A DNA stretch of 64,000 nucleotides from Nanobdellati archaeon (lineage in GTDB: Archaea; Nanobdellota; Nanobdellia; CSSed11-243R1). The notes below the pieces were generated by a model. That model made no database searches, was not told where the DNA came from, and saw nothing but the letters and a program-made list of their open reading frames with translations. A program made the translations under genes and the position numbers. How positions within the stretch are numbered: position 1 is the stretch's first letter; every line of letters starts with the position of its first letter. This document shows positions 1 through 64,000 of this stretch, in pieces. The stretch lies in contig JALTFL010000004.1 in the NCBI GenBank assembly GCA_027007025.1, positions 4,773 through 68,772 of the forward strand, written 5' to 3'.

Positions 1-159
1 AGATTCATAATCTTTTATTGATTTAAGCGCATTATCAACATTCACAATATCCCCTAACGAGTATAATTGTCAAGTGATTAAAAATTTTTCTAAAGTATAT
101 AATATACTCAGGAATATCATTGAAGATGATTAAAATGATAATAAAACAAAGAAACAAAA

Positions 160-245
160 AAAATTTCTTTCTTTAGCGCAGGTTTCTTAACACCCTTCTT
201 TAGAAAAGAAGCGCGTCCGGAAGAAAAGAAATGAAGTATAATTAA
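160..245. repeat. Hairpin-repeat region downstream of EF-1alpha; contains motif tttctttctttagcgcaggtttctt and palindrome cttcttt-aga-aaagaag
   Basis: Motif shared with 16424-16445 (inverted), 17988-18010 and 22697-22720; pyrimidine-arm/purine-arm inverted repeats read directly. Confidence 0.5.
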
Positions 246-280
246 AATAAAACACAAAGAAAAAAGAAAGAAAAGTGCAA

Positions 281-1546
281 TTAGCGCTTCACAATGTCAA
301 TTGCGAAGCCTGCACCGACTGTTTCACCCATGTCTCTTACCGCGAAGCTTGAAAGTTTTGGAATCTCGCTTCTCTTTTCAATTACCAATGGCTTCTGCGG
401 TTCAAGAACAACAACTGCTGCGTCACCAGTCTTAAGCATATCTGGGTTTTCCTGTGCTACCTGTCCTGTTCTTGGGTCAAGCTTCTGCTTCAACTCCTTG
501 AACTTGACTGGCACTTGTGTTGTATGTGCGTGCAATACAGGTGTGTAACCCTTGCTTATTGCTGTTGGGTGGTGCAAAATAACTATTTGCGCCGTGAACT
601 CCTTTGCAACTGTCGGTGGTTTCTCAACCGGACCAAGCACATCCCCTCTTTTTATCTGTTCCTTCGTGACACCACGTACGTTGAAACCAATGTTGTCACC
701 TGGCTTTGCTTCCTGCATCTGCTCATGGTGCATTTCAATTGACTTTACTTCTCCTGAAACATCTGCTGGTTCGAATATTACTTTCTGCCCGACTTTCATT
801 ACACCTGTCTCGACTCTGCCTACAGGTACTGTACCAATACCTGTGATTGAATAGACATCCTGAATTGGAAGTCTAAGTGGCAAGTCGACTGGCTTTTCTG
901 GCTCTTTAAGCGAATTAAGAGCTTCCAATATTGTTGGTCCTGTCCACCATGACATCTTGTCGCTCTTCTTCGTTACATTGTCACCTTCAAGAGCACTTAT
1001 CGGGATAAATGTAATTTCGCCTGTTTTAAAGCCGGCGGTCTTCAAGAATTTCTCAAGTTCTCCCTTCACCTTATTAAATGCATCTTCTTTGTAATCAACA
1101 GTGTCCATCTTGTTTATCGCAATTATAAACTGCTTTATACCAAGAACTTTTGCAAGAAATGCGTGTTCCTTTGTCTGTGGCTGGATTCCCTCCTTTGCTG
1201 CCACAACAAGAATTGCTGCATCTGCCTGTGCCGCACCGGTAATCATGTTTTTAATAAAGTCCCTGTGCCCTGGCGCGTCAATTATAGTAAAGTAATATTT
1301 ATCTGTCTCAAACTTCATGTGGGACAAATCTATTGTGACACCCCTTGTTCTTTCTTCACGAGTCGCGTCAAGTACATATGCGAACTCGAATGTTGATTTA
1401 CCCAAAGCTGCTGCTTCTTTCTTTAATCTATCAATATCCTGTTGTGTGATAGTACCTGTTTCGAAGAGCAACCTACCAACCAAGGTTGATTTACCATGGT
1501 CTACGTGGCCGATTACGACCAAATTTATGTGTGGTTTTGCTGCCAT
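281..1546 (-). CDS. tuf: Translation elongation factor 1-alpha (aEF-1A)
   Basis: GTPase G1 motif [18 protein letters not shown]; full-length 421 aa. Confidence 0.95.
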
Positions 1547-1712
1547 TTTACATAACCTCCTAATTTTCAGTTGAATATTCTTAGAGCAACTAAATAATAA
1601 GGTTTTAAAAATATTGCGGTTATCTCAAAGCGCAAAACAATCATCAAAAGACAATTATTTTTTAATTATCTTCTTAGTAAGATTTATAAAGGGTTTTGAA
1701 TTGAAAAATGGT

Positions 1713-2153
1713 ATGGCTAATAAACCAAGAGGATTGAATGCAGGAAAAAAACTTAGACAAAGAAGGAAAAGTTTTCTGTTCGCAAAAAAAGACTTAAAGA
1801 ACATGAAGACAAAAAAATACAAGAAAACAGACCCTCTTGAAGGCTCGCCTGCAGCGAGGGGAATCATACTTCAAAAAATGGAAATAGAGGTAAAGCAGCC
1901 ACATTCAGGTTTAAGAAAGTGTGTCAAGGTTCAAGTTGCCAAAAATGGCAGAACCGTAACTGCATACGCAGGTTACGGACCCGGCGCAATAAAGTTCATA
2001 GATGAACACAACGAAGTCGTAATTGAAAGAATGGGCGCGCCACAGAGAAGAGCCTTTGGCGACATGCCGGGTGTAAAATTTAGAGTCATAAAAGTTAATG
2101 GAGTTTCAATAAACGAGCTCGTAAAGGGAAGAAAAGAAAAGCCAATGCGTTAG
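1713..2153 (+). CDS. rps12: Ribosomal protein S12 (uS12)
   Basis: MANKPRGL...PNSALRKC-like core (KQPHSGLRKCVKVQ), typical archaeal S12 length from internal ATG at 1713; ORF track start 1614 probably too far upstream. Confidence 0.85.
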   Translation: MANKPRGLNAGKKLRQRRKSFLFAKKDLKNMKTKKYKKTDPLEGSPAARGIILQKMEIEVKQPHSGLRKCVKVQVAKNGRTVTAYAGYGPGAIKFIDEHNEVVIERMGAPQRRAFGDMPGVKFRVIKVNGVSINELVKGRKEKPMR

Positions 2154-2167
2154 TAGTGTGATATAAA

Positions 2168-2764
2168 ATGGTTGAAATAAAAATGTTTGAAAAGTATGAT
2201 ATGAACATCGAAGTAATGGACCCTGGATTGAAAAGCTCCATAAACTTGAAACCTCTTTTTGTTCCTCAAACCTTTGGGAGACACGCAAGCCAAAGGTTCG
2301 CAAAAAGCAACGTCAATATTGTCGAAAGATTCATGAACAAGCTCATGTCACCTGGACACAAAGGAAAGAAGCACTGGAGGACAAGCGAGTTCAATTCCGG
2401 AAAGTCGCAGACTGTATATAATATTACCAAAAAAACATTTGAGATAATTGAAAAACAGACAGGCAAAAACCCTGTTGAAGTTCTTGTAAGGGCTGTCGAA
2501 AACTCGGCGCCAAGAGACGAAGTAACAGTAATTGAAATGGGTGGAATCAGAGTTCCAAAGCAGGTTGACACTTCCCCCCAAAGGAGAGTTGACTTGGCGT
2601 TAAGGTGGATAACGCAGGGTGCGTTTCAGGCAGTGGCGGACAAAAAAGTCCCAATCGAGAAAGGATTAGCAAACGAAATAATCGCTGCAAGCAAGGAAGA
2701 CCAGAAATCATTCGCGTTGTCAAAGAAAGTCGAAGTCGAAAGGCAAGCGGCAGCTTCAAGGTAA
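2168..2764 (+). CDS. rps7: Ribosomal protein S7 (uS7)
   Basis: Immediately follows S12 as in the conserved S12-S7 operon; S7-like length and composition. Confidence 0.85.
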   Translation: MVEIKMFEKYDMNIEVMDPGLKSSINLKPLFVPQTFGRHASQRFAKSNVNIVERFMNKLMSPGHKGKKHWRTSEFNSGKSQTVYNITKKTFEIIEKQTGKNPVEVLVRAVENSAPRDEVTVIEMGGIRVPKQVDTSPQRRVDLALRWITQGAFQAVADKKVPIEKGLANEIIAASKEDQKSFALSKKVEVERQAAASR

Positions 2765-2898
2765 TCTTTTTCTTAAGAAGAAAAAGCTTAACCAAAAAGA
2801 AATTTTTCTCTTAGTTAGCCCGTGTCCAACGAGGCTTTGTTCGGCACAAGCAACAAAGTCACTCTGTTTTTTCTAAAGAAAAAGTGGGTAGGCAATTA

Positions 2899-3492
2899 TT
2901 ATTTTTTAAACATTTCTCTCGTACGTTGAATATCTTCCTTGGTTATATTACTCAAAACATTGTCGTAATAACTAATTGCCTTATAATTACCATCTAATGT
3001 TGGGAAAGAATAAATCAAAGGCAATATACCTTCATTATCCCATTCCTTCTTATTGAGCATATGTGTAACATATTCTAACGACTCAACACCAAGTTGATAT
3101 ACTCTTTTAACACCATCTCCTTCTAGGTCTATATTCATACCTCTTGTAACTCCGCTGACAAGTCTAATATATGATAACAAAAAAGGAAGTACATCATCCC
3201 TCTCTGTGTTATAGAATATTTTTGCAAGTGAGGAATAAGATTCTCCACAAGTTAGTAAGGATATTAATTCAGTGGTTTCTGTTAGCAAACTTCTTCCATC
3301 ATTAAGCATAAATTCATAAGTTTTTATTTCATCAATTCTATATTTTTCAGCACCAGAATAGTCTTTTCTCCTTACTAATTGACTCGCGGTGCTGCCAATT
3401 CGATTAACTCTACTAAAAAATTCTTTACCCCATAAAGGTATGTCTGAAAAAAGAGAGTCATCAAACTCAAACCCACTACTTTCACTACTCAT
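2899..3492 (-). CDS. Hypothetical protein, start abuts pyrG stop
   Basis: 197-aa ORF with no recognisable motif; start at 3492 directly adjoins pyrG at 3493. Confidence 0.4.
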   Translation of the reverse strand: MSSESSGFEFDDSLFSDIPLWGKEFFSRVNRIGSTASQLVRRKDYSGAEKYRIDEIKTYEFMLNDGRSLLTETTELISLLTCGESYSSLAKIFYNTERDDVLPFLLSYIRLVSGVTRGMNIDLEGDGVKRVYQLGVESLEYVTHMLNKKEWDNEGILPLIYSFPTLDGNYKAISYYDNVLSNITKEDIQRTREMFKK

Positions 3493-5127
3493 CTACAGCA
3501 CCTTTTGTTGGGGCATCTGCAAGCAAGATTTCACAAATCCCTTGAAAAGAGGCGACGGACTTTCAAAGCGCGAGTGGAATTCAGGGTGCGCCTGCGTCGC
3601 CACAAAGAATCTCTTGTCCGGCAGCTCAAGAAATTCCATCAACGTCTTGTCAGGAGAAGTTCCTGAGAAAATCAACCCACATTTTTCTAATTGTTCAATA
3701 TACTCAGGATTAACCTCGTATCTGTGCCTGTGTCTTTCGGAAACAAATTCTTCACCGTAAAGCTCGCGGACTTTTGTTCCCTCTTTGAGAACTGCAGGAT
3801 AAGCGCCAAGCCTCATGGTTGCGCCGTACTGTTTGAGCTTGATTAACTCCTTCTGCTCTGGCATGAAGTCTATAACTGGATATGGTGTGTTTGGGTCGTT
3901 CTCTGTCGTGTTTGCGCCGTCCATTCCGCATACGTCACGCGCGAACTCAATTACCGCCATCTGCATGCCATAACAGAGCCCTAGAAACGGAATGTTATTC
4001 TCACGGCAGAATTTTATAGTTTTTATTATCCCTTCCGTTCCGCTCTTGCCGAACCCACCAGGAACAATTATCCCATCATATTTTCTTAAAATATCTATCC
4101 CTTCATCTTCTATTTTTGTTGACTGTATCTGCTCAATAATAGGTTTTACCTTAAGATTTGCTGCTGCATGCTTGATTGCCTCAAGGACAGATATATAAAC
4201 ATCCTTATGTTCAGAGTTGCCGTATGAAACATATTTTCCAACAACCCCTATTTTCACAACCTTATCTGCACCTTTCATGTTATCAACTAAATCTTTCCAT
4301 TTTTGCAAATCCACTTCTTTTGGTTCTAACCCAAACTTCGAAAGGATTTTCCTGCCAAACTTCTGGTCCTTGAAAACAAGAGGAACTTCATAAACAGTTT
4401 CACAATCCGGGTCCTCAATAACATTACCTTTGTCTATAAAACACTGCTTAGAGATTTTCTCCTTGCGCGGGTCGTCCAATCTTCTGTCACTGCGCGTAAT
4501 GATAAAATCCGGAACAATACCCGTCGCCCTTAGTAATGCAGCTGCTTGCTGCGTCGGCTTTGTTTTTAATTCGCCAACATTTTTCAAAAATGGGAGATAA
4601 GTAACAAGAAGGTAAATTGACGGTATCTCCCTGCCAAGCTCTCTCGCGGCATAAAGAAAAACTTCATTTTGAATATCCCCTGTCGTACCACCTATTTCCA
4701 CAAGCACAAAATCATTGTCCTCTTCGACTGCACGTATCCTATCTTTAATCTCATTAATTATATCGGGAATTACCTCAGCGTTCTTTCCGTTGTAACCCAA
4801 CGCTCTTTCTCTGTTTATAACTGAAAGATAAATCTGCCCAGTTGTGATATTATTCCTTTTCGGAAGATTTTTGTTAAGAAATCTCTCATAGTTTCCCAAA
4901 TCCTGGTCAATCTCTCCGCCATCTTCAGTTACCCAAACCTCACCATGTTCTGTGGGGCGCATTGTTCCTGCATCTATGTTAATATAAGGATCGATTTTAA
5001 CTGCTGTAACTTTATACCCATAACTTTGGAGCAATTTACCAATAGAAGATGTGACAATCCCCTTACCAAGCCCAGAAAGAACGCCACCAATTATAAAAAT
5101 AAATTTTGCACCCATGTAGAGCATCAA
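3493..5127 (-). CDS. pyrG: CTP synthase
   Basis: N-terminal FIFIIGGVLSGLGKG synthetase P-loop, C-terminal glutamine amidotransferase region with GLCYGMQ catalytic Cys motif. Confidence 0.9.
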   Translation of the reverse strand: MMLYMGAKFIFIIGGVLSGLGKGIVTSSIGKLLQSYGYKVTAVKIDPYINIDAGTMRPTEHGEVWVTEDGGEIDQDLGNYERFLNKNLPKRNNITTGQIYLSVINRERALGYNGKNAEVIPDIINEIKDRIRAVEEDNDFVLVEIGGTTGDIQNEVFLYAARELGREIPSIYLLVTYLPFLKNVGELKTKPTQQAAALLRATGIVPDFIITRSDRRLDDPRKEKISKQCFIDKGNVIEDPDCETVYEVPLVFKDQKFGRKILSKFGLEPKEVDLQKWKDLVDNMKGADKVVKIGVVGKYVSYGNSEHKDVYISVLEAIKHAAANLKVKPIIEQIQSTKIEDEGIDILRKYDGIIVPGGFGKSGTEGIIKTIKFCRENNIPFLGLCYGMQMAVIEFARDVCGMDGANTTENDPNTPYPVIDFMPEQKELIKLKQYGATMRLGAYPAVLKEGTKVRELYGEEFVSERHRHRYEVNPEYIEQLEKCGLIFSGTSPDKTLMEFLELPDKRFFVATQAHPEFHSRFESPSPLFKGFVKSCLQMPQQKVL

Positions 5128-5226
5128 TTTATTTGCATATTAAAAAGTTTATTGTAGTATATTTATCACTACTATTAAGAGAAAAGATTTATAAAACAAA
5201 CATCCATTGAAAAAGAAGGTGCTAAC

Positions 5227-5796
5227 ATGATAAGATATTTTGAAGATTTTTTAGAAAATGAAATTAACACTCCAAAAAAATTTGGAATTGCGATGTATTT
5301 CCAAAGAGAAGTAGTAAAAAGAGGAAAATTTGGAAGGGATGAATATTTGGATTACACAAAGTTTATATCAAATCTGTCCAAAGAAAATAATATTAAAATA
5401 GCTTCTATTTTGAACTCAGAAAGTGATTGCGCAAAAGTACAAATAGTTTCAACAAGCATAGATGAATTGTTTGACAACAAAGACAGATTACAAAAAGTCT
5501 TCGAAGAAAAAGGGATACCTCATGAAGATTACATGGACATAATACTTGACCAAGACGGGATACCCATCAATTTGTCAGAGGGGCACAATCTCAAAGAAAG
5601 AGAATTGTTTAGTTCTTACCTTAGAGATGAACATGAAATTAATGTAGTGATTTATGGGAAAAACACATTTAGAGTTAACATAAACAGGGACAAGCAAGTA
5701 ATTCGAGCAATAATTTCGGCGCTCGAAGAGGTTAGATTATATGCAAAAGTAAAAAGAGCGATTCCACTTCCTGATTATTTCAATAGTAATCTTTAA
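5227..5796 (+). CDS. Hypothetical protein
   Basis: 189-aa ORF, no recognisable motif. Confidence 0.4.
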   Translation: MIRYFEDFLENEINTPKKFGIAMYFQREVVKRGKFGRDEYLDYTKFISNLSKENNIKIASILNSESDCAKVQIVSTSIDELFDNKDRLQKVFEEKGIPHEDYMDIILDQDGIPINLSEGHNLKERELFSSYLRDEHEINVVIYGKNTFRVNINRDKQVIRAIISALEEVRLYAKVKRAIPLPDYFNSNL

Positions 5797-5851
5797 AAAT
5801 AAAACTTATTTTGTTTCTTTATCAATTATTAAAATTAGTTAAGGTGATATT

Positions 5852-8026
5852 TTGGCAGAAAAAGAATCAATGCTCGAAAAAGTAAAAAAAGCTATGTGGC
5901 ACAAAGAAAGAATCAGAAATATAGGTGTAATAGCACATATCGACCACGGTAAGACAACAACAACGGACACTTTGCTTGCAGGCGCAGGTATGATTTCTTA
6001 TGAGGTTGCGACGCACGCCATGGTAACAGACTTCAAGCAGGTAGAACAAGAAAGAGGTATCACCGTCCAATCTGCCGATGTAAACATGGTACACACCTAC
6101 AAAGGTGAGGATTATTTAATCAATCTCATAGACACACCGGGGCACGTAGACTTTGGAGGAGACGTAACGAGGGCAATCCGTGCTATAGATGGGGCGCTTG
6201 TTTTGGCAGACGCCGCAGAAGGTGTCATGCCGCAGACGGAAACAGTTCTAAGACAGGCGTTGAGAGAAAAAGTAAAGCCTGTCCTTTTCATAAACAAATC
6301 CGACAGACTTATTTCAGAATTGAGGCTTACGCCTGACAAAATTCAAGAACAATTCCTAAAAATAATCTCTGACGTAAACAAATTAATCAAAGACTTAGCA
6401 CCTGAAGGATTCAAAGACAAGTGGCAGGTTAACGTCCAGGAAGGTAGCGTGGTTTTTGGAAGCGCCATGGATAAGTGGGCGCTTTCGTTCCCAATAATGA
6501 AAGAAACCGGAATTTCATTCAAAGACGTCGTTGATGCATATCAAAAAGGAGATGAAGGTGTAAAAGAATTCGCTAAAAAAGTTCCTGTTCATGTTGCCAT
6601 ATTAGATATGATTGTAAAACATTTGCCAAGTCCAGTCGAAGCCCAAAAATATAGGGTTGGAGCAATATGGCACGGCGACGTGAATTCCGAAGTTGGAAAA
6701 GCGTTAATGTCTTGCGATGAAAAAGGCCCATTGGTTATGGCTATCTCAAAAGTTGTTATGGATACCCATGCAGGGGAAATCGCTATAGCAAGAGTTTACT
6801 CTGGAACTCTTCACAGAGGAGACCAAGTTTATTTGACAGATGGAAGCCAGTCAAAGGCACAGCAGATTTACATATGGAAAGGACCTCACAAATACACAGT
6901 AGATGATGTACCCGCTGGAAACATCGTGGGTGTAGTCGGACTAAGAGGTGTTAGTTCAGGAGATACTGTTTCAACAATAAAGGGTATTGAACCATTCGAA
7001 AAAATCAAACATATATTTGAACCCGTAGTTACAAAAGCTTTCGAAGCCAAAAATCCAAAAGATTTGAATAAACTTATCGAAGCGTTAAAGAACAAAAGCA
7101 GAGAAGACCCGACACTCAAAGTAGAAATTAACGAAGAGACAGGAGAGCATCTCGTTTCTGGACTTGGTGAGTTGCACCTTGAAATTATTGAGGATGACTT
7201 GCGACGAGAGATGGGGCTAGATATAAAAACATCACCACCAATAGTCGTTTACAGAGAATCAGTTTCAAAACTCTCGCCGACAGTAGAGGGAAAATCCCCA
7301 AACAAGCACAACAAATTCCTTATGACTGTTGAACCTCTTCCAGACAAGGTATTTCAGATGATTGAAGATGGAGAAATACCAGAAGTCAAGCCAAGAAAGA
7401 AGGACGAAGAATTGTTCAAGAAACTTCAGGAAGCAGGGTTCACAAGGGATGACTCGAAGCGTGTGAAAGACATCTTCAACGGCTCGATATTGATAGACAA
7501 CACACATGGTATTGTCCACATCAACGAAGTAATAGAAATGGTAATCAGCGCATTTGAAGAAGTAATGAAAGCAGGACCTGTAGCAAAGGAACCTTGTATG
7601 AAAGTACTTGTTAGACTTGTGGATACAACCCTTCACGAAGATGCAATTCACAGAGGACCAGCACAAGTAATACCTGCAGTGAGAGAAGCAATAAGACAAG
7701 CAATGCTCCAGGCAGACCCAATATTGTACGAGCCTGTGCAGACAATTAGAATAGACTCACCGGCACAATTTATGGGTTCAATAAGCAAGATAATCCAAAG
7801 CAGAAGAGGGCAATTAATTGACATGCAGCAGGAAGGAGAGTCCATAATCGTAAAGGCGAAGCTTCCAGTAGCGGAGATGTTCGGTTTCACTGACTCCCTA
7901 AGAAGCGAAACAGAAGGAAGGGCATTTTGGTTCCTCGTGAACTCCCAGTTCGAGAAACTGTCAAGGTCGCTTCAAGCAGCAGTGATAAAGAAAATTAGGG
8001 AAAGAAAAGGACTAAAAACAGAGTAA
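5852..8026 (+). CDS. fusA: Translation elongation factor 2 (aEF-2)
   Basis: AHIDHGKTT, DTPGH, NKSDR GTPase motifs; C-terminal diphthamide-loop region DAIHRGPAQVIP. Confidence 0.95.
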   Translation: MAEKESMLEKVKKAMWHKERIRNIGVIAHIDHGKTTTTDTLLAGAGMISYEVATHAMVTDFKQVEQERGITVQSADVNMVHTYKGEDYLINLIDTPGHVDFGGDVTRAIRAIDGALVLADAAEGVMPQTETVLRQALREKVKPVLFINKSDRLISELRLTPDKIQEQFLKIISDVNKLIKDLAPEGFKDKWQVNVQEGSVVFGSAMDKWALSFPIMKETGISFKDVVDAYQKGDEGVKEFAKKVPVHVAILDMIVKHLPSPVEAQKYRVGAIWHGDVNSEVGKALMSCDEKGPLVMAISKVVMDTHAGEIAIARVYSGTLHRGDQVYLTDGSQSKAQQIYIWKGPHKYTVDDVPAGNIVGVVGLRGVSSGDTVSTIKGIEPFEKIKHIFEPVVTKAFEAKNPKDLNKLIEALKNKSREDPTLKVEINEETGEHLVSGLGELHLEIIEDDLRREMGLDIKTSPPIVVYRESVSKLSPTVEGKSPNKHNKFLMTVEPLPDKVFQMIEDGEIPEVKPRKKDEELFKKLQEAGFTRDDSKRVKDIFNGSILIDNTHGIVHINEVIEMVISAFEEVMKAGPVAKEPCMKVLVRLVDTTLHEDAIHRGPAQVIPAVREAIRQAMLQADPILYEPVQTIRIDSPAQFMGSISKIIQSRRGQLIDMQQEGESIIVKAKLPVAEMFGFTDSLRSETEGRAFWFLVNSQFEKLSRSLQAAVIKKIRERKGLKTE

Positions 8027-8073
8027 ACTTTTTCTCTTTTTATTTAAATTTTTGATTTCAAATAACAGAAGTA

Positions 8074-8511
8074 TTAATTTTGAGACGATTGAAGAATAAC
8101 TTCATCAATGCCAAAGTATTTTTTAGCTAATTCTCTAACGTTCTTAAGCTTTGATTTAACCATGCCAAGTTTTTCCCTTGATGGAGAGATGTAAAGAACT
8201 TTCGTGCCGTCAGATTTTTCGGCGACATATACATTGTTCAACTTCGCCGGCCTAAGCAAATTCGCGGCAAACTTTAGGGGGTCGCTTGAAAATTCAAGTA
8301 TTTCAATCCTTTTTTTCATCTTATCACTGAAGCGCTTTATGTTAATCCCACCTTTTCCTATCGCTATGCCTGCCTGTCCTTCCGCAACAATAAATGTGAT
8401 TTTGTCCTTGTCTTTGTTGACTATACAGTCCTTTACAGACGCACCTGTCAAGTTTTCAAAAGAAGTTATAAGTCCAATATCCTCAATAGACAATTTAATT
8501 TTATTCGCCAT
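8074..8511 (-). CDS. nusA: Archaeal NusA-like KH-domain protein
   Basis: KH-type GxxG motif (GIAIGKGGINIKR); position next to L30e and rpoA''. Confidence 0.8.
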   Translation of the reverse strand: MANKIKLSIEDIGLITSFENLTGASVKDCIVNKDKDKITFIVAEGQAGIAIGKGGINIKRFSDKMKKRIEILEFSSDPLKFAANLLRPAKLNNVYVAEKSDGTKVLYISPSREKLGMVKSKLKNVRELAKKYFGIDEVILQSSQN

Positions 8512-8794
8512 TTTTACTTTCCTTCAGAAGAGCAGCCACCAAAATTGGATGGGCACGCTTGCATTTTATCCCTAAATCCTTGCTTGTTCCACTGAATTTC
8601 TTAAGCTCCACGCCTGCAAGTTCTGAGTAATGAATCAAATCATTGACTAACTGCTCTGGAGCATTTGAAGAGAAAACAACTTCCTTAGCGTTCCCCATCT
8701 TCAACGCCTTTAAGACACTTTTTGAACCAAAGGTAACTTTTTTTGTTTCCAACATCTTGATAAATTCCGATGATAAGTCTTTTATTTCTATCAT
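8501..8794 (-). CDS. rpl30e: Ribosomal protein L30e (eL30)
   Basis: About 97 aa, L30e-like core; conserved position between rpoA'' and nusA. Confidence 0.8.
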
Positions 8795-9909
8795 TTCTCT
8801 TCCTCCTTCTTAACCTTAAGGTTGACAATTCCTGTCCCGACAGGAATAGGCTGATTAATCATCACATTTTCCACAACGCTTGTTAAATTGTCAACTTCCG
8901 CTGAAACCGCCGCGTGGAACAGATGCTTCAACGGCACCTCGAAGCTCGCCCTTGCCAAAACAGAAGCTTTTCCTCCGCTGACACCATAACGCCCAATTCC
9001 TTTTATAGTTCCTTCGTATGTCATAACATCTGAAACCAGCATTATGTGTCTTGGATCCACTTCAATACCCTGGTTGTTCAGGACATTAAGAGTTTCTTCA
9101 ATTATGACTTCGCGGGCTGCCTCAACGCCAAAAACGCTAAGAACTTCAAATATATTATTTGTTGTTGTATTCTCAATATCAACTTCGGGAAGTCGAAGAA
9201 TATCCTTCAAGTTGGAACCTGCCGTTTTGATTATCCATCTATCTCCCTGCTTCATTGGAAGAACTTGTTTGATACCATCAATTCCACCAACATGAATCCC
9301 CTTGAGTTTAACTTTAAGCTTGTAAATTTGTTTTATATCCACATCTTCGCCTTTTGGCTTTATGTTTATCTTGTACGAGCCGGTTGTTATCTTATACCCC
9401 TTAAACTCCTCAGAGATTATCTTTTGTATCTTCTTTTCAGTCAAATGGTACTTCCTCAAAATCTCAGGGTTTAGTTCCACTTCAACCCTCATCCTAAGCA
9501 AGTCAACATCAATTGATTTTATTACGTCGTCAAGCTTTATTTCCAAAATTTTAAAGGCAATATCCTCAACTTTCTTCTCGCTTGTGGCATAGGATGGCTT
9601 AAGATATACAATCATTGATGGTGTGCTTGGTTCTCTCTTTGCATCGAAGATTTCAATCATACGCGGCAAACCCTGTGTAACTGTCATCTCCATAGCTCCC
9701 GCAAGCCATTTCGTACGCAAGGTAAGCTGTGTACCTGGCTCACCGATGGACTGTGCAGCAACCACACCAACCGCTTCTCCCGGATCAATTAATGACTTTT
9801 CATATTGCTTCTCAGCGATTTTTCTGAGTTTCTCTACTTGTGCCTTATTAAGTTTAAGGGTTTCCTTAAGTTCTTTTAATTGTTCGTCTACAGATTGAGG
9901 GAATATCAT
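8791..9909 (-). CDS. rpoA2: DNA-directed RNA polymerase subunit A''
   Basis: [20 protein letters not shown] motif; follows rpoA'. Confidence 0.9.
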
Positions 9910-12542
9910 TTGAGCACATCCTCCTTTGGAATTAACAACTTTCCATTGTCTGATTTTGACACGTCAATTCCATCGCCGCCATATACAAACTGAACGATTC
10001 TTCCTGACGCATCCCTAACAGTTCTATCATATTCCACCTTCAAGTCCTGAAGGGCATTGACAAGCCTTCTTTGAAGATAACCTGATTTAGGCGTTCTCAT
10101 AGATGTATCCATAATTGTGTCCCTACCTGTGATAGCGTTGAAGAAAAATTCTGTTGGATTCAATCCTCCTTTATAGGAGTGCCTAACAAATCCGCCTGCG
10201 GCAGGACCAACATCGCCCCACTTGAAATGTGAAAGCGTCCTGTTCCTATATCCTCTCCTTATTCTTGTTCCTCTCAAGCTAAGCTGTCCTACTGACGCTG
10301 ACATAAGGGACAAATTAAGCAATGAACCTCTCGCACCTGACTGTGCCATTATCAGGGTTGAATTATTTTGCTTCAAATATCTCTCGACAATCCTTCCCGT
10401 CTTGTTTCTTGCCCTGTTTATTGCTTCGATTATCTTGAATTCAAGAGTTTCTCTAACAGTTCTCCCTGGATATGCACGCATTTTTCCTTCCTCAAATTCG
10501 CTTATGAATTTGTCAATGTTCTTCTCGGCAAAGTCAAATGCTTCCTTAATTTCCTTGACTGCATCTGATGGCAAATCTGTGTCCGTGACAGATGTTGTGA
10601 AACCAATCATTTGCAAATAAGCAATACCCAATAAAGATGCCCTTTGAATGAAATCTATAGCTTCCTTGTGTCCATACTTATTTATTATTGCCTGGATTAA
10701 CTTACCCTTCGGCGCCTCGGGACCTATTGCATTTACATCAATCACACCCTGCTTCAATTCCCCTTTTTCAATTATAACCTGTGCATATTTACAATTAGGA
10801 TCCTTGCAGTGCGGGTGTTTTGGACAGTTCTTTGAACGTCCCCTATAATTTACATTAGGCAGTATCATTGAAAAGATTTGTCTGCCTGTGTAATACTTGA
10901 CGCCGTTCTTTTTGGCGGCAGATTTTTTTGGAAGTTCACTAACACCGGCCTGCGCAAGCAAGAAAGCTGCGTCTTCCTGTGATATCAAATTGTCCTCGTC
11001 CTTTGTAAGCAAGTAGTTACCTGTTATCTGGTCCTGAATCGCACCAATAATTGGAAGTCCGTAACGAGGTGTGACCATATTGCTCGCGACGCTGACAAGA
11101 ATTTCAGCTTCAGCCCTCGCTTCCTCCGTCTGAGGAACATGTAAGTTCATCTCGTCACCATCGAAGTCAGCGTTATATGGTGGTGTTGCACTTAAGTTTA
11201 GCCTGAATGTTTTAAATGGGAGCACTCTAACTTTGTGCGCCATGATGCTCATCCTATGAAGAGAAGGCTGTCTATTGAACAACGCAATGTCTCCATCTTT
11301 TAAATGCCTCTCAACAATGAATCCTGGAGCGAGCTCTTCAAGTATTGTTTCTCTTGTTTCGTCTGAAATTACCCTGCGCTTTCCATCAGGGGTTATAACA
11401 TAATTCGCACTTGGATATTTGTCAGGTCCATTTTTGACATATTCCTTCATCTGCTTTAAGTTCCACTCAGTAACTCTTTCTGGAACAGTTAATTCTTTTG
11501 CGATTACAAGTGGAACTCCAACTTCGTCAACTGCCAACTTTGAATCTGGAGATATTACTGTTCTTGCCGAGAAATTCACACGCTTACCAGCAAGGTTTCT
11601 TCTGAATCTTCCTTCTTTGCCTTTGATTCTTTCAGCGAGAGTCTTAAGCGGGCGTCCGCTTCTGTGCCTTGCGGGTGGAACCTGCGCTATGTTATTGGCG
11701 AAAAATGTGGTAACATGGTATTGAAGCAAATCCCACAAATCTTCAACTATGATTTCTGGTGCTCCGGCGCTTAAATTCTCATAAAGCCTTTGATTTGTCC
11801 TAACTATATCACTAAGCTTATGAGTCAAATCGTCTTCGCTTCTCTCACCTGATTCAAGCGTTATTGAGGGACGCATCGATACAGGTGGTACTGGCAAAAC
11901 AGTAAGAACCATCCATTCAGGTCTTCCTGCTGCTGGCGAAATTCCCAAAAGTTCTGAATCAGTGTCAGGAACTTTTTTCAGCCTTTCAAGAACATCAATT
12001 GGTGTAAGCTTCTTGTTTTTCTCAGTAAATGTGTAAGGCTTAACTAACTTGACTCTTTCCTGTTTCGCCCCGCAATGCGGACATTTCTTTATCAACTTTG
12101 TTTTGTTCAATATCTCTTTTAGTATCCCTGCCCTTACGCGGGCGTCTCCCTTTGCGTCTCTCAATTTCTCGAGCCATTTGTCAATGTCCGCCTGTGGCAA
12201 AAGCAACCTTCCACATTCAGAGCATGTACTTCTTAAAAATGAGTAAACTAAGGGGATATACCTAATATGAAAAACAGGTCTCGCAAGTTCGATATACCCA
12301 AAGTGTCCAGGGCATTCATTTACCTTTCCACCGCAGGTTCTACATCTCAACCCTGGGTCTATGACACCCATCCTTAAATCCATCAATGAACCGTCAACAG
12401 GATAACCATCCGCATCGTAAAGCTCAGGAGTCACAACTTTCACGACAGACATTTTCTTAATCAATTTTGGCGAAAGCATTTTAAATTCTATCGAATCAAT
12501 TTTATTTTTCGCTATTTTATTTACTTCTTCGTTGATTATCAT
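9906..12542 (-). CDS. rpoA1: DNA-directed RNA polymerase subunit A'
   Basis: 878 aa; N-terminal zinc clusters, [10 protein letters not shown] catalytic Mg-binding motif. Confidence 0.95.
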
Positions 12543-14353
12543 TTTTCAACCTCGAACTTTGGTTTAATATTCAACTTTGGATAGATACCCATAGATTTTA
12601 ATTCGTCAAGGAGCAACTTGAAGGCATATGCCATCTCGACAAATTCAATTGGTGCGTCTTCTCCGCAAACAGGGCAGATTGTCTTGTTCTTGAACTTGTT
12701 GTAAATCGCAACCATACCACATTTTTTACATATAGGCACAATCGTTCTATCAGAATCAAATCTTTCTTTAAGCAACAATGCTGAACCATGCGCGACGAAG
12801 CAATCCTTCTCCATCTCTCCAAGCCTAAGTCCTCCTTCCTTTGCGCGTCCTTCTGTAGGCTGCCTTGTCAGCAACTGTACTGGACCTCTGCTTCTTGCAT
12901 GCAACTTATTTGCTACCATGTGCTTCAATCTATAATAATACTGACTTCCAACAAATATCTTAGCCTCAAAGCGTCTGCCTGTTCTCCCATCATACATCTC
13001 TTCAGTTCCATCTTCCCTGAAGCCTGCTTCTTTAAGCATTCTTCTTAATGTAAATTCATCCACGCTTTGAAATGCAGTTGCATCCACGTTTTTACCATTT
13101 AAAGCGCCGACTTTTCCACCTATAATTTCTATAAGGTGTCCTATAGTCATACGCGTTGGAATAGAGTGCGCCGAGAAAATTATATCTGGAACAATTCCAT
13201 CTTCTGTGAATGGCATATCTTCCTCAGGAACAATCAAACCAATTACACCTTTCTGCCCGTGCCTTGACGCGAACTTGTCACCAAGTTCCGGAATTCTTTC
13301 ATCTCTTATTTTTACTTTGACAAATTTATTTCCTTCCTCACTTTCGGAAACCAAAACACTGTCGACAACACCTTTCTCGCCGTGCGCAAGAGTTGTTGAT
13401 GTTTCCCTTTGTGCTTCCGTTCCAACTCTTAATTCTTCCAAACTTGAAAGGAATCTTGGCGGCGAAACTTTTCCTACCAAAACATCTCCCGCTTCAACTT
13501 TAACTTCTGGATAAACAATTCCGTCTTCTTCCAAATATCTATAAGCGTGTTCAGTTCTATATCCCTTAACTTCTTTGTCAGGAAGAGATATGCTATCCGT
13601 CTGTCCGCCTGGATATCTCAACTCTTCACAGACATAAGGCTTGAATGTTGTTGCCCTAAACAGTCCTCTATCTATGCTTGCCTGGTTTATGACAACCGCG
13701 TCCTGTATGTTATAACCATCAAAAGGCATTATCGCTACAATCACATTTTGTCCTACAGGATGGTCTTCAAACCTTAACAAATCATACATTTGTGTTTTGA
13801 CTATCGGGAATTGTGGGTAGTGAATTATTGAAACATCCGTATCTGCCCTTAATGGCAAATTCGCCGTATAAAGCCCCAGCGCCTGCTTTGTCATCTTAGC
13901 ACCGAGGGTTATACGATAGCTAAGAGAATTTTGAGGGTATGGAACCATGTTAGCCTGCGGACCCATGATGACTGTAGGAGAAATCTCAAGATGTGTGTGT
14001 TCAGGTGTTAATTTCTTTTCGTCAAACGCAATATACGCATTCTCTTCTTCCTCTGCATCAAGATATTCTATGACTCCCTCTTTTACCAAATCATCCCATG
14101 TAATCTCATTTTTCTTCAATTTTTCAATGTGTTCTTTCGTCAGAAGGGACTTACCATTTTTCACAATTATTAATGGCCTTCTCGCCCTTCCCTTATCTGA
14201 CAAAATATAAACGCTGTCTTCTTCTTTGAAGAACGCGACATTTGTTTCGGAAGGCAACCTTCCATCTCTGCGCATTTCTTTGATTTCGCTGACTAACTTC
14301 TTAGGATTATCGTGAGTTCCTACAAACTTTCCGTTCAAAAAGATATTTGCCAT
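12539..14353 (-). CDS. rpoB1: DNA-directed RNA polymerase subunit B' (C-terminal half of split RpoB)
   Basis: GDKFASRHGQKG motif, C-terminal zinc ribbon CKKCG...CPVCG. Confidence 0.9.
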   Translation of the reverse strand: MANIFLNGKFVGTHDNPKKLVSEIKEMRRDGRLPSETNVAFFKEEDSVYILSDKGRARRPLIIVKNGKSLLTKEHIEKLKKNEITWDDLVKEGVIEYLDAEEEENAYIAFDEKKLTPEHTHLEISPTVIMGPQANMVPYPQNSLSYRITLGAKMTKQALGLYTANLPLRADTDVSIIHYPQFPIVKTQMYDLLRFEDHPVGQNVIVAIMPFDGYNIQDAVVINQASIDRGLFRATTFKPYVCEELRYPGGQTDSISLPDKEVKGYRTEHAYRYLEEDGIVYPEVKVEAGDVLVGKVSPPRFLSSLEELRVGTEAQRETSTTLAHGEKGVVDSVLVSESEEGNKFVKVKIRDERIPELGDKFASRHGQKGVIGLIVPEEDMPFTEDGIVPDIIFSAHSIPTRMTIGHLIEIIGGKVGALNGKNVDATAFQSVDEFTLRRMLKEAGFREDGTEEMYDGRTGRRFEAKIFVGSQYYYRLKHMVANKLHARSRGPVQLLTRQPTEGRAKEGGLRLGEMEKDCFVAHGSALLLKERFDSDRTIVPICKKCGMVAIYNKFKNKTICPVCGEDAPIEFVEMAYAFKLLLDELKSMGIYPKLNIKPKFEVEK

Positions 14354-14354
14354 T

Positions 14355-15860
14355 TTATTTTACCCTCTTAAGTCCTGCCTTTTGCAACTTTGAAACTATA
14401 TCCTCATCACTAACTTCAGGCTCAGTAGATATCTCACAGGTGATAGCAAGATTCTTTCTAAGTCCTACATTCACACCCTCCGGCGTTTCAGAAGTACATA
14501 ACCTTCCCCAATGAGTTGGGTGTAAGTCACGCGCCTCGAAGTTCTCCCTGCTTGCAGTAAGAAGGGAAACAACTCTCCTTATATGTGAAATTGTCGCGTA
14601 ATAATTAAGCCTGTCCAAGTGCTGTGAAATACCATGCCTATCACCTATCCATTCGCCAGTCGCAAGAGCACTTCTTAATCTTGATGTCAATAATTGTGAG
14701 CGCACTACAGACTGCAAGTTTGGAATTCTACCGCGCTTTACCAATCTTTCAAAATTATATTTGGCATCGCCGACAAGCATTCTAAACGAAAACCTAAACA
14801 AATTCTCAAGCAAGTCCCCGCTTAATCTAAGTCTTTTATTGGCGTAATGATCCTTATCATCCGGCTCGACTTCCCCATATGATAAAAGAAGAAGTTTCTT
14901 AACAGCCCTTGCCAAGAAAAGCGCCTTTAGCATTCTGGATTCCGGGGTATGTCCTATATGCGGCAAGAAAAATCTGTCAATCATTTCTTCCGCTCTTTCG
15001 ATTCTCTTCTCTGGAATCATTATGCCCATTGTTTTGCCAATAGCTTCCAATGCATTTGCACTCTTTTTCATGCCGCTGGCTTCATACAAATTAATATACA
15101 AATCTGATGAAAATTTACTTTCCGTGGATATTGCTTCGATTATGTCTTTGTCTTTTGTCATTCCAAGGGCTTTCATCAAAAGGGCGAATGGAATTTTCTG
15201 CAACTTTGTAAATGAAACATAAACTGTGCCATCTTTTGCTTTTTCTAATGTGTGAGGAATATTATACTGTCCATCCTCACTAAATATCTTACCAACATAA
15301 GGGTAAGTTCCTGTTTTTTGGACATCAACCAAAAGTTTGTTTGTAACTAAATCCTCAACAATCACAACGACTCTTTCTGTTCCATTGATTATGAAATATC
15401 CTCCTGGGTCATCGGGGTCTTCCCCTATGTCAATTAATTCATCTCTAGTTAATCCATTTAGATAACAGTTGTCAGAATGGAGCATTATTGGGAGGCTCCC
15501 AACTTGTATGACTTGTTTATCCTTCTCTTCACCGCCTTGAACTATGCTCATTTCTAATAAAATGGGGGCTTCATAAGTCAAGTTTCTTAGACGAGCTTCA
15601 ATTGGATGCACCTCTCTTCTAGAACCATCCGCTTCTTTTACAATGGGTTTTTCAACCCATATTTTACCAAGCTTTATTTTTAAGTCTCTGACACCTATAG
15701 GAAGAATGTCTGGTATTATCTCCCCAACTTCGTTTACGACTCTCTGCATTCCAAATTTTATGAACTTGTTGAATGATTTTATATTGTGGTCTGTAAATGA
15801 ATGATAATCAAAATACTTTTTCAGCAAAAATTGAGATGTTTCTTTATCCACGGATTCCAC
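14355..15860 (-). CDS. rpoB2: DNA-directed RNA polymerase subunit B'' (N-terminal half of split RpoB)
   Basis: 501 aa immediately upstream of B'; split-rpoB arrangement. Confidence 0.9.
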   Translation of the reverse strand: MESVDKETSQFLLKKYFDYHSFTDHNIKSFNKFIKFGMQRVVNEVGEIIPDILPIGVRDLKIKLGKIWVEKPIVKEADGSRREVHPIEARLRNLTYEAPILLEMSIVQGGEEKDKQVIQVGSLPIMLHSDNCYLNGLTRDELIDIGEDPDDPGGYFIINGTERVVVIVEDLVTNKLLVDVQKTGTYPYVGKIFSEDGQYNIPHTLEKAKDGTVYVSFTKLQKIPFALLMKALGMTKDKDIIEAISTESKFSSDLYINLYEASGMKKSANALEAIGKTMGIMIPEKRIERAEEMIDRFFLPHIGHTPESRMLKALFLARAVKKLLLLSYGEVEPDDKDHYANKRLRLSGDLLENLFRFSFRMLVGDAKYNFERLVKRGRIPNLQSVVRSQLLTSRLRSALATGEWIGDRHGISQHLDRLNYYATISHIRRVVSLLTASRENFEARDLHPTHWGRLCTSETPEGVNVGLRKNLAITCEISTEPEVSDEDIVSKLQKAGLKRVK

Positions 15861-16125
15861 CTACTACTACTCTATAATACTTTGATAACCCTGCTATCTT
15901 ATTTTTCCTCGTAAACTCAATTATATCGCCGACTTTTGCTTCGAGCGCTTTTACAACAGGGTCCGACGGAAGAATTAAAGGCAACTGTCTCTTTGAGATG
16001 TTATATTTCTCCATAAATTCCCTTTGTTCATCCTCGGATAAAACTCTACATTCAGGAACTAATTTGCTCTTAAAAATATCTATTGGTTTTTCTTCCTTTG
16101 TAGATTTTTTAGATGCCATAATCAC
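15844..16125 (-). CDS. rpoH: DNA-directed RNA polymerase subunit H (Rpb5 homologue)
   Basis: Small protein with YNISKRQLP...VVKALEAKVGDIIEFTR; first gene of the rpoH-B-A cluster. Confidence 0.8.
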   Translation of the reverse strand: MIMASKKSTKEEKPIDIFKSKLVPECRVLSEDEQREFMEKYNISKRQLPLILPSDPVVKALEAKVGDIIEFTRKNKIAGLSKYYRVVVGGIRG

Positions 16126-16180
16126 AACTCTCCTTTATATTCCTCCAATGCTTTTCCCAAGAATTGAAAGTCAAAATGAA

Positions 16181-16294
16181 TGGGCCCGGGGGGATTCGAA
16201 CCCCTGGCCTCCTGGTTAAAAGCAACACCTTCAAATCCAATTTTATTAGAATGAATTTGAAACAGGCGCTCTGACCAGGCTGAGCTACGGGCCC
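16181..16294 (-). tRNA. tRNA-Lys (anticodon UUU) with a roughly 39-nt intron at a non-canonical position in the anticodon stem
   Basis: Minus strand reads GGGCCCG-TA-GCTC-AGCCTGGTCA-GAGC-G-CCTG[intron]G-CTTTTAA-CCAGG-AGGCC-AGGGG-TTCGAAT-CCCCC-CGGGCCC-A; acceptor stem 7 bp, canonical D-arm and T-loop; one A:C mismatch at the top of the T-stem. Confidence 0.6.
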
Positions 16295-16380
16295 AAGCTA
16301 AATTTTTAGAATTTGATAGAATATTCTGCATAAATTGTTCGTGAGAGGCATCAAGCATACTTTTGTGAGTTTTTTTCTCA

Positions 16381-16500
16381 TTTATATACCTTTCTATGCA
16401 CTTTCTCTTTCTTAGAAATAAAGAGAACCTGCGCTAAGAGAAAGAATTTCTTCCGGCAAAACCTTTCTTTGGAAAAGAAAGCTGCAGGAAAGAAAGAAGA
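16381..16500. repeat. Hairpin-repeat region (ttctcttt-cttagaaat-aaagagaa; gaacctgcgctaagagaaag; ctttcttt-ggaa-aagaaag)
   Basis: Inverted repeats with pyrimidine and purine arms; contains the shared 20-nt motif in inverted orientation. Confidence 0.5.
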
Positions 16501-16504
16501 AAAA

Positions 16505-17749
16505 CTAATTGTATTCAGGGTTAGTTACTCTGCCCATGAATAGAATTTCGCCCGTATTTTTGTCCTCGATTATAAACATGAATGGATGATTTGCCCTAAA
16601 AACAGGTTGATGCATCTGAACAGCTGTAATCCCAACCGATACTTCTGTCGCAGCTGCTGCTTCCGTTCCCTCTTCATTTACATCAATGTATGCTTGGTGG
16701 ATTACACTTTGTATTAACAATCCACCTTTCTTTGACATACCAGTTAAATCCGCACCATATGAAAATGGTGTTGGCATTCCCATTTCCTTCAAATCATTTG
16801 CCATAAAATATTTTGTTTCAAATTTAAACCTCGGCAGGTAAACCCTAACTTCCTCACTGTGAAGCTTGCTTGTCAAATCATTTATTTTTTCAACGCTCAA
16901 ACTGTTTTCAAAATCATCTAAACTTCTTGGCAAGAAAACAATCATCGACAAGTTTCCTTTATATGGCAGCTCTAAAACTTGCGTTTCATTTTTTTCATAG
17001 TATGGAAAATCTTCTTTTATATACATCATATCAACAGAAATGTTGCCATCTGGTGTGATAAAATCTTCTTTGTGGGTTGCATTTTTGTTAAACTGGTGGC
17101 TCCAGTTTCCCTTGAAGTAAATCGCATTCGTCAAGACAAGGCGCGTTGCGGAGTTTAGTACTCCTTTCGGAATCAAGTCCTTTATTTTTCCGTTTGTCTG
17201 CTGTTCAATCCAAGTGTTTATTATATTACGTGCAGATTCCTCATCCGCAAAATTTAGATTTGTAACTTTTCCGCCATAAAATTCTTCAATTATATCAAAG
17301 TAATGCTGTGAAAACGGAAAATCTTTCTGCGCCCAAAGGGCGTTTGCAGTTCGCAAGGTATAATTCTCATTTGGAGTGTTGAGTATGTTGTAAATATGCG
17401 CGAACGAAGTCCTCAGCTCGCTCGTATTTCCAGGAAAATAAAAGACATTTTTTATTTCCTTCGCAGTTCTTCCGCGGGCACCCTCATAAACCATAGCAAA
17501 AGCAGATGATATGCTGTATGGCGAAAAGAAAACATTCTGATTTTCAAACTCTGTTGAGTATTTCTTGTACAAATCAATTGCGAACTTGTTGTTTGCTTCC
17601 GCAACCGCATTGAATCCTTGCGAAGTCCAACCACTATCCTTTAAGATAATAGCGTCTTTTGAAGTGATATTCTTTGGAGTAGTTACGCAGCCAAACACAA
17701 TCGCAACAGCGAATATAACCACAATTCCCATCAAAAATTTCGAGTTCAT
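16505..17749 (-). CDS. Serpin (serine protease inhibitor), secreted with lipobox-like signal
   Basis: Hinge EEGTEAAAAT, C-terminal PFMFIIEDKNTGEILFMGRVTNP, N-terminal hydrophobic segment ending FGC. Confidence 0.85.
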   Translation of the reverse strand: MNSKFLMGIVVIFAVAIVFGCVTTPKNITSKDAIILKDSGWTSQGFNAVAEANNKFAIDLYKKYSTEFENQNVFFSPYSISSAFAMVYEGARGRTAKEIKNVFYFPGNTSELRTSFAHIYNILNTPNENYTLRTANALWAQKDFPFSQHYFDIIEEFYGGKVTNLNFADEESARNIINTWIEQQTNGKIKDLIPKGVLNSATRLVLTNAIYFKGNWSHQFNKNATHKEDFITPDGNISVDMMYIKEDFPYYEKNETQVLELPYKGNLSMIVFLPRSLDDFENSLSVEKINDLTSKLHSEEVRVYLPRFKFETKYFMANDLKEMGMPTPFSYGADLTGMSKKGGLLIQSVIHQAYIDVNEEGTEAAAATEVSVGITAVQMHQPVFRANHPFMFIIEDKNTGEILFMGRVTNPEYN

Positions 17750-17945
17750 ATATCTTGTAATACACTAGAATATATTAAGATTTCCATGACTTCAAAATCA
17801 ATAGAAATCATCTTCGTTTTCTGTTCCTATTCTTCTTCCTGCCGCGGCTCTTCTGTTTTATGATGTCTTTTCTCTTTAACCGCTTTCCTTTCCGCTTTCC
17901 CTTTCTTGATTTTGGCTGAATTGTTTTCATAAAAACACCTAGAGT

Positions 17946-17953
17946 AAAAAAAA
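17946..17953 (-). terminator. Oligo-T (T8) run immediately 3' of tRNA-Asp
   Basis: Eight T on the minus strand two nt after the discriminator base; archaeal-type oligo-T terminator. Confidence 0.4.
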
Positions 17954-17954
17954 G

Positions 17955-18195
17955 CGCCCCGACCGGGACTTTCAAACACTCGCCAAGTTTCTCTCTTAGC
18001 GCAGGTTCTCTCTTTTCAAAGAGAGAAAGTGCTTTTGAACCCGGGTCCCCGGCTTGCTGCACTCCGGAATTTCTTCCGCTGGCGCTTCTTTCTAAGAAGA
18101 GCCGTTCGACAGACCGGGATCCTAGACCAACGTCCAACCACTTTCTTTCCGTGAACTCTTTCTTTGGAAAGAAAGGGTTCCTAGACTATCGGGGC
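17955..18195 (-). tRNA. tRNA-Asp (anticodon GUC) with three introns (D-loop, anticodon loop 37/38, T-loop)
   Basis: Acceptor GCCCCGA/TCGGGGC, discriminator G; exon pieces GTCTAG...TTGGTCTAGGAT-C-CCGGT-CTGTCG[48-nt intron]A-GCCGG-GGAC-CCGGG-TTCAAA[intron]T-CCCGG; introns carry hairpin repeats; D-loop exon boundaries uncertain. Confidence 0.6.
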
Positions 18196-18238
18196 ACTAA
18201 CAAAAATGATGGACTACTCCATTTAAAAAAGTTTTGAG

Positions 18239-18398
18239 TCCCAGCGGCCGGACTTTCGAAGCCCACCCTGAGTTTCTTTCCCTCAAGGCTCTCTTTTTGA
18301 AAGAAAGGCTTGGTCGAACCAGCAACCTCACGGTTTCAACGATGGATTTCTCCACCATACCACTACAGCCGTGCGCTCTACCATTGAGCTACGCTGGG
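18239..18398 (-). tRNA. tRNA-Tyr (anticodon GUA) with two introns (anticodon loop 37/38, about 28 nt; T-loop, about 60 nt)
   Basis: CCCAGCG-TA-GCTC-AATGGTA-GAGC-G-CACGG-CTGTAG[intron]A-CCGTG-AGGTT-GCTGG-TTCGA[intron]..-CCGGC-CGCTGGG-A; C1:G72 and A73 as expected for archaeal tRNA-Tyr; anticodon intron contains a GGTGGA-GAAA-TCCATC tetraloop hairpin. Confidence 0.65.
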
Positions 18399-18457
18399 AC
18401 AAATCATTTAGACATCCGTAGGTTTAAAAGTTTTTCTTAAAATAAAAAAGAAAAAGA

Positions 18458-19888
18458 TTACTCGACTTCTATCGCGAGCACGTTTGAGAATTCTTCAACC
18501 TTTTCTCCATTCGCATCCTTGAATTCTACTTTGGCAGGAGAGAACCCAATATGTCCTAAAACCTCAACAGAAGTCCTTATCTTATACGAAAGTACTCTTT
18601 CTTCCTTCGGTTTTATACTCTCAATTTCCCATGTTACATTTTTCTTCTTTCCTTTCTTCTTGATTTCGCCGGGTATTGTTCCATAATCCCTAACTTCCTT
18701 GACAAACGCTGGAAGAGGATCGTATACTTTTACGTGCCTTAACTCGTTGTTAGTCAAGTTCTTGACTTTTATCTGAATCTTCAAGTCCATGAATCCTGGG
18801 TATCTCTTGTAGTCTACAATCTCTTTTCTCACAGTAACTTTTCTAGTCATATACCAAAACGCTGCAATTACTGCAACAGCGGCAAAAGGAATTATGAGAA
18901 TTGGAATATAACTAATTGTATAAGTGACAACCACTTCCGATTGCGGGTTAACACTTAATTTCCAAATTATCTTTCCATTTTCAAAAGAATACCCTTCTGT
19001 CATGCTCGTCGCCAGTGATTTTTCTATCCCTGAAACAGAAGAAGAAACAACACAGTTTGCAACATCAGTTCCTGTGTTTCTTACATTTGCAACATACTTT
19101 TTCCCAAGTAAATTCACAGAAGTATGCTCATTAATTACACAGTTTGAATAACTTACAACGTTAGCAACAGCATTTCCCTTTGAAGTTACATTTCCTGCAA
19201 ATAATAAAGACACCGTAAATGTATGATTGCCTGGAGATGCAGATTCAGGAAGAGTTAAGTTATCTACTGTGATTGTAGTTGTTCCCTCGCTGATATTTTG
19301 ATTATCAACTCTATATGAAAATCCTTCAATATCAGATGTAATCTCCATTGGAACAACAACTGTCTCAACAGGGTTGTATACTTCAAAACTAATTGAAAAG
19401 GGATTCCGTGGATCCAACACCTGTGGATTAATTGTTACTTTATTTATGTTAACCGACTCAAATAATTTTGGAGACTTTAAGATTTCACCCTGCAAGTAAA
19501 TTGGAGGATTTAAGGAATTGCCTTTGTCATCAAAAACCAGCAGTTTAATAAGTATCTTTCCTGGCTTTTGGTCTGACTTGACTGTAAGTGCAACATGGAT
19601 CAGCTGCTCATCGCCAGGGTTTAACGTCAAAACGCTTGGTGTAATATCAGTCAATCCTGTGAAAAGAACATTCAAGCTTAGTTTAATTGGAGATGAACCA
19701 TCATTCCTTAGAGTAACATTATACTCTAATTTGTCTCCTGGCTTTGCCTTGTCGTTAATTACCCCAACACTGTATTTGATATTTGACAAATCGTCTGCCT
19801 TTGCGGCACTTAAAATGCTAAAAAACATTACTGCAAAAAGTAAAGATAACATTATTTTTTTGGATACCATGTGATAACTTAATTCCAA
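18458..19888 (-). CDS. Cell-surface protein: signal peptide, large extracellular region, C-proximal transmembrane anchor and lysine-rich cytoplasmic tail
   Basis: N-terminal hydrophobic signal, many N-x-S/T sequons, hydrophobic helix IPILIIPFAAVAVIAAFWYM followed by RK-rich segment. Confidence 0.6.
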   Translation of the reverse strand: MELSYHMVSKKIMLSLLFAVMFFSILSAAKADDLSNIKYSVGVINDKAKPGDKLEYNVTLRNDGSSPIKLSLNVLFTGLTDITPSVLTLNPGDEQLIHVALTVKSDQKPGKILIKLLVFDDKGNSLNPPIYLQGEILKSPKLFESVNINKVTINPQVLDPRNPFSISFEVYNPVETVVVPMEITSDIEGFSYRVDNQNISEGTTTITVDNLTLPESASPGNHTFTVSLLFAGNVTSKGNAVANVVSYSNCVINEHTSVNLLGKKYVANVRNTGTDVANCVVSSSVSGIEKSLATSMTEGYSFENGKIIWKLSVNPQSEVVVTYTISYIPILIIPFAAVAVIAAFWYMTRKVTVRKEIVDYKRYPGFMDLKIQIKVKNLTNNELRHVKVYDPLPAFVKEVRDYGTIPGEIKKKGKKKNVTWEIESIKPKEERVLSYKIRTSVEVLGHIGFSPAKVEFKDANGEKVEEFSNVLAIEVE

Positions 19889-19978
19889 GATATTTATAAA
19901 TTCTTTGATGTCAAATATATCAACTTAAGCAGAGATGACTATTTAAACAACCATGTTTTTCTAAAAATTGGTGATGAA

Positions 19979-20197
19979 ATGGCAAAAATAATTCATGATA
20001 AGGAAAAATGTATAGGATGTGGATACTGTGCTTCACTATGCCCGGAGCATTGGGAGATGGGAAATGATGGAAAGGCACACTTAAAAGATGGCAAAGAAAT
20101 CAAACCCAACTTGTTTGAAAAAGAAGTAAAAGACATTGGGTGCAACAAACAAGCCGAAGAACATTGCCCAACTCATGCAATCAAAATCGAGGAGTGA
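19979..20197 (+). CDS. Small 4Fe-4S ferredoxin
   Basis: CIGCGYCASLCP cluster motif plus distal C...CP; 72 aa. Confidence 0.7.
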   Translation: MAKIIHDKEKCIGCGYCASLCPEHWEMGNDGKAHLKDGKEIKPNLFEKEVKDIGCNKQAEEHCPTHAIKIEE

Positions 20198-20202
20198 AAG
20201 AA

Positions 20203-21564
20203 ATGGAAATAAATGCCGCATATGAAATTAAAGCTAAGTCTAAACTATTGATTATACTCAAAAAAAATAAAGAAGAGAGAATAGATATCCTAAATGGCAA
20301 TCAAAATGCAGAAAGAGTTGTAGAATTAAGTACTAAATTTTCGGCAGAAGATTTAAGAAAAGCAGGTGCAAAAGCCATCAGTCTCGCCAAGCAGCTCAAA
20401 GTGGATGAAATAACAATCATAATTCCAAGCATCAAAGATTATGAAATAGCAGGACAAAGCGTGTCTGAAGGAATTATATTAGCAGATTATGACTTTGACA
20501 AATTCAAATCCAAAAAGGATGACAAAAAGATAAAAAAAGTTTTGATAGTAACATCCCACCCAATTAAAGTTGAAAAGGGAATTCAAAAAGGGAAAATTAT
20601 TGGAAAATATGTATGCTGCGCAAGGGATTTGGTAAACAACCCTTCAAATCACGCAACTCCTTCCAAACTCGCAAAAAAAATAAAGGATATTTCAAAAATC
20701 AATAAACTAAAGGTAAAAGTATACAACGAAAAGGAAATGCAAAAAATGAAAATGGGTTGCCTGCTTGGCGTCGCGCAAGGCAGTAGCAAAGAACCAAAAA
20801 TGATTGTTATTGAATATTGGGGAAATAAAAAAAGCAAAGAGTTTTATTCCCTTGTTGGCAAGGGAGTCACATTTGATTCCGGCGGAATTTCGCTAAAGCC
20901 TTCTGATAGAATGAATGAAATGAAAGGGGACATGGCTGGCGGGGCTGCCGTGGCGTGTGGAATAAACGCAATTGCAAAACTCAAACTCCCCGTAAATGTT
21001 ATGGGTGTAATACCTTGCGTCGAGAATATGCCGGGTGGAAATGCAATGAAACCGGGCGACGTACTGACTTCCATGTCCGGAAAGACAGTCGAGGTTATGA
21101 ACACCGACGCGGAAGGAAGGCTTGCCCTTGCGGACGCGATTTATTTTATATCCAAAAAGAAGCCAAAGGCAATAATGGACATTGCAACTCTGACTGGCGC
21201 ATGTGTGGTTGCATTAGGTTATAACGTTGCAGGAATTATGGGCAACAATGAAAATCTCTTAAAATCGGTTTTTAACGCAGGTGCCAAAACAAATGAAAAG
21301 GTGTGGAATCTACCATTATTTGATGAGTATAGTAACGCGATAAAAAGCAACATTGCCGACATAAAGAACATAGGCTACGAAGGCGGAGCGGCGGGAGCAA
21401 TCACGGCGGCGGCGTTCCTGAAGGAATTTGTCGGTAAAACCCCTTGGGTGCACATCGATATGGCAGGAACATTTTGGGCAAAGGAAAACAAGGATTACTT
21501 GAAAAAAGGCGCGACAGGGTGGGGAGTAAGACTTTTTGTGGAATTGTTTAATTCCCTATCCTAA
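20203..21564 (+). CDS. pepA: Leucyl aminopeptidase (M17 family)
   Basis: NTDAEGRLALADA signature; start taken at internal ATG (MEINAAYE) rather than ORF-track start 20140. Confidence 0.85.
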   Translation: MEINAAYEIKAKSKLLIILKKNKEERIDILNGNQNAERVVELSTKFSAEDLRKAGAKAISLAKQLKVDEITIIIPSIKDYEIAGQSVSEGIILADYDFDKFKSKKDDKKIKKVLIVTSHPIKVEKGIQKGKIIGKYVCCARDLVNNPSNHATPSKLAKKIKDISKINKLKVKVYNEKEMQKMKMGCLLGVAQGSSKEPKMIVIEYWGNKKSKEFYSLVGKGVTFDSGGISLKPSDRMNEMKGDMAGGAAVACGINAIAKLKLPVNVMGVIPCVENMPGGNAMKPGDVLTSMSGKTVEVMNTDAEGRLALADAIYFISKKKPKAIMDIATLTGACVVALGYNVAGIMGNNENLLKSVFNAGAKTNEKVWNLPLFDEYSNAIKSNIADIKNIGYEGGAAGAITAAAFLKEFVGKTPWVHIDMAGTFWAKENKDYLKKGATGWGVRLFVELFNSLS

Positions 21565-21732
21565 TTTTTTTTCTGTATAAAGAGCATATAATCATCACCC
21601 ACATAAACAAATTAACAGGCGACACAAAACATAGAATTGCAATTAAAAGTGCGTGCCACTTATCCTTTTGAAGAAAATCAACTATGTCATCACCTAAATT
21701 TGCGCATAATCTAAACCACTTTTTCAATGAAA

Positions 21733-22656
21733 TCACCTGGAGAATTCCTTCCTTAAGATATCAACTGAAAAATATATTAATATTGCCAGCAGAGTTGCCT
21801 TGCAAACTATAAAAAAAGTTGGGATTAAGTTCAAATCAACTTGACGAGGTATATGCCCTAAGGATACATCTATTCCGTTGCCGGATACACAAACTCTTGT
21901 GTACGTAACATTGTTATCATTACCCAAATTCACATACTTTACCCCTTCTTTTTCAAAAACAAAGTCTTTCTCATTTGATGAAATTACAAGAGTGACATTT
22001 TTCTCCCTGAATAAATAATCCAAGAGTTTCCCGTCTGGTGTTTCATACTTACTCTCTGACGGATTTATTATAGGATTATTCATTATTATTACTTTATTTT
22101 TAGCATTATCTGAAAGGGATTTATTCAACCAATTATACTGGTCTATATCAATGCTCCCCAAGCTGTTGTCTAATATAATAAACAATGAATTTGAAGTATT
22201 AAACGAAAAATAAGGATTACCAAAAATCGATTTAAACATTAAATCACTCCCATATGGGCTTTCGCTGCTGCCTATCCCAAAAATAGTAGGAACATCATAT
22301 CTCCTTGCGTTGTGAACAAATTGAGAATACTCTTCGATTATACCTTCGTCTATGAAGTTTCCATCTATCACAACAAATGAGGAATCACCACTTAAATTCA
22401 AAAAATGGTTGAATATATATATATCTCCGTTAATGTTGCCTATTACGGAAAAGCAATAGTTTGAATCATTTTTTATATCACTTATCTGATGATTATTCCA
22501 ATTGTTAGCCGGAGGGATATAACCTATTACAATAATACTCACAAGAATAGCTACAACAAGCACCATCATCCATTTATTTTCCATTTTCAGCAATATTCTA
22601 AATAAGGACACAAATTTAAAAGTTATGAAACTACTAAAAAAATCCTTTCTTTCCAA
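21733..22656 (-). CDS. Hypothetical membrane-anchored protein
   Basis: N-terminal and C-terminal hydrophobic helices, N-x-S/T sequons; no confident family assignment. Confidence 0.45.
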   Translation of the reverse strand: MERKDFFSSFITFKFVSLFRILLKMENKWMMVLVVAILVSIIVIGYIPPANNWNNHQISDIKNDSNYCFSVIGNINGDIYIFNHFLNLSGDSSFVVIDGNFIDEGIIEEYSQFVHNARRYDVPTIFGIGSSESPYGSDLMFKSIFGNPYFSFNTSNSLFIILDNSLGSIDIDQYNWLNKSLSDNAKNKVIIMNNPIINPSESKYETPDGKLLDYLFREKNVTLVISSNEKDFVFEKEGVKYVNLGNDNNVTYTRVCVSGNGIDVSLGHIPRQVDLNLIPTFFIVCKATLLAILIYFSVDILRKEFSR

Positions 22657-22684
22657 GAAAAAGTGTTCGAGTCTTTTTGAAAAA

Positions 22685-22895
22685 GCCCGACAGAAAACTT
22701 TCTCTTAGTGCAGCTTCTCTTTTCTAAAGAGAAGATGCTTCTTTTGGTAAAGCTTTTCCAACACCCTTCTTAGAAAGAAGCATACGGAAGAAACCCCGCT
22801 TTCTTTCTCTTAGCCCATGTTCTCTTTCTTTTAAGAAGGAGAAAAATTTTTTCTTTTCCGGACGCGCTTTTCTTTTTTCTAAAAAGAAAAGGGTG
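22685..22895. repeat. Hairpin-repeat region 3' of tRNA-Pro, with a degenerate tRNA-3'-end-like segment
   Basis: Hairpins cttctctt-ttcta-aagagaag and cttttcttttt-tcta-aaaagaaaag; motif ctcttagtgcagcttctc; minus strand ends GTCGGGCTTTTT, resembling the tRNA-Asp 3' end. Confidence 0.5.
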
Positions 22896-22899
22896 TTAG

Positions 22900-23131
22900 T
22901 GGGGCCGCCGAGATTTGAATTCCCGGACCATGCCAACTTCTTTTCCGTTGACGCTTTTCTTTTAAGAAAAGGGTCACTCGGGACCACGTGCATTCCAGGG
23001 TTTCTTTGGTTGAGCTTTCTTTCCCAAAGAAAGATCACCCCAGGCACGCATCCTAGACCAAGTTGTCTGCTCTTTTCTCCCTCTTTTGGTAGAGCTTTTC
23101 TCGGGAGAAAAGGCCTCTAGACCACGGCCCC
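22900..23131 (-). tRNA. tRNA-Pro (anticodon GGG) with three introns (D-loop, anticodon loop 37/38, T-loop 54/55)
   Basis: Acceptor GGGGCCG/CGGCCCC, discriminator A; GTCTAG...TTGGTCTAGGAT-G-CGTGC-CTGGGG[intron]T-GCACG-TGGTC-CCGAG-T[intron]TCAAAT-CTCGG; introns contain hairpins ctttcttt-ccc-aaagaaag and cttttctc-ggg-agaaaag. Confidence 0.6.
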
Positions 23132-23163
23132 ACAGTTAAATTAAAGAACAAATTATTTTAAAA

Positions 23164-23415
23164 TTATTTTGGAACAACAATTTCAAGATGAGAAGATGTC
23201 CACCGATATAAAATTCCATTTTCGTATACAAAAACTTTATCTTCCATAACCAAGGGATTCTGTCCGTATTTCATTTTGTCTCTAATTAGCCCCATTAAAT
23301 CTGTAGAAATATAATATTCTCCATATATGGGCAGCTCTTTTTTTCTTCCGAAAATATTTACTTCAACATTGCTTCTCTTAGAGAATAAGTCGTCAATTGA
23401 AGAAGTGTTACCCAT
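23164..23415 (-). CDS. Hypothetical protein
   Basis: 83-aa ORF immediately downstream of the helicase gene. Confidence 0.35.
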   Translation of the reverse strand: MGNTSSIDDLFSKRSNVEVNIFGRKKELPIYGEYYISTDLMGLIRDKMKYGQNPLVMEDKVFVYENGILYRWTSSHLEIVVPK

Positions 23416-23417
23416 AC

Positions 23418-25562
23418 CTAAAAGTCATCAATCTTAGAATTTAAACTTTTCTTTGTTACTTGTCCCCTTATCTTTTCGGCAGTTTTTCTGCCGACAATAG
23501 ATGCAAGCTTCTCAATCGGCGCCTTCTTGACGTCAGCGAGAGTTTTTATGCCGGCGCGGTAAAGCTTCCTCGCCCTGACTCTCCCAACGCCCTTGAGAGC
23601 GAGAAGATTAAGTAATTCTTCCTTTGCGCCGTTCTTCATCCTCAGGCGCAGCTTGTTAAGCGGAAGAAGCAAGTCCTTTACTTTCATTATTCTCGCGAGC
23701 TCGTAAGCGGAGTAAAGCAGCCAATCCGAGATATAAATCCTGTTTCTCAATACTCCCGGCGTCTCCTTGTATTCTTCCAGAATGGACGCGTCCGTTTTCT
23801 CGTTTATCCAGTCAAATAGCATCAATGATGTCTTAAAGGCGCGCACCCATACTTCATAATCCAAATCCCATGGGCTCGGCTCCTCAATTTCATCCGAAAA
23901 GTCAAGGTATTTGTTTTGGAGCTCTGTGAATTCCCTCGGCGAAACCCTGAGCAAAGGAAACATCTCGTTGCACGAGCATATTGAGTGAATCCAGAACATC
24001 TCGTTTTTCCTTCCGGATTTTATTTTTTCTATCAGCAAGTGCGCGGACTCTGGGTCGATATACAGCTCGGCAACCCTCTTGCCAATTCGGGTTGGGAGCA
24101 ATTTTTCTTTGGTGGAAGAAACAAAACCATATTTCAGAAGCAGTCCAATCACCTTGTCAAGCTTGACTTCAATTTTTCCCATATCGGCGTACTGCTGGGC
24201 GAAAAACGTCTTCGAGAAAAATTTCAACAGATTTTTTCTGCTCGAAACTTCCCCGCTCGCAATCAGTCCCAAAACCTGCATCCTCAAAATCGGTTCCGCG
24301 GAAAGCTTGGAATAAATTTCCTCCGGATTTCCTTTTACATACTTTTCAAAAATTTCATCCTTTTCAATTTCGGAGCGCGCAATCATAATCGCCCTGCCTT
24401 CTCTGTCAAACTTCGGGCGTCCAGCGCGTCCAAACATCTGCTGAACTTCAAGCACGGGCAGCCAGTTGCTTCCGTAGTCAGGGGAATATCTTTTAAGGTC
24501 TCTGACGAGAACTGTGTGGCTTGGAAGATTTACCCCGAAAGCAAGAGTCGGTGTCGCGGATATCAGTTTTATCAGTCCTTTCTTGAAAGCGTCTTCAATC
24601 ATCCTTTGCTGCTTGCTAACAAGTCCGGCATGGTGAAAAGCCGTCCCGTGCTTAACACATTCACTCAAAATTTCGCATTGCCTCGTCGGCGACTCAAGAA
24701 CATGCAGAATGTCATAACTCAACTTTTCAAGCTTTTCTCTTTCTTCTTCCGTCAGATATTTGTCGACTATTTTTTTGGCGTTCTTAGCGACTGCCTCGGC
24801 GTTCCTTCTACTCGAAAGGAAAACAAGAATCTGCTTTTTCATCTCAAGAGTGTCTTTTATTATTTGGTGCTCCGGCAGTTTTGCCTCCGGAAGTTTTTTT
24901 ACCTTGTCCTCAAAGTAAAGTTTCCCGTCAAGGTAAACACCATACTCCAACTCCACAGGGCGATATGTGCTCCTCACAAGGCTGGCATTGAGCCATTCTG
25001 ACAGCTCATCCGCGTTCTGTATTGTCGCGGATAGGGCTATAAGCTGGGCGTCCTTGCAGAACTCCTTAAGTCTCGTTATCAACACTTCAAGGGTAGGTCC
25101 CCTATCGGGCTGGTCAAGCACGTGTATTTCATCTATAACTATAGTGTTTACTTCGCGCAGCCAAGGCACATTGTGCCTCATAAGGGAATCCAGCTTCTCG
25201 TTCGAGCACACAATTATATCTGCCTTTTGAAGCCACGGGTCGCTCGAGTCAAAGTCACCTATCGACAGCATAACATTTAGAAAAGGATATCTTTCCTTGA
25301 ACTCATTGTACTTCTCGGAAGCGAGAGACCTCAAGGGCGTCAGATAAATTGCCTTTCCGCCTTTTGTCAAAATATTGTTGACAATCGCAATCTCGGCGAC
25401 AAGAGTCTTACCGCTCGCGGTCGGGCTGGCTATAACTAAATTTTTGCCCTCAAGAAGTCCCTCGTTAATCGCAAGCTCCTGGGGGGGACGAAAACTTTCT
25501 ATGTCTTTTAATCTATCATAGAGTTCTTTCGGGAGTTTATGCTTTATGTGTATCGGCTTCAC
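23418..25562 (-). CDS. hel308: Ski2-like DNA helicase (Hel308/Hjm family)
   Basis: Walker A ASPTASGKT, DEIH box, C-terminal helix-hairpin-helix LLALKGVGRVRARKL. Confidence 0.8.
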   Translation of the reverse strand: MKPIHIKHKLPKELYDRLKDIESFRPPQELAINEGLLEGKNLVIASPTASGKTLVAEIAIVNNILTKGGKAIYLTPLRSLASEKYNEFKERYPFLNVMLSIGDFDSSDPWLQKADIIVCSNEKLDSLMRHNVPWLREVNTIVIDEIHVLDQPDRGPTLEVLITRLKEFCKDAQLIALSATIQNADELSEWLNASLVRSTYRPVELEYGVYLDGKLYFEDKVKKLPEAKLPEHQIIKDTLEMKKQILVFLSSRRNAEAVAKNAKKIVDKYLTEEEREKLEKLSYDILHVLESPTRQCEILSECVKHGTAFHHAGLVSKQQRMIEDAFKKGLIKLISATPTLAFGVNLPSHTVLVRDLKRYSPDYGSNWLPVLEVQQMFGRAGRPKFDREGRAIMIARSEIEKDEIFEKYVKGNPEEIYSKLSAEPILRMQVLGLIASGEVSSRKNLLKFFSKTFFAQQYADMGKIEVKLDKVIGLLLKYGFVSSTKEKLLPTRIGKRVAELYIDPESAHLLIEKIKSGRKNEMFWIHSICSCNEMFPLLRVSPREFTELQNKYLDFSDEIEEPSPWDLDYEVWVRAFKTSLMLFDWINEKTDASILEEYKETPGVLRNRIYISDWLLYSAYELARIMKVKDLLLPLNKLRLRMKNGAKEELLNLLALKGVGRVRARKLYRAGIKTLADVKKAPIEKLASIVGRKTAEKIRGQVTKKSLNSKIDDF

Positions 25563-25586
25563 AAACTAAGAAAATTTCGGCTATTT

Positions 25587-25928
25587 TTAATCTTTGGGGT
25601 ATTGTCCAATAATGCCATATTTTTCCTTAAAAGTTAACAAATCAGGATAAGGTTCAAACAACACATTTCCATGACTGATATTAACATATAAAAAACCTTC
25701 ATGAAGTCCTACGCTAACTTTGCCAACACTTACTTTCTGGTTCAAAGCGTCGATTACAAGAGTGTGCTTCCCAAATTTTAATCGGGTGTAGGATTTAATG
25801 AAATATTCTTTTTTAATTGGATTTATCAAAACGCTATCATCTTCACCAGCGATAATTACCTTTACAAAATTTTCGGGAAGTTCAACAATTGACTTGTCCG
25901 ACGAGACAATTATTTCAAGCGTATCCAA
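25587..25928 (-). CDS. Hypothetical protein
   Basis: 113-aa ORF, no recognisable motif. Confidence 0.35.
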   Translation of the reverse strand: MDTLEIIVSSDKSIVELPENFVKVIIAGEDDSVLINPIKKEYFIKSYTRLKFGKHTLVIDALNQKVSVGKVSVGLHEGFLYVNISHGNVLFEPYPDLLTFKEKYGIIGQYPKD

Positions 25929-26763
25929 CTAATTCACCTTTGATAGCAGTTGCTCTTGATAATCCATCTGAACCTTTTTCAAGGGCAAACAATTCATTTT
26001 TAACCTTTCCCCGTCTCAAATAAGATTCACTTATTGAAAGCGAACCGTTCGCAAGAACAGAGAGGTTATATATCCCTCCAAGAACAGTATCTTTATTCAA
26101 CGTAAATGGCGGAAGGACAATGGATACCACAGGCACACTTCCGTTTGCAAAATGCACTTCCTGTGTATCCACACTTATGTACTTGCTATGTGTATGCCCG
26201 CCTATAGCATAAATAACATCCACATCCGGAAATTCTTTCTTTATTTCCCCAATCAATTTTATATCATAACCCTTGTGGAAGTACAAAGGGTAGTGACGTA
26301 ATGCAACTGCAACATCGCCGATGTCTGATTCCACCACGAGATAATACATCAAATTTTCATTAATAGGATGTACAAACTTCATATCAGATTTAGGACCAAA
26401 TCTCCCATAACCCCATTTAGTTAAAGCTGGCTGTAACCTATTAAGATTCTGACTGTAAAAATTTGGAACACCCTTTTTGTAATAGCTTTTTATTACTCTA
26501 TACTCATCCCCAAGATTATCTTTAATTACGCTCATGTCATGATTCCCAAGTATTGAAACAAAAGGAATATCAATGTCACGAACTGCATCTGCAATTCTAC
26601 GCGCATATTTCCCCTCGTTGTCGCCTCCATTGATAACATAATCATAATCCCCATACATCAACAATTCCGAAAGGGTTGGAACAGCATCCTTTCTTGAAAC
26701 GCTTACATGAGTATCAGAAAAGAAGCCAATTTTTAGAAGTTCATCGAGTTCATCGCCATCCAC
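25915..26763 (-). CDS. Metallophosphoesterase (calcineurin-like)
   Basis: Motifs FFSDTH, GGDN, GNHD, GGHTH characteristic of the calcineurin-like phosphoesterase fold. Confidence 0.75.
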   Translation of the reverse strand: MDGDELDELLKIGFFSDTHVSVSRKDAVPTLSELLMYGDYDYVINGGDNEGKYARRIADAVRDIDIPFVSILGNHDMSVIKDNLGDEYRVIKSYYKKGVPNFYSQNLNRLQPALTKWGYGRFGPKSDMKFVHPINENLMYYLVVESDIGDVAVALRHYPLYFHKGYDIKLIGEIKKEFPDVDVIYAIGGHTHSKYISVDTQEVHFANGSVPVVSIVLPPFTLNKDTVLGGIYNLSVLANGSLSISESYLRRGKVKNELFALEKGSDGLSRATAIKGELVGYA

Positions 26764-26832
26764 TAAAACACCTCCTTAATTTTTATACACACTCGTTGTT
26801 TATATTTTTACCTCAAATTTTTCAAGAACAAT

Positions 26833-28092
26833 ATGGTAAGTTTTTTAATTAACAACTTGTTAAAAAATAACATGAAATCTAACTTAAAAATGGCAAAAAA
26901 AGCACAATATGCCGCAACAATTATTTTGATTGGTATGGCTGCGTTGTTTGTAATTTATACAATTTTAGCTTATCCAGAGGAAAAAGCAAGAATTCTCAAT
27001 ATAACTATTCCCAATGAAACAAATATATCTACTTCCCCTCTCGGAGAAGGAACAAGTTTAATATTCAGCAGCGGGGAAATAAGTGAAATCGGAAGGTCAT
27101 CTGGGGAAACTGTGTTCTCTTTCGGAATGCCAAATGCTTACGTAGCATACCCTGTTGATGAAAAAATTATAGATGATAGTAATATCTCCCTAAGAGCATC
27201 TGTACTAAAAGGGAGCATATCTTATTTTTCAGCAGATAATATAAACCTAGAAAACACAAAAGATGTGTTGATAAAATTAAATATAACTCAATTAAGCGGC
27301 AATCCAAAACTAATTGTGTTTCTTAACGGCTCAAGCATATTTGAGAATACCATCACAAACACAGGCGAAATAAACATTCGCGTGTCAAAAACACTGCTTG
27401 GCGAAAATAATCCCATTACATTGAAAGTCGAGCACAATGGCGCGTTTTGGACTACAAACACTCTAAATGCAAATGTCAAAATTGTACAGGAATATTACAA
27501 CCCTATCAATGTAATAGATGAAAAATATATATCTCTTGGACAAACAAATATAAAAGGAAATGAATTAAGCATATCTTTCATGCCAACTAAAGCCATTAGC
27601 GATGGAGATTTAATCGTCAAGGTCAACGGGAAAATTATATTCTCCGGAAAGGTAGAGGAAGGAAAAATATTCACCATAACCCAGAGATTTGATGAAAGCA
27701 ATATTAAGGTTGGAGATAATACAATAACATTCGAAGCAGACAAAGGCGGAGTGTATAATCTAACAAATGTCAAATTTGAATTTGTTGCAGTTACCACACC
27801 CGCAACCAACAAAATTTATTCCTTTGACATCCCAAATAAGTATTTAACATCTCAAAACGAGATTATACTTGGATTAAAAGTCGACAAGATTATAAAACCA
27901 GGATATATCTATGCAAAACTAGGAGACAAAGGACCTATTTATTACTTTGAAGACAGCGACCTCGCTTCGGGTGCGTGGTCCTATGCTGTTCTTGACAAAA
28001 CATACCTCAAAGAATTGGGGAACAAGCTTATAGTTGATTCTCCAAATGGAAGATATAGGTTAACAGGATTAGTGATAATCGCGAAGGAGTAG
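26833..28092 (+). CDS. Membrane-anchored extracellular protein (N-terminal TM, glycosylation sequon-rich)
   Basis: Hydrophobic anchor AATIILIGMAALFVIYTILA followed by many N-x-S/T sites. Confidence 0.5.
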   Translation: MVSFLINNLLKNNMKSNLKMAKKAQYAATIILIGMAALFVIYTILAYPEEKARILNITIPNETNISTSPLGEGTSLIFSSGEISEIGRSSGETVFSFGMPNAYVAYPVDEKIIDDSNISLRASVLKGSISYFSADNINLENTKDVLIKLNITQLSGNPKLIVFLNGSSIFENTITNTGEINIRVSKTLLGENNPITLKVEHNGAFWTTNTLNANVKIVQEYYNPINVIDEKYISLGQTNIKGNELSISFMPTKAISDGDLIVKVNGKIIFSGKVEEGKIFTITQRFDESNIKVGDNTITFEADKGGVYNLTNVKFEFVAVTTPATNKIYSFDIPNKYLTSQNEIILGLKVDKIIKPGYIYAKLGDKGPIYYFEDSDLASGAWSYAVLDKTYLKELGNKLIVDSPNGRYRLTGLVIIAKE

Positions 28093-28121
28093 AAGTATTA
28101 ATTTAAATTTTTTGTATACTT

Positions 28122-29756
28122 ATGAATATAAAGTCATCTCTTGCCATATTAACCACCTGGATAAAAGAAAATGGAGCAAAAGAAGAAATTTTAATAAGTC
28201 AATTAATTGACAATCAAGGCACAGTTAAAGAAGTTAAGGATGCAGCAAGATTTCTAAAAGAATATATCAACAATTTAGTAAATGCAGCTAATATTGTTTG
28301 TAAAGAAATAAAATTAAATAAAACCGCCAAAGTAAAAAAAGTTTATATAAATACAATAGAAGGTGAGTATGCATACTTCAATATAATAACTGGGAAGTTG
28401 TCTCTAAATATATACTTATTATATGAAGGATTATTATCAAAAGGACTATTTTTTATCCCATTTACAATATTCCATGAGATTGGACATTCTCTCCAAAAAG
28501 AGTTATTAAAAACAATAGAATCCACCAAAGGATACTCAGAAAAGGCAGTAAAATTACGAAAAGATGAGCTCGAGAACACATATAGGATAATCATAAGTAA
28601 TTTTAATGGGTTATACGAAATATTTGGGACTATTTTCCATAAATTACCTGAAGACAGCAGGCAATCAAGCCAAATAAAAGAAATCATTTCCTTAATTGTT
28701 GAGGATGTAAAATATTTTGAAGAAACTATGAATAATATGAATTATATATTCCCCGATATAAAAGGATTGAATCAAATAAAAAAAATTATCAATGAAATGA
28801 TAAAAACATTAGATTCAATTAAGGATTACTTAAATGAGGTAATTGATACAAACAATTTATCTGACATCCAAAAGATAAAAGGCAGAATTAACAAATATTT
28901 CACTGCGCTGCACATATACATAAATACATTTTATAACATCATCTCAGACAGAGAATTTATCGAATTGATGTATGCAATATCATTTTCAAACATATTGCTA
29001 GACTCATATGCCGACTTCTTTGCGATAGTCGCCCTCTCAGAATTATTCAGAGGAGAACCGATAGGCCAATTTTATTTAAGGTTTAGTCAATACAAAAAAT
29101 ACACAAGCAAAGCGTATCCACTTAGAGCTCTTATTTTATATGATAATCCCTCATTTATCAAAAAAGAATTAATCACTACTTTATCTATTGGGATAACGTC
29201 TAAAAAAATTGGACAGATATACAGAAAATTGCTAAAGTTAGAAGGATATCTTAAAAAGTACAGTAAATTAACAGAAGAAGAAAAGAATGTATTGGAGGAA
29301 GATTTTGGAAAATTTTTAAATGAATTGGACAAAGATAAGAATTACATTGTAAATTCACTGGAAGAAATTACAAATATAATTTTTGAATATTACAACAAGT
29401 TAATAAGCTCACTCGAAGGAAAGCACATAGGATTCACTAACTTGAGTAGTGTACATCACAGAATTCTTAGCGAGATAAGTTCTCTAAAAGCTTCAAAAGG
29501 AATATCTAATGAAAGCATTAAAAGAATAATGATTGAATTATTAAATGCAGATGAAGTTGCAGGAAACATTTTTGAATCAATTGAAAAACATGAAAGTAAA
29601 GAAAAAGTCAATGAAATATTATCAAAATTTGGGGCTGTGGATGCAGATTACAACAAGTATATCAACAAACTAAAAGATGTTTATCATAAAATTGATAAGA
29701 TGGATATAAATAGATTAATCAAGGAAATTAACATTCTTAAAAACATTGTTGAATAA
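28122..29756 (+). CDS. Hypothetical protein with HEIGH (HExxH) zinc-metallopeptidase-like motif
   Basis: FHEIGHSLQKE motif; remainder is helical and low-complexity; no signal peptide seen. Confidence 0.45.
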   Translation: MNIKSSLAILTTWIKENGAKEEILISQLIDNQGTVKEVKDAARFLKEYINNLVNAANIVCKEIKLNKTAKVKKVYINTIEGEYAYFNIITGKLSLNIYLLYEGLLSKGLFFIPFTIFHEIGHSLQKELLKTIESTKGYSEKAVKLRKDELENTYRIIISNFNGLYEIFGTIFHKLPEDSRQSSQIKEIISLIVEDVKYFEETMNNMNYIFPDIKGLNQIKKIINEMIKTLDSIKDYLNEVIDTNNLSDIQKIKGRINKYFTALHIYINTFYNIISDREFIELMYAISFSNILLDSYADFFAIVALSELFRGEPIGQFYLRFSQYKKYTSKAYPLRALILYDNPSFIKKELITTLSIGITSKKIGQIYRKLLKLEGYLKKYSKLTEEEKNVLEEDFGKFLNELDKDKNYIVNSLEEITNIIFEYYNKLISSLEGKHIGFTNLSSVHHRILSEISSLKASKGISNESIKRIMIELLNADEVAGNIFESIEKHESKEKVNEILSKFGAVDADYNKYINKLKDVYHKIDKMDINRLIKEINILKNIVE

Positions 29757-29795
29757 AACTTTTTAAATCAAAACAACCTTTAATTTTCGGTATAA

Positions 29796-31349
29796 ATGGG
29801 ATTAGGAAGAGATTTAATTGGCGGAGGAAAAGGAATTACCCCTAAAAAGAATGACAATGCAAATAAAGAAATAAAAGAGGAAGCCGAAAAAGTTTTTTTA
29901 AATAATGAAGGCGGAAACCATCCAAACGTCAGTATGAGTGGATCAGAAATAATAAGATCCTCCGGTGCAATAATGTTCTTCATAGGTATCGCATTGGGAT
30001 TCTTTTTTGGATTACAATTTCTTGCAATAGCAATATTAGGTATAATTTTATTCATAATAGCCCCTTACATTCACATACCAAGTGGCGAAGCACTAATAAC
30101 AATATTCATAATTGGGGGAGTTGTATTAATAGGTGTTGTTTGGTTTTTTGGTGTCGGCGGCGGACAGGCAACCGCAGGAATGGGGAATAGAGTAGGTGAA
30201 AGCTTTAGTGGATTATTCAACAACTATTTATTTAGAAGTATTGGAAATATGTTAAAGAATCCATTTGGAATAGGTGTAACTGGCGGTAAATATGAAGAAC
30301 AAGAGCAAAAAACAAAAGCCCCTCCAAACCAAGCATTTTCAATTAGCATAAGAGGTAATGTAAATACTGCTAAGATGAATCAACATTCATTGACATTTAT
30401 AGTAACTATCAAAAATCTCGGGAGTAGTAAGATAAATGAATTACATCTTCAATTGAATTCCTTGACACCATATGACAATTGCTTAGTAATCCCTGATGGA
30501 AATGAACGAATAATAAAAAATATAGCTCCATTCTCAACAAGAGAAGTTGTATTCTCCGGCGGATGGATTGATTTGAATAAAGTCAAAGAAGTGATTATAG
30601 ATAATGTGTTAAAACCAAATACAAACACACCGATTTATATACGTGCAACAGCGTGGACATATTATCCAACAGCATCTAGATTAGCAGTAGAAAGAATGAA
30701 AAGCGATTTTGGAGTCTTGTTGATAAAAAATAATGCCCTCAGGCAAAAATCAACAGGAGCTATCTATAAATATGGTTCTGCAATGACGATTGACATGGAC
30801 ATAGGCCCACAACCAATCCTTGATAATTCCAATTCTGCTGCATTATTGTTAAAATGGCAAAATGTTGGCAATGGAAATATGAAATCAAATATGTCCCCCA
30901 TGTTATTTATTGTCACTCCAAAAGATTTCGGAAAGTGTATACCTGCAGGGTATATAGCTTACAAAGATGCAGAAAATTTACAATGTGACAAGACAAAAGA
31001 TAGCGCGGCAGGGTGTATCGTCTGCGACAACGAATTAGTTAACAGTTGGTGTGATAAAAATAGTAAAGTATGGACAGATATATCTAAATACACACCAGAC
31101 GCACTTTCCACATTAGAGTGGGTGTGTGATGTAGCTAAAAATGGTGAAAAACACGTCTGTGGCACAACTGATTTAACTATGGAATTTAATGTATTCACTT
31201 GCAGTTTAAATGTGCCTAAGATAAGCACAACGGAAGATATTGTTACAGATTATATAACAACTATAGCCACATATCCTTATGAAGTTAACTCTCAAACTGT
31301 AAAAGTTAATACGTTCTGCACAAGTGACCAAACAGGGTGTGGTGGATAA
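29796..31349 (+). CDS. Polytopic membrane protein with Cys-rich extracellular C-terminal domain
   Basis: Several hydrophobic helices in the first 130 aa; about 10 Cys in the C-terminal 120 aa. Confidence 0.5.
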   Translation: MGLGRDLIGGGKGITPKKNDNANKEIKEEAEKVFLNNEGGNHPNVSMSGSEIIRSSGAIMFFIGIALGFFFGLQFLAIAILGIILFIIAPYIHIPSGEALITIFIIGGVVLIGVVWFFGVGGGQATAGMGNRVGESFSGLFNNYLFRSIGNMLKNPFGIGVTGGKYEEQEQKTKAPPNQAFSISIRGNVNTAKMNQHSLTFIVTIKNLGSSKINELHLQLNSLTPYDNCLVIPDGNERIIKNIAPFSTREVVFSGGWIDLNKVKEVIIDNVLKPNTNTPIYIRATAWTYYPTASRLAVERMKSDFGVLLIKNNALRQKSTGAIYKYGSAMTIDMDIGPQPILDNSNSAALLLKWQNVGNGNMKSNMSPMLFIVTPKDFGKCIPAGYIAYKDAENLQCDKTKDSAAGCIVCDNELVNSWCDKNSKVWTDISKYTPDALSTLEWVCDVAKNGEKHVCGTTDLTMEFNVFTCSLNVPKISTTEDIVTDYITTIATYPYEVNSQTVKVNTFCTSDQTGCGG

Positions 31350-32527
31350 TGATGAAACATAAAGAATGGATATTGATTGTATTATTGTTTTTATTAGTCG
31401 TTTCTTTCGGATGTGTTGGCGAATCCAAACCAACAAATGAAACAAAGTTAGATGTGGAACAAGGAGTTGGTGTCGTTGGTAAGCTTAAATTTGACGAATT
31501 GCACCCCGGACTTGAAGGGTATATATCATTGGATGTAAGAAGCAACCTCGAAGGTGAAGGTGCTGGCAACGTTTTAATTGCGATAGATAATGTGAACCCC
31601 TTTAAAATAGTTGAATGTGGAGTAGTGCATAACAATGCAAATGACAATAGAAAATGTTCAGGACAACTTGACTTAGACAAAGGATTACCTGTAAGGGAAC
31701 ACAAAACAAGGCAACTTGTTCCTGGAAATGAAATAAATGTATTTTGGAGATTGAAAGCTCCAGGAAAAGATGAAATCTCTAATATCGCACTAAAACATCC
31801 ATTATATTATACTGTGTCATATGATTATAACGTAAAATTCCACCAAAACATTGTCTTTATGTCGCAAAATGAAATGATTAAGCGGAGACAAGCCGGTGAG
31901 GATTACATGATTTCAGGAGAATCAGGAAACACAGCAGGTGAGTTGAGATTTTCCGGCTCAACACAACAACCTATTATTTACTTCTTTGATTATGGTCCGC
32001 ATGAAAAAGAAGAATCTACTTTTTCATTCGCTACTCAATACCTCGTCGAAAACAAAGGAAAAGGATTTCCAATATCTGATGTTGTAGTCTTATTGGAATA
32101 CCCAAAAGATGGTATAGCTTTAGATGATAGTACACCTGAAGGAACACCAAACTATCAAGTCTATGGATGGCACAAATGGAATAATTGGGACGGTAAGATT
32201 TTATTGGATGATGGAAGTAGTATTGATTGCAGAACGGGCGATGAAAACAATCCACAAATAAACTGTAAGATATGGGTTGAGCAAACATTGGGAGATGACT
32301 TTAAAAAAATTGATACTACACATCTAATTGCAAAAGTCATTAAGAGAGAAAATTTTGTGGATTCATTTTCAATATACGCTCCATTTGTTATGACAGGTAA
32401 GGAAAGAACACACTTAAGGGATAGTAATATCCCCATGAAGATATACCCATTCAATGTCTATGCGATGTATAGATATTTCACAATTGGAAAAGATTATATT
32501 ACAGTATACCCTGTTAGGGGGATATAG
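31337..32527 (+). CDS. Secreted lipobox protein
   Basis: N-terminus LIVLLFLLVVSFGCVGES. Confidence 0.5.
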   Translation: MWWIMMKHKEWILIVLLFLLVVSFGCVGESKPTNETKLDVEQGVGVVGKLKFDELHPGLEGYISLDVRSNLEGEGAGNVLIAIDNVNPFKIVECGVVHNNANDNRKCSGQLDLDKGLPVREHKTRQLVPGNEINVFWRLKAPGKDEISNIALKHPLYYTVSYDYNVKFHQNIVFMSQNEMIKRRQAGEDYMISGESGNTAGELRFSGSTQQPIIYFFDYGPHEKEESTFSFATQYLVENKGKGFPISDVVVLLEYPKDGIALDDSTPEGTPNYQVYGWHKWNNWDGKILLDDGSSIDCRTGDENNPQINCKIWVEQTLGDDFKKIDTTHLIAKVIKRENFVDSFSIYAPFVMTGKERTHLRDSNIPMKIYPFNVYAMYRYFTIGKDYITVYPVRGI

Positions 32528-32540
32528 GAGGTAAGATAAA

Positions 32541-33398
32541 ATGAAAAAGGAAGGATTAATTATTTTAATTGCACTGTTTGCATTAGCATTCACATTTGGA
32601 TGTACAATGGGTGGTGAAAAGTCAAATAACACCAACACCGGCAATGGATATACCCTGAAAGTAAGTCCAAAAAATGTAATCTCGGAGGGAGTAATTACAA
32701 TAGATTTGAGATTAAAGAATATATTTGACAACGACATGAATAATGTCGAAGCAAGTATAAAGGATATACCTTCAACTTTCACGGGCACAGAAAAGGTAGA
32801 AGGTGTTACAATTGTAAAAGGTCAAGAATATCCGATGATATGGAGTATAACTGCACCAAGTACGGATTTAAAACAAAGCATAAATCCGAAAGTGGAAGTT
32901 TGCTTTGATTACACAACTAACTTTTATTTTGATACAGCATTAGTGCCAAGGGACAAGGCAACAGAAGAAGTTCAGGTGCAAAGCGGGTATTCGAACGGAC
33001 CTATCTCAGTAACACAAATGGGACTTGACAAAATATTCCTTAAAGAGGATGGAACTGGATTTATAACAGGTTCACTGGATATCAAAAATAACTGGCAGGG
33101 GCATATACAATCAATTAATAAAATAACAATAACCCCAAGTGGATTGACAGGCGGCATCAAATACGCAAGCTGTGGAGGGGACACCGTAACAACAATAACC
33201 CCAAGTACAGCAAACTGTGATATATTAAATAATAATTTGGCAATTGGAGATGGATTGATAACAACAATCAAATTAAGCACGACATCAGGCGGAAGCAGTA
33301 TATCCACTGAAAGGACAAATGGAGAAGTTGATTACACCTACTGTTATGATATACCATTAGGAACAATAACTGTCTGTCCTGTAGGACAAAGATGTTAG
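32541..33398 (+). CDS. Secreted lipobox protein, paralogue of 33408..34349
   Basis: N-terminus ALFALAFTFGCTMGG; shared CFDYTT...VP.D block with the downstream gene. Confidence 0.55.
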   Translation: MKKEGLIILIALFALAFTFGCTMGGEKSNNTNTGNGYTLKVSPKNVISEGVITIDLRLKNIFDNDMNNVEASIKDIPSTFTGTEKVEGVTIVKGQEYPMIWSITAPSTDLKQSINPKVEVCFDYTTNFYFDTALVPRDKATEEVQVQSGYSNGPISVTQMGLDKIFLKEDGTGFITGSLDIKNNWQGHIQSINKITITPSGLTGGIKYASCGGDTVTTITPSTANCDILNNNLAIGDGLITTIKLSTTSGGSSISTERTNGEVDYTYCYDIPLGTITVCPVGQRC

Positions 33399-33407
33399 GT
33401 GGATTAA

Positions 33408-34349
33408 ATGAATAAAAAAATTTTGTTTGCATTTTCTTTATTGTTTTTGTTAGCTCTCTCTCTTGGGTGTATAGGAGGAAATAAAAATAGTAATAACAAC
33501 GCCCAAGCTACAAGCGGAACATTAAATGCTACAATATTGATAAACGGTGTTCAAAGGAATAATATGGTACTAGTGTCTGAACAAAACGCACAAATTGGAT
33601 TAAAACTCAAGAACAATGGAAATGAACCAATTGAAAATGTTACTGGGCGTGTTCTCGGATGTCTTAATTCAAGCGATGCATTTACCGAAGAAGTTTTGCC
33701 ACATACTCAAAAGTATCTAAGCTGGGATGTTAAAGCCCCAGAACTTGGAGAAGGCGAGAAAATAAACTGTCCGACTACAATAAGAATCTGCTTTGATTAC
33801 ACCACGAAAGGATACACCGATTTGGTATTTGTACCCGAAGATTATAATGAAGCCCCCCCTTCACCAAGCTACACTGTTTCGGGCGACTACCTTGGTATAA
33901 ATTATAAATTTGGAGTCGCAAGAGTTATGAAACAAGGAGATAATGAGATGAATGGAGAGATAACAATTAATAACATAGGCGATGGATGGGTAGATTATAT
34001 AAATTACACGAATGGAGTGTCTTTGAATACACTAAGAAAAGTAAATATAACCCTTATAGGGGATAACATTGCAATATCCAAATTCGGTGGATTGGATCAA
34101 AGTGAATTAAGTAATTGGTTGAGCAACGACAAAAAAACACTAATACTCACAGCGGACAACACAAAAGAGGGGTATAGTTATCTTACAAAACTTGTGCAGG
34201 GCAAAAGTTTATTCTTGAAACTCAACATAAATGTAACCAACCCAAACAGCTTCCAAGATGGAACAAAGATATACCAGCTTAGAACAGAAATAAATTATGG
34301 TTATTGTATTGACATAGCAACATTAGACACAACATTGAGTGGAAGGTAA
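33408..34349 (+). CDS. Secreted lipobox protein, paralogue of 32541..33398
   Basis: N-terminus LLFLLALSLGCIGGN; ICFDYTTKGYTDLVFVPED block. Confidence 0.55.
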   Translation: MNKKILFAFSLLFLLALSLGCIGGNKNSNNNAQATSGTLNATILINGVQRNNMVLVSEQNAQIGLKLKNNGNEPIENVTGRVLGCLNSSDAFTEEVLPHTQKYLSWDVKAPELGEGEKINCPTTIRICFDYTTKGYTDLVFVPEDYNEAPPSPSYTVSGDYLGINYKFGVARVMKQGDNEMNGEITINNIGDGWVDYINYTNGVSLNTLRKVNITLIGDNIAISKFGGLDQSELSNWLSNDKKTLILTADNTKEGYSYLTKLVQGKSLFLKLNINVTNPNSFQDGTKIYQLRTEINYGYCIDIATLDTTLSGR

Positions 34350-35114
34350 CTAACCGATATAAGATGGATTTGATGTAACTTCAACATCATTTTTTATTAT
34401 TTTTTTTCTCTTTACCACTTTCGGAATTTGTTGTATGTTAACGCTGAACTTCAATTCTTTGTCTGAGATTTTTAATCCAAAATATTTAGATAAAATCTTT
34501 ATTATCTCGCGAGCAGCAGGAATCCCGATTTTTGAAGTCACAAGAGACTCTGCAAGCAGTGCAAAACCATTAATTCCCCTCAATTCTCCAAGCCCAAGCA
34601 ATAGACCTGCCGCGCCGATTAGAATGATTGAACCTTTCCTATCAAAACGCACCCCGAGCTTTTTTAATTTGCTAATATACTTCTTGTCTGTGAACGCGCC
34701 GTAAACTTTTGGATTAGGAACATTAATCTTAGACGAAATCCCGCCGAGAGTTATAATCTCCTTTACCCCAGCTGATTTGGCTATGTCTAATATTTTATCT
34801 GAAAAAGCATAACTTGAATATTCATCTGCCGGCTGAACGTCGCTAACCACAAAAATGATATCGCTTCCTTTTTTTCGCTTAGCGTAATAAAACTCAATCT
34901 TTGGCATCTGCAGTTTGTGCTCACCAGTCAAAAAAACAGAATTTGGAAAATAGTAAGAATAAACTTCAAGGAATTTCTTTGCATTTAATTTTTCAATTAG
35001 CACATCAACAACTATTCTCGCGACATTACCTACACCAGGAAGCCCCTCGATTAAAATAGGTTTTCTCAATTTCGGCTTTCTTCCAATTTTTTTAACAATA
35101 AATTCATCACTCAT
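34350..35114 (-). CDS. Proteasome assembly chaperone (PAC2) family protein
   Basis: N-terminal ILIEGLPGVGNVA motif typical of the PAC2 family. Confidence 0.5.
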   Translation of the reverse strand: MSDEFIVKKIGRKPKLRKPILIEGLPGVGNVARIVVDVLIEKLNAKKFLEVYSYYFPNSVFLTGEHKLQMPKIEFYYAKRKKGSDIIFVVSDVQPADEYSSYAFSDKILDIAKSAGVKEIITLGGISSKINVPNPKVYGAFTDKKYISKLKKLGVRFDRKGSIILIGAAGLLLGLGELRGINGFALLAESLVTSKIGIPAAREIIKILSKYFGLKISDKELKFSVNIQQIPKVVKRKKIIKNDVEVTSNPSYIG

Positions 35115-35293
35115 AACAATCCCTCTTTCTGTAAGATTTCCCTGCGCATCTTACGCCTATATCTCGCAACATTCTCTTTCGGCGAATAACGTGGAGGCGC
35201 TTTGACAATTGTTTTTGCTCCGCATCTCGGGCAAACTTCTTCTAATGTATATTCTTTGCAATTCGGACAATATCTTATCTTGTTCATTTGCAA
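35111..35293 (-). CDS. nop10: H/ACA ribonucleoprotein subunit Nop10
   Basis: CPNC...CPRCG zinc ribbon followed by PPRYSP; 60 aa. Confidence 0.8.
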   Translation of the reverse strand: MQMNKIRYCPNCKEYTLEEVCPRCGAKTIVKAPPRYSPKENVARYRRKMRREILQKEGLL

Positions 35294-36078
35294 GGACCTA
35301 CAACATCAAATTTTATTTTGTTTTTTGAAGCAAATTTATCGACTTCCTTGAAAAGCTTCTCGAAAAACGACTCGCCCATCTTGTAGTTTTTTATAGTTAT
35401 CCCTAAAGAGTATCTTGGGGAAGAAATATACCTTATTTTCATTTCAACACCGTTTTTTTTGGCAATAGCGTAAATTTTCTCAAAAAGTTTTCTTATTTTA
35501 ACAATAGCATCCCCCTCATAACTACTGACATCCACAATTTTACACAGCTTAACCATCTGGGATTTCAACTGATTGTAAATTTGATTGTAAAGCTCATCTT
35601 TCCACTTTTTTGGCAAGTCCAATTCTTTTATAAGCTCTGGACCTTCTCGCTTGATTTCATTCGAAAAATCACTCAATGTGTCAAATTCCTGAAGTATGAT
35701 ACCACCAATTTTTTTTAATCCTCCTTTGGGGTCTTCCTTAAAATTCCTTGCAATAGACTCAATAAGTTTTTCCATTCTTCTTTCTATCTTTATTTCATTA
35801 AGTTTTCTCTTTGTCTCCGCATTAGTAACTCTCTTCAACGAAACATCGATATGTCCATTGGGTTTTACCTCAAGAACTTTGCAAACTATTTTTTTTCCCT
35901 CAGATATGTGGTCCTTTATATTCTTTACCCACCTTGAGGATATTTCAGAAACATGAAGCATCGCCTCTAAATTGTTGAACTCATCAAGTATGACAAAAGC
36001 TGCGTGAGGCAGAATTTTCTTTACAGTGCAAACCAATAGTTCTCCTTTTTCAGGCTTGCCTTCTCTTTTAAAAAACAT
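35284..36078 (-). CDS. eif2a: Translation initiation factor 2 alpha subunit (aIF2-alpha)
   Basis: N-terminal S1 domain, about 264 aa; conserved L44e-S27e-aIF2alpha-Nop10 neighbourhood. Confidence 0.75.
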   Translation of the reverse strand: MFFKREGKPEKGELLVCTVKKILPHAAFVILDEFNNLEAMLHVSEISSRWVKNIKDHISEGKKIVCKVLEVKPNGHIDVSLKRVTNAETKRKLNEIKIERRMEKLIESIARNFKEDPKGGLKKIGGIILQEFDTLSDFSNEIKREGPELIKELDLPKKWKDELYNQIYNQLKSQMVKLCKIVDVSSYEGDAIVKIRKLFEKIYAIAKKNGVEMKIRYISSPRYSLGITIKNYKMGESFFEKLFKEVDKFASKNKIKFDVVGPCK

Positions 36079-36163
36079 AGAATAAAGAATTTAAGGAGGT
36101 ATTATAAATCTTTTGCGAAAGCTTTCCAACCAAAAAAGAGTGTGATTCTTTTAAAGAAATAAA

Positions 36164-36352
36164 TTATTCAAGAACTTCAAGAACTTTTGCCTTGATTTTT
36201 GTCTTACCGCCAGTTGGAGTAGCCAAGACATTTCCGCAAACAAGGCACTTGACTTCGGAAGCAGCCTTGCCGAATATAACTTGTTCGTTCTTGCATTTGT
36301 TGCACTTAACTTTTATAAATTTACTTTTGGGAGAAATTATTATTTCCATCAC
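36164..36352 (-). CDS. rps27e: Ribosomal protein S27e (eS27)
   Basis: C4 zinc finger CNKC...CLVCG; 62 aa. Confidence 0.8.
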
Positions 36353-36651
36353 TTAACACCAACCATCTCAAATTTTTTAGCCCTGAAACCCTGTTTTCTC
36401 ATATGCATCTTCCCGCATTCTGAGCACTTGTACCTCAAGTCTATCTTCTTCGTCAACTTTACACCCCACTTCTTTGAGTTTTCCGGCTTTGGACGTGGGA
36501 AACCTGTATAACCATCAATTTTCCTTTCATACCTTCTAGCACCTATAGTTAATTTCCCTCTTTTCTTACCTGATTTAACTTGTACTAATTTATGTTTTGT
36601 TTTTTTCTTACAATACGGGCAGTATCTATTGATTTCCTTTGGTATCTTCAT
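36349..36651 (-). CDS. rpl44e: Ribosomal protein L44e (eL42)
   Basis: CPYCKK...CSECGK zinc ribbon, basic; start taken at MKIPKEIN (ORF track extends to 36675). Confidence 0.8.
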
Positions 36652-37258
36652 TATCATCACTTTCCTTAATTTCAATAGCTTTTCCTTCCTTTATTAAGAT
36701 TTCCCCGACGTCTAATGGGAGACTCCCATCATCATCTTTGTTAAAAGGACCATATGTTTCCCCATCCTTCCACAAAAACGCAGGTATGTCTTCGATAAAT
36801 TTCAGCTTTTTTAAACCTTTTTCTTCTTCTTTTTCCTCTCTTTTTATATCAATCGAAGGGGGTGCTTCAAATTTAGACATAAATCTATTCGTATACTCAT
36901 TAACAGTATTTATTATAGAGTTATACATATCCTCCTCTTCAGGAAGCATGTTCTCGGTATTATGAACCCTTGCGGAAAGGTTGTTCAGTGCCTGCATGAC
37001 AATTTTCCTTCTTCTTCTGCTACATATATCCTCAATTATCCTTTTGACATTTCTTAATTCATACTCATTCTTTTCTATTGCCTGCGATGAGAAAACATTA
37101 TTTTTGTCCTTATTTTCATCGATTATCTTTTCCTTATTAGAGATATATTCCTTAATCTTTAAAAAGAAATCAGGAGTTAATTCTTGCAGTGCCCTGTTGT
37201 CCCTCTCCAGCGCCTGTATTTTTCTTATCTCCTCATATGAAATTACTTCACTAGTCAT
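36626..37258 (-). CDS. Probable GINS subunit (Gins51/Gins15-like)
   Basis: Helical N-terminus YEEIRKIQALERDNRALQELTPDFF; located between primase and L44e, as in the conserved primase-GINS pairing. Confidence 0.45.
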   Translation of the reverse strand: MTSEVISYEEIRKIQALERDNRALQELTPDFFLKIKEYISNKEKIIDENKDKNNVFSSQAIEKNEYELRNVKRIIEDICSRRRRKIVMQALNNLSARVHNTENMLPEEEDMYNSIINTVNEYTNRFMSKFEAPPSIDIKREEKEEEKGLKKLKFIEDIPAFLWKDGETYGPFNKDDDGSLPLDVGEILIKEGKAIEIKESDDNEDTKGNQ

Positions 37259-38535
37259 TTCCTTCTCATCCTTTTCATTTTCTTAAATGGGTACACCACA
37301 GGGTTTTTGATTTTCTCACATGTCTTATCTGGTGTACATATCCCCAAGTCTAAGTAATAATTTTGATTCTTGCACCCCGGCGGAAGATATGAACCTTTCA
37401 CCTTTTTATGCCAATTGAGCTGGGAGTTTATATAACTTTCCCGAAGCGGCTCCGGATTGTGCTTGTTCCACTCAAAAACTTCTTTTTTTATGGACTCAAA
37501 GTCCCATCCTACACTTCTCAAGAAATTAATCAAAATGAAAAGGGCTCTCTTGCGTCCATCCTCTAATCCCTTGTAAATGTTCTTTATACACGGCGGGAAA
37601 AACTCTTTTGGGATTGCCTCCTTTGGAATTTCGAAGTCCCCATTAAGCTCTTTTATCTCATTTTTGACATCCTGGTTCATCTTCCAATCAAAAGCCTGTA
37701 TAAAAAGCTGCTTTGCCTCGTTGACTTTGAACCTGTCCAAAAACCCGAGGTTAACTTCAACATTTCTGTACTCCGCCGATTTTTTATCAAATGACAAAAT
37801 ATCCTTTTTGCGTATTGGGATAGAAACAAGCCATGTTTTTTCATTAAAAGTGTATGGCATCCTAAAAAGGTGACGGGACGAAATAGCTACAGTATCTATA
37901 TCCAGAAGTTTATAAGGGTCAAGCTCTCCACCCGCAACAACTTCATCAAATTTCTTTCCTGTTCTTTTCAATATTTTTTTTATATCTCCATCTTCAAACT
38001 GCAAAATTTGCTCGGCAAGCTGGCTTTTTATCATATCACGTATATATCCTGCGATAATTCGTGCACCTTCGGGGAAAAGCAAGCGTGTTTCCTGCCCATT
38101 TATCTCCCTTGGAAATGATTCAAAAGGAATACCTATATGGAAACCCGTTCCTCCGCTAAATTTAACAGAATAATTTTTAATGCCGTGAAATTCAATGGCA
38201 TCACATATCAAATTGGCGCAAATTTTAGAGTATTCCAAATGGCGAGAGTCAATGTCAAATATCAAGTCCCATCCGGTCCTAAGCTCGTCAAGTTCTTTCT
38301 TTTTTATATCCTGCCTAAGCAAAAGTGGGTTTTTCCATCTCTCCATCGAGGCGTGGAAAGAAGTAGCCCCCCTTCTAGCTAATTGAACTATGTCATCTTC
38401 GTATATTAAAGAATCTGGACGTTTACCTACTTTATCATTAAATCGCGTAACTATTTCTCTGCCTCTGGCAAGTGCAAGAATTGCAGATTGTACTTTAGTA
38501 TTTGAATAAAATCTTATTATATCTGATAGATGCAT
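37255..38535 (-). CDS. priS: DNA primase catalytic subunit PriS with C-terminal Cys-containing extension
   Basis: LIFDIDS and SGGTGFHI catalytic motifs; C-terminal about 110 aa contains four Cys (PPC, PPGC, GIC, TC). Confidence 0.7.
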   Translation of the reverse strand: MHLSDIIRFYSNTKVQSAILALARGREIVTRFNDKVGKRPDSLIYEDDIVQLARRGATSFHASMERWKNPLLLRQDIKKKELDELRTGWDLIFDIDSRHLEYSKICANLICDAIEFHGIKNYSVKFSGGTGFHIGIPFESFPREINGQETRLLFPEGARIIAGYIRDMIKSQLAEQILQFEDGDIKKILKRTGKKFDEVVAGGELDPYKLLDIDTVAISSRHLFRMPYTFNEKTWLVSIPIRKKDILSFDKKSAEYRNVEVNLGFLDRFKVNEAKQLFIQAFDWKMNQDVKNEIKELNGDFEIPKEAIPKEFFPPCIKNIYKGLEDGRKRALFILINFLRSVGWDFESIKKEVFEWNKHNPEPLRESYINSQLNWHKKVKGSYLPPGCKNQNYYLDLGICTPDKTCEKIKNPVVYPFKKMKRMRRK

Positions 38536-38623
38536 AAGGTAAGATAAGATTGAGAATTATTAAAACCTTACGATAAAACAAATTAGCAACCTTAATAAAT
38601 GTCATCCCTTTTCAAATGTTAAA

Positions 38624-39535
38624 ATGGTATTGGAATTATTGATATTTGCTATAAGTATTGTTGCGGTAATCTCATCAGTTGATTTTACTTCAAAGTCCAT
38701 TTCAAGCTTAGCCGATAGAATGGGTGTCCCAAAATATCTTGTAAGCACAATAATCCTCTCAATTATTGTATCCTTACCTGCCTTTTTAGCTATGATTTAC
38801 TCAAATTTATTTAATGTGCCAACTCTTGGTTTCTCGACGCTCATTGGGTTTTCAATAGGTGTTTTGACAATAGTGATGGGTATTATATTGATAAAAGATG
38901 AAGTGCCAATCGAGTATGAAAGGTATAGAAATGCAACATTTATGTGGGCTGCTACCATACTTTTTTTCGTAGTTAGCTTGGACCAGCTGATTGACAGGAT
39001 GGACGCATTATTTTTGTTGGCACTATTTTTATTTTATGGAATGTATGTTTATTACCGCACAAAAAACGCCAAGGAGTATACATACACGAAGGGAATGCCT
39101 TTCAACAAGGTTCTCTTGATTCCAGCGATAGCAACTATCATTATAAGCGTATTCGCGTGCGTAGCTGCAATATCCATCATGAGTTACAACTTTGTTATAC
39201 CATCCGCGCTGTTTAGTCTTACAATTTTCGGAACATTGCTCGCATTGCCACTAATAGACCTAACAAAAATATTCAAGGCTCCTATTTTAACCTTCGACAG
39301 CGTGCTTGGAAGCATCGTTGTTACGTTAACATTGATACCCGCTATCGCGGCGTTGGTTAAACCTATCCCTTATAACCTAAATTACAATTATGGGTTCTTA
39401 CCTTTGCTGTTTTTGAGTATCATTTCATTGTCATTCGCGATTTCAACAAGGCTAAAATCAAAGATACACAAAAAAACCGGCATTGCCCTATTGGCATCAT
39501 ATGTAGTTTATATTCTCCTGATTTTGTTTAGTTAG
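38624..39535 (+). CDS. Polytopic integral membrane protein
   Basis: Eight or more hydrophobic helices across 303 aa. Confidence 0.5.
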   Translation: MVLELLIFAISIVAVISSVDFTSKSISSLADRMGVPKYLVSTIILSIIVSLPAFLAMIYSNLFNVPTLGFSTLIGFSIGVLTIVMGIILIKDEVPIEYERYRNATFMWAATILFFVVSLDQLIDRMDALFLLALFLFYGMYVYYRTKNAKEYTYTKGMPFNKVLLIPAIATIIISVFACVAAISIMSYNFVIPSALFSLTIFGTLLALPLIDLTKIFKAPILTFDSVLGSIVVTLTLIPAIAALVKPIPYNLNYNYGFLPLLFLSIISLSFAISTRLKSKIHKKTGIALLASYVVYILLILFS

Positions 39536-39570
39536 AAAAGTTTTTATAGTTGTAACTCCTTAGTAATAAT

Positions 39571-40221
39571 ATGAAAACCTTACTGCTTATATCAATATCA
39601 TTATTGATGATTTCAATAGTATATGCCACAAATGTAGATACTACAATCCCTCGTGATGTATATAAAAATGAATATTTTAACATCACACTAAACGTAAATT
39701 CTGATTCTAGCAAGTTGGATATAGCAGAGTTTATACCCAAAGACTGGAAAATTTCAGAATGGAGTACCTCACCAGAAACAAGCACGACACTTAACTCTAA
39801 TCTTCAAAGTTTTATGGGAAAAGAAAGGATGATGTACCATTGGAAGTTTAATTCCGCTCAACACAAATTCAAAATTAATATGAAGGTTTTGGCCAAAGGG
39901 AAGGGGGAATTTGAGTTTATCACTTTGTGGATAACACCAAAGGAATTCGATAAAATTTCTAAGAGTGTTAGTGTAACTGAAAAACCCGCGACAACATCAA
40001 CCATAACCGGGCACGCAATAGCTATTGAAAACAAAAATACAAACAGTACTGCACAAAACACTACGCATACCATCCAGATTAACACTACATACACACAACA
40101 TAATCTAACGCAGCAAAATGAAACACCCATAAACGAAAATTATGAAACACAGACTCACAAAGAAAATGCACTCTCTATGATATTTTCAACATTAAAAATC
40201 TGGATATCTAATTTATTCTAA
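39571..40221 (+). CDS. Secreted protein with Thr/Asn/Gln-rich C-terminal region
   Basis: N-terminal signal MKTLLLISISLLMISIVYA; low-complexity T/N/Q tail. Confidence 0.45.
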   Translation: MKTLLLISISLLMISIVYATNVDTTIPRDVYKNEYFNITLNVNSDSSKLDIAEFIPKDWKISEWSTSPETSTTLNSNLQSFMGKERMMYHWKFNSAQHKFKINMKVLAKGKGEFEFITLWITPKEFDKISKSVSVTEKPATTSTITGHAIAIENKNTNSTAQNTTHTIQINTTYTQHNLTQQNETPINENYETQTHKENALSMIFSTLKIWISNLF

Positions 40222-40226
40222 TAAAA

Positions 40227-40973
40227 TTAATCGGTGTCGACTCTTGGGGCGAGGATGAAACTCAACTGGTACTTGTCAATTTTGTTGCAGTCCAGCCTTA
40301 AAGGATAATCCGTTGAAAAGTTCACAACTATTTTATCCGTCGGCTTGACGCCTTTCAGTATTTTTTCCATATAATCTATTGAATACTTCGACTTTTGCTC
40401 GCCGTCTGTCTCAAGAGAGACCAAACTTGGAGAATCCTTCGCCAGTTCCAACTGCGTTTCTGAGATATCTCCAAACGATTTAATCACAAAGGAATTTGCA
40501 TTTGCTTCAAGAACAACGCAGTCAGAAACCATTGACGCATCCTTCACACCATCTTTCAAAACGTTTGCAAAAAGTTCCACCTTAGACTTAAACGACAATG
40601 ACGGCATGTTGTGGCTTCCATGTGGGGTGTCTATTAGCGGAATTGAAAAATTCCTCTTGAAGTCCCCCACCATACTTATCTTTAACTTGCTCTCGGAGAG
40701 CTCAAGTTTTATCTTGTCATTAGCTCTTGCTCTTTTTAAAATAGAAACAAAGTTTGGAAGATTAATTGTCATTTCGCTTTCTTCCTCAAAGTTGTATTCC
40801 AAAAATGCGCTCGGAAGAATCTTAAAAATAACCATAGCAACCGAGGCGGGGTCCATGGCAATCAAATCCAACCCATTCTTGCTTACCTTAAATGTTCCTT
40901 CATTTATCAATAAAGAAATGGCATCCAAACTGTCTTTGAGTACTGAGATATCCTGAATTAATGCCTTAAACAT
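40227..40973 (-). CDS. pcn: DNA polymerase sliding clamp (PCNA)
   Basis: 248 aa with PCNA-like two-domain layout and acidic C-terminus. Confidence 0.8.
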   Translation of the reverse strand: MFKALIQDISVLKDSLDAISLLINEGTFKVSKNGLDLIAMDPASVAMVIFKILPSAFLEYNFEEESEMTINLPNFVSILKRARANDKIKLELSESKLKISMVGDFKRNFSIPLIDTPHGSHNMPSLSFKSKVELFANVLKDGVKDASMVSDCVVLEANANSFVIKSFGDISETQLELAKDSPSLVSLETDGEQKSKYSIDYMEKILKGVKPTDKIVVNFSTDYPLRLDCNKIDKYQLSFILAPRVDTD

Positions 40974-40996
40974 AAATCACCCCTTTTAACATCAAT

Positions 40997-41185
40997 TTAA
41001 TATGATGACAACACAGCGCCAATTATTGTTATGATTACCCCCACAATAAGCACCAACAAATTTCCTGAAATACCCATAACTCCTGGAAGATTAATTCCTA
41101 AATCAATGCCCAACGGCAAAAATCCAGCCAATAAAGCACCTAACACTGCAATGATTATACCAATTATCAACACAATTATCTTCAT
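40997..41185 (-). CDS. Small hydrophobic membrane protein
   Basis: 62 aa, two hydrophobic helices rich in G/I/L/V. Confidence 0.35.
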   Translation of the reverse strand: MKIIVLIIGIIIAVLGALLAGFLPLGIDLGINLPGVMGISGNLLVLIVGVIITIIGAVLSSY

Positions 41186-41199
41186 AATATCACTAATTA

Positions 41200-41535
41200 T
41201 TAATCACTCTTCAACTTTAAATATTTTTCATATAACTCGGGATTTAGCTTTGAAAAATCCTGAACAATTTCACCCCGTAGTTCAACGGTTTCTCCTTCAA
41301 GTGGAGGTATAACAACACCCATAACTCTTATGAGTTTTCCAACTTCAATTTTGTTGAATTCATCAGGCTCCAACAAAATTCTCAATGTTGAACCCCCATC
41401 GTCTATCACAATAGACATATTTGAAGCATCCTTCTCAATTACAGTTCCTATAACCTTAACACGTATGTCTGTGGAATTAAGCTCTGAAATCCTTTTTTCA
41501 AATGCGACATTTCTCCTTTTTCTTTCGGATTTCAT
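41200..41535 (-). CDS. OB-fold nucleic-acid-binding protein
   Basis: Start at ATG overlapping the TFS stop (cTGATGAaa); beta-rich RVKVIGTVIEKD...LRILLEPDEF pattern consistent with an OB fold. Confidence 0.45.
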   Translation of the reverse strand: MKSERKRRNVAFEKRISELNSTDIRVKVIGTVIEKDASNMSIVIDDGGSTLRILLEPDEFNKIEVGKLIRVMGVVIPPLEGETVELRGEIVQDFSKLNPELYEKYLKLKSD

Positions 41536-41843
41536 CAGCTGTACTCCCTCCAAACATGCCCACACTTGGTGCATTTGTAAAATCTTGTTGGCGGTTCGTC
41601 GGCAGCTCTTGTCTGAACAACCCAAAAGTAAGCTTCATTGTTTCCACACTTCGGACATTTCGCCTTTGTCTTTGGATGAACCTCAGGATTTTCTTTGGCA
41701 ACCTTCACAGTCTTATCTTTTTTCTTAGACTGCTTTTCTTTTATCTTACCTTCCTTTCCTTTTTTGAGGGTGTAACCACAACTAGAACAAACCAACTTCC
41801 CATTCTTATTTATGATAATACTCCCACATTTAGGACAAAACAT
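41535..41843 (-). CDS. tfs: Transcription factor S (TFS)
   Basis: N-terminal zinc ribbon CPKCG...CSSCG; C-terminal TFIIS-type ribbon CPKCG..QTRAADEPPTRFYKCTKCG with acidic hairpin. Confidence 0.75.
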   Translation of the reverse strand: MFCPKCGSIIINKNGKLVCSSCGYTLKKGKEGKIKEKQSKKKDKTVKVAKENPEVHPKTKAKCPKCGNNEAYFWVVQTRAADEPPTRFYKCTKCGHVWREYS

Positions 41844-41878
41844 AAATTGTTAGAAAAGAATAAGGGTTAAAAACTTTT

Positions 41879-42478
41879 CTAAAAAGGAACTAATTTTGAA
41901 AAAATTACTTTCGGCCATCCCAAATAAGGTACTTTTGCGACCAATTTCCCGCGCACTTCCCTGTAGGGGATGTCCTTTTCAAGCGACATTATCATAGGAT
42001 TAGCATCACCTTTTGTTGTGTAAAAGTAATCATTCCCAATCTTTTTGACATACATAACTCTATGGATTATCTGTCCTCTAGAAGAATAAAAGAGAATTAC
42101 ATCGCCTACATGTATCTCACTCGCAGGTACTTTTTTAACTGCTATGACATCACCTACATTTAAACCGTTCAGATAAGGCCAATTTTCTACTTCGCTTTTA
42201 TTAAAACCATTGAACTCAAGCCAGTCATAAAAAGTATGGTCTGTCAAAGCGTCATGATGCATGGAACCTGATACCACAGCTGCAATATCAGAATATCCAG
42301 TTACAAGAAGAACCCCTGGAAACACAGCAAATTTCAATAGCACAAATGCAATAATTATAAAAGCAGTATAGCTTGCTACACTTTCTTCCTCCCAAAGAAA
42401 ATGCCAAACTTTTTTCAAAGATTTTTTTACGGAAAATGCTTTCTTCGGATCATGTATCTTTTCGCCTTCTTCTTCCAT
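41879..42478 (-). CDS. Signal peptidase I (archaeal Sec11 type)
   Basis: N-terminal TM anchor, SGSMHHDAL nucleophile-region motif, GDVI and GDAN boxes. Confidence 0.7.
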   Translation of the reverse strand: MEEEGEKIHDPKKAFSVKKSLKKVWHFLWEEESVASYTAFIIIAFVLLKFAVFPGVLLVTGYSDIAAVVSGSMHHDALTDHTFYDWLEFNGFNKSEVENWPYLNGLNVGDVIAVKKVPASEIHVGDVILFYSSRGQIIHRVMYVKKIGNDYFYTTKGDANPMIMSLEKDIPYREVRGKLVAKVPYLGWPKVIFSKLVPF

Positions 42479-42556
42479 TTCAAATCCTTCTTTATGACAT
42501 TAATTTTTGTTTAGCAATGGTTTATATTGTTTTCTAATAATATCAAAGAATAAAAA

Positions 42557-42829
42557 TTAAATCTTTTTTATTTCCGTCTCAAGCTTTGAAAGTTTCTTTT
42601 GAAGCCTTTCAATTGCTTTTTTTATTGCGGTTCTTGGCGTCCCTTTTGACATTGAAACTGTGAAAATTGCGTCCTTCACAAGGGGATGCTCAATTGTATA
42701 TCCCGCAAACTCCACAGACTCGTCATTAAAAAGCTCATTTCTAATAAGATTCAAAATTGTGTGCGTCTCGCCCTTTACCTTGAACTTAATTTTATTTTTT
42801 TCTTCTTCTAGTATTTCAATTTCAACCAT
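42557..42829 (-). CDS. rpoL: DNA-directed RNA polymerase subunit L (Rpb11 homologue)
   Basis: GETHTILNLIRNEL...VEFAGYTIEHPL motif; start at MVEIEIL. Confidence 0.8.
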   Translation of the reverse strand: MVEIEILEEEKNKIKFKVKGETHTILNLIRNELFNDESVEFAGYTIEHPLVKDAIFTVSMSKGTPRTAIKKAIERLQKKLSKLETEIKKI

Positions 42830-42899
42830 ACTCAAACCACGCATTTGGGCATTTTAAAAGTTTTCTATATCACTAATTATTTAAACCATTAGCAATATT

Positions 42900-43922
42900 T
42901 TGGTGTATATGAAAAAAGAATTCAAACACAAAAAGCGCAAACACGCAAAATCCAAGGAGAAAAAACGCGCTAAGAAGCAAGTTGAAAGAGAACCAGTTGT
43001 CATAAAAGTAACTCCATTCGGACTCTTCGCGTTTCACAAAAACAAGCTTGTCAAGAAAAGCATTTGGAAAGAAAACGAGGCGGCTGAGAATTTCTTCAAA
43101 AGAGATGAACTCATAAAAGAATTTAGGTCAAAAGTAGGCATACGCGCTAAATACGAAACTCATTCCATTTTTGGGAGTGAACTCGAGGATTTCGCAAAAA
43201 AACAAGGAATTAAATTCAACTTCCAGAAATTCATGATAGAATTTACAAAACTAAAGATAAAAGCAGGGCTCTCAAAGGATAGAATAATTATACAGGCAGT
43301 CAACACATTTGAAGAGCTCAACAAAATGATTAACATGATGTATGAAAAGCTAAGGGAATGGTACGGATTGTATTGGCCGGAAAGCGTCGAGAAAACAAAA
43401 ACCATTGATGAATTCCTGGAGATAGTCGGCAAAAGGCGCGACGGACAAAGCATGGGCTTTGAATTTGAGGAAGAAGACTTGGAGATAATAGGTGTTACCA
43501 GCGAAGAACTCAAATCCATGATTTCGCTCAAGGAGAAAATATCAAAATATATAGAAAAAGTGATGTCTAAAACAGCACCTAATATGACAAAAGTAGCGGG
43601 TGCTATAGTGGGTGCAAAGTTGATATCAATTGCTGGTGGTATGGAAAAACTCGCCGAAATGCCGTCATCAACAATACAGATACTCGGAGCGGAAAAGGCA
43701 CTATTTAGACATATAAGAAAGGGAACCAAACCACCAAAGTATGGAGTGCTTTTGTCCCACGAGCTCATGAAGAAAGTTAATCTTAAAAAGCGTGGAAAGC
43801 TGGCGCGCATATTGTCCGCCAAGATATCCATTGCCGCAAGAGTGGATTTTTACTCCAAAGGAAGAGATATTATCTGGAAAGGACTTTTGGATGACATAAA
43901 TGAAAAAATAAAAAGAATCTGA
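42900..43922 (+). CDS. nop5: C/D box sRNP protein Nop5 (Nop56/58 homologue)
   Basis: NOP domain GAEKALFRH...KPPKYG; lysine-rich N-terminus. Confidence 0.8.
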   Translation: MVYMKKEFKHKKRKHAKSKEKKRAKKQVEREPVVIKVTPFGLFAFHKNKLVKKSIWKENEAAENFFKRDELIKEFRSKVGIRAKYETHSIFGSELEDFAKKQGIKFNFQKFMIEFTKLKIKAGLSKDRIIIQAVNTFEELNKMINMMYEKLREWYGLYWPESVEKTKTIDEFLEIVGKRRDGQSMGFEFEEEDLEIIGVTSEELKSMISLKEKISKYIEKVMSKTAPNMTKVAGAIVGAKLISIAGGMEKLAEMPSSTIQILGAEKALFRHIRKGTKPPKYGVLLSHELMKKVNLKKRGKLARILSAKISIAARVDFYSKGRDIIWKGLLDDINEKIKRI

Positions 43923-43953
43923 TAGAAATCTTTTTAAATGATTGTAAAATCGT

Positions 43954-44598
43954 ATGGGTACTGGAGGTTATACCATGACAATACAGATAGATGAACAATC
44001 TAAGGAAAACGTGAAAAAAATCCTTGAAGGATTGGAAAAAGAAACAAAAATAATGTTCTTTGAAGGCGAAAACTGCCAAACATGCCCGGACGTAAAAGAA
44101 TTAATAACAATGGTTGAAGAATTGAGCAACGGCAAGCTGAAAGTCGAATACCATAACATAAGCGAAGACATCGCAAAAGAGATGAAAGTTGACAAGGCAC
44201 CAGCAATAGTGATGGGAAACGTAAGATATTATGGGATGCCATCAGGGCATGAATTTGGTCCTTTTGTCGAGATGATTGTTTTTGTGTCAAAGGGAGAAAA
44301 TATACTTCAAGACAGCACAATCAAAAAGATAAAGAAAATTGACAAGCCAGTAAGACTACAGGTATTTATAACACCAACATGTCCGTACTGTCCTAAGGCG
44401 GTAATAATAGCACACATGTTCGCAATCGCCAACAAGAACATAACTTCAGACATGGTAGAAGCAATTGAATTTCCAAAGGAATCCCAAAAGTATGGAGTAA
44501 TGGCTGTTCCAAAAATAGTCATAAACGAAAAGCACAGCTTTGAGGGAGCATATCCTGAGGAAGCTTTCGCGGACGAAGTGCTCAAGGCAGTCGAGTAA
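43954..44598 (+). CDS. Protein disulfide oxidoreductase with two thioredoxin-like units
   Basis: Two CxxC active sites (CQTC and CPYC) about 100 aa apart. Confidence 0.6.
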   Translation: MGTGGYTMTIQIDEQSKENVKKILEGLEKETKIMFFEGENCQTCPDVKELITMVEELSNGKLKVEYHNISEDIAKEMKVDKAPAIVMGNVRYYGMPSGHEFGPFVEMIVFVSKGENILQDSTIKKIKKIDKPVRLQVFITPTCPYCPKAVIIAHMFAIANKNITSDMVEAIEFPKESQKYGVMAVPKIVINEKHSFEGAYPEEAFADEVLKAVE

Positions 44599-44633
44599 AC
44601 ACTTTTTTAAACTTTTATTTTATTTCGTTTTCT

Positions 44634-45041
44634 ATGAATACAAGAAAAGTTTCAGTAGTCGTGTTTTACACAGAAGACAAAAAAATCCTTCTCCAAGACA
44701 GGAGGAACATGAGCAAATTTGGGGAAGAATGGGGATTCTTCGGCGGAGGAATTGAAGACGGGGAAACACCCGAAGACGCCCTTGTCAGGGAGATAAGAGA
44801 AGAGTTAACATATGACTTGCGCGACTTCATATTTATAGGAGATGCATTTGGAATAGTTGACAGCGAACACTCAGTCGAGGCGTACGTTTTCATATCCCCG
44901 CTAGACGACAAGCAGAAACATTTCAAACAAAAAGAAGGAGCAGGAATGAAACTTTTCACGATTGAGGAAGCGGAGAAACTGAAATTGATGCCAGGAATAG
45001 ACAAAGAGATTTTAAAGCTTGTTAAGGAGAAGTTAATATGA
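44634..45041 (+). CDS. NUDIX hydrolase
   Basis: Nudix box GGGIEDGETPEDALVREIREELT. Confidence 0.8.
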   Translation: MNTRKVSVVVFYTEDKKILLQDRRNMSKFGEEWGFFGGGIEDGETPEDALVREIREELTYDLRDFIFIGDAFGIVDSEHSVEAYVFISPLDDKQKHFKQKEGAGMKLFTIEEAEKLKLMPGIDKEILKLVKEKLI

Positions 45042-45712
45042 AAATCACAAAATCAAAATACGAAGGGATATTTCTAGTTGAAAATGGCAAGAAAAAAATT
45101 GCCACCATCAACTTGGTTCCGGGATACACGCCGTTCAGCGAACAAACAGTCAAGCAGGATGGAAAAGAATACAGGATTTGGAACCCTCACCGCTCGAAGT
45201 GGGCTGCGGCAATAATGAAGAACATAAAAAAATTCTCCCTAAAGAAAGGAGACAACGTATTGTACTTGGGCGCGGCATCCGGGCAGAGCGCGTCATACAT
45301 CTCAGACATAGTCGGGAAGGAAGGAAAAGTTTTTTGCATTGACATTGCGCCTCGCGTTATGAGGGACTTGATATTCGTCGCGGAGAAAAAGGAAAACATG
45401 GTTCCTATACTCGCCGACGCGACAAACCCAAAAGAGTACGAGTTCATCGGCAAGGTTGATTTCATATTCCAGGATGTTGCCATGCCAAACCAGGTTGAAA
45501 TCCTGAAAAGAAACGCACACTTTCTCAAAGATGGCGGGCAGATTCTGCTTGCCGTCAAATCAAGAAGTATAGACGTGACTGCAAAGCCCAGCGACATATT
45601 CGCAAAAGTCGAGCATCAGCTCGCGAAGGATTTTGACATAATCGACAAGAAAAGGCTCGAGCCGTATGAGATGGACCACATCGTATTTCTTTTAAGCAAA
45701 AAGGTTAAATAA
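45038..45712 (+). CDS. flpA: Fibrillarin (C/D box sRNP 2'-O-methyltransferase)
   Basis: SAM-binding LYLGAASGQSASYISD, fibrillarin-like length. Confidence 0.9.
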   Translation: MKITKSKYEGIFLVENGKKKIATINLVPGYTPFSEQTVKQDGKEYRIWNPHRSKWAAAIMKNIKKFSLKKGDNVLYLGAASGQSASYISDIVGKEGKVFCIDIAPRVMRDLIFVAEKKENMVPILADATNPKEYEFIGKVDFIFQDVAMPNQVEILKRNAHFLKDGGQILLAVKSRSIDVTAKPSDIFAKVEHQLAKDFDIIDKKRLEPYEMDHIVFLLSKKVK

Positions 45713-45742
45713 GGTGTCGCGTTCAAACAAAGAGGGGTAAGT

Positions 45743-46501
45743 ATGAATAAAAAAATATTTTTGGCAATTGCATTTGTAGCAGTCATATTTGTATTTGGAT
45801 GTGTAGGTGCAAAGAAGATTCCATTAAGAGAAAATAAGTCTAATATGGTGGTTGGTAACAACACTGCGAATGTTGTTGTAAATACACCTGTTGTCAAGGA
45901 TATAGATATAAATTATTTCACATTCCACCCGAACATACTAAAAATTTCTCCTGGAACAACCGTTGTCTGGAAGAACCAGGACGATGATGTTATTTATGAA
46001 GTCGTAAGCGGACACATTGAAGGATACAAGGAATTCCAAACAAATTTGTTTGACAGCGGAGAAATGGGTTATGGGAACAGCTTCAATTACACTTTTGACA
46101 AAGAAGGAGATTACCCATTCTACCTGAAAGGACATGTCAACATACAGGGGATTATAATTGTCGGAAATGGAAATGACACCCCAATTGAAATAAGAAGTCC
46201 TCATTTTGTCGGCTCGACGCCTCCACACAACAAAACACTTGATTCCCTCAATGAGATTTGGATAACATTCAACGCACAGATAAGCAATCAAAGCACAATC
46301 ACGGTGTATGATGTTAAAAACCACAAAATCGTTGAGCCAACTGAAAGCGGAGTTGATATATCCAATAACTTGAGGTTATTCGCAAAGTTTAATTCTCTTG
46401 AACCGTCCGAATACAAAGTGGAATATTATGAAGTAATAGGCAATGAGAGGGCGTATGGGCAGTTTTTCTTCGACATTGCGAAAAATTTAAAAACAGATTA
46501 G
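45743..46501 (+). CDS. Secreted lipobox protein with cupredoxin-like beta-sandwich region
   Basis: N-terminus AVIFVFGCVGAKK; TFHPNILKISPGTTVVW...GHVNIQGIIIV resembles a cupredoxin fold but has no Cys ligand. Confidence 0.4.
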   Translation: MNKKIFLAIAFVAVIFVFGCVGAKKIPLRENKSNMVVGNNTANVVVNTPVVKDIDINYFTFHPNILKISPGTTVVWKNQDDDVIYEVVSGHIEGYKEFQTNLFDSGEMGYGNSFNYTFDKEGDYPFYLKGHVNIQGIIIVGNGNDTPIEIRSPHFVGSTPPHNKTLDSLNEIWITFNAQISNQSTITVYDVKNHKIVEPTESGVDISNNLRLFAKFNSLEPSEYKVEYYEVIGNERAYGQFFFDIAKNLKTD

Positions 46502-46559
46502 TAATAATATAAGAAATATATTCTCATCACAACAAGCAATGAGAAAGGGGTGATTTAAA

Positions 46560-48179
46560 ATGGCAGACAACAATCAACAACCAATATTCATTTTACCGGA
46601 AGGGTATAAGAGACAGATGGGTAAAGACGCCCAGAGAACAAATATAATGGCCGCAAGGATTGTGGCGGAGACAATACGGACAACATTGGGTCCAAAAGGG
46701 ATGGACAAAATGCTTGTCGACACATTGGGAGACGTCGTAATAACAAACGACGGAGTCACAATCCTGAAAGAAATGGAAATAGAACATCCCGCCGCAAAGA
46801 TGATGGTGGAAATCGCCGAAACCCAAGAGGAAGAAGTCGGCGACGGAACCACAACGGCAGTAATTCTCGCGGGCGAGCTTTTGAAAAGGGCAGAGGACTT
46901 GCTTGACCAGGAGATTCACCCGACGATAATCGCGCACGGCTTTGAGATGGCTGCTGACAAGGCGGCAGAAATTCTAGAAAAAATTGCCATAAAGATAAAT
47001 CCAGATGAAACTGAAATGCTAGAAAAAATCGTAAAAACCGCGATGACTGGAAAAGGCTCGATTGCAATAAGAGAAAAACTCAACAAAATAATTGTGAGCG
47101 CTGTGAAGGAAGTCGCGGAAAAAACGGATGAAGGAATTGTGATTGATGTTGACAATATAAAACTCGAAAAGAAAACTGGTGGTGGAGTTAGTGACACAGA
47201 ATTAATCAAGGGGATCACAATCGACAAGGAGAGGGTCCACTCGGAAATGCCAAAGACCGTCAAGGATGCTAAGATACTTGTAATCGAAACACCGCTTGAG
47301 GCAAAAGAAACTGGCTCCGACACACAGATAAGAATAAACACACCCGAACAGCTGAAAGCATTCATAGCAGAAGAAGAGAATCAACTAAAGGATATGGTTG
47401 AGAAAATAAAATCTGTAGGTGCAAATGTTGTCTTCTGCCAAAAGGGCATTGATGACGTAGCTCAGCATTTTCTTGCGAAGGAGGGCATCTACGCGTGCAG
47501 AAGAGTCAAGCGCTCAGACATAGAAAAGCTCGCGAAGGCGACGGGTGCCAAGATTGTCTCGACTATTGATGATTTAAGCGAAAGCGACTTGGGATATGCG
47601 GGGCTCGTTGAGGAAAGAAAAATATCCGGAGAGGCAATGACATTTGTTAGAAACTGCAAGAATCCAAAGGCAGTTACAATTTTGATACGCGGTGGAACAG
47701 AGCATGTCGTCGACGAAGTTGAAAGGGCAATTCAGGACGCAATAGGAGACTTAGCATCGGTTTTAGAGAACAGCAAAATTGTTGCCGGCGGAGGAGCACC
47801 AGAGATTGAAGTCGCTAAGGAAATACGAAAATTCGCAGCATCTCTAGGAGGTAGAGAACAGCTTGCAGCGCAGGCATTCGCGGATGCCATGGAATCTATT
47901 CCAAGAACCCTTGCTGAGAACGCAGGGCTGGACCCAATAGATATGCTTGTCAATCTCAAAGCAGCCCACGAGGAAGGAAAATTGTGGGCAGGAATAGACA
48001 TCGCAAAGGGAGAAATAGTTGACATGCTTAATGGTGATGTTATTGAGCCACTGAAAGTAAAGACACAAGCAATAAAATCCGCAAGCGAAGTAGCGATAAT
48101 GATATTAAGAATTGACGATGTAATCGCAGCGGGCAAGTTAAGCAAGGATAATATGCCTCAAAGTATGCCCGGCATGTAA
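46560..48179 (+). CDS. ths: Thermosome subunit (group II chaperonin)
   Basis: [20 protein letters not shown] and ITNDGVTIL motifs. Confidence 0.95.
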
Positions 48180-48236
48180 TTTTCTTTTTTTCTATATTTT
48201 TCTAAAGGTTTTTATATTACATTTAATTTAAAATAA

Positions 48237-48638
48237 TTGGTGAGGCTGATGGCTAAAGAAAAAAAATACGAATTAATTCCAGCATCAACTTTAAACAAAT
48301 TCAAAAAAGAGTTTAAGGATATAGAAAGTGAAGAAGACAAGCTGGAGAGGATGGAAAGAAAAATAAATTTATTATCAAAAAATATCGAAGAATCAATGAA
48401 AGTTAATATCGAGCTCCAGGAAAAAGTCGCAGAGATGATGATATATATTTCTCAGCTTGTGGAAATAATGGGGAAACACCCTTCAAAAACAAAAAAAAGT
48501 GAGGATGAATTTCAAACTCTTGCCGAGCAGAACAAAGAGCTCACAGATACATTAAGAAATCTTGAAGAACAGCTCAAAAAAGAGGAGCTTAGAGCCTCTA
48601 TACGGAAAGCATTGAGCAAAGTGAGGGCGATTAAATGA
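48237..48638 (+). CDS. Coiled-coil protein
   Basis: 133 aa, heptad-like K/E-rich sequence; stop overlaps the next start (ATGA). Confidence 0.45.
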   Translation: MVRLMAKEKKYELIPASTLNKFKKEFKDIESEEDKLERMERKINLLSKNIEESMKVNIELQEKVAEMMIYISQLVEIMGKHPSKTKKSEDEFQTLAEQNKELTDTLRNLEEQLKKEELRASIRKALSKVRAIK

Positions 48639-48736
48639 AGAAAGGACTAACACCTCAGGTTGCCATGTTCCTCTTGGTGTCTCTCGTAGTAATAATCATT
48701 CTAATAGGAATTGTTTGGATGAAAGTGCTAAGTTAA
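48635..48736 (+). CDS. 33-aa hydrophobic peptide with pilin-like (class III signal-like) N-terminus
   Basis: MKKG|LTPQVAMFLLVSLVVIIILIGIVWMKVLS; start overlaps upstream stop and the next gene starts 2 nt after its stop; below the ORF-track size cutoff. Confidence 0.3.
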   Translation: MKKGLTPQVAMFLLVSLVVIIILIGIVWMKVLS

Positions 48737-48737
48737 A

Positions 48738-49982
48738 ATGGAAGAAACAAATGTTCAAGAAATTGAAACTTATCCTTTGGTTGTGTTTAATTACGGTGGG
48801 AATGAAATAAAATTCGCGGAAGCCACGATATGTAATAATTCCAATGAATTAAAATATTGTGTAAATGAAATCGAACTTGAGGAACATGAAAGCGATATTT
48901 ACTATGAAATCCTAAAACGAATAAAAAAAATTGACAAGGAAAAAAACCTAAGAAAGTTAAGTCAACAAGATGCGTTCAGGTTCATAGACTATAAAATAAA
49001 AGAAACTTGTCATGAGATGAGAGAAGATATTTCCACTCAAGAGAAGACAAGGATAAAATATTTTCTATATAAAAATTACTTTGGATTCGGAGAAATTGAG
49101 CCATTGTTTTATGACAAGGACGTAAAATATATTTTCTGCGAGCGTCCTGGATTGCCGATTTACATTTTTCACAAAAATCCAAGATATGGATTTATGAAAA
49201 CAAACATCGTACTGAGGAGCATAAGAGAATACAAACTGATATCTGAAAATCTCAAATTGAAATCTAAAAAGCTGAGAGAATCTCCTGATTTCTTTGGCAT
49301 ATTGGAGGACAAACAAGTGGTTGAAGTGAGTGATTCTCATAGAGAATTTAGCATAACCCGCTTCTCAAAAATGCCGACATCCCCAAGAGATATGGTAAAA
49401 CTAAAACTAATTCGGAGGGATGTTTTGGTGTATCTATATAGGATAATCAAAAATAGAGGTTCTGTGCTTATCATTGGAGGAAACTCATCCCAAAGAATTC
49501 AATTAGCTAATTCATTGGCTCTCCTTACCGACAAAAAACTGAAAGCAGTCATCTTTGAAAAAACACCCAGTATCATCCTGCCACACAATGACGCATACTA
49601 CAAAGTGCTTCCGCTTTATGAAAAAAAACATAAACACGTGATAAAAGAATACTTGAGGAAAAATCCAGAGCTAGTAATCTCAGCAGAGATTGAAACAAAC
49701 AAGCAAACAATAAAAAACATAAAACATAAGTGTCAAACATTCATAACTATTGAAGCAAACGATTTGGACAATGCAATTAAAATACTTAACAATGAAGTAC
49801 CTGCACCGTGGATATCCTACATAGATGTCATAGTAAAAATAAAGGAATCAATTGGATGGCCACGTGTAGACGAAATTTATGAAATTACAGCATATGACGC
49901 CCAGTCAAAAATGCTTATGATATCTCCAATTTTTTACAACAATGTTTTGAGAAAAAGCAAATTACTTAGCCAGCAAAGTTAA
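48738..49982 (+). CDS. Secretion-ATPase-like protein (FlaI/VirB11/TadA-like layout) with degenerate P-loop
   Basis: VLIIGGNSSQRIQLANSLALL...KAVIFEKTPSIILPHND occupies the position and spacing of Walker A plus the IEDT box, but the GxxGSGKT residues are replaced. Confidence 0.4.
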   Translation: MEETNVQEIETYPLVVFNYGGNEIKFAEATICNNSNELKYCVNEIELEEHESDIYYEILKRIKKIDKEKNLRKLSQQDAFRFIDYKIKETCHEMREDISTQEKTRIKYFLYKNYFGFGEIEPLFYDKDVKYIFCERPGLPIYIFHKNPRYGFMKTNIVLRSIREYKLISENLKLKSKKLRESPDFFGILEDKQVVEVSDSHREFSITRFSKMPTSPRDMVKLKLIRRDVLVYLYRIIKNRGSVLIIGGNSSQRIQLANSLALLTDKKLKAVIFEKTPSIILPHNDAYYKVLPLYEKKHKHVIKEYLRKNPELVISAEIETNKQTIKNIKHKCQTFITIEANDLDNAIKILNNEVPAPWISYIDVIVKIKESIGWPRVDEIYEITAYDAQSKMLMISPIFYNNVLRKSKLLSQQS

Positions 49983-51152
49983 TTCGCCGTCAGTCAACCC
50001 AAATTCTTCCTTGATATGTTTCTTCTTGACTTTCTTTGTCTTTATCAAAATCTTTAACAGGGGAACATAATCCTTCAAAAAGACGCTTGATGAAACATGA
50101 AATTTGGGGGCTATCTTTCTGGATGTTGATTTCATAGAACTTCTTAAATTTTTGCTCTGCGACAACTTAAGGAGCCTTGATGGAAAAGCATACCTCACAA
50201 ATCTCTTGCTCTTGACTGGGGCATTTATATTTATACCTGCAGTGGACAAAATTTTGGCATATTTGTAAAATCCGTAATACTGCCTACGCCTTATCCTGCC
50301 TAAAAATACATCGCTTCTGGAAACATTTTCATAAGCACCAGCAATAGTTATTGGATTTGTGTACTCATTGCAGATGTTCTCAGAAACCCATAGTATACCA
50401 GTATTCAAATCTATGTCCGCTACATCAAACACAATAAGCACGTCCATCGAAAATGGAGACTTAAATATTTTCTGCATTGCTGAGAAGACATTCTTTTTTA
50501 TATTCCTGTCGCACAAAAAGACATTGTCCTTTGTAAGTTTATTGTCAATTGCAATCGATGCTTCCAAATCATTTATTGCTGCCCTTAAATCTCCGTCTGA
50601 AGATTTAGCGAGCAATTCAACTGCGCTATAATCATACTCAATTCCTTCTGAGTTAAGAATTGAAATTAACTTAGCCATAATCTCCTTGTAAGTCAGTTTT
50701 CTGAACTCAACCTTTTCACAATACGGACGTAAGAATTTAAACTTTTGATTCCAAAAATCAAGCCCAATAACAACAACAGGCACACCAGACTTTCGTATAA
50801 GCTCTGCTACTTTAGCAATAGAACGTGAATTTAGAGAATCTATTCCATCTATCAAAACCAATCGTTTTTTCCCAAAGATACTGGCGGTGTTTATAGAGTT
50901 ACTTATTAAGGAATCCATTTTTTCTGTATCTCTCAAATCGTCCGCCGTAAGTTGTATTACTTCATAATCCATTTCTTTTATTATCACACGAATTGAAGCC
51001 GTCTTGCCGACGCCCGGCTGTCCAAATATAAACAAACCCTTTTTCTTTTTATGTGACTCTAAAAAATTGATAATTTTAGATATAGCCAGCTTTTGCCCTA
51101 CTATCTCATCTATCTTCTTTGGAGAATATTTAATCAATAAATTTGTCATCAT
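49962..51152 (-). CDS. rfcL: Replication factor C large subunit
   Basis: Walker A FGQPGVGKT, AAA+ clamp-loader layout, lysine-rich C-terminus. Confidence 0.8.
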   Translation of the reverse strand: MMTNLLIKYSPKKIDEIVGQKLAISKIINFLESHKKKKGLFIFGQPGVGKTASIRVIIKEMDYEVIQLTADDLRDTEKMDSLISNSINTASIFGKKRLVLIDGIDSLNSRSIAKVAELIRKSGVPVVVIGLDFWNQKFKFLRPYCEKVEFRKLTYKEIMAKLISILNSEGIEYDYSAVELLAKSSDGDLRAAINDLEASIAIDNKLTKDNVFLCDRNIKKNVFSAMQKIFKSPFSMDVLIVFDVADIDLNTGILWVSENICNEYTNPITIAGAYENVSRSDVFLGRIRRRQYYGFYKYAKILSTAGININAPVKSKRFVRYAFPSRLLKLSQSKNLRSSMKSTSRKIAPKFHVSSSVFLKDYVPLLKILIKTKKVKKKHIKEEFGLTDGELTLLAK

Positions 51153-51766
51153 ACCAAACCGTTTTTCTTAAGAATTTTCATAAGTCTGTCCATATCAAGC
51201 TTTCCGGAGCCTTTTATCATTTCTAAATCCGAAATATCGTTTTCGTCGTCGTTGTTCATTTTTGAAAAGTAAATTTCTTCCAAAGGCGCGACTCTAAAAA
51301 ATCCTTTCCCACTCTTTCCTCTTCCGAAGTAACCCCATATTTCCTTGACATCGGAATCAAAAATGCTTTTTGAAAATACCATCTCTTTATCATTATAATT
51401 CAATGTATAAGATTTTCCATCAAATTTTCCTAAGACAATGTTTATCCTTATATCTCCACTTGGTGATGATTTTTTAGATTTTATAACATCTTGAGTTATG
51501 GAATAAATTGTGTAATTCATCTTGAAAAGAAGTTCAAGAATTTTGTTTTTCGCAGAAGCGTCCGAAATTATAATCCCCGTTGGAACGTGTTTTGTTTGTA
51601 TCCCTCTGGCAAGAAGGGCATATTCACCAAAGACACAGTATTTTATCTTCAGGGTATCAAATAAATTCCCCATTTTAGTCATTTCTTCTAGACATGCCCT
51701 TTCCAACTTTTGCTTATCCACAAACATTTCAATCAACCGCCGCGAATTGAGCAAGAAGAGACTCAA
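51149..51766 (-). CDS. Hypothetical protein inserted between rfcS and rfcL
   Basis: 205 aa; overlaps the rfcS stop and the rfcL start; no recognisable motif. Confidence 0.4.
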   Translation of the reverse strand: MSLFLLNSRRLIEMFVDKQKLERACLEEMTKMGNLFDTLKIKYCVFGEYALLARGIQTKHVPTGIIISDASAKNKILELLFKMNYTIYSITQDVIKSKKSSPSGDIRINIVLGKFDGKSYTLNYNDKEMVFSKSIFDSDVKEIWGYFGRGKSGKGFFRVAPLEEIYFSKMNNDDENDISDLEMIKGSGKLDMDRLMKILKKNGLV

Positions 51767-52679
51767 TTTGAAGATACTCGTCAGAACCTTCCACTATCCT
51801 AAACTCATATTCCCCAATCTTGTCTATCAATTTTATTTTCTTCCTATCATCAATATCCATATCCCAAACAATTTTGTTTATCAACTTTATGACATCCAAA
51901 CCGCTTAATCCATATTTTAACATAACATCAAGCATCCTGTCCTTCGCTTTTTTTATGTCTCCTTTGACCGCAGTCTCAAGAATCTCCTTCATCTCTTTTG
52001 GCTTTGCTATCCCTGCAACCGAATAAACAGATTCTTCAGAAATATTTTTGTCCAAAGCCGAACAGCTTTGAAGTATGTTTGTAACTTTTCTCAAATCACC
52101 ATCGCTTGAGTCAATTACAGCTTGAATTGCCTTGTCATCAATTTTTAGTTTTTCCTCTTTGGCAATCCTATTTATGTAATTCTTGACATCTTCCTCACTC
52201 AAAGGTTTAAATCTGAAAACAACACATCTTGATTGGATTGGAAGGATAATTTTTGATGAATAATTACAATCCAAAATGAATCTACAGGTTGTAGTATATT
52301 TTTCCATCATCCTTCTGAGAGCGTGCTGAGCTTCGCTTGTGAGGGCGTCGGCTTCGTCAAGAAGGATAATTTTAAAAGGTGCATCAATGGGCTTTGTTCT
52401 CGCAAAGTCCTTTACTTTTGTGCGTATCATATCAATACCCCTCTCATCACTCGCGTTCATCTCAAGGAAGTTTGAGTGCCAATTGTCTCCAAAAAGCTCC
52501 TTAGCCATAGCCATTGCACACGTGGTTTTTCCAACTCCTGCTGGTCCAGCGAAAAGAAGGTGTGGCACATTCTTGTTTTTTACAAAAGCAGAAAGCCTAT
52601 TCACAATCTCCTTCTGTCCAACCACGTCATCTAGTTTGGAAGGGCGGTATTTTTCTGTCCAAATTTCAAGCTTATCCAT
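51729..52679 (-). CDS. rfcS: Replication factor C small subunit
   Basis: FAGPAGVGKTT, LLDEADALT, SRC motif QSRCVVF. Confidence 0.9.
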   Translation of the reverse strand: MDKLEIWTEKYRPSKLDDVVGQKEIVNRLSAFVKNKNVPHLLFAGPAGVGKTTCAMAMAKELFGDNWHSNFLEMNASDERGIDMIRTKVKDFARTKPIDAPFKIILLDEADALTSEAQHALRRMMEKYTTTCRFILDCNYSSKIILPIQSRCVVFRFKPLSEEDVKNYINRIAKEEKLKIDDKAIQAVIDSSDGDLRKVTNILQSCSALDKNISEESVYSVAGIAKPKEMKEILETAVKGDIKKAKDRMLDVMLKYGLSGLDVIKLINKIVWDMDIDDRKKIKLIDKIGEYEFRIVEGSDEYLQIESLLAQFAAVD

Positions 52680-52773
52680 GATAATTAATCAAAAAGACAC
52701 TACATTAAAACTTTTGCGGAAAGGTTAAAAACTAAGGGAAATCTTTATAGCATCTGAGCATTTTGGTGATTTT

Positions 52774-55700
52774 ATGAAAAAGTATAGCCCCAAGGAAACA
52801 GAAGAGGAAATACTTAAATTTTGGACTAAAAATAAGATATACAAAAAGCAGAAAGAATTGGGCAAGGATGGTCCTAAATTCTACTGGCTCTGCGGTCCGC
52901 CTTATACTTCGGGAAAATTCCACGTAGGGCACTTCTGGAACTATGCTTCGCTAAAAGACCCGCTGTTTAGATACAAAAGAAAACAAGGTTTTGACGTTTG
53001 GGACAGAGGTGGATGGGACATGCACGGACTACCCACTTCTAGAAAAGTCATGGCAAAGCTCGGCATAAAAACAAAAGACGAAATCGAAAGCTTTGGAGTA
53101 GGAAAATTCGTAAAAGAATGCGAAAATTTCTCAAAAGAAACAATGGAAAAGATGACAAAAGATTACGTGAGATGGGGTGTCTGGTTCGACCACAAAAATG
53201 CATACATGCCTATCACAAACGACTTCATGGAAGGCGTATGGTGGGGCATTAAAAAGGCATGGGAAAATGGATTTTTGTATGAAGGCAAGAAAGTTATGGC
53301 ATGGTGCCCTGAAAGCGAAACAGTCGCGGCAAAACACGAGCTGGAGTACAAAGAGGTTACTGATGATTCGATATTTTTGAAATTCAAAATCAAAGGGGAG
53401 GAAAAAACATTTCTCGTTATATGGACGACAACGCCGTGGACAATACCATTCAATCTTGGCGTGATGGCAAATCCGGATATAACCTATACTTATGCAAGGG
53501 CGGGCGACGAAACATGGATTGTCGCAAAGGAACTTCTTGAAAAAGTTTCAGAAGTTGCAAACATCAAATTGGAGCCCATCAAAGAAATCCAAGGAAAGGA
53601 ACTTGAGAGTATTGAATATGAACCTTTCCTAAAAGATGATATCCCAAAAATCAAGGAGTTACAAAAAGAAAACAAATGGGCATTCAAAGTTCTCCTATCA
53701 AAAGAATACGTCGAAACTACTTCGGGAACAGGACTCGTGCACTGTGCTCCAGGATGTGGTCCTGAAGATTATGAAGTGGGACGGAAATATAAACTCCCTG
53801 CCTTCAACGAAGTTGACTCAAAAGGATATTTTCCTAAAGATATGGGTGTTTTCAGCGGATGGAGAGCTAGATTTGATGACAAGAAATTTATACAATTCTT
53901 CAAAGAGAAAGGGAACCTTGTCGCCGTCCAAAAATACAAACATGAGTATCCTTTCCATGAGCGCTCAAAGTCACCAGTTATATTCAGGACAACAAAGCAG
54001 TGGTTCTTCGCAGTGGAAAAAATAAAAGACAAACTTTTGAAGTGGAACAAAAAAGTGAAATGGATTCCAAAGTGGGCAGGTGAAAAAACATTTGACAATT
54101 GGATTGCAAACCTCAAGGATATAAGCATAACAAGGCAGAGATATTGGGGGACACCTATTCCCATATGGAAATGCGAAAAATGTGATAACTATACTGTTGT
54201 TGGCTCGCTTGACGAATTGAAAAAACTCTCAGGAAAGAAGCCAAAAAGCATGCACAAACCATGGATAGATGAAATTACATTCAAATGCGACAAGTGTGGA
54301 GGCACAATGAAAAGGATTCCTGACATCGGCGATGTTTGGTTAGACGCAGGATGCACATCATGGATTTCATTGTATTTCCCGCAAAGAAAGGACTTAATGG
54401 AAAAGTATTGGCCCGCAGATTTCATACTCGAAGCAAAAGACCAGATAAGAGGGTGGTTTAACTTGCTCTTTGATACAGCAGGTGTCACGGGACTTGGAAT
54501 TCCTTTCTTAAATTCTTACATGACTGGTTGGGTAAACGATGCCAAGGGAAGAAAAATGTCCAAGAGTCTTGGCAACATCATCGACCCGTATGAAGTCGTC
54601 GATAAGTTTGGAACGGACACAGTCAGGTATTATATGATGGGTGCGGCGCAGCCAGGAGTTGACATGAACTACAACCACCGCGACATAGAAGTTAAGTTCA
54701 GAAACATTTCAATCCTTTGGAATATTCACAACTACTTAATTGACTTTGTTAATACAAATAAGTTGAAACTGCCTAAAAATCCAAAACTTGGAATTGAAGA
54801 AAAATACATCCTTTCTAGGACGCACAGCACAATAAAGAAAGTTACTGAGTTGTATGACAATTACAAATTAAACGAAGTGCCCATTGAAATCGAAAAATTA
54901 TTCCTTGACTTAAGCAGAGTATATATCAAATCCATTAGGGACAAAGCAAGCAGCGGAACAAAAGAGGAAAAAGAAGCAGTCGCATTTGCGATTTACGAAA
55001 GCTTAATCGCTGTTTTAAACATGTTTGGAACTGTGGCGCCTTTCGTTTGCGACAAAATGTATCAAAATCTTAAGCCCGTTTTTAATCTTAAACAAAAGTC
55101 AATCCAGCTTTTCAAGTGGCCAGAGGCAAACGAAGAATTAATAGATGAAACTATTGAAAGAAGCGTTGAAACTGCTAACGAGATAATAACAGGCATTCTC
55201 TCAATAAGAGACAAAAAGGGAATTGGCGTGAGATGGCCGCTAAGCAAAGCTCTTGTTTACTCCAATGACGAGCTGAACTTGGACAAAATAAAAAGTATTA
55301 TCCTTAATCAAACAAATGTTAAAGAGATAAAACAAATCAAACGCTCGCCGGAGTGGATAAAACTTCAAATTAAGGTGCGACATGGCAACCTCGCCAAGAA
55401 ATTCAAGGGACTTGAGCCAAAAATAGTCGGCACGCTGATTCAAATGAGCCCGGAATCCGTTAAGTCAAAACTAGATAAGGAAGGTAAGTTCGAAATTGAT
55501 GTCGACGGGGAAAGATATGAGGTGAACTCCAATGATGTATATATAGAGGAAATAATGCCTGAAGAGTGGGGCAGCGTCAATATGACAAATGGGAAGGTAT
55601 ATCTCAATTTATCCCAAAACAACGAACTTCTTGCGGAAGGATTCGCCCGTGAAATAGCGAGAAGAATACAGGATTTAAGAAAGGAGCTAAAACTCAGCAA

Positions 55701-55905
55701 AACCGACAAGGCTAGAGCTACAGTAATCATCTCAGATGATAAACTAAGGAGTAAAATAAAGCCATATCTGTCAAAATTGGAAAATAAAACAGGAACTTCT
55801 ATAAGTGTTATTGCTGAAGGCACGCCAAATGAAAAAGTTACAAAAGAGATTAAAATCAAAGGAAAGCACATAATCGTTGGATTATCCCCTAAAAAAATTT
55901 TATAA
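52774..55905 (+). CDS. ileS: Class I aminoacyl-tRNA synthetase, most likely isoleucyl-tRNA synthetase
   Basis: HIGH-type FHVGH, GWDMHGLP, KMSKSLGN; 1043 aa is typical of archaeal IleRS; LeuRS not fully excluded. Confidence 0.6.
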   Translation: MKKYSPKETEEEILKFWTKNKIYKKQKELGKDGPKFYWLCGPPYTSGKFHVGHFWNYASLKDPLFRYKRKQGFDVWDRGGWDMHGLPTSRKVMAKLGIKTKDEIESFGVGKFVKECENFSKETMEKMTKDYVRWGVWFDHKNAYMPITNDFMEGVWWGIKKAWENGFLYEGKKVMAWCPESETVAAKHELEYKEVTDDSIFLKFKIKGEEKTFLVIWTTTPWTIPFNLGVMANPDITYTYARAGDETWIVAKELLEKVSEVANIKLEPIKEIQGKELESIEYEPFLKDDIPKIKELQKENKWAFKVLLSKEYVETTSGTGLVHCAPGCGPEDYEVGRKYKLPAFNEVDSKGYFPKDMGVFSGWRARFDDKKFIQFFKEKGNLVAVQKYKHEYPFHERSKSPVIFRTTKQWFFAVEKIKDKLLKWNKKVKWIPKWAGEKTFDNWIANLKDISITRQRYWGTPIPIWKCEKCDNYTVVGSLDELKKLSGKKPKSMHKPWIDEITFKCDKCGGTMKRIPDIGDVWLDAGCTSWISLYFPQRKDLMEKYWPADFILEAKDQIRGWFNLLFDTAGVTGLGIPFLNSYMTGWVNDAKGRKMSKSLGNIIDPYEVVDKFGTDTVRYYMMGAAQPGVDMNYNHRDIEVKFRNISILWNIHNYLIDFVNTNKLKLPKNPKLGIEEKYILSRTHSTIKKVTELYDNYKLNEVPIEIEKLFLDLSRVYIKSIRDKASSGTKEEKEAVAFAIYESLIAVLNMFGTVAPFVCDKMYQNLKPVFNLKQKSIQLFKWPEANEELIDETIERSVETANEIITGILSIRDKKGIGVRWPLSKALVYSNDELNLDKIKSIILNQTNVKEIKQIKRSPEWIKLQIKVRHGNLAKKFKGLEPKIVGTLIQMSPESVKSKLDKEGKFEIDVDGERYEVNSNDVYIEEIMPEEWGSVNMTNGKVYLNLSQNNELLAEGFAREIARRIQDLRKELKLSKTDKARATVIISDDKLRSKIKPYLSKLENKTGTSISVIAEGTPNEKVTKEIKIKGKHIIVGLSPKKIL

Positions 55906-55948
55906 ACTTTACCCTTCTTTATAAAGCAACGAATTTTCTGGTGATAAG

Positions 55949-56602
55949 ATGATTAAGACAATAAAAAAGAAAAAAACAGCTTCTAAAAAGAGAACTGCTA
56001 AAAAAACTGTAAAAAAAACAACTAAAAAAGCAGTCAAAACCGCATCTAAAAAATCAACAAAATCCAAAAAACCGACATATACAATCCAAAATGTTGTGGC
56101 TTCAGCAAGCTTACACCATGATATCCCTCTTGAAAAGGTAACAATCAAACTCCCAAACACGGAATATAATCCCGAACAGTTTCCGGGATTAGTATTGCGA
56201 TTGATGAAAGGAAAAACGGCACTTATATTCTCATCCGGAAAGATAGTGTGCACCGGAGCGAAGTCAGAAACAGAATTGAAAGAAACTGTAAAGATGATTA
56301 TAAAAGAACTAAAAAAAGTAAACATAATAATACGCAGGAAACCGGACATTACAATCCAAAATATGGTTGCGTCAGGCGACATAAATATGACATTGAACCT
56401 CAACAAGCTCGCATTCAAGCTTGAAAACGCAGAGTATGAACCTGAACAATTTCCAGGACTTGTTTACAAAGTCCCAAATTCACACATAACTTTCTTGCTG
56501 TTCGGCACAGGAAAAATAGTCTGTACCGGCGCTAAAAATGAGAAGGAAATAAAAGACGCAATTCATAAATTGGTACTAACACTCAAGAAGATAAGTAAAT
56601 AA
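55949..56602 (+). CDS. tbp: TATA-box-binding protein with about 40-aa lysine-rich N-terminal extension
   Basis: Two TBP direct repeats (IQNVVASASL...GKIVCTGAKSE and IQNMVASGDI...GKIVCTGAKNE) preceded by a K/T/A-rich tail. Confidence 0.85.
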   Translation: MIKTIKKKKTASKKRTAKKTVKKTTKKAVKTASKKSTKSKKPTYTIQNVVASASLHHDIPLEKVTIKLPNTEYNPEQFPGLVLRLMKGKTALIFSSGKIVCTGAKSETELKETVKMIIKELKKVNIIIRRKPDITIQNMVASGDINMTLNLNKLAFKLENAEYEPEQFPGLVYKVPNSHITFLLFGTGKIVCTGAKNEKEIKDAIHKLVLTLKKISK

Positions 56603-56632
56603 TGTTCTCTTTGAGATAAACTATAAGGGGTA

Positions 56633-58681
56633 TTGCTCATGAACGAGAAAGCAGCTAGTTTTGAAGATGGGGTAATCGAAAAATTCGAAGAATTCATTAA
56701 CAAAAGGTATCTTTCCAATTTAAGCACAGCCCTAAACACGGGCATGCATTCTCTGATTGTGGATTTTACCGAACTTGACAAGTTCGACCCCGAGCTCACA
56801 GATTTTCTCATTGAACAACCCGAAGATGCTATAAAATTATTCCAGTCAGCACTCAAAAGAATCGAAATGGTTCCTGAAGATGAAGAATTAAACATCAGGT
56901 TCTCAAACATTCCCGAGAGCAAAAGAATTCTCATAAGAGATATACGAAGCAAACATATAGATAAAATGGTTTCAATTGAAGGACTCATAAGACAGGCATC
57001 AGATGTTAGGCCTGTCTCAAGAATTATAACCTTTGAATGTCCTGCATGCGGAACTAAAATTGATATGCCCCAATCCGGAACGACAATCAAAGAACCAACA
57101 GTTTGTGTGAATTGTGGAAGACGTGGAAAGTTCAAATTAGTCGATAAAACATTAGTTGACACACAAAGAATTGTTTTAGAAGAATCACCTGAACAACTTG
57201 CAAGCGATGCTCAGCCAAGAAGAATGAGCATTTTCTTAACTGACGATTTGGTGGACCCAAAAATTGAAAAGAAAACTGTCCCAGGTAGTAGAGTTATAAT
57301 TACGGGTATCGTAAAAGAAATACCAATTGTGGATAGGGGAACAAAAAGCACGAGATTTGATTTGATAATAAATGCAAACAACATTGAGCCTTCCGAAAAA
57401 GAATTTGACGAGATAGAACTCACACCAGAAGACAAAAAAATAATAGAAGACATGTCAAAGGATCCCTTGATAAATAAAAAATTGATAAACTCAATAGCCC
57501 CAAGCATTTATGGATATGAAACCATCAAAGAAGCAATTGTTCTGCAATTGTTTGGTGGGATAAGGACAAAAAGGCCTGACGAAACGAATGTTAGAGGAGA
57601 TATACACATTTTATTAGTCGGAGACCCTGGTGTAGCTAAGTCACAATTGTTGAAATATGTCTCAGCTGTGGCACCAAAGGCTAGATACGTATCAGGAAAA
57701 GGCGCAAGCGGCGCGGGATTAACTGCATCCGTAGTCAAAGATGAATTCTTAAAAGGATGGTCCCTTGAAGCAGGAGCTATTGTCCTCGCGAACAAAGGTA
57801 TTTGCTGTATAGACGAAATTGACAAGATGGAAAAGGAAGATAGGGTTGCAATGCACGAAGCGATGGAACAACAAACAATCACAATCGCAAAGGCAAATAT
57901 ACACTCAACCCTAAGAGCAGAAACGACAATTCTCGCGGCGGCAAACCCAAAGTTCGGAAGGTTCGACCCTTACAGGCCCATCGCGGACCAAATTGACATG
58001 CCACCAACCTTGATTTCAAGATTTGATTTAATATTCCCAATTAGAGATATCCCTGACAAAGATAGAGACAGCAAACTTGCAGAACATATACTTTCATCAT
58101 TCAGAAAACCCGAGAAATTAGTTCCGGAAATATCCCCTGAATTAATGAGAAAATATATCGCATACGCGAAGAGGTACATACATCCAAAACTTTCTAAAGA
58201 AGCATCTGATGAAATAAAATCCTTTTTCGTTGGACTCCGTTCTCAAAAGAGTAGAGGTGATGAGGAACTTAAACCAATCCCAATATCGGCAAGACAACTT
58301 GAAGCTATGGTAAGATTATCACAGGCATCCGCCAAAATTAGACTCAGTAATATAGTGGAAGGAAAAGATGCGAGAAGAGGAATTAGAATTATGAAATACT
58401 GTCTAAACAAAGTGGGGATGGATACAGAGACAGGAGAATTAGATATTGATAGAATTGCTACAGGTATATCCACTTCCCAAAGAAATAAGATAATGACTGT
58501 GAGAAACATAATCAGAGAATTAGAGTCGAGATACGGCGCCAATGTTCCTCTAGCAGATGTCATCGATGCGGCAAAATCAAAAGGAATAGATGAATCCCGT
58601 ATAGAAGAGATTATTGAAAAGATGAAAAGAAGCGGCGAACTTTTCGAACCAAAGCACGGCGTAATAAGACGCATGCCCTAA
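56633..58681 (+). CDS. mcm: MCM replicative helicase
   Basis: Zinc finger CPACG...CVNCG, Walker A GDPGVAKSQLL, Walker B CIDEIDKM. Confidence 0.9.
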   Translation: MLMNEKAASFEDGVIEKFEEFINKRYLSNLSTALNTGMHSLIVDFTELDKFDPELTDFLIEQPEDAIKLFQSALKRIEMVPEDEELNIRFSNIPESKRILIRDIRSKHIDKMVSIEGLIRQASDVRPVSRIITFECPACGTKIDMPQSGTTIKEPTVCVNCGRRGKFKLVDKTLVDTQRIVLEESPEQLASDAQPRRMSIFLTDDLVDPKIEKKTVPGSRVIITGIVKEIPIVDRGTKSTRFDLIINANNIEPSEKEFDEIELTPEDKKIIEDMSKDPLINKKLINSIAPSIYGYETIKEAIVLQLFGGIRTKRPDETNVRGDIHILLVGDPGVAKSQLLKYVSAVAPKARYVSGKGASGAGLTASVVKDEFLKGWSLEAGAIVLANKGICCIDEIDKMEKEDRVAMHEAMEQQTITIAKANIHSTLRAETTILAAANPKFGRFDPYRPIADQIDMPPTLISRFDLIFPIRDIPDKDRDSKLAEHILSSFRKPEKLVPEISPELMRKYIAYAKRYIHPKLSKEASDEIKSFFVGLRSQKSRGDEELKPIPISARQLEAMVRLSQASAKIRLSNIVEGKDARRGIRIMKYCLNKVGMDTETGELDIDRIATGISTSQRNKIMTVRNIIRELESRYGANVPLADVIDAAKSKGIDESRIEEIIEKMKRSGELFEPKHGVIRRMP

Positions 58682-58707
58682 CCCACCTTCTCTTTAGAAA
58701 AGAGAAG

Positions 58708-60042
58708 TTGGACCAAGAGAAATGTGATATGATGAGTGAAAATATTCCATACGATGCAATTGAAAAAAAAGATTCTGAGATTTTCAAGTACTTAAATCTT
58801 GAAGTTGAAAGACAAAAGGAAGTTCTCAACATGATTCCTTCCGAGAATTATGTCTCAAAGGCTGTGCTTGAAGCCAGCGGAAGTATCCTAACAAACAAAT
58901 ACGCTGAAGGTTATCCAGGAAAAAGATATTACCAGGGCATGTCAAATGTCGACGAGATTGAAAAGATTGCAATCGAAAGGGCGAAAAAACTTTTCGGGGC
59001 AGAGCACGCAAATGTCCAGCCATACTCTGGAAGCCCGGCGAACGCGGCAATTTATTACGCTCTTTTGAAACCCGGAGACAAGATAATGGGAATGCGACTC
59101 GACATGGGCGGACACCTTACGCACGGGCACAACGTCAATTTCTCGGCGCGTTTTTACAAGTCAACACCTTATGTTCTCGACAAGGAAACCCAAATGCTTG
59201 ATATGGACGAAATAAGAAAACTTGCAATCAGAGAAAAACCGAAATTGATAATTTCTGGTTATACAGCATATCCGCGAAAAATTCCATTCAAGGAGTTTCA
59301 TGAGATAGCTGAAGAAGTCGGCGCGTATTCAATGGCGGACATTTCCCACATATCTGGATTGATTGTCGGAGGCGTTCATCCTTCACCTTTTCCATTCACG
59401 GATGTTGTCATGACAACAACACACAAGACGCTTAGAGGTCCACGCGGGGCAATTATTCTCTCAAAAAAAGAGGACAGACTCGCGAATGTTGAAGGGCTTG
59501 ACGAAAAGAAGGCAAAAAGGGCAAAGAATCTCGCCTTGAAAATTGACAGGGCTGTTTTTCCCGGACTGCAGGGAGGACCACACATGAACGTAATCGCCGC
59601 GAAGGCAGTAGCCTTTGAGGAGGCAATGACGCCGGAGTTCAAGGATTACGCGAAACAGGTTGTAACAAACGCAAAAGTGCTTGCGGAAACTCTTCTTGAC
59701 AACGGCGTAAAACTTGTTACTGGCGGAACTGACAACCATTTGATTTTAATTGACTTGACACCTATTGGCGTCGGGATTGGAAAGGAAGTCGCTGTCGCCC
59801 TTGAAAACGCGGGCATAGTCGCGAACATGAACACAATTCCATACGACCCGTCAACGCCGTTCAAGCCGTCGGGATTGAGAATCGGGACTCCGCTTTTGAC
59901 AACACGCGGAATGAAAGAGGAAGAAATGCAAATAATCGGCGAGTGGATTTCAAGAATAATCCTCAACAGAAAAGACGCCGCGCTCCAAAAGAAAACAAAA
60001 GAAGAAGTCAAAGCGCTCTGCGAGAAATTTCCTTTTTACTAA
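58708..60042 (+). CDS. glyA: Serine hydroxymethyltransferase
   Basis: PLP-lysine motif TTTHKTLRGPRG. Confidence 0.9.
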   Translation: MDQEKCDMMSENIPYDAIEKKDSEIFKYLNLEVERQKEVLNMIPSENYVSKAVLEASGSILTNKYAEGYPGKRYYQGMSNVDEIEKIAIERAKKLFGAEHANVQPYSGSPANAAIYYALLKPGDKIMGMRLDMGGHLTHGHNVNFSARFYKSTPYVLDKETQMLDMDEIRKLAIREKPKLIISGYTAYPRKIPFKEFHEIAEEVGAYSMADISHISGLIVGGVHPSPFPFTDVVMTTTHKTLRGPRGAIILSKKEDRLANVEGLDEKKAKRAKNLALKIDRAVFPGLQGGPHMNVIAAKAVAFEEAMTPEFKDYAKQVVTNAKVLAETLLDNGVKLVTGGTDNHLILIDLTPIGVGIGKEVAVALENAGIVANMNTIPYDPSTPFKPSGLRIGTPLLTTRGMKEEEMQIIGEWISRIILNRKDAALQKKTKEEVKALCEKFPFY

Positions 60043-60059
60043 AAATAAAAAAGTTTGAA

Positions 60060-60350
60060 TTACTTTCGCAAATATTCACTCTTCTCTTTCAAAGCATTGA
60101 CATATGCTCCAAGGATTTCTTTTGCACCTTCAGATAATCTATATTTGTCATTCTCTATCAAATTCTGTACATACGCTGTAACAAGTGCATATGCACCATC
60201 TAATTTGATACCTTCAGGTGCATTATCCAACGCTACAACTGCTAATGGGAGAATCTGTAAATCTCTTGGTAGTCCTTTCTCCGAAAGAGCTTCAACATCC
60301 CTCAAAAAATCTGAAAGTTCCTCTTTATTCTTTTCAGTCATATCTATCAC
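60060..60350 (-). CDS. Hypothetical protein
   Basis: 96 aa, helical, no motif recognised. Confidence 0.35.
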   Translation of the reverse strand: MIDMTEKNKEELSDFLRDVEALSEKGLPRDLQILPLAVVALDNAPEGIKLDGAYALVTAYVQNLIENDKYRLSEGAKEILGAYVNALKEKSEYLRK

Positions 60351-60397
60351 CCTATGCTCACTAAAAAGTAGTAATATTTAAATATTTCGATAGTTAA

Positions 60398-61015
60398 ATG
60401 ACAAGTATGGTATTCACAGAAAAATCATTAGAGGAATGTCTTGAAGAAATTGGATTTGATAAAGATAATTTAGTTAAGCGAAGATTATCAGATCGTGAAA
60501 GAGAGCTATGGAAAATTTCAACAGGAGAATATCCTGGAGAATATAGACTACCTCATTTAATAGACGTTACTTCTCCGCCAATCCGTGGGGATATACACAA
60601 ACAAATATTAGATGGTGGAAGTTTAGAAATAAACTATTCAGTAAATGTAACATTAGATAGCTATATAAGCGAGCTGAAAGACGTTGACAAGATAGCTTTT
60701 ATCTTTCTAAAAAAGCTACCAAAAAGACCGGACATCTTTTTCTTTTCCGAAGTTTTTACCAACTGCATAGAATGGGGAAATGACAACGAGGGAAAGCTAG
60801 ACATCCACATATGGGCCACCAACAAAGGAAGTCTAACTGCGATCACTCAAAAGAACGAATGGGACTATAAGAAGTATATCAGCGATTTCAAAAATGAAAT
60901 AGCAAAACCGAAAGGTGGAGGAGCGGGAATGTGGGTAATTGACAAAAGTCCCTATGAAGTTGGATATACAAACAACGGCCGAACCACATACATTTTAATA
61001 ACAAAAAAATGGTAA
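60398..61015 (+). CDS. Hypothetical protein
   Basis: 205 aa, no motif recognised. Confidence 0.4.
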   Translation: MTSMVFTEKSLEECLEEIGFDKDNLVKRRLSDRERELWKISTGEYPGEYRLPHLIDVTSPPIRGDIHKQILDGGSLEINYSVNVTLDSYISELKDVDKIAFIFLKKLPKRPDIFFFSEVFTNCIEWGNDNEGKLDIHIWATNKGSLTAITQKNEWDYKKYISDFKNEIAKPKGGGAGMWVIDKSPYEVGYTNNGRTTYILITKKW

Positions 61016-61112
61016 AATGAAATACAGACTCATCGAAAAATCAATATAATAATATTTTAGTTAGAAAAAACCTATTTATTTAACAATCACATCAAACTTC
61101 TACTTCATCTAT

Positions 61113-62573
61113 TTACATATTAAATCCTTTATATGCATTAACTTTCCAAATGGATTTATACTTTCCATCATTGACTTCTTCGGGAAGCATATCTGCGATT
61201 GCAAAAATCGGCTTCTTTTCCCCAACAATATAGTTTATGTCCTCAATCTCTTCCGGCGACATAATAACATCAACCATAACAGTTCCATCCTTAGGTAAGT
61301 TAGAGGATGTCTTTCTTGGATTGTAAAGATGGATGTCTTTGCCAAGATTCTTTGAGATGGTATATCCAAGTGGAATTATGTTATTAGTTGCTCCTACTTT
61401 TTCCATTAAAATTGGTGTTGCACCTATATCTTTTAATCCATTTTCAAGATTTTTCAAAAATAATTTATTCTGTGGATTGGATGTAACTGAATGTGGAATG
61501 TCTATCGAGATTGGAGAATTTCCATAAGGAGTCACAAATAAACCTCTAAAATCACTTAGCCCCATAAACAAACCATTAACTGTTGATGAATTAAAATAGT
61601 TGAGGACAAAGCTTTCTCTTAATGTTTCGACAAACTGTCTTAGTTTGTTTGACATCTCCTCTGGAATTTGTTCTTCATCTTTATTATAAACTATATCTTT
61701 TTTTTCTTCAACAAGCTCATTTAATTTTTTGTATTCATTTTCAGGAATATTCTGATACAAAAAGTCGTAATGCAAGTAGTAAAACAATGCAGTACCAAAA
61801 GATTCAACCCCACGGGATCTTGCTTTCTGTAGATTGTAAATATTTTTTGTAAGCTGATATCTCTCACTCTGAGCATATTCAATTTCAACTTTTCTCATAT
61901 CTTTTTCAAAATTCTCTTGCAATGAATTGTTCTTCCAATCAACAAACACAGCATCTACATTATTAGGATGAATTTCTTGGTATATTAATTCGCTAAAAGC
62001 GTATTCTGGACCCGATTCAAAATTGTCAACCACAAATAATGTTTTTTTAGAGTGGCCCATTTTACCATTTTTAGAGTATCTATATAATAAATGCCTTGGA
62101 CTGCGAATCACAAAATTTTTTGACTCGCTTTGATTGACAAGCTCGGATAAAAACACAAGAGAACTAAGTCCTTCTTTACGCGGCTCCAAGAGAACGACTT
62201 GCTCAAATTTGTTTTCATTTATGTAATCCAACAATTCAGAAAATATTTTGTCCATGTTTTCTTTTTTCCCAATTTCCTGCGATGGAACAAAACTAAAAGA
62301 ATTGTATTCATCTACCAACTCATCTATAAATTTGCCATCAAATGGCGGCATGAGGAGATAGTCTTTAACGCCTTTAACTAACCTACTCATCTTCTCTTTA
62401 TTCATATAACCTCCCGTAGAATTATACAACAGATATTCCAAAATTAACCCGTCAAAAAGATAATTAATATCTTTTGAATTTAAATTTTCATTATTCATGG
62501 ATTCTAAGAAATCTTTTTTAATCGTTGAAATCGCTTTAACAGCCCCATCTAGATTATTATCAGACAATTTCAT
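61113..62573 (-). CDS. Hypothetical protein
   Basis: 486 aa, no signal peptide or motif recognised. Confidence 0.4.
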   Translation of the reverse strand: MKLSDNNLDGAVKAISTIKKDFLESMNNENLNSKDINYLFDGLILEYLLYNSTGGYMNKEKMSRLVKGVKDYLLMPPFDGKFIDELVDEYNSFSFVPSQEIGKKENMDKIFSELLDYINENKFEQVVLLEPRKEGLSSLVFLSELVNQSESKNFVIRSPRHLLYRYSKNGKMGHSKKTLFVVDNFESGPEYAFSELIYQEIHPNNVDAVFVDWKNNSLQENFEKDMRKVEIEYAQSERYQLTKNIYNLQKARSRGVESFGTALFYYLHYDFLYQNIPENEYKKLNELVEEKKDIVYNKDEEQIPEEMSNKLRQFVETLRESFVLNYFNSSTVNGLFMGLSDFRGLFVTPYGNSPISIDIPHSVTSNPQNKLFLKNLENGLKDIGATPILMEKVGATNNIIPLGYTISKNLGKDIHLYNPRKTSSNLPKDGTVMVDVIMSPEEIEDINYIVGEKKPIFAIADMLPEEVNDGKYKSIWKVNAYKGFNM

Positions 62574-62644
62574 TATACCACCTCACAAGTTAAACTACAC
62601 AATCTAATAAAAACTTTTTGTAATTCAAGAGTGTAAAAAATAGT

Positions 62645-63943
62645 TTAAATCAACCCCTTCTTGATTTTTTCCTCGAGGCGCAATTCCGCTTTTAGTCTGC
62701 CGAGCTCGTCGTCGCTCATGTTGCAAACCATGTATTTAGTCAAAAGCGGAAACTTTTCTTTCATTATTATGTACATCTGCCGCACTATGTTCCTGTATGA
62801 CTCATGCGCCTGCGGCGTCGTCCTTATCTTGACCAAATGGTACATCTCTCTCAAGTTTGCAGTCATCAAGTATCTTTTCTTAAACGCCAGCGGAACAATA
62901 TACTGTGCTTCGTAAGGATACTTTTCGTAAATTTTTCTGAAAAGCTTGTCCGCCTTCTGCATTATCTTGTCAAACTCTTCCTTAAATCCGGCTTCAACTA
63001 TGTCTTTTGGAATCGAATATCCGTTAAAAGTTGTAGTCATCTGCGGCGTCTGAGTGCAGATTCTGTGTCTCTGCAAGTCCCTGAACGCGCCATAATCCAT
63101 TAAGATATCCCAAGTGAAATAAACATGCTCAAGCTCGCGCATGGGCCAGTCGTGCGGACCCATCTTTTCCAAATAGCTATCAAATACTTTTTCTTTCTCT
63201 TTTTTTGGCATCTCTTTAACTTTATTTAAAACTTTTTCCATTGGCGCGTTTGAATACTTGTAAATAATCGCTGCAACAACTAAATCGTCAATGTCTTCCG
63301 AATGAGAAATCAAATTGACGGGTGTGCCACTCTCTTTTTCAAAATTATATTCTTTGACAAGCTCGCGCATATTGCTGTTGGTTTCAGATAGGTAATCATC
63401 TCTGTCGGCGTACTTCAAAAGGGATGGCAAAACCTTTTTTCCTTCCTCTCTAAGCATCTTTCCAATAACCTGCATCTTGTTTATCGGATGCGAAAGCAAC
63501 TTCTTTATGCCGTGGGCGAGTTCCCTAGCGTTGACTGTCCACCCCAAGCTCGTCATTGTCGCGGCAGGCAGGACATATCTAACAGCGTCAAACCTTCTGG
63601 CGGCGCACGCGCGCTCCCACGCTTTCTCTAATTGTCCCTCAGCAAGAGGCGCCGTCTTCTTCACATATTCCAAGACTGGCTCCTGGAGCTTTTCATAAAA
63701 GTCAAACAGCTCGTTAATCATATTCTCGACTTCCTCGCCGAACTCAGAATTTTTTAATTTTTCATCTATATAAAAAGAGTTCCTGTTGAAGTGAACATAT
63801 CTTGTTGACTTTTCTATGAAGGATGAAAGGCGGTTGTCCTCAATTACCTTTGTCGCTAAAATACTTACTCCCTCCAGCCCTATTCCGACGACTGCGCCTT
63901 CCGCGACTGAGGCGTGCCCATATCCGAGAACCCACTTGTCCAT
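62645..63943 (-). CDS. thyX: FAD-dependent thymidylate synthase (ThyX-like, apparently two-domain)
   Basis: RHR motif (LQRHRICTQT) in the C-terminal half, ThyX-like GYGHASV and S..RY elements in the N-terminal half; N-terminus lies near the window edge. Confidence 0.6.
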   Translation of the reverse strand: MDKWVLGYGHASVAEGAVVGIGLEGVSILATKVIEDNRLSSFIEKSTRYVHFNRNSFYIDEKLKNSEFGEEVENMINELFDFYEKLQEPVLEYVKKTAPLAEGQLEKAWERACAARRFDAVRYVLPAATMTSLGWTVNARELAHGIKKLLSHPINKMQVIGKMLREEGKKVLPSLLKYADRDDYLSETNSNMRELVKEYNFEKESGTPVNLISHSEDIDDLVVAAIIYKYSNAPMEKVLNKVKEMPKKEKEKVFDSYLEKMGPHDWPMRELEHVYFTWDILMDYGAFRDLQRHRICTQTPQMTTTFNGYSIPKDIVEAGFKEEFDKIMQKADKLFRKIYEKYPYEAQYIVPLAFKKRYLMTANLREMYHLVKIRTTPQAHESYRNIVRQMYIIMKEKFPLLTKYMVCNMSDDELGRLKAELRLEEKIKKGLI

Positions 63944-64000
63944 GAATTTAATTGCCTTGTTTATGGCATTGTCAATTCTTATCTGTGATTCTTTGTTCTT

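Follow-up and report, generated by a model that had tools for sequence, protein, structure and literature searches.

A conserved three-gene set of DPANN archaea, apparently pilus-assembly machinery turned to a task without ATP hydrolysis

The canonical archaeal type IV filament locus comprises an ATPase, a platform protein, a pilin and a class III peptidase (preprint 10.64898/2026.04.22.720090). The 64-kb stretch of DNA analyzed here (the window), which is part of a 528-kb contig of a small Nanoarchaeota-type DPANN archaeon, carries three consecutive ORFs on the + strand, encoding a coiled-coil protein, a 33-aa membrane peptide and a 414-aa homologue of filament ATPases (Table 1). The original prediction described the ORFs as an overlapping, coupled module, and all three were found to recur in 11 of 11 related loci (the window and 10 others) at protein identities down to 26–33%. 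Gene order is constant throughout, and the junctions are ATGA/GTGA overlaps and 1–4-nt spacings; because the recurrence extends to the same peptide lengths and overlaps, the arrangement is more than chance. In the window the predicted ATGA overlap between the first two genes is present, but the predicted 2-nt gap between the last two is actually 1 nt (TAA-A-ATG).

Downstream of the thermosome gene, a T-rich tract is a putative terminator and the element TTTTTATATTA a putative promoter belonging to the module itself; a bacterial-type promoter/terminator scan was uninformative on this archaeal region. The coiled-coil ORF has an alternative TTG start at 48237 (48237–48638, 133 aa), and the ATG listed in Table 1 is the better start because GGTGAGG lies just upstream of it and gene callers use it. 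The last 21 nt of the 414-aa gene are shared with the RFC large-subunit gene, which is convergent to it. Thermosome and RFC genes flank the three-gene set in all 11 loci, and the wider neighborhood contains IleRS, TBP and MCM genes. A functional tie between the module and its RFC and thermosome neighbors was considered and dropped: the entire PCNA…MCM array is syntenic among these organisms, whose thermosomes are 74–88% identical, so the adjacency reflects shared ancestry. Since the organisms that share this synteny are fairly close, the position of the module is by itself weakly informative on function.

Table 1. Features of the three-gene module and its upstream region (window coordinates).
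Feature	Position	Strand	Description
Intergenic region 3′ of thermosome stop	48180..48219	+	T-rich tract 48180–48193, then A/T-rich TATA-like element TTTTTATATTA 48209–48219; read from sequence
Coiled-coil protein, 129 aa	48249..48638	+	ORF; start ATG 48249
33-aa single-pass membrane peptide, MKKG followed by LTPQVAMFLLVSLVVIIILIGIVWMKVLS	48635..48736	+	Class III-signal-like N-terminus; ATG overlaps coiled-coil stop TGA (ATGA)
414-aa FlaI/GspE-type secretion-ATPase homologue	48738..49982	+	N-terminal domain and RecA-like C-terminal domain; degraded catalytic motifs; no C-terminal helical extension
Degenerate Walker A GGNSSQRI	49476..49499	+	Replaces GxxxxGK[ST]; aligns with GETASGKT of afGspE
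Degenerate Asp box IFEKTP	49551..49568	+	Replaces [ST]IEDT[PR]; aligns with IEDTRE; Glu kept, Asp lost
Walker B region ELVISAEIET	49668..49697	+	Canonical DYIIVGEVRG; Glu kept here, lost in most close relatives
His box TFITIEAN	49737..49760	+	Canonical ..T[ILMV]HA..; His lost in every clade member

The 414-aa protein had been assigned the layout of FlaI/VirB11/TadA-type ATPases, and its homology and fold agree with this. A phmmer search of the PDB retrieved afGspE (2OAP, E = 2.6e-23) and FlaI (4II7, E = 1e-8), and the protein has the two-domain fold, with an N-terminal domain and a RecA-like C-terminal domain. The family profile brings up 2317 relatives, mostly canonical ATPases, and the sole name returned by a cluster look-up is "flagellar protein FlaI." The protein falls short of the curated family thresholds. 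It has no match to PF00437 (T2SSE) at E ≤ 1, a model whose cutoff of 24.9 bits is not reached by its sisters P0010 (24.6 bits) and P0014 (18.0 bits) either, and with the NCBIfam FlaI equivalog NF058587 it scores 57.2 bits where 550 are required. Precomputed matches to the uncharacterized family PF27713 (UCP018868) exist for relatives P0003–P0005, P0010, L021, and L022, with weak or faint ones for P0012, P0014, and L019; the window protein has no such recorded match, and no literature was found on UCP018868, PF27713 or PIRSF018868. In comparison with afGspE (PDB 2OAP) and FlaI/ArlI (PDB 4II7, 4IHQ), the protein is ~60–80 residues short at the C-terminus, and it lacks the N-terminal extension of canonical DPANN homologues.

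Alignment with these enzymes bears out the predicted loss of the Walker A lysine and threonine (K to R and T to I) and the placement of the V.FEKT box at the IEDT site; the Asp-box Asp and the His-box His are gone as well (Table 1). Nearly all of ~140 canonical relatives compared keep GxxxxGKT, IEDT, GE, and His. Most likely the 414-aa protein descends, in shortened form, from an ATPase of the FlaI/GspE type that assembled type IV filaments or archaella and, to judge from its motifs, it cannot hydrolyze ATP. It could instead still be active as an NTPase, its P-loop being unusual in having Arg for Lys, and would then make the module a working minimal secretion or assembly motor. Several observations fit such a motor: Arg at the Lys position (found in P0001–P0009 and P0021) is invariant in the sub-branch of the window, the P-loop residues around it are conserved, all clade members have the Asp-box Glu, the window protein has the Walker B Glu, and sister branches carry a canonical GxxxSGKT. 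However, four motifs are affected together, the His box in all members and the Walker B Glu in most close relatives; in P-loop NTPases the change of the Walker A Lys to Arg normally abolishes hydrolysis; and a platform protein to which a motor could couple is absent from the 11 loci. An active enzyme is therefore very unlikely. The invariant P-loop Arg suggests that the protein may still bind nucleotide or another anion.

In a neighbor-joining tree the short ATPase-like proteins group in a clade of their own, within which motif preservation is graded: GxxxSGKT and the Walker B Glu persist in branches P0010, P0012, L021, and L022, the motifs are partly degraded in P0014 and L019, and they are degraded in the window branch and P0130. 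Since sister branches retain GxxxxGKT, the catalytic motifs decayed within the lineage. This decay could mean that the genes are what is left of a pilus system since lost, functionless today and themselves decaying, the small ORF being a mere spacer. The ATPase-like gene is also the fastest-evolving of the syntenic block (26–47% identity, vs. 74–88% for the thermosome and 56–74% for IleRS), which fits relaxed constraint, and the family is rare: 1.84 billion representatives yielded about a dozen clusters at 50% identity, and 185,579 species genomes only two loci. Scans of genome and metagenome contigs added only loci already known, and a word-indexed search with wider alignment made no additions; A2 was too divergent to serve as a scan query. 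Against decay, the ORFs are intact and full-length in 11 of 11 loci, where peptide length and overlaps are constant; 81 positions are invariant across six homologues of the 414-aa protein, R253 included; and pN lies far below pS, at 0.198 vs. 0.728 for the ATPase-like gene (the neighboring RFC-L gene is similar, pN 0.19) and 0.2–0.3 vs. ~0.7 for the peptide gene, although a pS of ~0.7 is saturated. By these ratios, the module genes remain under purifying selection. DPANN genomes are strongly reduced, and dead genes are expected to disappear from them. Functionless remnants are very unlikely, the least probable of the explanations weighed here.

The 33-aa peptide had been described as resembling a class III (prepilin-like) signal without a globular domain, and both parts of the description are supported. 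The FlaFind 1.2 pattern, [KRDE][GA][ALIFQMVED][ILMVTAS] followed by a hydrophobic helix (PMC4307647), matches the window peptide at residues 3–6 (KGLT), with the transmembrane (TM) helix after them, and matches 10 of 11 peptides, the exception being L011 (KSALTP); 1.9% of peptide shuffles match by chance. In every locus the peptide ends 4–6 residues past the TM helix, without a soluble domain. The ORF is kept at 33–34 codons in 11 of 11 loci; residues T6, P7, and W28 are invariant among them, the N-terminus is basic, and hydrophobicity in a 19-residue KD window reaches 3.4. It is annotated as a gene in the genome of the window and was missed by the annotation of several related genomes. The short basic N-region, Gly/Ala at −1 and the hydrophobic helix of ~22 residues resemble those of archaeal type IV pilins and other class III signal proteins. 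Unlike pilins, the peptide has no domain past the helix, would be 26–30 residues long after cleavage, and has neither a pilin profile match nor a nearby peptidase or platform gene. No pilin family (Pfam and NCBIfam at E ≤ 10; e.g., archaeal Pilin_N) was matched by eight peptides, a weak negative as HMMER filters drop most weak matches, and Pfam/NCBIfam scans of the peptide gave only sub-threshold TM noise.

Filament machinery was sought in the 64-kb window, to which its reported absence applies; a partner platform, peptidase or active ATPase may lie on the remainder of the 528-kb contig. A phmmer comparison with all window ORFs found no paralogue of the 414-aa protein, active or otherwise, and neither a platform protein (FlaJ/TadC, PF00482) nor an A24 peptidase was found among the window ORFs scanned (Pfam on the large ORFs tested, precomputed annotation for 38–60 kb; together all but a few of the ORFs). 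A surface-protein island at 26.8–34.3 kb was considered as the missing pilus locus and rejected, having no family matches, ATPase or platform. The prediction that no platform adjoins the ATPase-like gene, making this a non-canonical type IV filament locus, applies to 11 of 11 loci; in none of them do flaH, flaJ, flaF/G or archaellin genes accompany the 414-aa gene. The module might nevertheless assist or regulate a canonical type IV filament system whose genes lie elsewhere in the genome. In that case the dead ATPase would compete with an active paralogue on its platform, cap it or co-assemble with it, and the peptide would be a minimal pilin, minor or priming, that the prepilin peptidase of the genome cleaves. 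The FlaFind motif of the peptides points this way, as does the fact that the closest canonical relatives of the 414-aa protein are archaeal filament ATPases; DPANN possess type IV filament systems (preprint 10.64898/2026.04.22.720090), and a module without a platform must borrow one for any filament function. However, the module never adjoins pilin, platform or peptidase genes in the 11 loci, the peptide has no pilin HMM match, and a filament built from a mature peptide of 26–30 residues without a soluble domain would be hydrophobic on the outside. On balance an accessory role is rather unlikely.

The third component, the coiled-coil protein, consists of two long helices (residues 12–76 and 84–128) with a variable linker between them (AF2, pLDDT 79), and has neither a TM segment nor a signal peptide. 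Its 20 homologues found (130–175 aa, all unnamed) share the blocks PAS..L, VNI.LQ.K, and LAEQN.EL..TL..LE..LKK....I.KAL, and none of them is fused or solitary. Nothing beyond sub-threshold coiled-coil noise came out of Pfam, NCBIfam, and PHROGs scans or a profile search of the PDB; similarity to archaellum or pilus accessory families was not detected, the sole sub-threshold match being to FlaC_arch (E = 0.089). A programmed frameshift joining the coiled coil to the peptide was also considered and dropped, as a slippery heptamer is absent and 20 of 20 homologues share the same end point. The nearest architectural counterpart is FlaX, the monotopic, coiled-coil, ring-forming membrane scaffold of the crenarchaeal archaellum, which binds both halves of FlaI (PMC4307647). 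Like FlaX/ArlX, the module places a coiled coil and a single TM helix beside a FlaI-type gene, a resemblance of architecture only that makes a scaffold or anchor role plausible; unlike FlaX/ArlX, its coiled coil and TM helix are separate polypeptides, with the helix encoded after the coiled coil.

The reading that we favor, to which we give about even weight for and against, is that the module specifies a non-hydrolyzing complex, anchored in the membrane, whose origin is a type IV filament motor; the complex and its function are projected from sequence. The three genes form one translationally coupled unit, and their products would assemble in fixed proportions into a complex at the membrane, on its cytoplasmic side. 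The 414-aa protein keeps the two-domain fold, and perhaps the capacity to form a ring, but would have lost ATP hydrolysis; the peptide would be the part within the membrane, whether it stays uncleaved as an anchor or is cut after Gly4 to give a pilin-like helix; and the two-helix protein would be a cytoplasmic adaptor or scaffold, in the role that FlaX/ArlX has for FlaI. Coiled coil and peptide together would in effect be a tail-anchored coiled coil split over two polypeptides, and the whole would be a static scaffold or a nucleotide-state switch rather than a motor, possibly serving envelope or host-contact organization in this DPANN lineage. A non-hydrolyzing partner of FlaI is known in FlaH (PMC4307647); like FlaH/ArlH and other non-hydrolyzing RecA-type partners, the 414-aa protein keeps the nucleotide-binding fold without a competent catalytic site, and a modulating or structural role is presumed.

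Reduced loci of a comparable kind have been described in the Thermoproteales, where clade 4D systems (arCOG05558) pair a FlaI-family ATPase devoid of the C-terminal domain with a 4–5-TM protein in a minimal locus without pilins, and a changed function is suspected (Makarova et al., 2016, PMC4858521). The 414-aa protein is likewise of the FlaI family, without the C-terminal part and in a minimal, pilin-free locus, a likeness by description only; unlike clade 4D, which is not described as catalytically degraded (PMC4858521), it has degraded motifs and a single-pass peptide as its membrane partner. Neither an inactivated ATPase family nor such a module is described in two surveys of archaeal type IV pili (PMC4858521; preprint 10.64898/2026.04.22.720090). 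A more far-reaching and doubtful version of the favored reading is that a filament motor has become a hydrolysis-independent, vertically inherited membrane complex, in which a dead FlaI-like ring would be held by the split tail-anchored coiled coil and would serve an envelope or host-contact role, not filament assembly. The membrane part, at 26–30 residues post-cleavage, would then be the shortest pilin-like subunit known, and the sister branches with graded P-loop loss would capture the transition from enzyme to pseudo-enzyme. Bacterial Flp pilins are the smallest known pilins.

Type IV filament machines are defined by their ATPase, platform, pilins, and peptidase; of these, the module has a recognizable ATPase homologue and a pilin-like helix. 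Platform and chemistry are gone, yet selection maintains the module even in very small genomes. It would represent a naturally occurring pseudo-enzyme of the secretion-ATPase type, and its P-loop-bearing relatives make the transition from enzyme to scaffold directly comparable. The constant partner of the system is a 33-codon gene that the annotation of several related genomes missed. The three-gene set resembles pilus-assembly machinery that has taken on a task without ATP hydrolysis, and it is a candidate for a part in the cell-surface and host-contact biology of DPANN archaea, which is still poorly understood.

The three plus-strand ORFs of the module lie exactly where the original prediction placed them, and, as described there, the 33-codon ORF begins in an ATGA overlap, its ATG shared with the TGA that ends the coiled-coil gene; the gap before the 414-codon ORF, given as 2 nt, is 1 nt (TAA-A-ATG). 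A TTG at 48237 is a possible start for the coiled-coil ORF, and the ATG picked by gene callers, preceded by GGTGAGG, yields a protein of 129 aa. The last 21 nt of the 414-codon gene also belong to the convergent RFC-L gene. Upstream of the module, a T-rich tract and a TATA-like element set it off from the thermosome gene and tentatively suggest that the module may have its own promoter.

The sequence of the 414-aa protein shows genuine homology to the archaeal secretion ATPases: phmmer searches against PDB sequences matched it to the archaeal secretion ATPase afGspE (2OAP; E=2.6e-23, residues 25–396) and to the archaellum motor ATPase FlaI (E=1e-8). The AF2 model, built with six homologues, has a mean pLDDT of 76.6 and is weak only at residues 171–211. 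Descent and fold place the protein in the secretion-ATPase superfamily, and it fails both the defining catalytic motifs and the curated thresholds of that superfamily; the NCBIfam FlaI model gives an E value of 1.3e-15 but 57 bits against a cutoff of 550, and Pfam T2SSE gives no match at all. In alignments, Walker A changes from GETASGKT to GGNSSQRI, the Asp box from IEDTRE to FEKTPS, the Walker B region from IVGEVRG to ISAEIET, and the His box from TLHAGD to TIEAND, which bears out the predicted replacement of the Walker A residues (GGNSSQR) and the FEKT at the IEDT site. Nearly all other proteins among the 150 best matches of an exhaustive profile search retain all four motifs; the six closest homologues all have Arg for the Walker A Lys and lack both the Asp-box Asp and the His, and four of them lack the Walker B Glu. 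The protein is also shorter at both ends: past the end of the profile, canonical relatives continue for about 60 C-terminal residues that it lacks (80 by comparison with afGspE), and it has none of the 90–250-residue N-terminal extensions found on the closest canonical ATPases of DPANN. The protein is predicted to be a truncated, catalytically dead FlaI/GspE homologue. Residual ATPase activity is much less likely because of the loss across four motifs; the invariant Arg at the Walker A Lys position argues that the pocket still matters.

In a neighbor-joining tree of 101 near-full-length matches, about a dozen short proteins (360–447 aa) form an exclusive clade within which the motifs are graded. 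Two database matches (P0010, P0012) and two related loci (L021, L022) retain GxxxSGKT and the Walker B Glu, with the Asp-box ED kept in two of the four; P0014 and L019 have a G....NKT P-loop, the window branch has Arg in place of the Walker A Lys, and P0130 has lost the P-loop altogether. This gradient indicates that the catalytic motifs decayed within the lineage while the rest of the protein was conserved. Relatives have precomputed matches to the uncharacterized Pfam family PF27713 (UCP018868), on which nothing was found in the literature. The family is rare (two loci in 185,579 species genomes and one in a JGI metagenome scan), and the closest named relative of the window protein comes from a ‘Nanoarchaeota archaeon’ MAG. 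Outside the short clade, five further FlaI-family database matches (P0044, P0060, P0062, P0081, and P0123) show motif degradation as well (GEKSSGRK, GDSQSRKT, GDAGTGRT, or a lost His box, for example), so archaeal filament ATPases seem to have been inactivated catalytically on several occasions.

At all 11 loci examined (the window, L001, L004, L010, L011, L014 [partial], L015, L017, L019, L021, and L022), a coiled-coil gene of 129–168 aa is followed by a peptide gene of 33–34 aa and then by the ATPase-like gene, and on every contig long enough to show both sides the module is flanked by the thermosome gene and a convergent RFC-L gene. The peptide start overlaps or abuts the coiled-coil stop at every locus (ATGA or GTGA; TGATG in L021), and the ATPase-like gene starts 1–4 nt after the peptide stop or overlaps it. 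In several related assemblies the peptide genes are uncalled (see table) and appear as an ‘intergenic gap’ of about 100 nt; a conserved micro-protein is systematically missed by annotation. Three new gene contexts reached through coiled-coil homologues all carried the full module. For the closest pair (window and L002), pN and pS of the ATPase-like gene are 0.198 and 0.728, with a pN of 0.19 for the neighboring RFC-L gene; four comparisons of the peptide gene gave pN of 0.2–0.3 and pS of about 0.7. Synonymous sites are saturated, so dN/dS takes no precise value but is clearly well below 1. Simple gene decay is much less likely because of this purifying selection. Against more distant genomes, the ATPase-like protein diverges faster than every other gene product of the block (26–27% identity vs. 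74–77% for the thermosome and 56% for IleRS), which fits release from catalytic constraint and retention for another reason.

The AF2 model of the coiled-coil protein (pLDDT 79) consists of two long helices (12–76 and 84–128) that correspond to the two conserved blocks, with a linker between them that is variable and often rich in Pro/Glu; the protein lacks a TM segment and matches no family or PDB entry significantly. Its 20 homologues are all 130–175 aa, and none has a hydrophobic tail or a fusion to the peptide. The peptides follow the consensus M-(0–3 residues)-K-[KR]-G-[LIM]-T-P, about 20 hydrophobic residues, W, and 4–6 further residues, with T6, P7, L13, and W28 invariant. The FlaFind 1.2 class III signal pattern (in the form given in PMC4307647) matches 10 of the 11 peptides and 1.9% of shuffled versions of the peptide, and class III cleavage would leave 26–30 residues. 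With no domain beyond the helix, this agrees with the predicted class III-like signal lacking a globular domain, and the conservation of the 33-codon ORF in relatives also holds. The peptides match no pilin or archaellin profile and have nothing beyond the helix, and the large window ORFs scanned with Pfam include no A24 prepilin peptidase; the sequence therefore supports a class III-like resemblance, and membership among the pilins is not established.

The same scans, which covered the large ORFs other than those at 8.8–14.4 kb (RNA-polymerase-like by position) and 60.0–61.0 kb, found no platform protein; matches were to translation, transcription, and replication genes, a serpin, a leucyl aminopeptidase, and others. 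No paralogue of the 414-aa protein was found among all window ORFs by phmmer. As predicted, the locus fails the definition of a canonical type IV filament locus, for want of a platform. The main rival explanation would have the module serve a canonical filament system whose genes lie in another part of the genome. A six-gene island has no Pfam matches (nor, in its first four genes, NCBIfam matches) and lies in the lowest-GC stretch of the window (28.5–36%). Its first gene has a class III-like start (..MAKKA/QYAATIILIGMAALFV) and three others have signal peptides ending in lipobox-like FGC/LGC; the island looks like fast-evolving cell-surface proteins rather than an assembly machine.

The window derives from a small, low-GC (about 38%) archaeon that, to judge by the Nanoarchaeota relative of its ATPase-like protein, belongs to DPANN; the identical protein is also encoded on a 528-kb metagenomic scaffold. 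The module is surrounded by genes for PCNA, TFS, RpoL, Nop56/58, fibrillarin, cupredoxin, thermosome, both RFC subunits, IleRS, TBP, and MCM. The collinear array is held across genomes whose thermosomes are only 74–88% identical and represents, for this lineage, an ‘information-processing’ gene order of unusual stability. By the same protein identities, the organisms compared are not very distant from each other, so the macro-synteny reflects shared ancestry and is no evidence for a functional link between the module and these neighbors. The 192-aa gene, without Pfam or NCBIfam matches, holds the same position in all relatives (188–193 aa; 72% identity to L001, 45–54% to more distant loci) and is thus better conserved than RFC-L itself. 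The 426-aa ORF may be a fused PriS-PriL primase, and the tRNA probably contains an intron, given 114 nt spanned for a 71-position model.

Features in the window and uncalled peptide genes at related loci
Feature	Sequence	Position	Strand	Remark
Coiled-coil gene	window	48249-48638	+	
33-aa peptide gene	window	48635-48736	+	
414-aa ATPase-like gene	window	48738-49982	+	
Collinear array	window (also L001, L015, L017)	about 40200-60000		PCNA, TFS, RpoL, Nop56/58, fibrillarin, thermosome, module, RFC-L, 192-aa gene, RFC-S, IleRS, TBP, MCM
192-aa gene	window	51149-51727	-	between RFC large and small subunit genes
Six-gene island	window	26833-34349	+	419, 544, 517, 396, 285, 313 aa, consecutive
426-aa single ORF	window	37255-38535	-	weak matches to DNA primase small (93-242) and large (295-389) subunits
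GINS gene	window	36626-37258		after 426-aa ORF
Serpin gene	window	16505-17749	-	full-length, 414 aa (length coincidental with ATPase-like protein); Pfam Serpin E=1.3e-124
476-aa gene	window	18458-19888	-	DUF11/Ig-like repeats; adjoins serpin gene
tRNA	window	16181-16294	-	sole Rfam match in window
Peptide gene	L001	7898-7999		
Peptide gene	L004	5241-5342		
Peptide gene	L010	546-647		
Peptide gene	L011	1187-1291		
Peptide gene	L015	7900-8004		
Peptide gene	L017	7903-8004		
Peptide gene	L019	2019-2123		

The observation behind the original prediction is real and its interpretation is upheld: the evidence shows a trio that is conserved, under selection, and translationally coupled, one member being a membrane peptide of a single helix. 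Mechanistically, the simplest account would be a complex attached to the membrane and descended from the motor of a type IV filament, in which the peptide would supply membrane insertion, the coiled coil would link the peptide to the ring, as FlaX bridges to FlaI in the archaellum (PMC4307647), and the ring would serve either as a scaffold or as a switch set by nucleotide state; the complex, the ring, and the cellular role are all inferred. The closest analogues in logic are the archaellum partners FlaX, as scaffold, and FlaH, as non-hydrolyzing partner; the pilin-less clade 4D systems, whose ATPase is without the C-terminal domain, are a further analogue (PMC4858521). Two surveys of archaeal filament systems describe neither this module nor any inactivated ATPase family. 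With its presumed function and its restriction to a narrow lineage without cultivated members, the trio is a pseudo-ATPase module that arose from pilus machinery and includes a conserved micro-protein; it would surprise a specialist and gives a natural series from enzyme to pseudo-enzyme.

Follow-up and report, generated by a model that had tools for sequence, protein, structure and literature searches.

The 64,000-nucleotide (nt) stretch of DNA analyzed here (the window) encodes a TATA-binding protein (TBP) in which two intact TBP repeats are preceded by a lysine-rich N-terminal tail of 42 residues. We favor, with a probability of about 55%, the reading that this is a bona fide TBP carrying a slippage-grown, disordered polycation which, by analogy with the tails of other DNA-bending proteins, may serve as a putative non-specific DNA anchor that stabilizes the TBP-DNA complex. 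TBP is the most conserved initiation factor common to archaea and eukaryotes, and the model archaeal TBPs are acidic and tail-less and bind DNA only fleetingly. The orthologues at this one locus form a series with no tail, an N-terminal tail (net charge +10 to +23) or a C-terminal tail (up to +46), which offers a ready natural experiment on the influence of a disordered polycation on promoter search, DNA bending and residence time. The electrostatics of basal transcription thus vary far more across uncultivated archaea than model organisms suggest.

Identity of the TBP gene

The gene lies at positions 55949-56602 on the plus strand, exactly where an earlier model-generated reading of the same DNA (the first-pass annotation) had placed it. 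Its 217-aa product matches a single Pfam family, TBP (PF00352), in two stretches (E-value 5e-60), the best of which covers residues 133-214. Comparison of the query core with solved structures gave E-values of 3e-49 for Methanocaldococcus jannaschii TBP (MjTBP; 2Z8U) and 3e-47 for Pyrococcus woesei TBP (1PCZ/1AIS/1D3U); over all solved archaeal TBPs, including 1MP9, the values ran from 3e-49 to 8e-47 and query residues 41-216 were covered. In an AlphaFold2 model built from 66 relatives, the order S1-H1-S2-S3-S4-S5-H2 occurs twice, with pLDDT above 90 over residues 43-217. None of the residues N48, N138, F78, F94, F168 and F185 varies in the alignment of these 66 sequences, and all of them align with their counterparts in 2Z8U and 1PCZ. 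By the positions known from yeast and plant TBP-DNA structures, N48 and N138 correspond to the central minor-groove Asn of each S1 strand, and F78/F94 and F168/F185 to the intercalating Phe pairs that kink the TATA box.

The first repeat (56075-56335, plus strand; residues ~43-129, with N48, F78 and F94) is delimited by Pfam, by the AlphaFold2 elements from E43-54 to H107-122 and by the invariant columns, and the second (56345-56590, plus strand; residues 133-214, with N138, F168 and F185) by the same three lines of evidence. The Pfam stretches, the predicted saddle and the invariant Asn and Phe residues bear out the earlier claim that both repeats are intact. Only the residues ISK separate the core from the stop codon (56600-56602, plus strand), and the query has no C-terminal tail.

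The gene order IleRS-TBP-MCM-SHMT is common to the query and to its N-tailed and tail-less orthologues, the tail-less one being a 182-aa TBP with 88-89% core identity in the same position. The C-tailed locus lies on a shorter contig, on which the order TBP-MCM is seen; MCM is directly downstream of TBP in all three orthologous loci that were fetched (L085, L086 and L087). The closest proteins are labelled Nanoarchaeota, Nanoarchaeia, Woesearchaeota, Aenigmarchaeota or Parvarchaeota, and the sequence belongs to a DPANN metagenome-assembled genome that is also present in GCA_015522785.1 and in ENA REYS20-1 scaffolds (up to 528 kb). At the level of sequence, these results show the query gene to be that of an orthologous, functional TBP of a DPANN archaeon of the Nanoarchaeota/Woesearchaeota type, for which DNA bending and recruitment of TFB and RNAP are predicted.

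The N-terminal tail and its translation start

The tail comprises codons 1-42 (55949-56074, plus strand), MIKTIKKKKTASKKRTAKKTVKKTTKKAVKTASKKSTKSKKP, and was delimited by composition and the AlphaFold2 model; it follows a [T/A/S/V]xKK tetrapeptide rhythm. The 45 residues ahead of I46, the first conserved core residue (IQNVVAS), include 19 K (a density of 42%), 10 T, 4 A, 4 S and a single R, with no D or E, and the tail lacks G and Q; at the K+R frequency of the window (0.144), the chance of at least 20 K/R in 45 residues is 1.2e-6. Residues 1-42 are modelled as coil, and pLDDT is 53-66 in 10-residue blocks over residues 1-40, so that the segment is predicted to be intrinsically disordered with a charge of roughly +20. 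Query residues 41-42 pair with residues 7-10 of 2Z8U, 1PCZ/1AIS/1D3U and 1MP9, and the query therefore has ~35 extra N-terminal residues, in agreement with the earlier description of an N-terminus of ~40 lysine-rich residues that is atypical for archaeal TBP. After the 42-residue tract the query reads PTYT-IQNVVAS, where the tail-less orthologue reads MTKKIE-IQNVVAS.

An in-frame stop codon is located 9 codons upstream of the ATG (55922-55924). From codon 1 onward, the frame contains no further ATG, GTG or TTG until the GTG at V50, which lies inside strand S1 and past the invariant N48. The region of the 43-nt IleRS-TBP spacer holds a putative TBP promoter (55898-55925, plus strand) with two TATA-like boxes, TTTTATAA at 55898-55905, which overlaps the IleRS stop codon, and TTTATAAA at 55918-55925, the best match, 31 nt upstream of the ATG; both are kept in the orthologous locus L085. 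A Shine-Dalgarno (SD)-like GGTGAT (55940-55945, plus strand) stands 3 nt upstream of the ATG. The sequence ttctGGTGATaa(a/g/c) is found immediately 5' of the ATG in the query, in the N-tailed L085 (protein P0001, 94% core identity to the query), in the tail-less L086 (P0012, 88-89%) and in the C-tailed L087 (P0019, 85%). The DNA of the query and P0001 is near-identical across the promoter and SD, and a single 21-nt in-frame indel falls within the tail. Since the SD and ATG are fixed regardless of tail state and the indel is in frame, the tail is best described as an in-frame insertion behind a fixed start.

Long-tailed genes at six other loci (L006, L029, L033, L058, L066 and L070) have GGGGG or GGAGG 5-10 nt before the upstream ATG, as do nearly all TBP genes before the chosen ATG in the 80 species-representative genomes of the lineage; for L032, L039, L047 and L065 the first ATG was over-extended and a later start was used. 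The same 217-aa product was called by independent gene callers in four assemblies. On this gene-structure evidence, the query tail is confirmed as real and translated. The first-pass annotation had named a true start downstream of the lysine-rich segment as the finding that would overturn it; what we find is a frame without a start before V50 and a conserved promoter, SD and ATG.

Electrostatics of the core and tail

The net charge is +8 for the query core (pI 9.45) and +29 for the complete protein (pI 10.1). The cores of its relatives have a median net charge of +4 (range -7 to +12), and tail charge shows no compensation for core charge (rho 0.08). The MjTBP core was used in a control search, and the Methanococcales and Archaeoglobi TBPs that it retrieved are 179-188 aa long, have no tails and show a median core charge of -9. 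In MjTBP there is an acidic surplus of 11 residues, and the yeast TBP core has a charge of +10 (Gietl et al., PMC4041446). The same study describes archaeal TBP-DNA complexes as extremely dynamic, very short-lived and salt-promoted, yeast TBP as binding electrostatically, and the complex lifetimes as differing by orders of magnitude (PMC4041446).

The residue before the central S1 Asn, Q47, is Gln in the query (IQNVVAS), as in eukaryotic TBP, and Glu in P. woesei TBP (IENIVAS). In thermophilic archaeal TBPs, a conserved Glu has been linked to cation bridging to DNA (PMC4041446); if Q47 is that cation-bridging position, then the absence of Glu would fit an electrostatic binding mode.

Distribution of tails among relatives

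We assembled 194 complete relatives of the Nanoarchaeota/Woesearchaeota type of DPANN (113 proteins, 80 loci and the query), with core bounds set by alignment to query residues 46-214. A basic N-terminal extension was defined as at least 20 aa with a net charge of at least +6, and a basic C-terminal extension as at least 15 aa with the same charge. By these thresholds 42 proteins have a basic N-tail, 8 a basic C-tail, none both and 144 neither; the exclusivity of N- and C-tails is uninformative, as about 1.7 proteins with both were expected. The length of the N-terminal extension is continuous (6-69 aa, median 12), and MAKK or MVKK is the commonest start. All 60 extensions of at least 22 aa are net positive, 48 of them by at least +6, with none acidic or neutral. 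No conserved motif or fixed lysine position was found across the tails; composition alone is conserved.

When 183 distinct cores are placed on an average-linkage tree, Fitch parsimony needs at least 25 changes of tail state (label shuffles: mean 44, minimum 38); tail state thus carries phylogenetic signal, yet with many gains and losses. The query subclade (P0001-4, P0006, P0007, P0009 and P0016) is N-tailed throughout, with tails of 31-67 aa and +10 to +23 at 85-94% core identity, and the tail is kept through this subclade while its sequence diverges. Among equally close relatives are an MVKSLT-type group with basic C-terminal tails of 13-79 aa and others, P0012 and P0014 among them, that lack substantial tails. 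The C-terminal tail of P0019 (L087:422-1189) reaches 79 aa and +46 behind a short MVKTKYT N-terminus, and the lysine tract of P0022, P0026 and P0017 is likewise C-terminal, at the same TBP-MCM locus. These results show that in this lineage tails have often arisen, vanished or changed length, at one end of the protein or the other, and that they are always net basic. The suggestion of a lineage-wide trait therefore stands in so far as tails recur in the TBPs of the lineage; the trait is polymorphic, an N-tail of at least 20 aa and +6 being present in 8 of the 80 species representatives, and one of at least 30 aa and +10 in 3 of the 80.

Several further TBP variants were observed. The MCM gene beside P0019 contains an intein (Intein_splicing/LAGLIDADG). 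A second metagenomic TBP group (P0154, P0157, P0162, P0163/P0168 and P0174), with an MSEFEIK N-terminus and roughly 50% identity to MjTBP, has H1-like K/P/A-rich C-tails of 25-69 aa, some with an acidic E-block before the basic block, and an MTRIR...AGLLRRG group (e.g., P0160, P0171-173 and P0195) has P/S/A/R-rich C-tails of ~49 aa. Eight TBP-like proteins of 269-289 aa (P0008, P0027, P0035, P0122, P0127, P0128, P0136 and P0141) apparently have three TBP repeats, the extra one before or after the normal pair; these are possibly artefacts of assembly or gene calling, because all lie on short contigs of 1-12 kb.

Basic tracts elsewhere in the window

The first-pass annotation had pointed to similar lysine-rich segments in three other proteins. 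The likeness is clear for Nop5 (Nop domain, 42909-43922, plus strand), in which a basic N-terminal extension of ~27 aa, MKKEFKHKKRKHAKSKEKKRAKKQVER (14/25 K/R), precedes the usual N-terminal domain; as for TBP, a GGTG stands shortly upstream of the start codon, here by 3-4 nt. It is partial for TFS (41535-41843, minus strand; N-terminal RPB9-type and C-terminal TFIIS zinc ribbons), whose linker LKKGKEGKIKEKQSKKKDKTVKVAKENPEVHPKTKAK is of a mixed K/E-rich type (12/25), and in the RFC large subunit (49962-51152, minus strand) it is limited to a short basic patch at the C-terminus (9/25). A tract of +11 in 25 aa occurs in 2 of the ~60 proteins of the window, TBP and Nop5. Of the 389 ORFs examined around TBP in related genomes, 10 reach a net charge of at least +11 in a 25-aa window; these 10 include three TBPs and at least two ORFs that seem spurious. 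Comparable tracts were found in ~1-2% of roughly 310 non-TBP neighbour proteins. These counts lend little weight to a proteome-wide lysine trait, which is not general and was rejected; the polycationic tracts are therefore confined to a few nucleic-acid-binding proteins.

Other features of the window were recorded in the course of the search. The most K/R-rich ORF (17808-18137, minus strand) has no Pfam match, lies in a GC-rich island and is probably not a gene. GC-rich islands at ~17900-18400 and ~22850-23150 (47-48% GC vs 38% for the window) hold only this and another R/K/G-rich ORF without Pfam matches (22724-23047, also on the minus strand), and may be structured non-coding RNA genes outside the Rfam models. 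An Rfam tRNA match of 114 nt (16181-16294, minus strand; 49.5 bits) presumably contains an intron, and ARAGORN reported none; a second tRNA-like Rfam match (18307-18392, minus strand) scored 28.4 bits, just under the gathering score. A 426-aa protein (37255-38535, minus strand) has matches, both near threshold, to the two DNA primase subunit families, PF01896 (small) and PF04104 (large), and appears from these matches to be a fused PriS-PriL primase with a short basic tail end, KKMKRMRRK.

Proposed function of the tail

In solved TBP-DNA complexes, strand S1, through its conserved Asn, spans the minor groove in the middle of the TATA box. The last tail lysines of the query, K40 and K41, are only 7 residues ahead of N48, and on the geometry of these known structures the tail should therefore leave the saddle beside the DNA backbone; for this reason we propose that it is a non-specific electrostatic anchor. 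Such an anchor would raise both the on-rate and the residence time of TBP, allow sliding or retention on DNA, and neutralize phosphates around the sharply bent TATA DNA, so that the TBP-DNA (and TFB) complex would live longer. Together with the basic core (+8), the tail could move the protein away from the binding mode of the acidic model archaeal TBPs, which is transient and promoted by salt, and toward the electrostatic mode of eukaryotic TBP, acting like the basic tails of HMGB-type minor-groove benders and the lysine tails of H1 and HU. C-terminal tails of 40-79 aa may be long enough to reach DNA as well, and the existence of N- and C-terminal versions in sister orthologues is what a role for charge, and not for position, would predict. 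Some extra non-specific nucleic-acid affinity from the tail is thus plausible. Judged from the orthologues, the tail is dispensable for TBP function, because turnover is high (at least 25 changes over 183 cores) and tail-less orthologues exist at 88-89% core identity.

Origin of the tail and alternative explanations

The DNA of the tail is 60% A, and its Lys codons are 16 AAA and 3 AAG. Tail-coding DNA at 55993-56071 (plus strand) contains imperfect tandem repeats detected by TRF, with periods of 12, 24 and 9 nt that match the xxKK rhythm of the peptide. Repeats and rhythm together point to slippage or duplication, and the tail may have started as the short basic N-terminus that is common in the lineage (MAKKExK) and have been lengthened in frame as 12-nt (xxKK) units slipped or were duplicated. 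The same observations would be accommodated if the tail were a tolerated low-complexity by-product of slippage in A-rich Lys codons beside a basic MAKK N-terminus, with no selected function and with harmful compositions, e.g., acidic or hydrophobic ones, as the sole target of filtering. This alternative is possible, and we give it clearly less credence than a DNA anchor. It would also explain why length varies continuously, why tails come and go, why orthologues with 88-89% core identity at the same locus have none, and why a substantial tail is present in only ~10% of species representatives; indeed, nearly neutral slippage filtered only against acidic composition would look identical.

Several results nevertheless sit poorly with slippage as the whole explanation. 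Across locus GC contents of 25-60%, neither tail length (Spearman rho 0.13, p 0.26) nor tail charge (rho -0.03) depends on GC, and AT-bias was rejected as the driver of tails on this null correlation. Lysine makes up 41% of the residues in the pooled tails, ahead of A (9%), T (8%), V (7%), S (6%), and E and P (5% each), and N only 1.5%; the window proteome has 5.3% N, 8.7% L and 4.4% F. Asn codons are single-step neighbours of AAA, Asn being the commonest such neighbour, yet Asn is strongly depleted. GC independence and Asn depletion mean that mutational bias alone does not account for the tail pattern. In addition, a by-product should not be so consistently positive (60 of 60 long extensions), so rare in neighbour proteins or so persistent across a whole subclade despite sequence divergence, and a +20 chain 7 residues from a DNA-contacting Asn would hardly be biophysically silent. 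The all-basic, Asn-poor and GC-independent long tails, retained in the query subclade and found at either terminus, look more like the outcome of a constraint on charge than of drift. If the tails should prove neutral, then they would offer a clean case of slippage-driven low-complexity growth in an essential, highly conserved protein.

An altogether different role for the tail is improbable: it might be a platform for lysine modification (acetylation, methylation, or ubiquitin-like tagging leading to TBP turnover), an RNA-binding or condensate-forming segment, or a docking site for an acidic partner. Its histone/H1-tail-like composition would suit such roles, as would the similar N-terminal tract of Nop5, an RNA-binding protein encoded in the same window, and there is a precedent in a haloarchaeal TBP that is under the control of ubiquitin-like modification and of turnover by the proteasome (PMC4895103). 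However, the tails share composition only, with no conserved motif or fixed lysine position, they work from either terminus, and this analysis identified no modifying enzyme or partner. Finally, an annotation artefact, in which translation begins downstream and the lysine tract is a 5' leader, was rejected as extremely improbable: nothing was found in its support beyond the weakness of an open frame as coding evidence on its own (because A-rich sequence has few stop codons), whereas a start at V50, the first one available, would delete part of S1 including N48, the SD and ATG positions are identical in tailed and tail-less orthologues, strong SDs precede the tail codons in six other species, and the 21-nt indel relative to the 94%-identical orthologue is in frame.

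The DNA-anchor reading of the query could be extended to a convergent, selected adaptation in several uncultivated archaeal lineages, by which transient, salt-promoted TBP-DNA binding would become long-lived and electrostatic. We regard this as tentative, and equally so its scope, which would span the N- and C-tails of the DPANN proteins and the K/P/A-rich C-tails of another archaeal group. If true, convergent tails would be a built-in analogue of the eukaryotic basic core plus TFIIA or HMGB-type helpers, and, in small-genome symbionts, might make up for a reduced set of initiation factors or for a low ionic strength inside the cell.

Comparison with known systems

Lysine-rich tails on archaeal TBP were not described in the open-access full-text literature that was searched, in which only the variable N-terminal domain of eukaryotic TBP is discussed; several tailed relatives have been deposited simply as 'TATA-box-binding protein'. 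Canonical archaeal TBPs (2Z8U; 1PCZ/1AIS/1D3U; 1MP9) belong to the same family as the query and share its fold, two repeats and Asn/Phe contacts, the ~170-aa core aligning end to end. They differ in having fewer than 10 residues before S1, compared with 42-45 in the query, and in charge: acidic residues outnumber basic ones by 11 in MjTBP, and the control cores have a median of -9, whereas the query is at +8 in its core and at +29 overall. The C-terminal tail of P. woesei TBP is acidic, not basic.

Eukaryotic TBP resembles the query in having a basic core (yeast +10, PMC4041446) and a variable low-complexity N-terminal extension before the conserved core, a domain that is lineage-variable and non-conserved (PMC3597702). 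The eukaryotic N-terminal domains are not homologous to the tail; they are Q/S/P-rich or otherwise non-polylysine and mediate factor interactions, whereas the query extension is a pure polycation that, unlike its eukaryotic counterpart, is placed at the C-terminus in some relatives. No sequence relationship between the two was found: core-only eukaryotic chains match from query residues 43-46 onward, and the matches of full-length chains, which reach back to query residues 17-38, are low-complexity and were taken as non-specific.

Basic tails are known from other DNA benders and DNA-binding proteins, including the N-tail of yeast NHP6A, the basic regions of HMG-D and LEF-1, the C-terminal domain of H1, and HU of actinobacteria and Deinococcus. 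Like the query, HMGB, H1 and HU combine a folded DNA-bending or DNA-binding domain with a disordered tract of K and small residues (A/T/S/P) with xxKK-type repeats, in which charge density is conserved and sequence is not; the folded domain is unrelated, and the Pfam search found no HMG, H1 or HU domain in the query. Eukaryotic histone N-terminal tails are likewise lysine-rich, disordered and N-terminal, whereas the query has no histone fold and no conserved modification motifs. The label "histone-tail-like" in the first-pass annotation thus holds for composition (disordered, K-rich, small residues) and not for descent: TBP was the only family in the Pfam search, which found no histone or H1 domain, and the query is therefore not a histone or H1 member, its resemblance being compositional. 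Set against the compositions of the H3/H4 and the H1/HU tails, the K density of the query tail (42%) and its lack of G, Q and, but for one residue, R place it nearer to the tails of H1 and HU than to those of H3 and H4.
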